From contig JBHICG010000036.1 of assembly GCA_046759445.1 (NCBI GenBank), forward strand, positions 1 through 33,573: 33,573 nucleotides of DNA, written 5' to 3'. The notes beneath the pieces are model-generated. The model did not search any database and had not been told where the DNA came from. It saw only the letters and a list, made by a program, of their open reading frames with translations. Source of the stretch: Candidatus Scalinduaceae bacterium (GTDB taxonomy: Bacteria; Planctomycetota; Brocadiia; Brocadiales; Scalinduaceae). The translations under genes were made by a program, and so were the position numbers. Each line of letters starts with the position of its first letter. The first letter of the stretch is position 1. Positions 1-33,573 of this stretch are shown in pieces.

Positions 1-7
1 AAAACCT

Positions 8-47
8 TTGATAGTCTCACTGGTGAAACCAGTGGCTTACCTATCAA
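8..47. repeat. Imperfect hairpin (REP-like or terminator-like) downstream of the sulfotransferase
   Basis: TTGATAG(8-14)/CTATCAA(41-47) outer arms and CACTGG-TGAAA-CCAGTG inner stem-loop. Confidence 0.45.
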
Positions 48-87
48 TGAGTTAAATGTTAAAACTTTACATAAAGGTCTAAAAATA

Positions 88-1020
88 TCACTGTGAATAA
101 TTATTCTCTAATAGATATGCATTGTTTAGTTTCTCATATAATTCATTGCACAAAACATCTATTTCGGGAATTAAATCTATTTTTTTACCCCTTCCTATCG
201 ACTTAGAGTGGACTTCAGTATGTTTTTCTTCACCTGGATACTTACAGCCTGAAAATTCATAAATCTTTTTCATGACATTGGTAGGATTTGTAACCAAATC
301 TTCATACCTGCACATCATAACATTAGGATTATGAACAAGATTTAATTCAAAAAATAATCTGTTACGAACAAACCAAAATAATGCAGATGCATCATTAGGA
401 TTCATACTCTCTGAAAAATATTTAACTACAATTTTTCTGGTGTATTCAGAAACTTTTTCAGATCTCCAATTGTTAGAGTGATTTTTAACAATAGGTCGTA
501 AATTTTCTATGCTAATTTTAGTCTTAAATTTATTTAAGATAGATGAAGCTACATCTTTATAATACCTATATATCCATAATGCCTTTGAACCCTCGAAATA
601 TTCAACTAATTCAAGTACATTCTGAGTTTCTACAATTGGCTTTAAAATAACTAAGGGTACTTTATCTTTGTCGATTGTTTCCTTTACTGAACTAAGTGCG
701 TTAAGTCTTATTCTATCTATGCTGTTAGAAGACAATTTACTAAATTCCCCGTATACTTTTGTGTTAAAATCCCTCTCAAAGATTCGGGCCAATAAAGAAG
801 TGCCTGACCGCTGGCAACCAACTATAAATAGGATGTTTTTTTTATTACCGTCTCTGGGCATGGACAATTGGCAAATCTCCTTTTTTATCCTAAATAATTT
901 AAAAAAGAAATACTCCCAGTCAAAAAGTCTCCTAAAACGTCTAAAATTGTGTTTTAGTGAACTTTTCATCGTTATATATTTGCCTTTCTGAGCCTCCCAT
1001 TTAATTTTGAAAAGATTCAT
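88..1020 (-). CDS. Sulfotransferase family protein
   Basis: 5'-PSB (PAPS-binding) loop IVGCQRSGTS, 3'-PB-like WIYRYYKDVASS and RYEDLV motif; the true start may be a downstream Met. Confidence 0.8.
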   Translation of the reverse strand: MNLFKIKWEAQKGKYITMKSSLKHNFRRFRRLFDWEYFFFKLFRIKKEICQLSMPRDGNKKNILFIVGCQRSGTSLLARIFERDFNTKVYGEFSKLSSNSIDRIRLNALSSVKETIDKDKVPLVILKPIVETQNVLELVEYFEGSKALWIYRYYKDVASSILNKFKTKISIENLRPIVKNHSNNWRSEKVSEYTRKIVVKYFSESMNPNDASALFWFVRNRLFFELNLVHNPNVMMCRYEDLVTNPTNVMKKIYEFSGCKYPGEEKHTEVHSKSIGRGKKIDLIPEIDVLCNELYEKLNNAYLLENNYSQ

Positions 1021-1431
1021 TAACTTTATTCTCGATTAGGTAAATAGTAACTTACATTCTCTATCCTTGCAACTTGTTAGTATCCAACATAATGATCTTT
1101 GGGGGTTATGATAAATTCCGTATATGTGTATATAATTAGTTATAGTATAAAATGTAAAAACTTTTTTATTTTGCAGGTTTTTTGTATATAAATAAGAAAG
1201 TTGACAAGACAGTAAGTTAAATTTTAATTACAAACGAACCAAGTGTTTTGTCATTCAGTATTGGTTTTTTGAATTTGTTTGTATTTTGAAATTTGTTAAT
1301 TTTGATTTATCTTGAAATATGTCTAAATAGTTATTCTAAGTGTTTTTTATCGATTTTGTATTTAGTAAAGTTGCATTGTGAAATTTATATTACAATATCA
1401 TCAATTTATTTCATTAAATGCGTCAAAACAG

Positions 1432-2568
1432 TCAAATAATGTTGTGGCTGCTCAATATCCTTTTCTTACTTAAAAGCTTTGTATAAATACACTCAGTCTC
1501 CTTAATCATCTTTTCAATTCCAAACTCATTCAATATCCTCTTTCTTCCATTTTCACCCATTCGTTTAGCTTTATTTTCGTCATTAATAAGACTGATAATC
1601 TTTTCTGCAAGTACTCTATTACCGTTTAATGGACAGAGGAAACCAGTTTCACCATCAATGACCAATTCGCTATTTCCTCCAATTTCTGTTGCGACAACGG
1701 GAAGTCCTGCTAACATTGCCTCCATTATAGCATTCGAAATTCCCTCATATAAAGAGGTCATAACGAAAATATCCGTGTTTTGCAATAGTTCAGTAATATC
1801 ACTCTTCTCTCCAGTGAATATCACATTATTTTTTATTCCCAACTCTCTAGAATATTCTTCTAATTCATTTTTTGATGGTCCTTCTCCCACTATTATAAAT
1901 TTTATACTCTTATTTTCAGACATATCTAAAATGGTTTTTGACACATCAAGAAATAACCTATGGTTTTTTACAGGATAAAGAGTTCCAATTGTTACAACAA
2001 CTTTTTGAGCCAACTTTCTTTTGCTATTAGAATCAATTTCTTTCAAAAAATCGGTTACATTTATACCATTATGCACTGTAAAAACATTTCTGGCATTAAA
2101 TGAATATTTTTTTTTAAGTATCTCAGAAGCCTTAAATGAGTTACATATAATTCCATGAGAAAACCATGAAAGTAGTTTATCTATACAAATCTGATATATA
2201 TTCTTATCTTTCCCCATCTCTGGTAGGCTACGCTCAGAAGCAATAATAATTGGTACACCGGCAAGGATTGCAGCCACTCTACCATAGGAATTTGCAGGAA
2301 ACAGTTGCGTATGTACTATATTGGGTTTTATTGCCTTAAGCAATTGTATAAGCTTTAATAATCGTGTGAACTCCATATGTTTTCTCCTTCTGATCTCTAT
2401 ACATGGTATATTTAATCTCTTGATTTCTTCAACCCAGTATCCACCCTCACTAAGGCTGACCACTATTGGATAGAATTTCTCCCTATTAATATGTTTTACA
2501 AGTTGATATAACTGGCCTTCAGCTCCATGCCTGACAAGTTGTCCAATAATATAACAAATTTTAATCAT
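1432..2568 (-). CDS. Glycosyltransferase family 4 (GT-B)
   Basis: GAEGQL N-terminal motif, VHNGI, and EGISNAIMEAMLAGLPVVAT (ExxE7-type motif). Confidence 0.92.
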   Translation of the reverse strand: MIKICYIIGQLVRHGAEGQLYQLVKHINREKFYPIVVSLSEGGYWVEEIKRLNIPCIEIRRRKHMEFTRLLKLIQLLKAIKPNIVHTQLFPANSYGRVAAILAGVPIIIASERSLPEMGKDKNIYQICIDKLLSWFSHGIICNSFKASEILKKKYSFNARNVFTVHNGINVTDFLKEIDSNSKRKLAQKVVVTIGTLYPVKNHRLFLDVSKTILDMSENKSIKFIIVGEGPSKNELEEYSRELGIKNNVIFTGEKSDITELLQNTDIFVMTSLYEGISNAIMEAMLAGLPVVATEIGGNSELVIDGETGFLCPLNGNRVLAEKIISLINDENKAKRMGENGRKRILNEFGIEKMIKETECIYTKLLSKKRILSSHNII

Positions 2569-2688
2569 TTCTATTCTATTGCATTATTGCAGCTTTTAAG
2601 TTTCTATAATGAATTTTATAATTGCTTTTCAAATTTTTAATTGGATGCAAATAATTAAAAACGTAACACACACTTTATGGTTAAGTAG

Positions 2689-3654
2689 TTAAGGCCATTT
2701 ATGTCCGAAATAGCGATTCTCTGCGCCACCGATTTGTGCGATGATATCAAGATCATGCTGGTTGAGTCGCTTCTTCCACGAATCATCTTGTCTAATTTCA
2801 CTAGAGCGTCTGAGTCGCATACGATTACCTATAATATGGTGCGCAGTTTCATAAAAATTTTTTGGAACTGTGGCTCGTTCTAGTCCTACAAAATCTGAGA
2901 TACGGTCTATAGTGCCTTGAACATCGGCACACAATTCATCATATGTTAGCCGTAACCATCTGCTGGGAGATACATATTGTCTTGATCGTTCAGAGTTCAT
3001 ATTAGCTGTGTTCCAAATACGCGTGGCCCAAGCCACGTTATCGGTATTACTGGCTTTCATGATGCTAACTACTCCTCCCCTTACGTCACGCACCAGGTGA
3101 ATTACATACAGGTCTAAATTGTCACACTCTTTCAAGAATTTAATCCGAATAGAATCCTTTTGTGAGTCCACAAAAACTTGTTTACCGCTGATGGCTAAGG
3201 CAGCCCGCGCTAGGTGTGCGTTTCGCTGACCAATCAGGCCTATCAATTTCCGGTACCCTGGCCAAATAGGTACCAATGTATCTCTAATCCTCTCTAAAAA
3301 TACATTTCTAAGAGGTCGTACTAAGGGAATATTTAACCACCTGTAGTTGCTGATTTGAAACCTGGTCTGCCAATTTAACAGACTAAATGAGCTGCCCAGA
3401 GAGTTTATGTGTCGCTCGAGCTCCAAATAGAAAGGGCATTGTAATAGCAGAGTCCCACACGAACATTGATACTTCTTAATATTTACCTTAGGAATAGGCC
3501 CACCTACCTCGTGAATACTCATCATTTGCGGATGGGCATTCAAAAGGAAAGTAAGCAGGGTAGAACCGCTATGATTCGCACCGGTAATATACATGTATGG
3601 TACCTTTTTATTATTCATGACCTTGGACTCCTTCATTAATGTATTTACAAGCAT
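2689..3654 (-). CDS. Sulfotransferase family protein with CSCG motif
   Basis: YITGANHSGSTLL PAPS loop, CSCG..C, VDSQK, IHLVRDVRG, LTYDEL, HIIGNRMR; start uncertain, probably one of the internal Met codons near the 5' end. Confidence 0.8.
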   Translation of the reverse strand: MLVNTLMKESKVMNNKKVPYMYITGANHSGSTLLTFLLNAHPQMMSIHEVGGPIPKVNIKKYQCSCGTLLLQCPFYLELERHINSLGSSFSLLNWQTRFQISNYRWLNIPLVRPLRNVFLERIRDTLVPIWPGYRKLIGLIGQRNAHLARAALAISGKQVFVDSQKDSIRIKFLKECDNLDLYVIHLVRDVRGGVVSIMKASNTDNVAWATRIWNTANMNSERSRQYVSPSRWLRLTYDELCADVQGTIDRISDFVGLERATVPKNFYETAHHIIGNRMRLRRSSEIRQDDSWKKRLNQHDLDIIAQIGGAENRYFGHKWP

Positions 3655-3780
3655 ATTATTAGTAGATTACTGGTATCTTTAAGGACAAACTCCCTAATTT
3701 TATTTTTTTAATTATTTTCAGAATAACAGGGTAGGCGCAACTGTGATATGAAACGGGCATCTTAACCTTAACCGGATACT

Positions 3781-3806
3781 CAATATTCCAACATTCCATT
3801 ATTCCA
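3781..3806. repeat. Short degenerate 8-bp tandem repeat (nnATTCCA x3)
   Basis: caatattcca-acattcca-ttattcca in the intergenic spacer. Confidence 0.45.
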
Positions 3807-3861
3807 GATGTAAACTATAATACGCAACAAACTTAAAATACGCCCTTAAATATTAACTAGT

Positions 3862-5793
3862 TCATAGAATCTCCGAGAAGTTTGTCTTTGCTGTTATAAC
3901 TTTATCAATAAACATCATATGCCATAACTCCAAACAAATCAAAGCCCACAACCGACGGGTGTGATCATATGTTCCTGTTAGATGTTCTTCCAAAAGACTT
4001 TTGATATTGTCCATTTCGAAATATCCTCTTTTTGCAGCCCTATCGCTCAACAGGATTTCCTTTATCAATAATGAAAAATTATCTCTAAACCAAAAACCTA
4101 TCGGTATACTAAACCCTTGTTTCTTTCTATAGATAGCATCATGTGGTAAATAGTTACTTGCTATCTTTTTCAATAAATATTTCTGCCTTCCATGTTTCAA
4201 TTTGATGTTTGATGGAATCCTGGCTGCAAACTCTATTAGCTCGTAATCTAAAAAAGGAGACCTTGCCTCCAGAGAATTCATCATTGTTGCAACATCTACT
4301 TTTGTCAGAAAATCATCTGGAAGTCTAGTTTTGATATCGACGTAGAGTGCTTTGTCTATATACTCTATTGCATCAGTAGATGTGATATATTTTGCGTTAA
4401 TATCGTTAGGATCATGCCCTAATAGTTTTTGCTTAAATTCAGGAGAATATAACTTCTCCCTACGATCAAAACCAAAAATGCCTCTAAACTTTAAACCATT
4501 CTCAAATTTTCCACTTCCGTATTCCGTCATGGTCTTAATTTTACCGACTATTCCCCTGCTCCCTGCCTTAGACGTAGAAACAAAAGCATTTAAAAATAGG
4601 GGTAATAATTTGCTACTTAGAAAAGAGGGCAGGTATTTCCTATAATAACTGCTATAATAATAGGCTTTAGCATTTGCATATCCACAAAATGATTCATCCC
4701 CGCCATCCCCTGTTAGGGCGACTTTTACATGCTTTCTTGTCATTTTGGCTACATAATAAGTTGGAATCTGAGAGGAGTCAGCAAAAGGTTCGCCGTAACT
4801 CCAGATTATGTCCGGTATAATGCTTATAAGGGCCGGTTCTACAATAAATTCATGATGCTCGGTTGAATATTTATCGGCCACCATTTTGGCGTAATTTAGC
4901 TCATTATAGGAATCCTCTTTAAATCCAATAGAAAATGTTTTGACCGGAGAATCACTCATCGTAGCCATTAAGGCAACCATTAGACTTGAATCAACTCCAC
5001 CACTCAAAAATGCACCAAGAGAAACATCGCTTATCATCCTTTTTTTTACAGCCAGCAAGAGCCTCTCTTTTACCTCTTCAACTAATTCCTCCTCATTTCT
5101 TTTTTCTTTTATTTTAAAATCAAGAAACCAATAATTTTTGACTAATGTTCTATATTTATTAAATTTAACATAATGAGCGGGAAGAACCTTTTTTACCTCC
5201 TTAAAAATTGAATACTCCTGAGGAATACACGAAGCGTATAAAAAATGATCAATTGCCTTATAGTTTAATGTTAAATCCTTATCATATCCCAACCATATAG
5301 ATTTGATATCAGATGAAAAAAATACTCTTCCATCTTTTTCCATATAAAATAATGGCTTTACACCTAATCTATCCCTTACAAGAATCAATTCTTCTCTAAT
5401 AGAATCCCAAATGGCAAAAGCAAACATCCCGTTTGTTTCTTGTAAGAGATTTTCCAATCCCCATTCCTCATAACCATGAATCAATACTTCAATATCAGCC
5501 TGCGAACGAAATACATGACCTTTCTCGATAAGTTTATTCCTAAGCTCAAAAAAATTATATATTTCACCATTACATACTAACCAGATTGTTCCATCCTCAT
5601 TTGAAATGGGTTGATGTCCAGCAGAGGTAATATCTATAATACTGAGGCGTCGATGACCTAAACCGATATGAGGAGCAATATGTACTCCTGCATCATCAGG
5701 ACCGCGATTTATCATGACATCCCGCATTTTAACTACGGTCCCTCGATTGATTTTCTCAGAACCCTTGCTATATATTCCGCATATGCCGCACAT
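3862..5793 (-). CDS. asnB: Asparagine synthase (glutamine-hydrolysing) family amidotransferase, polysaccharide-associated
   Basis: N-terminal MCGICG nucleophile, RGPD, GHRRLSIID, NGEIYNF, FLSGGVDSS, LTGDGGDE, RSPFLD. Confidence 0.93.
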   Translation of the reverse strand: MCGICGIYSKGSEKINRGTVVKMRDVMINRGPDDAGVHIAPHIGLGHRRLSIIDITSAGHQPISNEDGTIWLVCNGEIYNFFELRNKLIEKGHVFRSQADIEVLIHGYEEWGLENLLQETNGMFAFAIWDSIREELILVRDRLGVKPLFYMEKDGRVFFSSDIKSIWLGYDKDLTLNYKAIDHFLYASCIPQEYSIFKEVKKVLPAHYVKFNKYRTLVKNYWFLDFKIKEKRNEEELVEEVKERLLLAVKKRMISDVSLGAFLSGGVDSSLMVALMATMSDSPVKTFSIGFKEDSYNELNYAKMVADKYSTEHHEFIVEPALISIIPDIIWSYGEPFADSSQIPTYYVAKMTRKHVKVALTGDGGDESFCGYANAKAYYYSSYYRKYLPSFLSSKLLPLFLNAFVSTSKAGSRGIVGKIKTMTEYGSGKFENGLKFRGIFGFDRREKLYSPEFKQKLLGHDPNDINAKYITSTDAIEYIDKALYVDIKTRLPDDFLTKVDVATMMNSLEARSPFLDYELIEFAARIPSNIKLKHGRQKYLLKKIASNYLPHDAIYRKKQGFSIPIGFWFRDNFSLLIKEILLSDRAAKRGYFEMDNIKSLLEEHLTGTYDHTRRLWALICLELWHMMFIDKVITAKTNFSEIL

Positions 5794-5833
5794 ATAAGTT
5801 TTTATTTATGTAATTAATGAGATAACAAAATAC

Positions 5834-5871
5834 GTAATAGTTCACCGCAAAGCTTTGCGGTGAACTATTAC
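5834..5871. repeat. Perfect 38-bp palindrome overlapping the stop codon of the Wzy-like gene
   Basis: GTAATAGTTCACCGCAAAG|CTTTGCGGTGAACTATTAC: 19-bp arms, no spacer. Confidence 0.9.
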
Positions 5872-7200
5872 ATCTTCTGAAATATTTTTATACATCATTA
5901 TCATCATCCAAAGTACCCAAAAAGCCTTTTTCCCGACACTATCCGTGAATAAACAAGACACCAAAATTGCCCAAAAAGATGCCTTCAGCATAACTATATC
6001 CAAATTATATTGATTAAATCGTGACTGTATTACCCTATAATGTTTCATTATTGCCAAAAGCATTAAAGTAAACCCAATAACTCCAAGTTCCACGAAAATC
6101 CCTAAATATGTGTTATGTGAAGGACGATGATATCCTTTAAAATTAGGAGCATAATTGATAAATTCATCGTATGCATTAGGATAATTTCCGTACCCTGCTC
6201 CAATCAGCCAATATTTTTCGATAGCTTTACATCCTACGTACCAAATATCCAATCTTCCTGAACCGCCATCATCTAACGCTTTTCCCCATCGCTCAATGAC
6301 GAAGTCTGGAACGTATGACATAAGAAGAATTCCAATAATAATCAGTATTGTACAAAAGGTTATTCTCTGTTTTATTGAAAGAATATATACAATAATGATA
6401 ACCGATATACTAAGCATACAACCTCTGGAACCAGAAATGACAATTGCGAAAAGTATTAAGCAAAGAACAGATCCAAATAGGGCCTTCATTATTTTCTTTT
6501 TTTGATTCAGCAACATTTCAAGACAGATTGCAAAGGGAATAAGGTAAGAGAAAGCAACCCTGTTAGGGTTTGTATAATTTTCTCCAACGCTCAATGTTGA
6601 TCTAGTAATGTCTTCGTTTCGGAAATTACCTATTTCATAATTGTAAATTGAAAAAATGGAGACAAGTAGTCCTCCAACAAGTATGCACCATTTTAATATT
6701 TCATATTCATACTTCTGAGTTTTATAAGACGAAACTATTAAATAAAGCAACAATAATCCCGCTACTGTGGTAAGTTTGGTCAAGACACGCTCAGTTTCAA
6801 TCGCCCACCATGCTGATAATACAACGTACATAATAAATAACATCCACCAAAACGAAGTAGCGTCTGGTTTTATTAGTTTGTTCTCAAAAGCCCCCTTCAA
6901 GAATAAAACCACAATTGTTATTATGCCAAGTAATTTAGTCATTGATGTGATATAAGAAATATTCGTTAGTAAGACTGTATCAAACGGAATTAGAAAAACA
7001 TATAGTCCTAAGGGAAAAATAAATGGTTTTTCAATGCAAAGATAAATTATTAAAGGACTAAGTGCTATTCCTAAATATAGCCAACTTTCATTAGCTATAG
7101 CTATTCCTGTGATTACGGCAATAAATAACACGATCCCAACCCATATTACATTATTGTTGAAATCTACACTTTTTATCATCTTAGTAGTAGCAACTCTCAT
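5842..7200 (-). CDS. O-antigen ligase/polymerase (Wzy_C domain) family membrane protein
   Basis: Many hydrophobic segments, NPN, SGSRG, SGRLDIW, GAGYGNY, SHNTYL..ELG. Confidence 0.85.
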   Translation of the reverse strand: MRVATTKMIKSVDFNNNVIWVGIVLFIAVITGIAIANESWLYLGIALSPLIIYLCIEKPFIFPLGLYVFLIPFDTVLLTNISYITSMTKLLGIITIVVLFLKGAFENKLIKPDATSFWWMLFIMYVVLSAWWAIETERVLTKLTTVAGLLLLYLIVSSYKTQKYEYEILKWCILVGGLLVSIFSIYNYEIGNFRNEDITRSTLSVGENYTNPNRVAFSYLIPFAICLEMLLNQKKKIMKALFGSVLCLILFAIVISGSRGCMLSISVIIIVYILSIKQRITFCTILIIIGILLMSYVPDFVIERWGKALDDGGSGRLDIWYVGCKAIEKYWLIGAGYGNYPNAYDEFINYAPNFKGYHRPSHNTYLGIFVELGVIGFTLMLLAIMKHYRVIQSRFNQYNLDIVMLKASFWAILVSCLFTDSVGKKAFWVLWMMIMMYKNISEDVIVHRKALR

Positions 7201-7260
7201 TTCAAAACCAGCCTGTTCAATAAAATGATCATAACGATATCTCTAAAATAACAGTATATA

Positions 7261-7283
7261 GCAAGGCTAAAACCTTGCCCTAC
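7261..7283 (-). repeat. GTAG-type REP-like palindrome
   Basis: Minus strand GTAGGGCAAGG-TTTTAG-CCTTGC: GTAG foot followed by a 6-bp stem-loop, intergenic. Confidence 0.5.
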
Positions 7284-7337
7284 GTCCATTTATTTTTTTG
7301 CGTTTACCACAGTTAAAACGATAATTTTATACATGAT

Positions 7338-8312
7338 TCAATAAATCTTCCTGATGCCAGTATTATGGAGAAACCGTTTAATTGGCAGTAAATAATTCAA
7401 CCGAATAGTACCGAGACGGTAAACTAATTCCTGAGCGGTACAATGACCGATACTAATTCTAGGATATGTGTAGAGATTGTGGTACGAGGAACCTAGTAAA
7501 GTGGCAAAAGCCGATTTGTATATTCGCTTTGAGATGTCAATGGTATCTTTATTAAAAAAACCGAGTGGATAAGAAAGTACAGGATAGTAGGACGGACAAT
7601 GCTCTTTAAGTAAAAAATCACTTTGCTCCAATTCGTAAACTTGCTCCTCATATGTTAAACTGTCAAGAAATCGATGAGACATAGTATGAGATGCCACTGT
7701 CAAGAGAGATATAGAACCGAGGTTTGATAAATCCTCCTTATTAACAAGGCGAATATCTTCGTCTAGCTCAAAAGCCATAGGGCGTTCAACACCTAATAAA
7801 CTGGCAAAGTCAGTTAGCAATCTTTGGCGATCTACCTCAGATCTATATGTCTTGAAGGAAGTTTGAAAGAGATGCATCAGCAATTTACGACCCTTCTTTA
7901 AAACTAGATCAACTTCGACATTGTTATAAACAACCGTCTTTTTCTTCGTCCTTCGTATTAGTTGTTTCGCCTCTACAAACCAAGGAACAAAGTTAGGATT
8001 CTTTAAGGTTTCTCCAATAATAAAGAATACTACAGGAATCTCGAATTTATTCAGTATAGGTAATGCATGGTTAATGACATTCTTAAACCCGTCGTCAAAT
8101 CCCAATAACACAGGAGGCTTTGCATAGGAATGAATTGGACTCTTGCTTCTTGTAATTTTCATGAAATCAAAAATAGATATTGGAGTATAGTTGTTAACGA
8201 TAAATTTAATTTGATCCCTAAACATGGATGCCGTTGGATTTGAAAAAACAAGATTTTCCGGATCAATGGAATCCGATTCAACACCATGCCAGAACAGACT
8301 TAGAATCTTCAA
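7338..8312 (-). CDS. Polysaccharide deacetylase (CE4/NodB-like)
   Basis: LGFDDG, SHTMSH and SYPLG motifs; TTG start 7 nt after GGAG. Confidence 0.85.
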   Translation of the reverse strand: MKILSLFWHGVESDSIDPENLVFSNPTASMFRDQIKFIVNNYTPISIFDFMKITRSKSPIHSYAKPPVLLGFDDGFKNVINHALPILNKFEIPVVFFIIGETLKNPNFVPWFVEAKQLIRRTKKKTVVYNNVEVDLVLKKGRKLLMHLFQTSFKTYRSEVDRQRLLTDFASLLGVERPMAFELDEDIRLVNKEDLSNLGSISLLTVASHTMSHRFLDSLTYEEQVYELEQSDFLLKEHCPSYYPVLSYPLGFFNKDTIDISKRIYKSAFATLLGSSYHNLYTYPRISIGHCTAQELVYRLGTIRLNYLLPIKRFLHNTGIRKIY

Positions 8313-8348
8313 TCATTTTCTCCTGTAAACCCTTCTGTGATAAATGAT

Positions 8349-9629
8349 TCAATTTAGAAGAAACATTTTTAGGATTTCAGAATATTTCTTGGTTATCGAG
8401 TTATAGGTATAATTCTCAATATTATCATTGCAATAATATTTTACTTCTCCGAACTGTATAAATTCCTGGTAATGTTCCAAAATAATATTTTCCAACATAT
8501 CAGAGTTTTCTGCAAACTTACCTGCATTGGTTTCTTCTAAAAAATCTTTTATGATACCTCCATACCCTCCAGTAGCAACTATTGGTCGTCTTGCACCAAA
8601 GTATTCAAATAGTTTGGCTGGGCAATCACCTTTTTCCTTTTCATTATTAAGGCGCAAAAGTAATAGTAATTGTGACTCTCTTTGTCTTTCTAATACCTTC
8701 TGTCTTGGTATAAGACCACAAAGATCAACGACTCCTTCCAAATTGTATTTGTTAATCTCCTCTAAAAGCCAGTCTTCTTTTTTCCCATAGAATTTAATTT
8801 CTATTAAATCTTTTTTAATTCTATTTTTTTTAATTAAATTCGTTACCACTCCAAATAATAATGAGGGGTCCCTTTCTCCCTTACAAAATTTTCCTGTATG
8901 CGTAATAGTAAATTTATCTGTCAATTTCAATGATTTTTCAGGGAAATCATCAGTATCATAACCATTTGTTATACAAAATACTTTCTTATCCTTAAAAAGA
9001 GCCTTAAGTACATCTGCTTGTGGTTTAGTAACTGTTACTAGAATATCAGCATCATTTAATGTTTTTGTTGCCAATCGCTTATCAAAATACTTAATTAAAC
9101 CAAGCTTATTATCTGCATACAACTGAGCCCAGGGATCCCGAAGATCAGCTAACCATGGAATTTTGTACTTTTTGCTCAATTTCCTGGCTATTAAATGGGT
9201 TGTTACGGGTGGAGATGTGCTAATAATTACATCTATCTTCTCTTTTAATAAGAACTTAGATGCGGATTTAAACGCAAACTTGTACCAGCCTATTTTACTA
9301 TCAGGAAAGGCTATAATTTCTTTTAACAACCTAATAATTTTACTTTTCCATGTCAAATCGTTATATTTTTTTGATATAGCAATATCCAATTGTTCATGCA
9401 AGACTTTTTGTGGTTTAAACCCAAATTTTGATTTAAAGGAACCCTTAACATCCTTATAATCAGTTTTAATTACTTTTATCCCTTCAGGTGATATCCCTGG
9501 ATGTTTAACTGTCAGGACTATGGGTTCCCATCCAAATTTTGGAAAATATTTGGCTAACCTGTAAGGTCTTTGAGAACCACTGACTTGAAGTGGTGGAAAA
9601 GCATAAGCTATAATTAAAGCTTTCTTCAT
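8349..9629 (-). CDS. Glycosyltransferase family 4
   Basis: IAYAFPP, STSPP, ADLRDPW, ITNGYD, PAKLFEY. Confidence 0.88.
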   Translation of the reverse strand: MKKALIIAYAFPPLQVSGSQRPYRLAKYFPKFGWEPIVLTVKHPGISPEGIKVIKTDYKDVKGSFKSKFGFKPQKVLHEQLDIAISKKYNDLTWKSKIIRLLKEIIAFPDSKIGWYKFAFKSASKFLLKEKIDVIISTSPPVTTHLIARKLSKKYKIPWLADLRDPWAQLYADNKLGLIKYFDKRLATKTLNDADILVTVTKPQADVLKALFKDKKVFCITNGYDTDDFPEKSLKLTDKFTITHTGKFCKGERDPSLLFGVVTNLIKKNRIKKDLIEIKFYGKKEDWLLEEINKYNLEGVVDLCGLIPRQKVLERQRESQLLLLLRLNNEKEKGDCPAKLFEYFGARRPIVATGGYGGIIKDFLEETNAGKFAENSDMLENIILEHYQEFIQFGEVKYYCNDNIENYTYNSITKKYSEILKMFLLN

Positions 9630-10547
9630 CTATTCTTCTAGTCCTTCCTTATTCAACTCATACTGATGGGCAAGCCATTTCGCCGTCTTCTCTATAACAT
9701 TTCTTTCAGCTTCTATAGACGCAAAGGTATGATTACCATCAGGTACTATGTGATACTCACAGTTGTGTCTTTTACCTTCAGATATTTCCTTGAATTTGAA
9801 CTCAAATTCCTCTTTCGGGACAATATTTCGTTCTCCATACACAAAGAGGGCTTTTCGTCTTGAGAAGAGAAAGGTCTCAAAAGCCTTAAAAAACTCTCTG
9901 TATCTTTTATCATCCTGTCCTCTTTTCTCTATCAACAATTTCCAAAGGACGCTCCTGATAATAAGGAAATTACTATTAGAGGAAAAACATCTTCTCCAGG
10001 CTTCAATACTAAATGATTTTTTCATCCATCCTTTTAAATATCGTTTTGCAGCAACTCCACTAATTGCTTCATTATTAGACAGCTTGGCTTCAGAAAACTT
10101 CTGTTTGTCAGTAATAATGGGAAGGGACCAAGAAATAATGCCATCTACCCGAATGTCCTTTGCAGCAGTCATCAAGGCATTCCTTGCACCAGCGCAAATT
10201 CCTAAAAGAACCACCTTTTCAACCTGAGCTTCCTGAGTGAAAAAATCTATGGCATTTAATGTATCCTCGGTATCAAAGAGATCAAAATGAATATCCCCAA
10301 TTGCTCCTTCACTGTCTCCTATTCCTGGGAAATCTAACCTCAAAGAAGAGAATCCCAACTGATTCAATCTTCTTGATGTTTTCACATAAATCCTGTGGGG
10401 ACCTACCCTGTAATGAAGGCCAGAGTTAACGAAAATAACACCAACCTTTCTGCTTTTGTTTTCAGTTTTGTGCAGGATTCCGAAGATATTATTCCCTCTA
10501 CTTTCAAAGCATACTGGTTTTTCAATGTTTGAAGATAATACCTTCAT
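9630..10547 (-). CDS. Alpha/beta hydrolase with Cys nucleophile elbow (similar to exosortase-A-system 'hydrolase 1')
   Basis: YRVGPHR, RLDFPGIGDSEG, LLGICAGA, GNHTF; start moved to the ATG at 10547, which overlaps the upstream TGA (ATGA). Confidence 0.75.
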   Translation of the reverse strand: MKVLSSNIEKPVCFESRGNNIFGILHKTENKSRKVGVIFVNSGLHYRVGPHRIYVKTSRRLNQLGFSSLRLDFPGIGDSEGAIGDIHFDLFDTEDTLNAIDFFTQEAQVEKVVLLGICAGARNALMTAAKDIRVDGIISWSLPIITDKQKFSEAKLSNNEAISGVAAKRYLKGWMKKSFSIEAWRRCFSSNSNFLIIRSVLWKLLIEKRGQDDKRYREFFKAFETFLFSRRKALFVYGERNIVPKEEFEFKFKEISEGKRHNCEYHIVPDGNHTFASIEAERNVIEKTAKWLAHQYELNKEGLEE

Positions 10548-11368
10548 TCCAAATCTCTTGTTATCCATTTTAGAGTTTCTTCGTATAAATTCGTAGGAAA
10601 ATACCACTCAAAAAATAATCCTGAATCCCAAAAAATCTTATCATCAGCAAACTTTAAATTACATAATGCCCCTCTCTTTTTGTAAACTTCTGAAAGGGTC
10701 TCAAATGATCTATTTAGTTTGGGCCGACCATTTATCGTGCAAAGGAGAACTGAACCCTTAAAATTTGACACATTAGTAGTTAGACAAATCCCCAAGAGTT
10801 GCTCATATACCTGACGTGTGAGGTAATGACCTTCTATATCGACTAAGCCTTTAGATTCAATTTCTTCAATGATCTGGCTCTTAGATGTGTTAGCCTTTTT
10901 GATGGTAAATTCCGAAAACAGCTTCTTTCCGAATAGTTCATTTAGATATACTTTACCACTGATGATGGGAGACCATAAAATAAGCTTCTCTATCCTGGTA
11001 TCCTGCTCAGCTACTAGAGCAGAAATAGTACCCCCCAATCTCAAGCCTAGCAGACCAATTTTTTCAATTTTTAGCTGTGACTTAAAAAAATCAATTGACT
11101 TTATTGTATCAGAAATCTGAGTTTCAATCGTGGCATCTTCGAAGTCTCCCTGGCTATCTCCATATCCAAAGCAGTCAAAGCGTAAGACGTAAAAACCTTT
11201 ATTACATAGTTCTCTGGCAAAATTAACTAATACCCTATAGCTTAACTGTTTCTCTTCACCATAAGGATGGCAGAAAATTATCCCTTTCCTCTCCTTGCTT
11301 TTGCTTGGACTGTGCAAAATAGCAAAGAGGCTCTTTTCTTCATTCTCAAAGTAGAATGCCTTTTCCAT
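10544..11368 (-). CDS. Alpha/beta hydrolase with Arg at the nucleophile position (similar to exosortase-A-system 'hydrolase 2')
   Basis: CHPYGEE, LRFDCFGYGDSQG, LLGLRLGGT, LILWSPI. Confidence 0.75.
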   Translation of the reverse strand: MEKAFYFENEEKSLFAILHSPSKSKERKGIIFCHPYGEEKQLSYRVLVNFARELCNKGFYVLRFDCFGYGDSQGDFEDATIETQISDTIKSIDFFKSQLKIEKIGLLGLRLGGTISALVAEQDTRIEKLILWSPIISGKVYLNELFGKKLFSEFTIKKANTSKSQIIEEIESKGLVDIEGHYLTRQVYEQLLGICLTTNVSNFKGSVLLCTINGRPKLNRSFETLSEVYKKRGALCNLKFADDKIFWDSGLFFEWYFPTNLYEETLKWITRDLE

Positions 11369-11460
11369 TTAATCCTATTTTTTTATCGTCACTTTTTATA
11401 AATATATATTTCTTCTTCTACATAAAGTATTAAAGAAAACGACGAACAACTTCGCATTAT

Positions 11461-12200
11461 TTAGCAAAGATATTTCTTCAAGACTTTACCCAAAGGACTC
11501 TTAGGAATCTCTTCCCGAAAATCAATAACCCTTGGTATCTTAAATTCAGCTATCTTCCCCTTACAAAATTCAACAAGCTCGTTTTCATCACACTGATAAT
11601 TAGGAACAACAACAGCCTTCATCACATCCTCACCATAATGGCTCTTCATTCCTGCCACAATAGCCTCTTTTACCTTCGGGTGCTTACACAGGAGCGCTTC
11701 AATCTCTGATGGGTCTACTTTATTACCGCCAGTGTTCAGGAAAAATGTCCTCCTACCTGTGATATATAGTCTTCCATTGTTATCCTTTTTCACTATATCT
11801 CCTGGGAAAAAATATCCCGAAAAGATTCCCTATTGAGGTTTCTCAATCCTGAATAACCCTTGGTCATAGCTGGACTCCTAATACCTATATTACCCGTTTC
11901 ATTAGATCTTAAGATATCACCCCTCTCACAAAAAATCTCTATCTCCACATTCTTTATTGGTAAACCAACAGATTCCACTATCTTTGAGATGTTCTCATCA
12001 AGATTTATGGATACAGAACCAGTCTCAGTTGAACCACATAGCTGCCTAACAAATATTCCGTATTTATCATAGAATTTCTGAAACGTCCTATGCGGTAAAG
12101 GTTCGCCGGCTGAAAAACAGGGTCTTAAGGAAGAGCAAACTATCTCTTCTCTTAAGGGTGTATCCGCTAAAGTTAATTCACCATAAATACGAAGAATCAC
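11461..12200 (-). pseudogene. Acyl-AMP/CoA ligase (ANL superfamily), 5'-truncated and frameshifted
   Basis: FSAGEPL and CGSTE (Y>C in the YGxTE motif) in one frame; GYFFPGDIVKKD..LYITGR, GGNKV, PKSPLGKVLK in another. Shift near 11816-11819 (CGG GA TAT). No P-loop (TSGTTG) half is present. Confidence 0.85.
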
Positions 12201-12212
12201 GCTATATAATTA

Positions 12213-12470
12213 GTTTCTGTTGCTGAAACACTATATTGTCACCCTGCCCCCATTCCTAGCTTACGCAAGGAAGCTATGGGGTCAGGGTCTCTGATCCTGA
12301 ACTTGATTCAGGATTGAGATATAATAGATTCTGAAATCGGAGATCCTGAATTTAATTCAGGACCTGGTTCAGGTGTGATTCTACTCAACGAGTAGAATCA
12401 CTTAAGCAATTCTGCTGTTGCGGAATTGCCAATGACATTTTTGGGTATTTAAGCTTTCCGCAACAGAAAC
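12213..12470. mobile_element. MITE-like non-autonomous element (258 bp)
   Basis: 16-bp TIRs GTTTCTGTTGCTGAAA / TTTCCGCAACAGAAAC (15/16 match), TAATTA on both sides (12207-12212, 12471-12476), internal TCCTGAA..TTCAGGA palindromes at 12295-12313 and 12344-12362. Confidence 0.75.
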
Positions 12471-12519
12471 TAATTAGTAATTCCCTTAAGGAAAGTTTTT
12501 CGACTCATATTTCTAAAGT

Positions 12520-12795
12520 CTATTCACTATTTAATTCCTTACTAATATACTTAGCCAAGCTTCCTATATTCTCGAAAACCTCAATACGCATTTCAGATTC
12601 GTCAATAAAGATGTTAAATTCTTTTTCCAATCCAACCACCAACTCTTGAAGAGTAATTGAATCCAGCCCAAGCCCTTTCCCAATGAGAGGAGTATCTCGT
12701 GATATTTGTCGAGCATCAATGTGAACGATTAATCTTTTTTCAATAACTTTCTTTATTCTATCTTCAATATTGGATGTAACTTCATTCATAATCAT
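12520..12795 (-). CDS. Acyl carrier protein
   Basis: GLGLDSI phosphopantetheinylation motif, LEKEFNIFI, FENIGSL; GAGG spacing favours a start at 12789. Confidence 0.88.
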   Translation of the reverse strand: MIMNEVTSNIEDRIKKVIEKRLIVHIDARQISRDTPLIGKGLGLDSITLQELVVGLEKEFNIFIDESEMRIEVFENIGSLAKYISKELNSE

Positions 12796-12877
12796 ACCTC
12801 TTTTATCTGCATTTTTTTAATACTAAATCCTCTTCGTAGCTATTCTGATCCAGCCAGCTTGTAGAAATCTAAAAGCT

Positions 12878-14371
12878 CTACTCTACCTCTGATCGCACCA
12901 ACGTAGGACGATCTATGCCTCCCAAAATGCCTGCCTTCAATAAACCATACTTTTTGTATTTTCGTGCCCTTATCAATGTCTTCTCTTCAGAGCGCTTATC
13001 GACATTTTCCTGGGCTCGCTTCCAGGTCTCATATACTCGAAAGATGTCTCCACGTTCATAGTCTTCTCTTGGTACCACGCCTAGAGGATGAAACACTCCA
13101 TCTCCATAAGATTCAGGTTGATAACAGTTGACATTGTTTTCAAAATTGCGTTGCGTATATTGCATGAAATCCCTAAAATTCCTCCTAAATAAAACCATTT
13201 TATAACGTTTAGGGTTACGCATCAACAATGATCCCGGTTCCAAGTTCATAGGGGAGACATAAGGATAACGTACATTTCTGAACTTATCATAAAAATAATC
13301 CGAAAATGTTTTAATTGCCTTTATGTCTTCATCCTCCTCAAATGGCAATCCCATAAGGGTGCTCATGTCAATCATAAAGTTATCGTACCTTTGGCAGTGG
13401 TTAAGCACATCTTCCAGCGCTTCATCTGAGAAATATGCCTTCAAAAATCGGCGATGACCAAGTAGCTTACGCAAGCGATCCGAAGGCGTCTGTACGTCGA
13501 TGCAAAGCTCAATGAAGTTAAAGGTTTCTGCCAATGAATCAATAAGTTTTTTATTAGGCAGAGACCAGCTATAGAAATAGCAATTGTATTTCTTTTTTTC
13601 CAAAGCAGAAAAAATATCAAGATAGTAGTTTTCCTGTACATTTTCCCGTAATGGATCAAAATCAAAGGTTAATCGAGATGATCTTGGATATTTCGAAAGA
13701 ATCTCTATTTCACGGAGGATTAATTCTATTGGTCGGTAGATAAATTTTTTGCGTCCAAAACCTTGCTTGTTGTTCCATGAATTACCTGCACAATAAACAC
13801 ATGTTTCAATGCAACCCTTCCCAGTCCAAATGTAGCTGTTTAGGACGTTTATATCAGAAACAATATCTTCCAAATTCTCTATAAGGAATACGTCTTTCAG
13901 ACTGTTTTCGGATTGAACATATCGTTTACGAACAGATATTAGCTTACGGTCATTTCTAAAAACACAGTTTAAGGGCTTTTGTCCCGTGACAAGCCTATAA
14001 AGCGGTTCTTCACCATCACCTCTGATAACTACATCGAAATTGGTATTTTCTACCAGTTCTCTTGCAAAAAATGTGGCAGTTTGCCCACCAGCTATTGTTA
14101 CAATTCCGGGATCACACCTCTTAATCATCGAAGCTATATATGAAGAGGAATAAAGAGTTTCCCACCACTTGCAGGAGACGGCGGCAAACTTCGGCCTATA
14201 TTTCGCAATCTCCCTCTGAACCGTTTCTTCGAACATTTCGTTATTGAGCGGAACTATCCTCACCTCCACATTCCGCTGATACAAGTACGACGCTATCCAC
14301 AGTAATGCATTATTAAACTTGTGATAATCTCCTCTGCGATAACGTGGTGGATTGAAAATAATTAGTTCCAT
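12878..14371 (-). CDS. Cobalamin-binding-domain radical SAM protein (class B-like)
   Basis: N-terminal B12-binding-type features (LLWIASYL, IAGGQTAT, DVVIRGDGE), GCIETCVYC = CxxxCxxC, MGLPFE; start placed at the ATG following GGGAG. Confidence 0.82.
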   Translation of the reverse strand: MELIIFNPPRYRRGDYHKFNNALLWIASYLYQRNVEVRIVPLNNEMFEETVQREIAKYRPKFAAVSCKWWETLYSSSYIASMIKRCDPGIVTIAGGQTATFFARELVENTNFDVVIRGDGEEPLYRLVTGQKPLNCVFRNDRKLISVRKRYVQSENSLKDVFLIENLEDIVSDINVLNSYIWTGKGCIETCVYCAGNSWNNKQGFGRKKFIYRPIELILREIEILSKYPRSSRLTFDFDPLRENVQENYYLDIFSALEKKKYNCYFYSWSLPNKKLIDSLAETFNFIELCIDVQTPSDRLRKLLGHRRFLKAYFSDEALEDVLNHCQRYDNFMIDMSTLMGLPFEEDEDIKAIKTFSDYFYDKFRNVRYPYVSPMNLEPGSLLMRNPKRYKMVLFRRNFRDFMQYTQRNFENNVNCYQPESYGDGVFHPLGVVPREDYERGDIFRVYETWKRAQENVDKRSEEKTLIRARKYKKYGLLKAGILGGIDRPTLVRSEVE

Positions 14372-14387
14372 ATTACTCCCTACTGCA

Positions 14388-14632
14388 TTACTGGTCGCCA
14401 CATAAATTTCCTATATTCTCGAAATATTCAATACACAGTTTAGATTCTTCAATAAAGATGTTAAATTCCTCTTCTAACCCATCACCAATTCCCGAAGAGC
14501 AATTGAATCCAGCCCAAAACCCTTCCCTATAAGTGGTGTACTTCTTGATACTTTTTTAGCATCTACACATAGTTCCATTTTGTCAGTAATCACTCTCTTT
14601 ATCCTATCTTCGATATTGGTTGATGTCTTCAT
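14388..14632 (-). pseudogene. Second acyl carrier protein, frameshifted by a 1-nt deletion
   Basis: MKTSTNIEDRIK...GFGLDSIALRELVMG* continues in another frame as LEEEFNIFIEESKLCIEYFENIGNLCGDQ*, colinear with the ACP at 12520-12795; GAGG RBS upstream. Confidence 0.85.
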
Positions 14633-14663
14633 GGAAATACCTCTCTTATCCTGATTTCTACAA

Positions 14664-15272
14664 TTAGATCTCCATACCATTTTCTGGAAACTTTTCAGTG
14701 ATTAACATAATAGGCAGGTGATTTGCGATTACTCTATACGTCCTGAAGATTAGAAAATCATCTTTTTCTATATTGAAATAATCAGCAAGATCATGGGCTC
14801 TTTCTTTGCCACAATCCAAGATCTCACGGAAAGTTTCTAAACGATTCTCAAAAATTAATAGACCAATAGGTTTGTTACTATTTAACAAACCATCTCTTAT
14901 TTTTTCATCCAGTCTGTCAGGAACAATTATTGAATCACCATAGAGATGGTTTTTTTGACTTAATCTTCCACGCAAGAATATTTTTCTCTGCATAACACTA
15001 CACTCTTTTTTTATCTCTAAAGAAGGAATGCCATGATCTAAGATAAAATGATCCTGGAATAATTTTATTACCTTCATTCTTTCCCAAAAACAAGCTTCCA
15101 GAATCTCGGTCACCATGCCGTCAGTGGTTAGAAGAATACGCTGAAAAGAAGTGAGATCCTTTGGATTGATGGGAGTACGTTTTAAGGTTTGCTGAAGATC
15201 AAGCCGTAGAAGATTGCCGTTTGAAGAATCAAGATGTAGAAGATCAACGTTTGAAGAACTATTATAATCCAT
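14664..15272 (-). CDS. Chorismate pyruvate-lyase family protein (DUF98/Rv2949c-like, probable 4-hydroxybenzoate synthase)
   Basis: QRILLTTDGMVTEILE, KPIGLL..RLETFREI, RTYRV, PIMLITEKFP. Confidence 0.75.
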   Translation of the reverse strand: MDYNSSSNVDLLHLDSSNGNLLRLDLQQTLKRTPINPKDLTSFQRILLTTDGMVTEILEACFWERMKVIKLFQDHFILDHGIPSLEIKKECSVMQRKIFLRGRLSQKNHLYGDSIIVPDRLDEKIRDGLLNSNKPIGLLIFENRLETFREILDCGKERAHDLADYFNIEKDDFLIFRTYRVIANHLPIMLITEKFPENGMEI

Positions 15273-15327
15273 AATTTTTTCCTCTTATAAAATTGTTATA
15301 TAAGTATTAATTGTACTATTTTCTTTT

Positions 15328-16503
15328 TTAATCTAGTTTGGAAGTCAATATATCGATAATTCTTTCAGCAGTCTTTCCATCCCAAAACCTGGGCGTTTTT
15401 TTTTCAATTTGCCTTGTGGAAATTGCGTTTTCAAAAGCTTTTATGATTCTCGCAGGAACGTTCCCAACAAGTGTATTTGTTCCCTCCGTAATAGTTACAG
15501 GTCTTTCTGTATTTTCCCTTAATGTTATACAAGGGGTACCCAATATTGTAGTTTCCTCCTGGGTACCTCCAGAGTCTGTAAACATTACTTTTGCTTTTTT
15601 CTCAAGAAACATAAAATCAAGGTATCCAAGCGGTGGGAGACCATAAAAATAGTTTTTACCCGAACCATTAAGTGGTTGAAAATCCTCATTTAACCACGTA
15701 AGTTTATTACTTAATCCAAAACCCTCTATTTGTTTTTTTGTCCTTGGATGGACGGGAAATAAGATCGGAATCTTTTTTGATATTTCGCCAAAACAATTTA
15801 ACACTCTTTCAAGAATGTTTTTATGATCAACATTAGAAGGTCGATGAAGAGTCAATAAGGCATATTCACTTTTTTCTTCATCTTTTAAAGGCACTATCTC
15901 TTTAAGCTTCTTTAAAATCTCAGAGTTAGAGGTATATTGTAAAATTAAGCTTAAACTATCAATCATGATATTTCCTACAAAGAAAATTTTTTCCTTTGGA
16001 ATTCCCTCTTTCAAGAGGTTTGCATTTGCCTCCGGTGAATGAGTAAATAGAAAATCACTTATTTGATCCGTCAAGATTCGATTAATTTCTTCTGGCATTG
16101 ATCTGTCAAATGATCGTAACCCTGCTTCTACATGAGCCACAGGAATATTAAGCTTTGCAGCAACCATTGCACAGGCAATAGTGGAATTAACATCACCTAC
16201 CACAATCACAAGGTCTGGTTTTTGCTCCAGAACTACCTTTTCAAAGGCGATCATGATCTTACCTGTTTGTTTACCATGCCCTCCAGAGCCAATGCCTAAA
16301 TTTATATCAGGCCTTGGAATATTAAGTTCGTCAAAGAAAACTGTAGACATGGCTTCGTCATAATGCTGACCCGTATGCACTAATAAGAGGTTTACACCAG
16401 GTTTATGGTTTTTTTTATTCTCATTATGTAGTTCAATTACCTTTATCAGGGGGGCAATCTTCATAAAATTTGGTCTTGCACCTGCTATCAAAATGATTTT
16501 CAC
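15328..16503 (-). CDS. wecB: UDP-N-acetylglucosamine 2-epimerase (non-hydrolysing)
   Basis: GARPNFMK, HTGQHYD, HVEAGLRS, PEEINR, TLHRPSNVD, TDSGGTQEE, TERP. Confidence 0.93.
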   Translation of the reverse strand: MKIILIAGARPNFMKIAPLIKVIELHNENKKNHKPGVNLLLVHTGQHYDEAMSTVFFDELNIPRPDINLGIGSGGHGKQTGKIMIAFEKVVLEQKPDLVIVVGDVNSTIACAMVAAKLNIPVAHVEAGLRSFDRSMPEEINRILTDQISDFLFTHSPEANANLLKEGIPKEKIFFVGNIMIDSLSLILQYTSNSEILKKLKEIVPLKDEEKSEYALLTLHRPSNVDHKNILERVLNCFGEISKKIPILFPVHPRTKKQIEGFGLSNKLTWLNEDFQPLNGSGKNYFYGLPPLGYLDFMFLEKKAKVMFTDSGGTQEETTILGTPCITLRENTERPVTITEGTNTLVGNVPARIIKAFENAISTRQIEKKTPRFWDGKTAERIIDILTSKLD

Positions 16504-16792
16504 TATTTAGCCTCCAGATATAATTATTTCAATGAAATCAGAAATTTTCAAATTCATCAGCTATCTTTTATCTTCAAAGTTATCTTAGGATATAAATAAA
16601 TAATTTATTATTTACGTTGTTTTAAAAAGTGTGGGTTTTCCCCAAATTTGCAATGCAAACACCTGCATCAGCAAGGAATTTTGGAACTTTTAACTTTGGT
16701 TGAAAATCAAATAATATGATATGAGAAAACCTTTTTGAAAATAATTGTAATTGGTATTCTTCCGGTTCTACGAAGCTTGATACATAACGCTC

Positions 16793-18103
16793 CTAGGTTA
16801 ATACTCCGTTGACTAAGCGATGGTCTGTAATACGTCTTGCCTTAAGGTCGAAGCAAGGCAATGTTCCATATGGTACAGTTTTGACGTTCACGCGAAGTCC
16901 CAACCCGTTGCGAATTTCTTTAGCAACTGCATTAGCGATTGTATCGGGGGTAGCCCCATTGACTTCAAGCCTAATCTCCATTTCATCCAACTCATGTCGA
17001 CGATACACGTCTACTGCAAATTCACCGATCTGGGAGAAGCGGCGCACAATATTCTCTATGGCGCTGGGAAAGACGTTTACACCACGTATTACGAGCGCAT
17101 CGTCTATCCGTCCAATGACGCCACCCTCCAGGTGAGAATAGTTTCTCCCGCATTCGCAAGGAATATTTCGAAGTCTCACTTTGTCTCCTGTACGGTAACG
17201 GACTAAGGGCATCCCAACCCGTCCCAGGTTGGTGATGACCAGTTCTCCTTCTTCAACTGACTGATCGGTTGCAGGATCTATTACCTCGAATATGAACTCA
17301 CCTTCGTTCAAACAAACACCGTATTGAGGTTGGCACTCAAAACCCCAGGCACCAACTTCAGTAGCGCCAGCATGATCATAGCACAAGGAACCCCAGACCG
17401 TTTCGATTCGGAATTTGGTTGACGGCAAACTTGCACCAGGTTCACCAGCATGGATTGTGAGGCGGACCTTTGATTTGGTTATGTCAATATCCTCCTGCCC
17501 AGCAACCTCTGCCAAATGTAATGCATATGTTGGGGTGCAGACTAAAACCGTGACGTCATGAGCAAGGATAGCATTTAAACGTTGTAGAGAGGACATTCCA
17601 CCCCCTGGAATGGATAATGCGCCAATTAACCTGGCCCCTTCGTATGCACTCCAAAAACCAATGAAGGGGCCAAAGGAAAAGGCAAAGAAGATACGGTCTG
17701 TTGAATTCACCCCGATCGCCTTATATACCGTAGCCCAACAACGGGCCCACCACTTCCAACTTTCCTCCGTGTCTAACCAGCGTAATGGCTCGCCCTTTGT
17801 GCCTGAAGTTTGATGGATACGGGTGTATGTCTCTCGCTGAAAAGTTAGATTGCTACCGTAAGGAGGATAAACTTTTTGGTCAGATGAGAGTTCATCCTTG
17901 GTGGTAAATGGCAACTGCCGATAATCCTCAAATGTTTGCACATCTAAAGGGTGTCTCACACCCACACTTTTCAGCTTCTGACGGTAGAAAACGTTGGATT
18001 TTAAAACCTGATCTAACATCATTTGAAACTTCTTCAATTGAATCTGTTCAAGTGCTTCTCGACCAAGTGTTTCAATGAAAGTGTCTAGGTAACTTGTTTC
18101 CAT
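16793..18103 (-). CDS. Phenylacetate-CoA ligase (PaaK) family aryl-CoA ligase
   Basis: LPFTTK, HQTSGTKG, CTPTYALHL, AGEPG, DHAGATE, RYRTGD, GRIDD..IRGVNVFPSAIE. Confidence 0.85.
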   Translation of the reverse strand: METSYLDTFIETLGREALEQIQLKKFQMMLDQVLKSNVFYRQKLKSVGVRHPLDVQTFEDYRQLPFTTKDELSSDQKVYPPYGSNLTFQRETYTRIHQTSGTKGEPLRWLDTEESWKWWARCWATVYKAIGVNSTDRIFFAFSFGPFIGFWSAYEGARLIGALSIPGGGMSSLQRLNAILAHDVTVLVCTPTYALHLAEVAGQEDIDITKSKVRLTIHAGEPGASLPSTKFRIETVWGSLCYDHAGATEVGAWGFECQPQYGVCLNEGEFIFEVIDPATDQSVEEGELVITNLGRVGMPLVRYRTGDKVRLRNIPCECGRNYSHLEGGVIGRIDDALVIRGVNVFPSAIENIVRRFSQIGEFAVDVYRRHELDEMEIRLEVNGATPDTIANAVAKEIRNGLGLRVNVKTVPYGTLPCFDLKARRITDHRLVNGVLT

Positions 18104-18313
18104 GGTATATCTCCTTTTTTTTCATTGCCTTCATCTAATGCAATAAGCTATTGCTTCGGAAATTAAACAACATAGTTTATTAATAATCGAAAGGTGCTAG
18201 CTGGTCAGTTTTCACAGGGAATTTCCATAGATAAGCATAATCGCTTTACAATAGAAATTATGCAATAAGTGCGACCGAAAAGAGTTAAACTTTTTATTGA
18301 GATTATCCTCTTC

Positions 18314-19255
18314 CTACTTATTATAATAAGTGTTGGTGTCAATCAGTTCCAAACTTCTTTGCAAAAATTGACGCACAGGAGTTACACTGAACTTCAATCC
18401 TTTTATTTTATAATAGCGTAATATACCTTCACTTTGAAGGATTCGATCTGCAAGATCATAACTGCGCACACAGTCAGGTCTCAGCGGGATTACCTGATAA
18501 GGAATTTTTTTTGCACCATGGATAATGGTCATCTCGAAAGTATCCGTGCTGTATTGCAAAGCACGTGTAGTAGGATGGAGTTCCTCGGCAACATGATACA
18601 ATGTAAAACAATCCTTAGGAATCACACCGATGCCCGCCACCAGTCCATTATGTTGCTGCATCTTACAAATAGGTGATTTCTCTCCAAAGGCCGTACCCAG
18701 ATGATGCTCCGATACAAGTTCCTTGCTGTACTTACCCCATGCAGCGATCGAATGCGTTGGATGAAGACTGCGTGTCACACCTTCGGTTCGCCTGAACAAC
18801 TCTGTTAATAGACCGACTTGTGAGGGTGCACGTTTGACATTAAAAATCTTCTGCCTTTGAACATAATAGTATTGCAATACTGTAAGAGGAAAAGTCGGCA
18901 TCAGAAGAGTCCCTTCTTCTCCTATCATCGCCTTCAACAAATTGATTAACTGGAGAGGATTTTGGCATGGCACACGGCGGCTTAATGCATCCATGGAGCT
19001 GTGTAAATAGATTGTAGCTCCGTGCGTAAATCCTAATTCCTTGAGCTGACTAATAAATTCTTCTCGTGACAAGGTACGGCGATCCAGGCGTCTCATTAAA
19101 GTACGCCTTTTTCGCCAAGCTGTTCGACAATAAGGGAGCAATGAAGCCGGAAGAATATGCTGTACAATTGCCTTCATCTTTTTATCTTTTAGATTTAACA
19201 CTCTTCGTGTCGGGTGCATTTCCTCACATATACTGTCTTCAAAATAATTCACCAT
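18314..19255 (-). CDS. AAC(3)/YokD-family N-acyltransferase
   Basis: YLHSSM, GTLLMPTF, GLLTELFRR, RSLHPTHSIAAWG, TLYHVAE; true start probably 19219 or 19174. Confidence 0.82.
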   Translation of the reverse strand: MVNYFEDSICEEMHPTRRVLNLKDKKMKAIVQHILPASLLPYCRTAWRKRRTLMRRLDRRTLSREEFISQLKELGFTHGATIYLHSSMDALSRRVPCQNPLQLINLLKAMIGEEGTLLMPTFPLTVLQYYYVQRQKIFNVKRAPSQVGLLTELFRRTEGVTRSLHPTHSIAAWGKYSKELVSEHHLGTAFGEKSPICKMQQHNGLVAGIGVIPKDCFTLYHVAEELHPTTRALQYSTDTFEMTIIHGAKKIPYQVIPLRPDCVRSYDLADRILQSEGILRYYKIKGLKFSVTPVRQFLQRSLELIDTNTYYNK

Positions 19256-19280
19256 TGTAAAATGTGCTGTCTAAATTGAC

Positions 19281-19525
19281 ATAAGTACCTGTACAAAATT
19301 AATCAGGTATTATTTTTTAGAGTTTATCGAGTCCTACAATGATCTTAGTACTCAACGTTACCATAAACCGTGCCTTTTTCTTGTCATCTCTGAAAGCGAA
19401 GAATCTTTCGCTAAACGTTAAAGATTCTTCACTCCGCTTCGCTTCGTTCAGAATGACAGCGATAAAGAAGATCAAATTATGACTTTCCCCAGTATATACC
19501 GAAAAATATATGGTCAGGTACTTAT
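19281..19525. mobile_element. Possible MITE containing a REP-like palindrome
   Basis: 11-bp terminal inverted repeat ATAAGTACCTG/CAGGTACTTAT; inner hairpin TGTCAT..GAAGAATCTTT..AAAGATTCTTC..ATGACA (19382-19458). Confidence 0.45.
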
Positions 19526-19574
19526 ATTGCACGAGGACATAAATGAAACTTTTTCATATGTCAGGTCTAGTAGT

Positions 19575-19622
19575 AAATCCACCCCTTCCCCTCTTTACTA
19601 AGGGGGGGATAAAGGGGGATTT
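19575..19622. repeat. C-run/G-run palindromic intergenic repeat
   Basis: AAATCCACCCCTTCCCCTCTTTACTAAGGGGGGGATAAAGGGGGATTT forms an imperfect GC-rich hairpin. Confidence 0.55.
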
Positions 19623-19700
19623 TGTTTTCATTTGTGACCCCTTGCAGTATATATTTACCCAGGCAAGTCATGAGTTGCCCAAACGAATCCAGAATTATTG

Positions 19701-19952
19701 TTATTGACTCCCCAGCTTATGTTTAATATAGTCAGTCAGACGCCTTATCGAACCAATGTTATCAACAACAACTTCACCTGCTTCCACCTCGATTTGATAT
19801 ATTTCTTCCAGATGTGTTATGAGATGCACTATGGCAAGGGAGTCAAGAATGCCTTCCTCGATCAAATCATCGTCAATATTGAACTTTTTAGGATTCTCTC
19901 TTGGAATAAATTGATTGAAAATATAATTCTGTAACTCTTTCTCAATGTGCAC
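19701..19952 (-). CDS. Acyl carrier protein (DltC-like type)
   Basis: LIEEGILDSLAIVHL motif, acidic 83 aa, GGAGG RBS, GTG start overlapping the ligase 3' end. Confidence 0.88.
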   Translation of the reverse strand: MHIEKELQNYIFNQFIPRENPKKFNIDDDLIEEGILDSLAIVHLITHLEEIYQIEVEAGEVVVDNIGSIRRLTDYIKHKLGSQ

Positions 19953-21420
19953 AGGCCACCTCCTTTCTTGTGTTTATCGTTGATTCACGGCGTATTGGTT
20001 TTCCGCTAGCGGTTCTAATAAGTGTGTTGACAAACTGGATATTTTCTGGGATCTTATAGCCAGTCAAGTGTTGTCTACAATAATCCTTCAACTCAATTAC
20101 AGTAGGTGGATTCTTAACGGTTTGCACCAATACCACCCGGGAGTGCGGGATCTCTCCCAATCGTTTATGATGATGTGGAAAGACACAAGCTTCTTTAACG
20201 GCTGGGTGAGACTCCAGCACCACCTCAACTTCTTGCGGAAAGAATTTCATCCCACCGACATTAATTACGTCTTTCGAACGCCCTAAAATATAAAGATATC
20301 CCCTTTCATCCAACCTACCCAGATCACCTGTTGCAAACCATCCGTCCGGCATGATCTCCTCGCGTTTCTGCCATGGATCATAGTAAGCATCGATGAAACC
20401 TTTCCCTCGCAATTTGATCGCCTTTAAGTCATTTCCTAGTCCTACGTCCTCCATACGAATTTCGTAAGCCGGAAGAACTCGTCCAACTGAACTGCGTTTA
20501 CCCTTAGGATTGTCCAGAGAAATGCAGGGCAACCCGACTTCAATGATTCCATAGGCCTCAGTCAAAGGCATTTTAAAGCGGTTATAAAATGTCTCGGCAA
20601 CTTCGGTCCGTAAAGATACCGCCGTCGAAATCGCCAATCGTAGACTAGGCATCATCAGTGAACTGCGATCTTGTGCCATAAATTCATAATGCACCGGCGA
20701 GCCATAAATTATAGTTCCCTCGCTATCAACCGTCGTTTGGATAATAGTAGCGCCAAGATGGTTTTTACACAAAACGATTGTTGCGCCAAAACTGAGATAG
20801 GAAACAATGGACACAGTAAAATGATAGGCCATGGACAAAAGCCAGATGATTCTATCCTTTGGACCTATACATAAACCGTCGTTGGCTGCATGAATTCGGT
20901 CATAAACGGTTTCATGCGAGAGAACTATGCCTTTGGATGTACCCGTAGTACCAGATGTAAAGCGCAAAAAAGCGGGGTTGATGCTAAAAAACTTTGAAGG
21001 ATGTTCCCGAAAACTCTTGACACTAACAACAACGGCATCTTCGAAGATAGGTGTGAGTTTCCCATTTTGAAACGGTTCTATGGCGCTAACAGTTTCCGTT
21101 TTTGAAACAACTGTATTCAAACAAATTTCACGACAGATTCTATGCTTCTCTTCAGGAACCAATTCAACTGGAATCGGTACAACACAGGCGCCACAACGCC
21201 AGATCGCGTAAGTCAAAATTATGTATTCAAGACCACTCGGGAAGTGTAACCCGACACAACTGCCAGGCCCAATCCCTTCGATTTTGAGTCGGTCAGCAAC
21301 GTATTCGATTTTTTCGCGAAGCTGGTAATAGGACTTAAAGTCATCTTTGCCCGGTCCGACAATAGCCAGGTGATTGGGCTGCTTTTCAACCGTTTTACAA
21401 AATGTGTCCATTAAATTCAT
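19942..21420 (-). CDS. Class I adenylate-forming enzyme (acyl-CoA/acyl-ACP ligase)
   Basis: FTSGTTGTSKG, AYGIIE, FATGDLG, GRSKDVINVGG, RTASGK; GGAGG RBS. Confidence 0.9.
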   Translation of the reverse strand: MNLMDTFCKTVEKQPNHLAIVGPGKDDFKSYYQLREKIEYVADRLKIEGIGPGSCVGLHFPSGLEYIILTYAIWRCGACVVPIPVELVPEEKHRICREICLNTVVSKTETVSAIEPFQNGKLTPIFEDAVVVSVKSFREHPSKFFSINPAFLRFTSGTTGTSKGIVLSHETVYDRIHAANDGLCIGPKDRIIWLLSMAYHFTVSIVSYLSFGATIVLCKNHLGATIIQTTVDSEGTIIYGSPVHYEFMAQDRSSLMMPSLRLAISTAVSLRTEVAETFYNRFKMPLTEAYGIIEVGLPCISLDNPKGKRSSVGRVLPAYEIRMEDVGLGNDLKAIKLRGKGFIDAYYDPWQKREEIMPDGWFATGDLGRLDERGYLYILGRSKDVINVGGMKFFPQEVEVVLESHPAVKEACVFPHHHKRLGEIPHSRVVLVQTVKNPPTVIELKDYCRQHLTGYKIPENIQFVNTLIRTASGKPIRRESTINTRKEVACAH

Positions 21421-21436
21421 TTCAATCCTCCTTTCA

Positions 21437-22612
21437 TCAATATTCTACTGCGGCCTCTCCGACAGCTTCGCCCATAGCCAAGCAACAACCTGCTATTCGA
21501 GCCGAGGCCTGCGCCCGGGGTTCTGCTGAAAGGCATTTTCCTGCTGTCCATAAATTTTCCATGTCTCGAACCTTCAAGGCCCTCAACGGGATTTCATAGT
21601 AGTCACCACCAGGTAGATACTCTAATGTCACACCCTTTTTCTGATCCCAATATTCGATTGGCCAACAACAACGACAAGCAGCATCGGGAAATTTTTGTCC
21701 ACATTTAACGTCAACTTCCGTCAAACAATACTCTCCCTTAATCTGGCCACCATCTCTAGACCCCAGTTTACCTGTACGGGATACCTTTGATTTTGAAAAA
21801 CCGGGAAGGCTTACCAAGAATGCTACTAATTCATTCATCGTTCCCTCCACATTTCGGGTAATTTCCGCTAACACTTCCGGCTTACTCCAGTTGACTCTCA
21901 AAGGCACAAAGAGTTTCCCATATACTTCATCATCGTACACACCCATATCAATCCAGGCCATAGCGCATTCACGCGGCAGCATTCCATTCTGAGTCGCTCG
22001 CCGGATATTGCGCAATAACTCGATACTATATGGGAATTTCATCGTGCCAGGTTCCACACCTCTCATTTGAAAGATAAAACCTCCCGCTGCGCGACGATGA
22101 TTGTCAATAACCAACCCAGGATCAATCATACGGACGATTTCTGCGCTTCCGGTGGTATCAATTAACACTTTCGGTTGAAGAGTAATAGTTCTGTGAGGTG
22201 TGGCTACCTTGATCCGACGTACCAAACCATTCTCCACCTCAACACAGGTAATTTTGCTTTTAAAAAAAACCTTGATTTTTGATTCTTCACAAATCCACGC
22301 TTCAATAACCCTTTGATAAACATCAGGGGAAACGCTCAGGACTTGCGTTCTACCGATTTTTCGCATGTGTGAGTGCGGACTTGCATCTAAAAGTCTATTT
22401 GCCAATTCAACAGGAAGGCCTTCATTGATAAATTCTCCAGAAGAATCGTAAAGTCCCCCAAGAGTATGAATCAAACAATGAACTACTGTACCACCCAAGT
22501 GGGCGGTTTTCTCAAATAGAAAAACATCCGCCCCACGGCGAGCTGTAGAAATAGCGGTCGCTATACCGGCTGTGCCAGCACCTATAACAACGACTGCCTT
22601 ACCGTAATCTAT
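21437..22612 (-). CDS. FAD-dependent oxidoreductase (FAD_oxidored-like) with an ATA start or a mutated start codon
   Basis: The frame stays open 38 codons upstream of the listed ORF: IDYGKAVVVIGAGTAGIATAISTARRGADVFLFEKTAHLGG (GxGxxG). Also IDTTG, YEIPLRAL, AGKCLSA, MGEAVG. AAGGAG lies 8 nt before the ATA at 22612. Confidence 0.8.
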   Translation of the reverse strand: MDYGKAVVVIGAGTAGIATAISTARRGADVFLFEKTAHLGGTVVHCLIHTLGGLYDSSGEFINEGLPVELANRLLDASPHSHMRKIGRTQVLSVSPDVYQRVIEAWICEESKIKVFFKSKITCVEVENGLVRRIKVATPHRTITLQPKVLIDTTGSAEIVRMIDPGLVIDNHRRAAGGFIFQMRGVEPGTMKFPYSIELLRNIRRATQNGMLPRECAMAWIDMGVYDDEVYGKLFVPLRVNWSKPEVLAEITRNVEGTMNELVAFLVSLPGFSKSKVSRTGKLGSRDGGQIKGEYCLTEVDVKCGQKFPDAACRCCWPIEYWDQKKGVTLEYLPGGDYYEIPLRALKVRDMENLWTAGKCLSAEPRAQASARIAGCCLAMGEAVGEAAVEY

Positions 22613-23051
22613 TTTTTCTTCTCCTTTCAGTAGCCAATCCTTATTTTCGTGTATATCTATGGATCTTCTATTCCCCTACTACTTGAAGTTTTCTTAATCA
22701 ATTACTAAAGCTATCAAAATAATAATTGATTTATTTCTAATTTTAAAACGTCACTCCCTCCCGAAGTGCAATGATTCTCCTCTTATACAGGTCGAAACTC
22801 TCCCGACTAGTAATTACCATATCGTACAAGAATAACAAAAACATAACTTCAGCTTTCTTCTCAAAGCTAGCACGGTAAACGCCACAATAACTCTTCCATA
22901 CCTGTAATGCAAAAAAACTGATTGAGAAAGTCAGAGTGTGAGGTAAGAGAAAGTATTCTTTCTTCGTTGTGTTCCCCACACTTTGGCGCACTACGATTGG
23001 TTCACATGTTAGTTGCCTCTTCCTTGACTTATCCAGCAACCTTTTTACTTA

Positions 23052-24071
23052 TCAGGAATATGGTAAACAGAGTGCTTTGATCCTTTCTGAGTTGTAGAAA
23101 TTGCGAAAACGCTCGATCAGTTCCAGAAGCTCCGGCTCGATCCGTGCAAGAAACCTTTTCACATGAAGGAGACCGATTTCTCCCTTGCCGACTCGAGTGC
23201 TCCGCAAGATTCCTGCATGCTCTAACTCGGCCCTTCTTCGATAGAGTCTCTGATACCCATCAAATCGATATCCAAGGCGCCTGACTACACGCTCTCGCCT
23301 TCGTGGAAACATAAGGGCATAGTCGTGAAGGAGGGCCCAGTCAGGCTTTGTACTTGATACAGATGGGATGGCTATAAAGTACGGCACCCTGGGTCGCATC
23401 ACCTTGGTTCGCATCGTCCTCCTCCTTCCCATCATATCAATAAAGGAAGCTTCTTTCTCTTCGGGAAGGAAGAGATTCGGAAAATGAACCCTCTCCTGGA
23501 GGTGGTGGAGTAAGCTGTGCACATGGGTCTCAAGCATAATGATAAAACTGTCCTCCCTCTCGGCAAGCTTCCCATAAGGCGTGTTAGACCCGTATGGGGT
23601 GGGTGATTTTTCATGATCTCTGACAAGTTCCTCAGCGTTCCTGCCCCACACCGACACAGGATTTGTGGGGTGAAGACTGCGTAACACTCCAGGCCGCCCT
23701 CGGAACACTTCGCTGACGATGCCACTTCGAGATGGAGAACTTCGGACATCGAAGGGTATCTGCCGGTTGAGATGTTGAGCCATTGATCGAGTCATGGGAA
23801 ACGAAGGCATCATGATACATCCTTCGGTGCCAACGGTTTCAATTAGAGCATCAATCACCGCCTCAGCTCCACCCTCAACATAGCCAAGACGGCTAAGTGA
23901 AGAGTGGACGCAAACGATTGCTCCCCTTTCTAGCCCTATGCTTCTGAAGGAATCGACAAGCATTTCTCGATTCACACGGCAGGACACTTTGTTAAAGTGC
24001 CACAATGTTTTCCGATTAAGATAGCCAACGATACGATGCATTTTTAGGCTGTTAGCAAGCTTTCTAACCAT
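23052..24071 (-). CDS. AAC(3)/YokD-family N-acyltransferase (second, divergent)
   Basis: VHSSLSRLGYVEGGA, GCIMMPSF, GIVSEVFR, RSLHPTNP, LLHHLQE. Confidence 0.8.
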   Translation of the reverse strand: MVRKLANSLKMHRIVGYLNRKTLWHFNKVSCRVNREMLVDSFRSIGLERGAIVCVHSSLSRLGYVEGGAEAVIDALIETVGTEGCIMMPSFPMTRSMAQHLNRQIPFDVRSSPSRSGIVSEVFRGRPGVLRSLHPTNPVSVWGRNAEELVRDHEKSPTPYGSNTPYGKLAEREDSFIIMLETHVHSLLHHLQERVHFPNLFLPEEKEASFIDMMGRRRTMRTKVMRPRVPYFIAIPSVSSTKPDWALLHDYALMFPRRRERVVRRLGYRFDGYQRLYRRRAELEHAGILRSTRVGKGEIGLLHVKRFLARIEPELLELIERFRNFYNSERIKALCLPYS

Positions 24072-24163
24072 TGAAGTCCCTGGATCAGTATTATTATTCG
24101 TCTACCAAATAAGATCTAGATAATACATAACACAGCCAGTTTAGGTAAATAAACCCATTCGAT

Positions 24164-25462
24164 TTAATAGTCGGTTATTGTGATAAACTCGGAGTAATTA
24201 TTCTCATCTTCTCGCACTTTTTTCTCAAGCATGTTTGAGTCTACGAAGAACTTGCAGGCCCAGTTGGGATACTGATAACTGTTATACTTACCTTGCACTG
24301 GAAATGACCCCTTGATCGCACCCCTTGTTTCTGGAGTCCCATTAACATTCATGGTACACCGCACGTACTTGTTTACGGCATAAGCTGCATCACGATATCG
24401 AACCTCACCGGTATCCTGATACAGCATTAGCCAGCAATGGGCAATCTGTACACTGCCCGTTAGACATGCCCACCTAACTGTCCCATGCCAATTCGGTCCT
24501 AGGCGGCCAGGTAGAAAACCACCATCCTGGATCCCCAATAGCAGGCCGTCTGCAGTCTTCCGAGCAGCTTTCAAAAAGGATTCGTCTTTTGTAAATCGAT
24601 ACGCCTCAATAATACCGCGTAAAGCATAACCTAATGTGTGCGTTAATGGTTGGGAGGGGTCATCAAGACAGCATTTCTCAAACCAACCGTTATCACGCTG
24701 ACAACTGAGTGCCCATTGTATATTCGCTATCGCCGCTTCTGCATAAGGTTTATCAGGCTCAATGCGTGCAGCCTCTAATAAGCCCCAGGCGATATGAGTT
24801 TCATAACTTTTTTCACCAGGTTTTGCAAAAGATGTAGAGTGTTTGCGCCAACAACCGTCGGGATCTTGGATTTTTACTAACCAGTCCGCTGCACGGCACA
24901 TTGTCTCACGATAATGCCCGAACTCTCGAACACCAATAGCCAAGCCTAGTAGGATCTGACCTGTGTTGAAGGTAACAGGAACTATGGTAGTAGCGTTGAT
25001 TGTACCGCCTTGAAACCCACCATTCGGGAATTGTATAGAAACCAGCCAATCCAGCATCCTTTTTGCTCGCTTGCGCGCAGTCTCGTCTCCTCGCAACTTC
25101 GCATACGCGAGCATCGTCGGTATGATGTATCCCGTGGTCTCAGGATATGACGGGCTCCAGCCAGTAATTAAACTATAGTGACGTGCCACACCGCCGTCAG
25201 TCGAGGTTGAATTATCTTGTGCACGTTTCAGCCATTCCATACCTTCGCCTATAGCTCGTTCGATGCCAGCGTCTTGAGCAAGCCGATTAAAAGAATCGCG
25301 GAAAATCTCACTAATGGCGGCAGGAGGAATCCTGAATAAACCAACCATCCTCAAAACTAACTTTAATACCCCAATATCTCTTTTTCGCATAAAAGATTTT
25401 ATTGAATTCATCCATGAATTCGCATCTCCAAAAAAGTTAAAAATGACAATTAATTTATGCAC
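24164..25462 (-). CDS. Alpha/alpha-toroid protein (prenyltransferase/squalene-oxidase-repeat-like), function unknown
   Basis: Repeated WL..xQ..DGxW/F motifs (WLVSIQFPNGGF, WLVKIQDPDGCW, CQRDNGWF), SYPETTGY, FNTGQ; start uncertain (25411 or 25390 possible). Confidence 0.65.
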   Translation of the reverse strand: MHKLIVIFNFFGDANSWMNSIKSFMRKRDIGVLKLVLRMVGLFRIPPAAISEIFRDSFNRLAQDAGIERAIGEGMEWLKRAQDNSTSTDGGVARHYSLITGWSPSYPETTGYIIPTMLAYAKLRGDETARKRAKRMLDWLVSIQFPNGGFQGGTINATTIVPVTFNTGQILLGLAIGVREFGHYRETMCRAADWLVKIQDPDGCWRKHSTSFAKPGEKSYETHIAWGLLEAARIEPDKPYAEAAIANIQWALSCQRDNGWFEKCCLDDPSQPLTHTLGYALRGIIEAYRFTKDESFLKAARKTADGLLLGIQDGGFLPGRLGPNWHGTVRWACLTGSVQIAHCWLMLYQDTGEVRYRDAAYAVNKYVRCTMNVNGTPETRGAIKGSFPVQGKYNSYQYPNWACKFFVDSNMLEKKVREDENNYSEFITITDY

Positions 25463-25520
25463 ACATTACTCTACATATTAAGTGATGAGTTGTAGATAAT
25501 GTATAGTGAACTTAACCACA

Positions 25521-25561
25521 CTCACCCTTCCATCTCCCCCATGGGAGAGGGCTAGGGTGAG
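25521..25561. repeat. REP-like GC-rich palindrome
   Basis: CTCACCCT...TCTCCC-CCAT-GGGAGA...AGGGTGAG. Confidence 0.6.
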
Positions 25562-25609
25562 AGGGAACAATGTATCTTATTGATTTATAAGTAATTAAAA
25601 TGGAAATTC

Positions 25610-25878
25610 CTATACAATCAAGTTGATAAAATTGAGAAGACCATAGCTCTTTACACGGCGGCTGAATTCATCCATTAAGCTGTGCAAATAGGTAGTGGCA
25701 CAAAGATAATTCCCAACTTCTTTAACTGACCAATAAATTCCTTTTACAATCATGTACAACTATGTACAACGTCGCAAGGCACAACCCATGCGCATCATCA
25801 AAGCACGCATTTTTCGCCAAGTTTCTCGATAATAAGGAGCTAACGAAACCTGTGCACATGATAAACAACTACCTTCAA
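25610..25878 (-). pseudogene. Degraded 5' fragment of a third AAC(3)-family gene (not in the ORF track)
   Basis: Pieces in different frames (SLAPYYRETWRKMRALM, KEFIGQLKKLG, ATTYLHSLMDEFSRRV..NFINL) align in order with SLLPYCRTAWRKRRTLM, EEFISQLKELG, ATIYLHSSMDALSRRV..QLINL of 18314-19255. Confidence 0.8.
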
Positions 25879-25906
25879 CGTCTCATCTCATTGTTTCATT
25901 CATTTC

Positions 25907-26338
25907 TCACCCATCCATCCCCACCATGTGCTTGGCAATAAATATCACCATCTCTAGCGACTGCTCGTAATTGAGCCTTGGATCGCACAGTGTCTTGTAA
26001 GCTCTTGTGAGGTCTGCTTCGCTCATGCTGCGGGCACCGCCAACGCACTCGGTTACGTTGTCACAGGTCAATTCAAAGTGCACACCGCCGAGATAGGACC
26101 CTGCCAACTGATGGATCTTAAATGCCTGTTCGAGCTCGGAGAGAATATGATTAAAGTTTCGTGTCTTGATGCTGTTCAGTGTCTTTTGGTTGTTGCCATG
26201 CATTGGGCCACAAATCCACAAGACTACTTTGCCGGCCTGTTGAACCGCCTCAATCAAGGGTGACAAGCACTTCTCTATCTGATGGCCACCGAACCTGTAA
26301 ATCAACGTTACATTACCAGGTTCATTATACTGAAACAC
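25907..26338 (-). pseudogene. C-terminal fragment of a class II DAHP synthase
   Basis: EPGNVTLIYRFG, WICGPMHGN (canonical CDPMHGN), KTR.F, GGVHFELT..NVTEC.GG, CDPRLNYEQSLE; the N-terminal majority of the enzyme is absent. Confidence 0.88.
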
Positions 26339-26515
26339 AAATAGTCAAAAAACAAGTGGTGCCATTAACAACATGGTAACTTTTGTGGGAAAGTCTTGAA
26401 AAATCAGGAATTATCATTAATATGAGATTTGGAATTTCTATTTTTAACCCTTTATCAAAAGTCGGAAAAAAGCCATCATTAAATCAAAAAAAAAGAACCA
26501 ACAAAGAAATTCTAC

Positions 26516-27460
26516 CTACTCTAAAGATTCACCAGTGCTTACGAGACGTTGTAGCAACCATTTCGGAAGCCAGCTACCAACCCACATTTTCAACCATCTC
26601 TTATCGCGTGTATATGGGAATTTGTTGTTTAGATACTTTCTTGCTTCGGCACTCTTCCCAGTTAATATTAGCGAAGCGATGTATGAATATAATGAGCTAA
26701 GACTTATGGATGATAAATAATTTGAATATTCTGGGTAATCTTTAAACAAGTTATAATAGCTTTCACCCTTTTGTCTCATACCTTCAATCCGATTGGATGA
26801 TATTTTAAATGCACTATCAGGAACATCTATAATGTGATATAAAGGTTGGGGGTATATAACAGCCTTAGGGCTCATTAGTGCACATCTAACAACTAGCTCT
26901 ATATTTTCGAAACACAGCATGTTTTCGTTAAATCCCCTGAGACGATCTAATAGAATTTTCTTAATACACAACCCTTCAATAGGCAAACCCTGCAATTGTA
27001 TTTCATTAATAGCATTAACAAGCACTAAAGGCTGAGCTTTGATCTCGTTACCGTTGGTATCTTTAACATATTTTGATTGTATTTGGTTGTCTTTATCATA
27101 CTCACAAACTGATATCATCCAGTCTGCATTTTTCTTCTTCCACAAGAGATCCATTTCTATTTCCAGTTTTTTTGGATAATAATAATTGTCAGCATCAATA
27201 AAAGTCACAAAATCCCCTGAGCCCATCTTGATACCTCTATTGCGAGCTGCACCTGGTCCCTTATTTTTCTGGTGGAATAATCTAATTTTTGAATCATTCT
27301 GTGGAATTTCATCGGATGAACCATCGGTAGAACCGTCATCCACTATGATTAACTCCCAATCAGTAAATGTCTGCTGCCTAATACTCTCTATCGCACGCTT
27401 TACGTAGGGACGCTTATTGTAAAGTGGCATTATTACACTGACAAGAGGTCCATTTGTCAT
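26516..27460 (-). CDS. Glycosyltransferase family 2
   Basis: VSVIMPLYN, IVDDGSTDG, ARNRG, FIDAD. Confidence 0.9.
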   Translation of the reverse strand: MTNGPLVSVIMPLYNKRPYVKRAIESIRQQTFTDWELIIVDDGSTDGSSDEIPQNDSKIRLFHQKNKGPGAARNRGIKMGSGDFVTFIDADNYYYPKKLEIEMDLLWKKKNADWMISVCEYDKDNQIQSKYVKDTNGNEIKAQPLVLVNAINEIQLQGLPIEGLCIKKILLDRLRGFNENMLCFENIELVVRCALMSPKAVIYPQPLYHIIDVPDSAFKISSNRIEGMRQKGESYYNLFKDYPEYSNYLSSISLSSLYSYIASLILTGKSAEARKYLNNKFPYTRDKRWLKMWVGSWLPKWLLQRLVSTGESLE

Positions 27461-27461
27461 T

Positions 27462-28424
27462 TTATGGCTTCTCCCTTATTGTAGGAAAACCCTTTACTAA
27501 CCTGCGAATGGGAAGCCTGAGCAAAGTGTACCACTTGTACGCAATTCTTCCTTTTATGTTCAATAGCGATAAACCCTTATCTATATAATTTCCTGAATTT
27601 CGATCGTGAACTGTTGTGGTATTACTTTGAATAAATGCAATTCCTTTGAGTGTGTTTAATATCCGCACCTGCAATCTTTTTCGGAGATCTCTTTGTTCAG
27701 TATTTATAGACTTTAGATGTTTCTCAAATAATAAGAATCTGTTATATATAAGAAAAGCATTCTTACCCATCATTTGACTATGCCCCTTACGGTAGTAAGA
27801 TACAATTTTTGGCACATAAACAATTTGACCCAATTGTCCTAATCTTGCAAAAAAATCGGTATCTTCAACGGCATTGAAGAAACGGGTGTCAAACCAACCA
27901 ATACGTTCACCATCAATTCTTCGGAAGAGAGTTGTATGTGGTGTGGGTGTTATTTCAGGCCACAGCACTGCTCTGTATCCATCCTTTATCAACACCGGTT
28001 CTTCACCATCTACATGGATGTTAAACCTGGTGCGTTGGCCGGTTAAATTCCCACCCATATCAATAGCTTCCCAATCCCCAACTGCCAGCACTGCAGATGG
28101 ATAATGCTTAAGTTCTCTGTATAACTGAATGATTCGGTCTGGCGGCATTAAATCATCATCGTCCTGAAAGGCGATATATTCTCCCTTTGCCAAGCGGCAG
28201 GCCGCCGTGCGTGCGGATGACACTCCCTGGTTTTCCTGCCGATAATAACGAATTCTTTCTCCATAACTTTGCATTAATTTCGGAGTATCATCTGTTGAAC
28301 CATCATCGAGTACTACAATTTCTACGGGTTTGTACTGTTGTGAAAAGATAGATTCCATGGTTTGCTCTAGCAAGTGTCTTCGATTATAACAGCAGACTAT
28401 TATTGAAACGAGAGGATTATCCAT
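27462..28424 (-). CDS. Glycosyltransferase family 2
   Basis: VSIIVCCYN, LDDGSTD, QENQG, FQDDDD, EDTDF. Confidence 0.9.
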   Translation of the reverse strand: MDNPLVSIIVCCYNRRHLLEQTMESIFSQQYKPVEIVVLDDGSTDDTPKLMQSYGERIRYYRQENQGVSSARTAACRLAKGEYIAFQDDDDLMPPDRIIQLYRELKHYPSAVLAVGDWEAIDMGGNLTGQRTRFNIHVDGEEPVLIKDGYRAVLWPEITPTPHTTLFRRIDGERIGWFDTRFFNAVEDTDFFARLGQLGQIVYVPKIVSYYRKGHSQMMGKNAFLIYNRFLLFEKHLKSINTEQRDLRKRLQVRILNTLKGIAFIQSNTTTVHDRNSGNYIDKGLSLLNIKGRIAYKWYTLLRLPIRRLVKGFPTIREKP

Positions 28425-28534
28425 AATTCTCGACCAGTTTTTCTAAGCAAAACTGAATTGCTAACTGAAAAATATAAATGCCTTAACCATTAACGCTGAT
28501 TTCCGTGATTTACAAACAATTTTTGATTTCAAGA

Positions 28535-29512
28535 TTATGTGCGTTTTAACAATTCTCTTCGAGTTTCAAGTAATTTTTGTCCCAGTCTCGAACGTACGAA
28601 AAGACTTCTTATAGCTATTCTAATGACTACACTCAATTCTTTTACGAATCTTCTCCTATTCTGGATAAACCATTTCATCGTAATTATAAAACAGTACATT
28701 CTCTCAAACCAGTTAAGTTTTACCCGTACTATTGCCGACATGTACTGATACAGCCATCTCCATGTCGGGAAGTAAATCCCCTTTCTCTTTGTGGAATCAA
28801 ACCAGGCAGTTTGTTGTTCATTACTTCCAAGAGTAAAACGCGTAAATGATTGGGGATGATCTCTTCGATAAAAAAGATAGTCGTAAAGTTCATAGAATTC
28901 ACCCCGCAGAGCCAGCTCTCCAAGTAACATCATGTCAGATCCTATATAATTTCCAAAAAGGGGTGTTTTTTTAAGAACACTTGCCCTTATTACCCCGAAA
29001 ACCGGGTAACACATTCCCCATGGAGAATATCGACTCATGAAGTGCTTATATCGCTGATGTGGTGACGGACTCCGAAGGTCGAGGTCATCAGAGACCTGGC
29101 TAATTTGTTTACCATAATCATCTATGATGATAGTACAGGGATAACACAAGATGACTGAAGGTCGTTTATCAAGCACCTCAATACATTTTTCTAAATATGT
29201 TGGGGCACATATATCATCATGAGATGCCCACTTAAAGTACTTGCCTGAAGACAATTCAAAGACACGGTTGCCATTATAGGCAGCTCCAAGATTGATATTA
29301 TTACGAATATACTGAATACGCTTATCCTTTGCAACATACGCACGGCAAATCTCTTCAGTTCTATCTGTAGACGCATTATCTGAGATTATCAATTCAAAAT
29401 CTTCAAAAGTCTGAGCTAAAATCGAGTCTATAGCTTCTTTGATAAAATTCTCACCATTATATACGGGCATACCGATACTGACTCGTGGCATTTTACTTTT
29501 TAAATCTTTCAT
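28535..29512 (-). CDS. Glycosyltransferase family 2
   Basis: VSIGMPVYNGE, ISDNASTD, YFKWASHDD. Confidence 0.9.
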   Translation of the reverse strand: MKDLKSKMPRVSIGMPVYNGENFIKEAIDSILAQTFEDFELIISDNASTDRTEEICRAYVAKDKRIQYIRNNINLGAAYNGNRVFELSSGKYFKWASHDDICAPTYLEKCIEVLDKRPSVILCYPCTIIIDDYGKQISQVSDDLDLRSPSPHQRYKHFMSRYSPWGMCYPVFGVIRASVLKKTPLFGNYIGSDMMLLGELALRGEFYELYDYLFYRRDHPQSFTRFTLGSNEQQTAWFDSTKRKGIYFPTWRWLYQYMSAIVRVKLNWFERMYCFIITMKWFIQNRRRFVKELSVVIRIAIRSLFVRSRLGQKLLETRRELLKRT

Positions 29513-30068
29513 AGCTTCTTACTTTCTGTTGGAAAAGACATCCTTTTATTTTTAATGTCATTAAACTAATATTGTATTTTAACTAAATAACGTTTCAATA
29601 ATATAAAAAGCACTAAAGGGCTGGCAGAAAATATAATGCTTAGTAATATGTTTTCTGATCTAATAAATCTCCCGCTTAAAGCAACCAAAATACCTTCTAA
29701 TATAAAAGAGGTTAATAAGATGCCCCCTAAGACGAGCAGAATCATGATGACAAATTGTATTCCTGTCATTTTTATAATGAGTGATAAAAAAACGCTTAAA
29801 GGGATAAAAATGGAGGCATAGTACAGAACCTTGTAACACAACAGGGTAGACGCTTGCGAAGTAAATAAAAAGCTGAAAAAGGTACCTCCAGGAGTAAATT
29901 CAATAGTGTGAGAATTACTCAAACCGTCTACAAAAAGGGTTAGAATAGATCCATCGTAAGTAATAACTAATTCATGTTAATTCTTATTCGAGAATATATC
30001 TGGTACAATCAGCTGAAGTTGAACTCCATTTTCTCCTGTAAGATGTACGAAGTTGAAAGACTAAGTCA
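29445..30068 (+). repeat. Direct repeat copy 1 (~624 bp)
   Basis: Matches 32900-33525 at offset 3455; the ORF track gives identical 118-aa and 61-aa translations in both copies. Confidence 0.95.
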
Positions 30069-30073
30069 CGACC
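29566..30073 (-). pseudogene. 3' fragment of a LamG-like jellyroll plus membrane-helix protein (copy 1)
   Basis: GRDLVFQLRT/(2-bp deletion)/LTGENG..IVPDIFSNKN*HELVITYDGSILTLFVDG followed by hydrophobic helices; in-frame TAA at 29977-29979. Confidence 0.6.
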
Positions 30074-30281
30074 CATATTTATATAGGCCTTCTCAGTACC
30101 GTGCCGGGGCAAGTTCAGCCCGTATGTTACCACACAAACCCGCCTTCTGCCTACATAACCAAAGGGGTAATTGATATGATAACCTCCTTTCAGGTTATTA
30201 GATAATGGTCTCGTGACCTCATACATAATTAAGACGCGGCCTTATTTACTCACGGCTTTGTCTCCATCTAACAGAAGTGGA

Positions 30282-31529
30282 TTATACTGCCAGGATGTCG
30301 GCGACAACGCCCATCGCCTCCACTCTCTGAGTAATTTCCCTGAGGTAGGTCTGGTTCAATGAGACGATAAGATCGGGTTTGTATTCTTGAAGAAATTCAG
30401 GTGGCACGATCTGTTGACCGGTGCCGACTACATACCTCCCCTGCTGATGAGGATTGATATTAACGATGTATTCGATCTCATCCCCGATCTCCAGTGCGTT
30501 CAGAAAAGCGGCACCCTTCGAGCCCGAACCCCATAGCACAGCACGCTTTTTTTTATTACGAATGGGCTCCAGGATCTTCCTCCACTCTGCTAGCTTCTCC
30601 CTAAAATTACTCTGGAACTTCTCGACAGCCTGGACCGCCTCGGCAGGTGTTTCCTCTAACTCGAACGGCGCATGGTTGATGGTGCTTGAGGAACGACACT
30701 CGAGCAGGATATATCGATCATCGAAGTCAAGAACGAGATCCAAAACCTCGAAACCCACGCTCCGGAGTAAGCGAGCGAGAGAGCCGCAAGTGAAGTACGA
30801 GCAATGTTCGTAGTAGATATCCCAGAATGCCCCTCCCCTTAAGATATTCTTCATGTCGGGAACTTCAAAAAAAACTGTGGCGTCGGAGCGATCACCTAGG
30901 GAACGTCGCAATACGGCAAGGAAGTCTCGAACTGGTTGAGTATGCTCGAGCATGTGTCGACAGATAACGAAATTCCCAATCATATACCCATAGCGCTCGG
31001 AGAAATAGTCCCTTATAAAAGTTATACGTTGGTTGGCTTCGCTTCCCGTCTGCCGTTCAACGAAGTTTTGATCGATGCCTACCCCACAATTGTCACCAAG
31101 CTGGCACATGAGTTCCAGAAATTCACCTTGCCCACAACCGATCTCAAGGATGGATTTTCCATATAGCTGGTATTTCTTTATCAAATGACGCGCAATTTTT
31201 CGAGTGAACTCTTGGAAGCGAGGGGAGAATTCCTGTGTCTCTTCGTAGCTGGCTGAGCAATCCTGAACTAAGGGATCGAAACCTGTATTCCAGATGAAGG
31301 CGCAGGTCTTGCAGAAACCAAGGCGAAGCGACCCGCGAGGAAATCCCTTGGCTTCAACGCTATTGCTCAGGAGGCGACAGCTGTCAATAGGAATTGCCTC
31401 TTGCTCATAGAAGATCACAGGATCCAGCGAACCGCAGCTGGGACAAGTATAGTAGCCTTTAGAAATGTGGCCCAGGCTGCTCGGGAAACGGTTGGAAGGA
31501 GTAATACTCATAGGCGATTTAACCAACAA
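30282..31529 (-). CDS. Class I SAM-dependent methyltransferase, NDP-hexose C-methyltransferase family
   Basis: Zn site CPSC..CKTC, LEIGCGQG, RHMLEH, FEVP, YYEHCSYF, C-terminal LWGSGSKG; ATG start at 31511 possible. Confidence 0.82.
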   Translation of the reverse strand: MLVKSPMSITPSNRFPSSLGHISKGYYTCPSCGSLDPVIFYEQEAIPIDSCRLLSNSVEAKGFPRGSLRLGFCKTCAFIWNTGFDPLVQDCSASYEETQEFSPRFQEFTRKIARHLIKKYQLYGKSILEIGCGQGEFLELMCQLGDNCGVGIDQNFVERQTGSEANQRITFIRDYFSERYGYMIGNFVICRHMLEHTQPVRDFLAVLRRSLGDRSDATVFFEVPDMKNILRGGAFWDIYYEHCSYFTCGSLARLLRSVGFEVLDLVLDFDDRYILLECRSSSTINHAPFELEETPAEAVQAVEKFQSNFREKLAEWRKILEPIRNKKKRAVLWGSGSKGAAFLNALEIGDEIEYIVNINPHQQGRYVVGTGQQIVPPEFLQEYKPDLIVSLNQTYLREITQRVEAMGVVADILAV

Positions 31530-31573
31530 AAATCTTATGGTTCTCAGTTATATAATTCCCTGAAATTTTATCT

Positions 31574-32758
31574 CTATCCCTTCTGTAAATCATCTTCGAC
31601 AAGTCTTAAGACCTTATTCACGATTTTCCGGTAATGGGCAAGACTAAATGTGTTCAGAACTTTTTGACGAGTCTGCTCCCAGTTCACGGGATAGGTATGA
31701 CCATTAACGATGGCTATAACTGCCTCCGCTATAGACTCGGGAGAAGGCTCGCAGGTCCACAGATCGACGTCAGAATTAAAAAATTCCTCGATCAGTGGTG
31801 AATTCATCGTTAAAGTCGGTATTCTCATCGAAAGAGCTTCCAAAACTTTGTTAGGAGTCCCACTGAGCGCCTTGTCACTACTTCCAAAAATGCCTAATGC
31901 TAAGTCACAGTTGTCAACTAGATAAGCTGGCAAAGAACTATCGGAGAATTTTAGATCTTTTCTCAGAGAGATACATTTGTTTAGTTGATCGTCTAAACGA
32001 ATCAATTTTTCATAAATATAAAAATACTTATTTGCAACCCCAAATAGATTACAAGTGAATTTTAAGCCTTTTTTCTTCAATATACTCATAGCTTGTAAAA
32101 TATTATCCAATCCGTGAAGAGGAAAACATCCTCCCCACCAGCAAATTCTTAATATACCATCCTGCATAAATTTTCTCTGGAGAACAATTGAAGATTGATT
32201 GAATTCATTAAATAGTGGAGCGATAAATATTTTTTCTCTATTTATATTAATATTTAAAAGTTTTTCCCAGTATCCAATTTCACAATTAGAAATATGAATA
32301 ATATAATCTGGACTTGTCAGAACTCGTCTATCCTTCTCTTTAAGCATCTTACAGATCCGGCTCCCTTCTTCTGCTTTTTTTTTATCTCTAACTGCAGTGT
32401 CATACAGGGATATATAAGGTTCTACGATAAGTTTTTTTTTAAATAATCTCGTAATTAAAAGAATGTTGTTGATGAAATTACTGTTCATTGGCAACAGATA
32501 TATTACGTCTGCAATAGCTGATTTTGCGAGGACTTCAATGATAAAAATCAGCTTATAAATCAGCTTATATACTAATTTAAAACAAATAACTCTAGTAAGA
32601 ATATTTTTTTTGATCCCTTCCTTACCATAAAAAGATGGATTTATTAAAGAAATATTATATCCATGATCTAATAATAATTTGATCAAGTTCTCAGAGCGAT
32701 AAGCTACATTAGTACATCCATATAATAAAATTTTTAGTCTATTTTTGAAAATTGGCAT
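31574..32758 (-). CDS. Glycosyltransferase (GT-B, family 4-like)
   Basis: ISLYDTAVRD, PLHGLDNIL, DLALGIFG, PNKVLEAL. Confidence 0.8.
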   Translation of the reverse strand: MPIFKNRLKILLYGCTNVAYRSENLIKLLLDHGYNISLINPSFYGKEGIKKNILTRVICFKLVYKLIYKLIFIIEVLAKSAIADVIYLLPMNSNFINNILLITRLFKKKLIVEPYISLYDTAVRDKKKAEEGSRICKMLKEKDRRVLTSPDYIIHISNCEIGYWEKLLNININREKIFIAPLFNEFNQSSIVLQRKFMQDGILRICWWGGCFPLHGLDNILQAMSILKKKGLKFTCNLFGVANKYFYIYEKLIRLDDQLNKCISLRKDLKFSDSSLPAYLVDNCDLALGIFGSSDKALSGTPNKVLEALSMRIPTLTMNSPLIEEFFNSDVDLWTCEPSPESIAEAVIAIVNGHTYPVNWEQTRQKVLNTFSLAHYRKIVNKVLRLVEDDLQKG

Positions 32759-32777
32759 AATCAGAAAAATTTGAGTA

Positions 32778-32909
32778 ATGAAAAGGCTACCTTACCTGCC
32801 TGCTGATGAATTTGAGCATGGAGAAAATGACCTTAAGTTTAAATCGAAAATAGAAATCGCAAAAGACTTATTTTTGATGAAGCATTAGAAAAAGGTATTA
32901 AATTCTCAC
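32778..32909 (+). mobile_element. Internal fragment of an IS701-like transposase
   Basis: PYLPADEFEHGENDLKFKSKIEIAKDL/(frameshift)/DEALEKGIKFS resembles the YLP...FxTKxxIA...DxA...GIxF segment of IS701-family DDE transposases. Confidence 0.55.
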
Positions 32910-33525
32910 TATTATATACGGGCATACCGATACTGACTCGTGGCATTTTACTTTTTAAATCTTTCATAGCTTCTTACTTTCTGTTGGAAAAGACATCCTT
33001 TTATTTTTAATGTCATTAAACTAATATTGTATTTTAACTAAATAACGTTTCAATAATATAAAAAGCACTAAAGGGCTGGCAGAAAATATAATGCTTAGTA
33101 ATATGTTTTCTGATCTAATAAATCTCCCGCTTAAAGCAACCAAAATACCTTCTAATATAAAAGAGGTTAATAAGATGCCCCCTAAGACGAGCAGAATCAT
33201 GATGACAAATTGTATTCCTGTCATTTTTATAATGAGTGATAAAAAAACGCTTAAAGGGATAAAAATGGAGGCATAGTACAGAACCTTGTAACACAACAGG
33301 GTAGACGCTTGCGAAGTAAATAAAAAGCTGAAAAAGGTACCTCCAGGAGTAAATTCAATAGTGTGAGAATTACTCAAACCGTCTACAAAAAGGGTTAGAA
33401 TAGATCCATCGTAAGTAATAACTAATTCATGTTAATTCTTATTCGAGAATATATCTGGTACAATCAACTGAGGGTGAACTCCATTTTCTCCTGTAAGAGG
33501 TGTACGAAGCCGAAAGACTAAGTCA
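32900..33525 (+). repeat. Direct repeat copy 2, including the first ~22 codons of the GT2 at 28535-29512 (duplicated start codon at 32967)
   Basis: Near-identical to 29445-30068. Confidence 0.95.
33021..33524 (-). pseudogene. 3' fragment of a LamG-like jellyroll plus membrane-helix protein (copy 2)
   Basis: DLVFRLRTPLTGENGVHPQLIVPDIFSNKN*HELVITYDGSILTLFVDG...; same internal TAA at 33432-33434. Confidence 0.62.
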
Positions 33526-33573
33526 TAACGCACCCCATAAAGGGGTGGCTTGACGGTTATGAGCTGTCTCAAA
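33522..33573 (-). mobile_element. Probable end of an IS200/IS605-family element, running off the window edge
   Basis: Minus strand TTTGAGACAGCTCATAACCGTCAAGCCACCCC-TTTAT-GGGGTGCGTTATGAC: subterminal hairpin, no TIR, placed exactly where homology to repeat copy 1 ends. Confidence 0.45.

Follow-up and report, generated by a model that had tools for sequence, protein, structure and literature searches.

A mosaic, partly decayed second copy of a conserved carrier-protein cassette in a polysaccharide locus of an anammox genome

Does the run of genes at positions 9630-15272 of the window (the whole stretch analysed, 33,573 nucleotides from a Candidatus Scalinduaceae bacterium) form a working system that decorates a surface glycan with an aryl acid, as a sequence-only reading had proposed? 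The genes all lie on the minus strand in the order which that reading gave. Pfam and NCBIfam profile searches bore out the order, the strand, the lyase-family gene (DUF98/UbiC, PF01947), the B12 radical SAM gene with its B12-binding and Radical_SAM domains, the second acyl carrier protein (ACP2), the hydrolase-like pair, which scores below the TIGRFAM cut-offs, and the abutting GT4 gene (Table 1). None of the seven genes is missing, yet two are broken: ACP1 is frameshifted and the ligase is a remnant. We detected here a mosaic, partly decayed and rearranged second copy of a conserved carrier-protein cassette, and because the same gene set recurs elsewhere, its grouping in the window is more than chance. 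As a whole, the explanation by a decayed paralogue of a predicted aryl-carrier cassette, with chemistry deduced from sequence, is given slightly better than even chances.

Table 1. Features of the cassette region and related genes in the window, in order of position
Feature	Position	Strand	Details
GT4 glycosyltransferase	8349..9629	-	Glyco_transf_4 43.5 bits; directly abuts Cys-type gene
Cys-type alpha/beta-fold protein (hydrolase-1-like)	9630..10547	-	GICAG; His275; Asn where family has Asp; ORF 9630-10607
Arg-type alpha/beta-fold protein (hydrolase-2-like), 274 aa	10544..11368	-	GLRLG; Arg110 at about 11039-11041
Ligase remnant, C-terminal ~47% of ANL adenylating enzyme, two frames	11461..12209	-	11793-12209 + 11461-11829
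MITE, 270 bp, 22-nt terminal inverted repeats	12207..12476	.	arms 95% complementary; at ligase truncation point
ACP2, intact carrier protein, 91 aa	12520..12795	-	PP-binding 33.1 bits; DS motif
Cobalamin-type radical SAM enzyme rSAM497, intact	12878..14401	-	B12-binding 53.4 bits + Radical_SAM 35.0 bits; likely start ATG 14362
ACP1, frameshifted, 3'-truncated ACP pseudogene	14402..14680	-	likely start 14632; 1-base deletion near 14480
Chorismate-lyase-family protein, 202 aa, intact	14664..15272	-	PF01947 'Rv2949c-like chorismate pyruvate-lyase'
Class II DAHP synthase remnant	25907..26338	-	profile positions 306-438 of 443

Of the acyl-AMP ligase listed in the earlier reading, only a frameshifted C-terminal half is present. 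It spans profile positions about 276-531 of 531 (AMP-binding positions 284-383 of 384, plus AMP-binding_C) and corresponds to residues 273-510 of the intact 510-aa ligase on contig C10 of the same genome, at 72-77% identity in one comparison and 74-79% in another; a full-length N-terminal adenylation domain with the C-terminal subdomain was not found in the window ligase. The 5' edge of the remnant sits at the terminal inverted repeat of the MITE, where the N-terminal half would have been deleted, the rest becoming frameshifted. Two ACPs had been proposed as well; ACP2 was confirmed, with an open frame, a PP-binding domain and the attachment Ser, but ACP1 has no intact frame. The first ACP of the earlier reading (14474-14680) is paralogous to ACP2, with a mean column identity of 77%, but its frame breaks downstream of the DS motif and its translation reaches a stop after '...ELVMG'. 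The missing base is visible in the alignment with the C10 ACP and ACP2, and the 3' end is replaced at the point where the radical SAM gene begins. The window ligase and ACP1 are dead, and since the N-terminal adenylation half is missing and ACP1 is frameshifted, the window copy cannot work as drawn in the earlier reading: it cannot charge its own carrier and works, at best, with the C10 ligase in trans.

The broken genes could instead be metagenome assembly artefacts, for instance because the assembly collapsed the sequence between two copies of the MITE, in which case the real locus would be intact. Across the genome the MITE is matched 57 times, the Logan contig depth rises about 25-fold over it and no contig spans its interior uniquely; the contigs cannot demonstrate that one MITE copy bridges both flanks. 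However, contigs from two Logan runs agree with 0 differences from the ligase remnant into the MITE (11391-12260), and 0-difference contigs also connect the MITE with ACP2 and rSAM497 (12450-14432) and cover ACP1 in the same frameshifted form (14405-14695); the runs may represent the source sample and therefore do not count as independent support. The N-terminal half of the ligase was found nowhere else in the genome, which is 97% complete, and the base-added variant at 14480 agrees with the C10 paralogue. Both observations speak against an artefact, which we regard as very improbable.

An intact paralogue lies on contig C10 in the order class II DAHP synthase, hydrolase 2, hydrolase 1, lyase, ACP, ligase, methyltransferase, Wzy-like protein and AsnB. 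Its identity to the window copy is 90% for the lyase (C10:8197-8757), 73.6% for the ACP (compared with ACP2), 71.5% for hydrolase 2 and 63.5% for hydrolase 1. In the Brocadia genome G060 we found the lyase, ACP, a DUF362-like gene, ligase, hydrolase 2, hydrolase 1, an O-methyltransferase and two B12 radical SAM genes; in the Brocadia genome G027 this set lacks the hydrolases. The adjacency of hydrolases 1 and 2 is kept in the window, C10 and G060 copies. The proposed recurrence of the neighbourhood thus stands for the lyase, ACP, ligase and Arg/Cys pair, which co-occur on C10 and in G060, but not for the rSAM497 family, which is not a regular partner; the B12 radical SAM genes of G027 and G060 belong to other subfamilies. 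The core set of a PF01947 protein, an ACP, an ANL ligase and an Arg/Cys alpha/beta-fold pair is a real conserved cassette, a gene set that was not previously studied. Since the lyase subfamily is rare (3 of the 92 genomes of the order and 2 of 401 genomes sampled from the phylum), the comparison is based on few genomes and on pairs inferred to share a contig from the same source and equal contig size: four lyase/hydrolase-2 pairs (23157, 35982, 29004, 10250), one rSAM497/hydrolase-2 pair (16015) and one lyase/rSAM497 pair (73610).

The window lyase, which has 652 homologues, matches PF01947 with 55.4 bits (gathering score 22) over profile positions 1-142 of 149. R96 and E193 are among the invariants in 28 members of the lyase family and may or may not correspond to the Arg and the Glu through which UbiC binds its product. 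The model (pLDDT 80.9) has the DUF98/UbiC/UTRA fold and is closest to 2nwi (E 3.6e-12, TM 0.86-0.89), a solved structure with no assigned function, while UbiC (1fw9/1g1b) is matched with E about 1e-4 and TM 0.59-0.64. The enzyme may produce 4-hydroxybenzoate from chorismate. The proposed chorismate link is strengthened by the C10 copy, whose class II DAHP synthase scores 641.3 bits, above the cut-off of 614.7. The genome carries this class only there and as the window remnant, which is 64% identical to the C10 gene and matches DAHP_synth_2 with 185 bits (positions 308-438) and TIGR01358 with 174 bits, below the cut-off; a type I-beta enzyme is encoded elsewhere. The C10 enzyme ties the cassette to chorismate supply, a link seen in this genome alone. 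The lyase is also tied to the carrier protein, as had been suggested, by a lyase-ACP fusion (P0176).

Alternatively, the payload has a source other than chorismate. The PF01947 protein would then, for example, bind a ligand or act on a carrier-bound substrate, and the cassette would load an amino or fatty acid, resembling the exosortase-A ACP/ligase/decarboxylase sets. The window lyase reaches 26.3 bits with the cyanobacterial chorismate-lyase equivalog NF037993, below the cut-off of 175, its fold is also common to non-catalytic UTRA ligand-binding (effector) domains, and the nearest solved relative, as noted, lacks an assigned function. The best NCBIfam matches of the ligase are fatty-acid-CoA ligase subfamilies, and rSAM497 orthologues neighbour FAAL-type ligases. 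Yet o-succinylbenzoate, DHB-AMP and benzoate ligases are also among the matches of the ligase, COMT-type O-methyltransferases accompany cassette variants, a class II DAHP synthase is placed at the cassette although the housekeeping enzyme exists elsewhere, and among solved structures both hydrolases come closest to enzymes that cleave aryl esters (MHETase-like, feruloyl, cinnamoyl and chlorogenate esterases). A payload of other origin appears unlikely to us.

The assignment of an Arg-type and a Cys-type hydrolase holds, the two proteins being distinguished by their GLRLG and GICAG motifs, and their order differs from the earlier description, as type 2 is transcribed first and type 1 second. 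The likely start of the Cys-type gene, ATG 10547, overlaps the upstream TGA as ATGA. Arg occupies the nucleophile position in 120 of 120 homologues of the Arg-type protein, with no conserved His. Cys is present in all 106 stand-alone representatives of the Cys-type family, in which the Cys-His-Asp set is kept as C in 101/101, H in 98/101 and D in 89/101; the window protein has N in place of D. In the intact cassette the translationally coupled pair consists of one protein that invariably has Arg at the nucleophile elbow and lacks a catalytic triad, and of another with a Cys-His-Asp set. Arg-domain/Cys-domain fusions make up 40 of 150 representatives, and the Arg and Cys features are also found in homologues named exosortase A-associated hydrolase 2 by JGI.

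Membership in the exosortase A (XrtA/PEP-CTERM) set, to which the sequence-only reading had compared the genes, was ruled out. That set comprises the TIGR03098 ligase, an ACP, the TIGR03099 PLP decarboxylase, TIGR03100 and TIGR03101, and it shares with the window and C10 copies the ACP, the ANL ligase and an adjacent hydrolase-1/-2-like pair in a polysaccharide locus. TIGR03101 and TIGR03100 are the best NCBIfam matches of the two hydrolases, but all cut-offs are missed: for TIGR03101 (cut-off 202.75) the window protein scores 112.3 bits, C10 126.5 and G060 132.7, for TIGR03100 (168.45) the values are 106.9, 116.8 and 97.2, and the C10 ligase reaches 238.2 bits for TIGR03098 (592.35). In contrast to the exosortase A set, a chorismate-lyase-family gene is present here and on C10 also a DAHP synthase; the scan of ORFs in the window and C10 gave no TIGR03099 decarboxylase, and the exosortase profiles (XrtA/EpsH; TIGR03109, TIGR02602) had 0 matches in the 97% complete genome. 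The accessory set itself has no demonstrated function; the literature search gave only an annotation mention (PMC3584217).

Taken with the intact copies, these features suggest that the cassette probably makes a benzoate-type acid from chorismate, holds it on the carrier and passes it to a surface polymer. The class II DAHP synthase of the C10 copy would raise chorismate supply, the lyase would convert chorismate to 4-hydroxybenzoate and the ligase would adenylate the acid and load the ACP. While on the carrier, the acid may in some variants be tailored by an O-methyltransferase and by B12 radical SAM methylases, as by CysF and CysS. The Cys protein would then accept the acyl group as a thioester, with the Arg protein as its non-catalytic partner, and the group would be transferred to a sugar acceptor of the polysaccharide made by the surrounding locus. 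We infer the attachment to a glycan from location alone.

A related scheme is known from mycobacteria, where Rv2949c makes p-hydroxybenzoate from chorismate and FadD22 has its own carrier domain. PF01947 is named after Rv2949c, and there, as proposed here, adenylation activates the acid for loading on a carrier; a polyketide synthase then elongates it to a lipid, in phenolic glycolipid synthesis. The cassette differs from this arm in its free-standing ACP, the lack of a polyketide synthase, the Arg/Cys alpha/beta pair and the polysaccharide locus. The loading of p-hydroxybenzoate by FadD22 is stated in PMC10949201. As this precedent for a lyase with aryl loading serves a lipid, the aryl-ACP may be made here too with the acyl group going to a lipid, a protein or a released small molecule, and the G027 cassette has neither hydrolases nor, within the 20 kb covered, sugar genes beside its lyase, ACP, ligase and tailoring genes. 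The window, C10 and G060 copies, however, lie among glycosyltransferase, Wzy-like, AsnB, deacetylase or sugar-nucleotide genes, and a destination other than polysaccharide seems to us improbable.

The rSAM497 protein has an N-terminal B12-binding domain (PF02310) and a radical SAM core (PF04055) with a CX3CX2C motif, whose C187, C191 and C194 are invariant in 32 sequences. Its orthologues form about 60 clusters (53-79% identity, nearly all 495-507 aa); the best NCBIfam, TIGR04190, is matched with 106.9 bits (cut-off 500), and no named equivalog is reached. The model (pLDDT 90) is nearest to TsrM, MgmA, CysS and TokK, with TsrM at E 1e-15 and OxsB also matched, at TM 0.5-0.6, and methyl transfer by this predicted class B enzyme is putative. 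Its proposed role as the tailoring enzyme of the cassette has a precedent in CysF/CysS, but homologues of the lyase or the hydrolases are absent from all 29 loci fetched for its relatives; the annotated loci have a FAAL-type ligase and often an ACP. From these neighbourhoods, the rSAM497 gene is a predicted import from a different cassette family, with a FAAL-type ligase and in several loci an ACP, and it is placed between the two ACP copies.

CysF and CysS, an O-methyltransferase and a cobalamin radical SAM methylase of cystobactamid biosynthesis, tailor pantetheinyl-bound aminobenzoate, CysS acting on a thioester-bound chorismate-derived aryl acid (PMC12846815). The rSAM497 model matches CysS (9n1b/c/d) with E 5e-12 and TM about 0.6, a fold general to class B, and a similar pair of O-methyltransferase and B12 radical SAM genes accompanies the cassette in G027, G060 and Type A loci. 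Unlike this system, rSAM497 has only 14% sequence identity to CysS, the window cassette has no O-methyltransferase and what CysS makes is built into an NRPS peptide instead of a glycan. In the Dlt system (DltA ligase, DltC carrier, DltB MBOAT, DltD) the likeness is to rSAM497 orthologues in sets with MBOAT, ACP, DltD-like and FAAL genes (L016, L018, L034; DltB-like hit 175 bits, below the cut-off of 375), which places the rSAM497 family in the carrier-dependent acylation of surface polymers. Neither an MBOAT nor DltD is encoded in the window, where transfer would use the Arg/Cys pair.

A decayed paralogue being the reading that we prefer, the window copy might still be in use, the C10 ligase charging ACP2 in trans, rSAM497 modifying the acid and the window pair transferring it. 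In favour of this are the identity of the C10 ligase to the remnant and of the C10 ACP to ACP2; in addition, the G027 and G060 cassettes come with B12 radical SAM enzymes, though from other subfamilies, and a PaaK-like adenylating enzyme is encoded two genes upstream of the window cassette, although it is absent from the other three cassettes. Several independent lesions argue against use: the ACP1 frameshift, the ligase deletion and frameshift, the Asp-to-Asn replacement and the DAHP synthase remnant. We consider continued use of the copy doubtful, if somewhat less so than the other payload or destination discussed above; if it is in use, the genome makes a second, differently tailored decoration for the polymer of this locus. 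Four genes, those for the lyase, rSAM497, ACP2 and hydrolase 2, are of full length with the family invariants retained, which fits a residual function of these predicted proteins.

The cassette genes all lie on the minus strand, within a long same-strand polysaccharide locus that also carries glycosyltransferases, a Wzy-like gene, AsnB, a deacetylase, WecB and two sulfotransferases. We detected the lyase, the radical SAM gene, the second carrier protein (ACP2), the Arg/Cys pair (hydrolase 2 and hydrolase 1) and the abutting GT4, as listed by the sequence-only reading, and the family assignment of the lyase was confirmed by its Pfam match. The same reading had counted an acyl-AMP ligase and a first carrier protein (ACP1), but the ligase is partial and divided between two frames, and ACP1 is frameshifted.

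Features of the window and of the paralogous cassette on C10, another contig of the same genome
Feature	Location	Strand	Details
Lyase	14664-15272	-	202 aa; PF01947 'Rv2949c-like chorismate pyruvate-lyase', 55.4 bits
ACP1, ACP-like frame	14474-14680	-	
B12-binding/radical SAM protein	12878-14401	-	likely start 14362
ACP2	12520-12795	-	91 aa
MITE	12207-12476		270 bp
Ligase-like frames	11461-12209	-	
Hydrolase 2, alpha/beta-fold protein	10544-11368	-	
Hydrolase 1, alpha/beta-fold protein	9630-10607	-	
GT4, abutting cassette	8349-9629	-	
Sulfotransferase	88-1020		
Sulfotransferase	2689-3654		
PaaK/F390-synthetase-like adenylating enzyme	16793-18103		second module
AAC(3)-like N-acyltransferase	18314-19255		second module
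ACP	19701-19952		second module
Full AMP-ligase	19942-21420		second module; 492 aa
FAD oxidoreductase	21437-22498		second module
AAC(3)-like N-acyltransferase	23052-24071		second module
Class II DAHP synthase remnant	25907-26338		C-terminal third
Methyltransf_23 protein	30282-31529		415 aa
Class II DAHP synthase, full	C10		641.3 bits, above the 614.7 cut-off
Lyase-family gene	C10		90% identity to window gene
ACP	C10		73.6% identity to ACP2
Ligase	C10		510 aa; 74-79% identity to window remnants
Hydrolase 2	C10		71.5% identity to window gene
Hydrolase 1	C10		63.5% identity to window gene
Methyltransferase	C10		
Wzy-like gene	C10		
Transglutaminase-like gene	C10		
AsnB	C10		

The window holds a decaying, mosaic paralogue of the cassette, and C10, where all the genes are on one strand, carries the copy to study. 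The window ligase retains only profile positions ~276-531 of 531, and the remnant has its 5' edge at a terminal inverted repeat belonging to a 270-bp element with 22-nt arms (95% complementary) and internal palindromes. The terminal inverted repeats and 57 matches over the contigs of the genome, many of them partial, identify the element as a MITE. The N-terminal half of the window ligase was found nowhere else in the 97%-complete genome. ACP1 is a paralogue of ACP2 that has lost one base near 14480, resulting in a stop, and its last codons are replaced at the start of the radical SAM gene.

Logan contigs (assemblies of public sequencing runs) from two runs covered 11391-12260 (ligase remnant into MITE), 12450-14432 (MITE into ACP2 and the radical SAM gene) and the ACP1 span 14405-14695 with 0 differences; this support for the lesions is not independent, as both runs possibly stem from the source sample. 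The MITE interior was resolved by no Logan contig. Runs X3 to X5 had a small share or none and were not used for any result. A contig that differs by one added base at 14480 was considered as an intact ACP1 allele and rejected, since it matches the C10 paralogue and the summed depth exceeds that of the flanks.

Class II DAHP synthase was detected in the genome only as the full C10 gene and as the window remnant, which lies between a GT2 and an alpha-toroid protein, while a type I-beta DAHP synthase, over its cut-off, is encoded on a further contig, suggesting that the class II gene is linked to the cassette and is not a housekeeping gene. The payload of the lyase variant is unusually readable, given its gene of the chorismate-lyase family and the dedicated DAHP synthase of one copy. 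The proposed aryl route, in which 4-hydroxybenzoate or a derivative is adenylated, loaded on ACP, modified and transferred to the glycan, is partly supported for the conserved cassette of C10 and of G060 (another genome of the order, read as Brocadia), but not for the window copy as drawn, with its ligase remnant and broken ACP1.

The lyase subfamily is rare, being present in 3 of 92 genomes within the order and in 2 of 401 from a sample of the phylum (each count includes the present genome); 652 lyase homologues were found outside the order. The G060 set comprises lyase, ACP, a DUF362-like protein, ligase, hydrolase 2, hydrolase 1, a COMT-type O-methyltransferase and two B12 radical SAM genes. 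Co-occurrence of the lyase, ACP, ligase and hydrolase pair holds for C10 and G060, but G027, a second genome read as Brocadia, has the G060-type set with transposase fragments and no hydrolases. Of the two B12 radical SAM proteins in the Brocadia lyase cassette, the second (G060 locus L040, 18471-19883) matches TIGR04072, 'lipid biosynthesis B12-binding/radical SAM protein', at 410.5, above the cut-off of 360, in a non-lipid context.

Protein pairs with the same source and the same contig size were found for lyase and hydrolase 2 (n=4; 23157, 35982, 29004, 10250), for radical SAM and hydrolase 2 (n=1; 16015) and for lyase and radical SAM (n=1; 73610). Accession look-up returned no accessions for these pairs, only matching sources and contig sizes, and the six pairs probably represent same-contig co-occurrence. 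One lyase homologue has an ACP-like tail and the source name chorismate-pyruvate lyase/acyl carrier protein; Pfam called the lyase domain only.

The radical SAM gene of the window is an import. The enzyme has ~60 orthologue clusters (53-79% identity, nearly all 495-507 aa), and no orthologue was found among 40 relatives (best match 27% identity). Homologues of the lyase or of either hydrolase were detected near radical SAM relatives in 0 of 29 fetched loci (tblastn, E 1e-5), indicating that the gene is not a regular cassette member. It is flanked by two ACP copies. On one side, ACP1 and the lyase have ~90% DNA identity to C10, and on the other, ACP2 and its downstream spacer match the ACP-ligase junction of C10; such flanks, matching C10 on either side, are the signature of insertion by recombination. 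The window copy shows a cassette decaying and acquiring a foreign radical SAM gene.

Pfam annotation covered 15 of the 29 loci; four more scanned loci were distant paralogues, and L023, whose ORF layout repeats that of L016, was left out of the scan. In the Type A context (L009, L012-L015, L019, L020 and probably L011) an optional PLP decarboxylase, ACP, COMT-type O-methyltransferase, FAAL-like ~590-aa ligase and 458-aa B12 radical SAM gene are followed by the orthologue of the window enzyme, amid polysaccharide export and deacetylase genes. Type B (L016, L017, L018, L034) has a DltB-like MBOAT, ACP, DltD-like protein, the radical SAM orthologue and a FAAL-like ligase, and in Type C (L022, L024) a HemN-like radical SAM gene lies upstream of the orthologue. 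The common partner in Types A and B is the adenylating ligase, with ACP in five of these loci. Both the 458-aa radical SAM protein (51-52% identity) and the O-methyltransferase (35-40% identity) of Type A have orthologues in the Brocadia lyase cassettes, which indicates that the two cassette families exchange parts. The presence of the radical SAM enzyme in the Dlt-like sets (L016, 7392-13841; L018, 1030-4034; L034, 729-2763) is an undescribed addition to a D-alanylation-type system.

Hydrolase 2 has Arg at the nucleophile elbow in all 120 homologues (31-100% identity), among which no conserved His was found. All 106 stand-alone representatives of hydrolase 1 have Cys at this position, and an alignment of 101 sequences shows Cys in all 101, His in 98 and Asp in 89. 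At the position of this presumed triad Asp, which is kept in C10 and G060, the window protein has Asn243 (9825-9827). Among 150 representatives of the Cys-protein family 44 are at least 450 aa, and 40 of these join a GxRxG domain at the N-terminus to a GxCxG domain at the C-terminus on one chain; two of the other four have Lys or His for Arg, and two are without the first domain. One 1184-aa protein of the family (set P0331-P0461) has the Arg/Cys pair twice. The two window genes share an ATGA overlap, and both profiles are nearest to the same solved aryl-ester hydrolases, namely an MHETase-like enzyme together with the feruloyl, cinnamoyl and chlorogenate esterases.

With Arg and Cys each invariant and the two domains fused in many proteins, the evidence points to a two-part Cys acyltransferase. 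The pair would act as one functional unit, in which the Cys protein would accept the acyl group in thioester linkage, with the Arg protein as its non-catalytic partner. It is possible, albeit rather doubtful, that the pair is an undescribed, often fused, acyl-ACP-dependent acyltransferase of many phyla that transfers carrier-built groups to surface polymers with swappable payload modules, the payload here and in Brocadia being hydroxybenzoate, turned by O-methylation and CysS-like B12 radical SAM methylation into a methylated/alkoxy-benzoate as an aromatic, hydrophobic decoration of anammox matrix polymers. If so, aryl esters or amides would join the known decorations of bacterial surface polymers, which would also be relevant to matrix chemistry in anammox granules.

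The proposed likeness to the exosortase-A set is borne out by the best NCBIfam matches of the hydrolases and ligase (TIGR03100, TIGR03101, TIGR03098), but all are far below cut-offs, the cassette has no PLP decarboxylase and no XrtA/EpsH-family exosortase was found in the genome. The set is related, with similar workings, and the lyase cassette is not a member by curated tests. Exosortase-type ACP/ligase/two-hydrolase sets are widespread and have been catalogued for years, and for the Cys protein alone 3,122 representatives were counted at E up to 1e-10. Our full-text literature search turned up no assigned chemistry for these sets, no function of the exosortase-A hydrolases and no account of a cassette that combines lyase, ACP, ligase and hydrolase pair; TIGR03100 appeared once in the text retrieved, as a label in an annotation (PMC3584217).

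For the lyase model (pLDDT 80.9), the structural matches were 2nwi, a DUF98 structure, along with UTRA effector domains and UbiC of E. coli; the predicted structure thus has the chorismate-lyase fold, which is also common to non-enzymes. PDB sequence search with the lyase profile found 2nwi only, and the UbiA search gave no match over the cut-off, which decides neither way. The radical SAM model (pLDDT 90.1, pTM 0.90) is nearest to TsrM, MgmA, CysS, TokK and OxsB, while its profile gave only weak RimO/TM_1862 matches in the PDB. The work on CysS is a direct precedent for a route in which an O-methyltransferase and a B12 radical SAM enzyme tailor a chorismate-derived aryl acid while it is bound to a carrier (PMC12846815). 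The mycobacterial route, in which FadD22 is described as loading p-hydroxybenzoate (PMC10949201), is a precedent for the lyase-plus-loading logic.

Upstream of the cassette, 16793-24071 forms a second carrier-protein module, which may serve to N-acylate an amino sugar. The two sulfotransferase genes suggest a sulfated polymer, and the Methyltransf_23 protein, with its C-methyltransferase C-terminal domain, is likely a sugar C-methyltransferase. The G+C content per 1 kb varies from 0.29 to 0.50 (for instance, 0.48 at 17001-18000 and 0.50 at 23001-24000), and these swings fit a mosaic locus put together from several sources.
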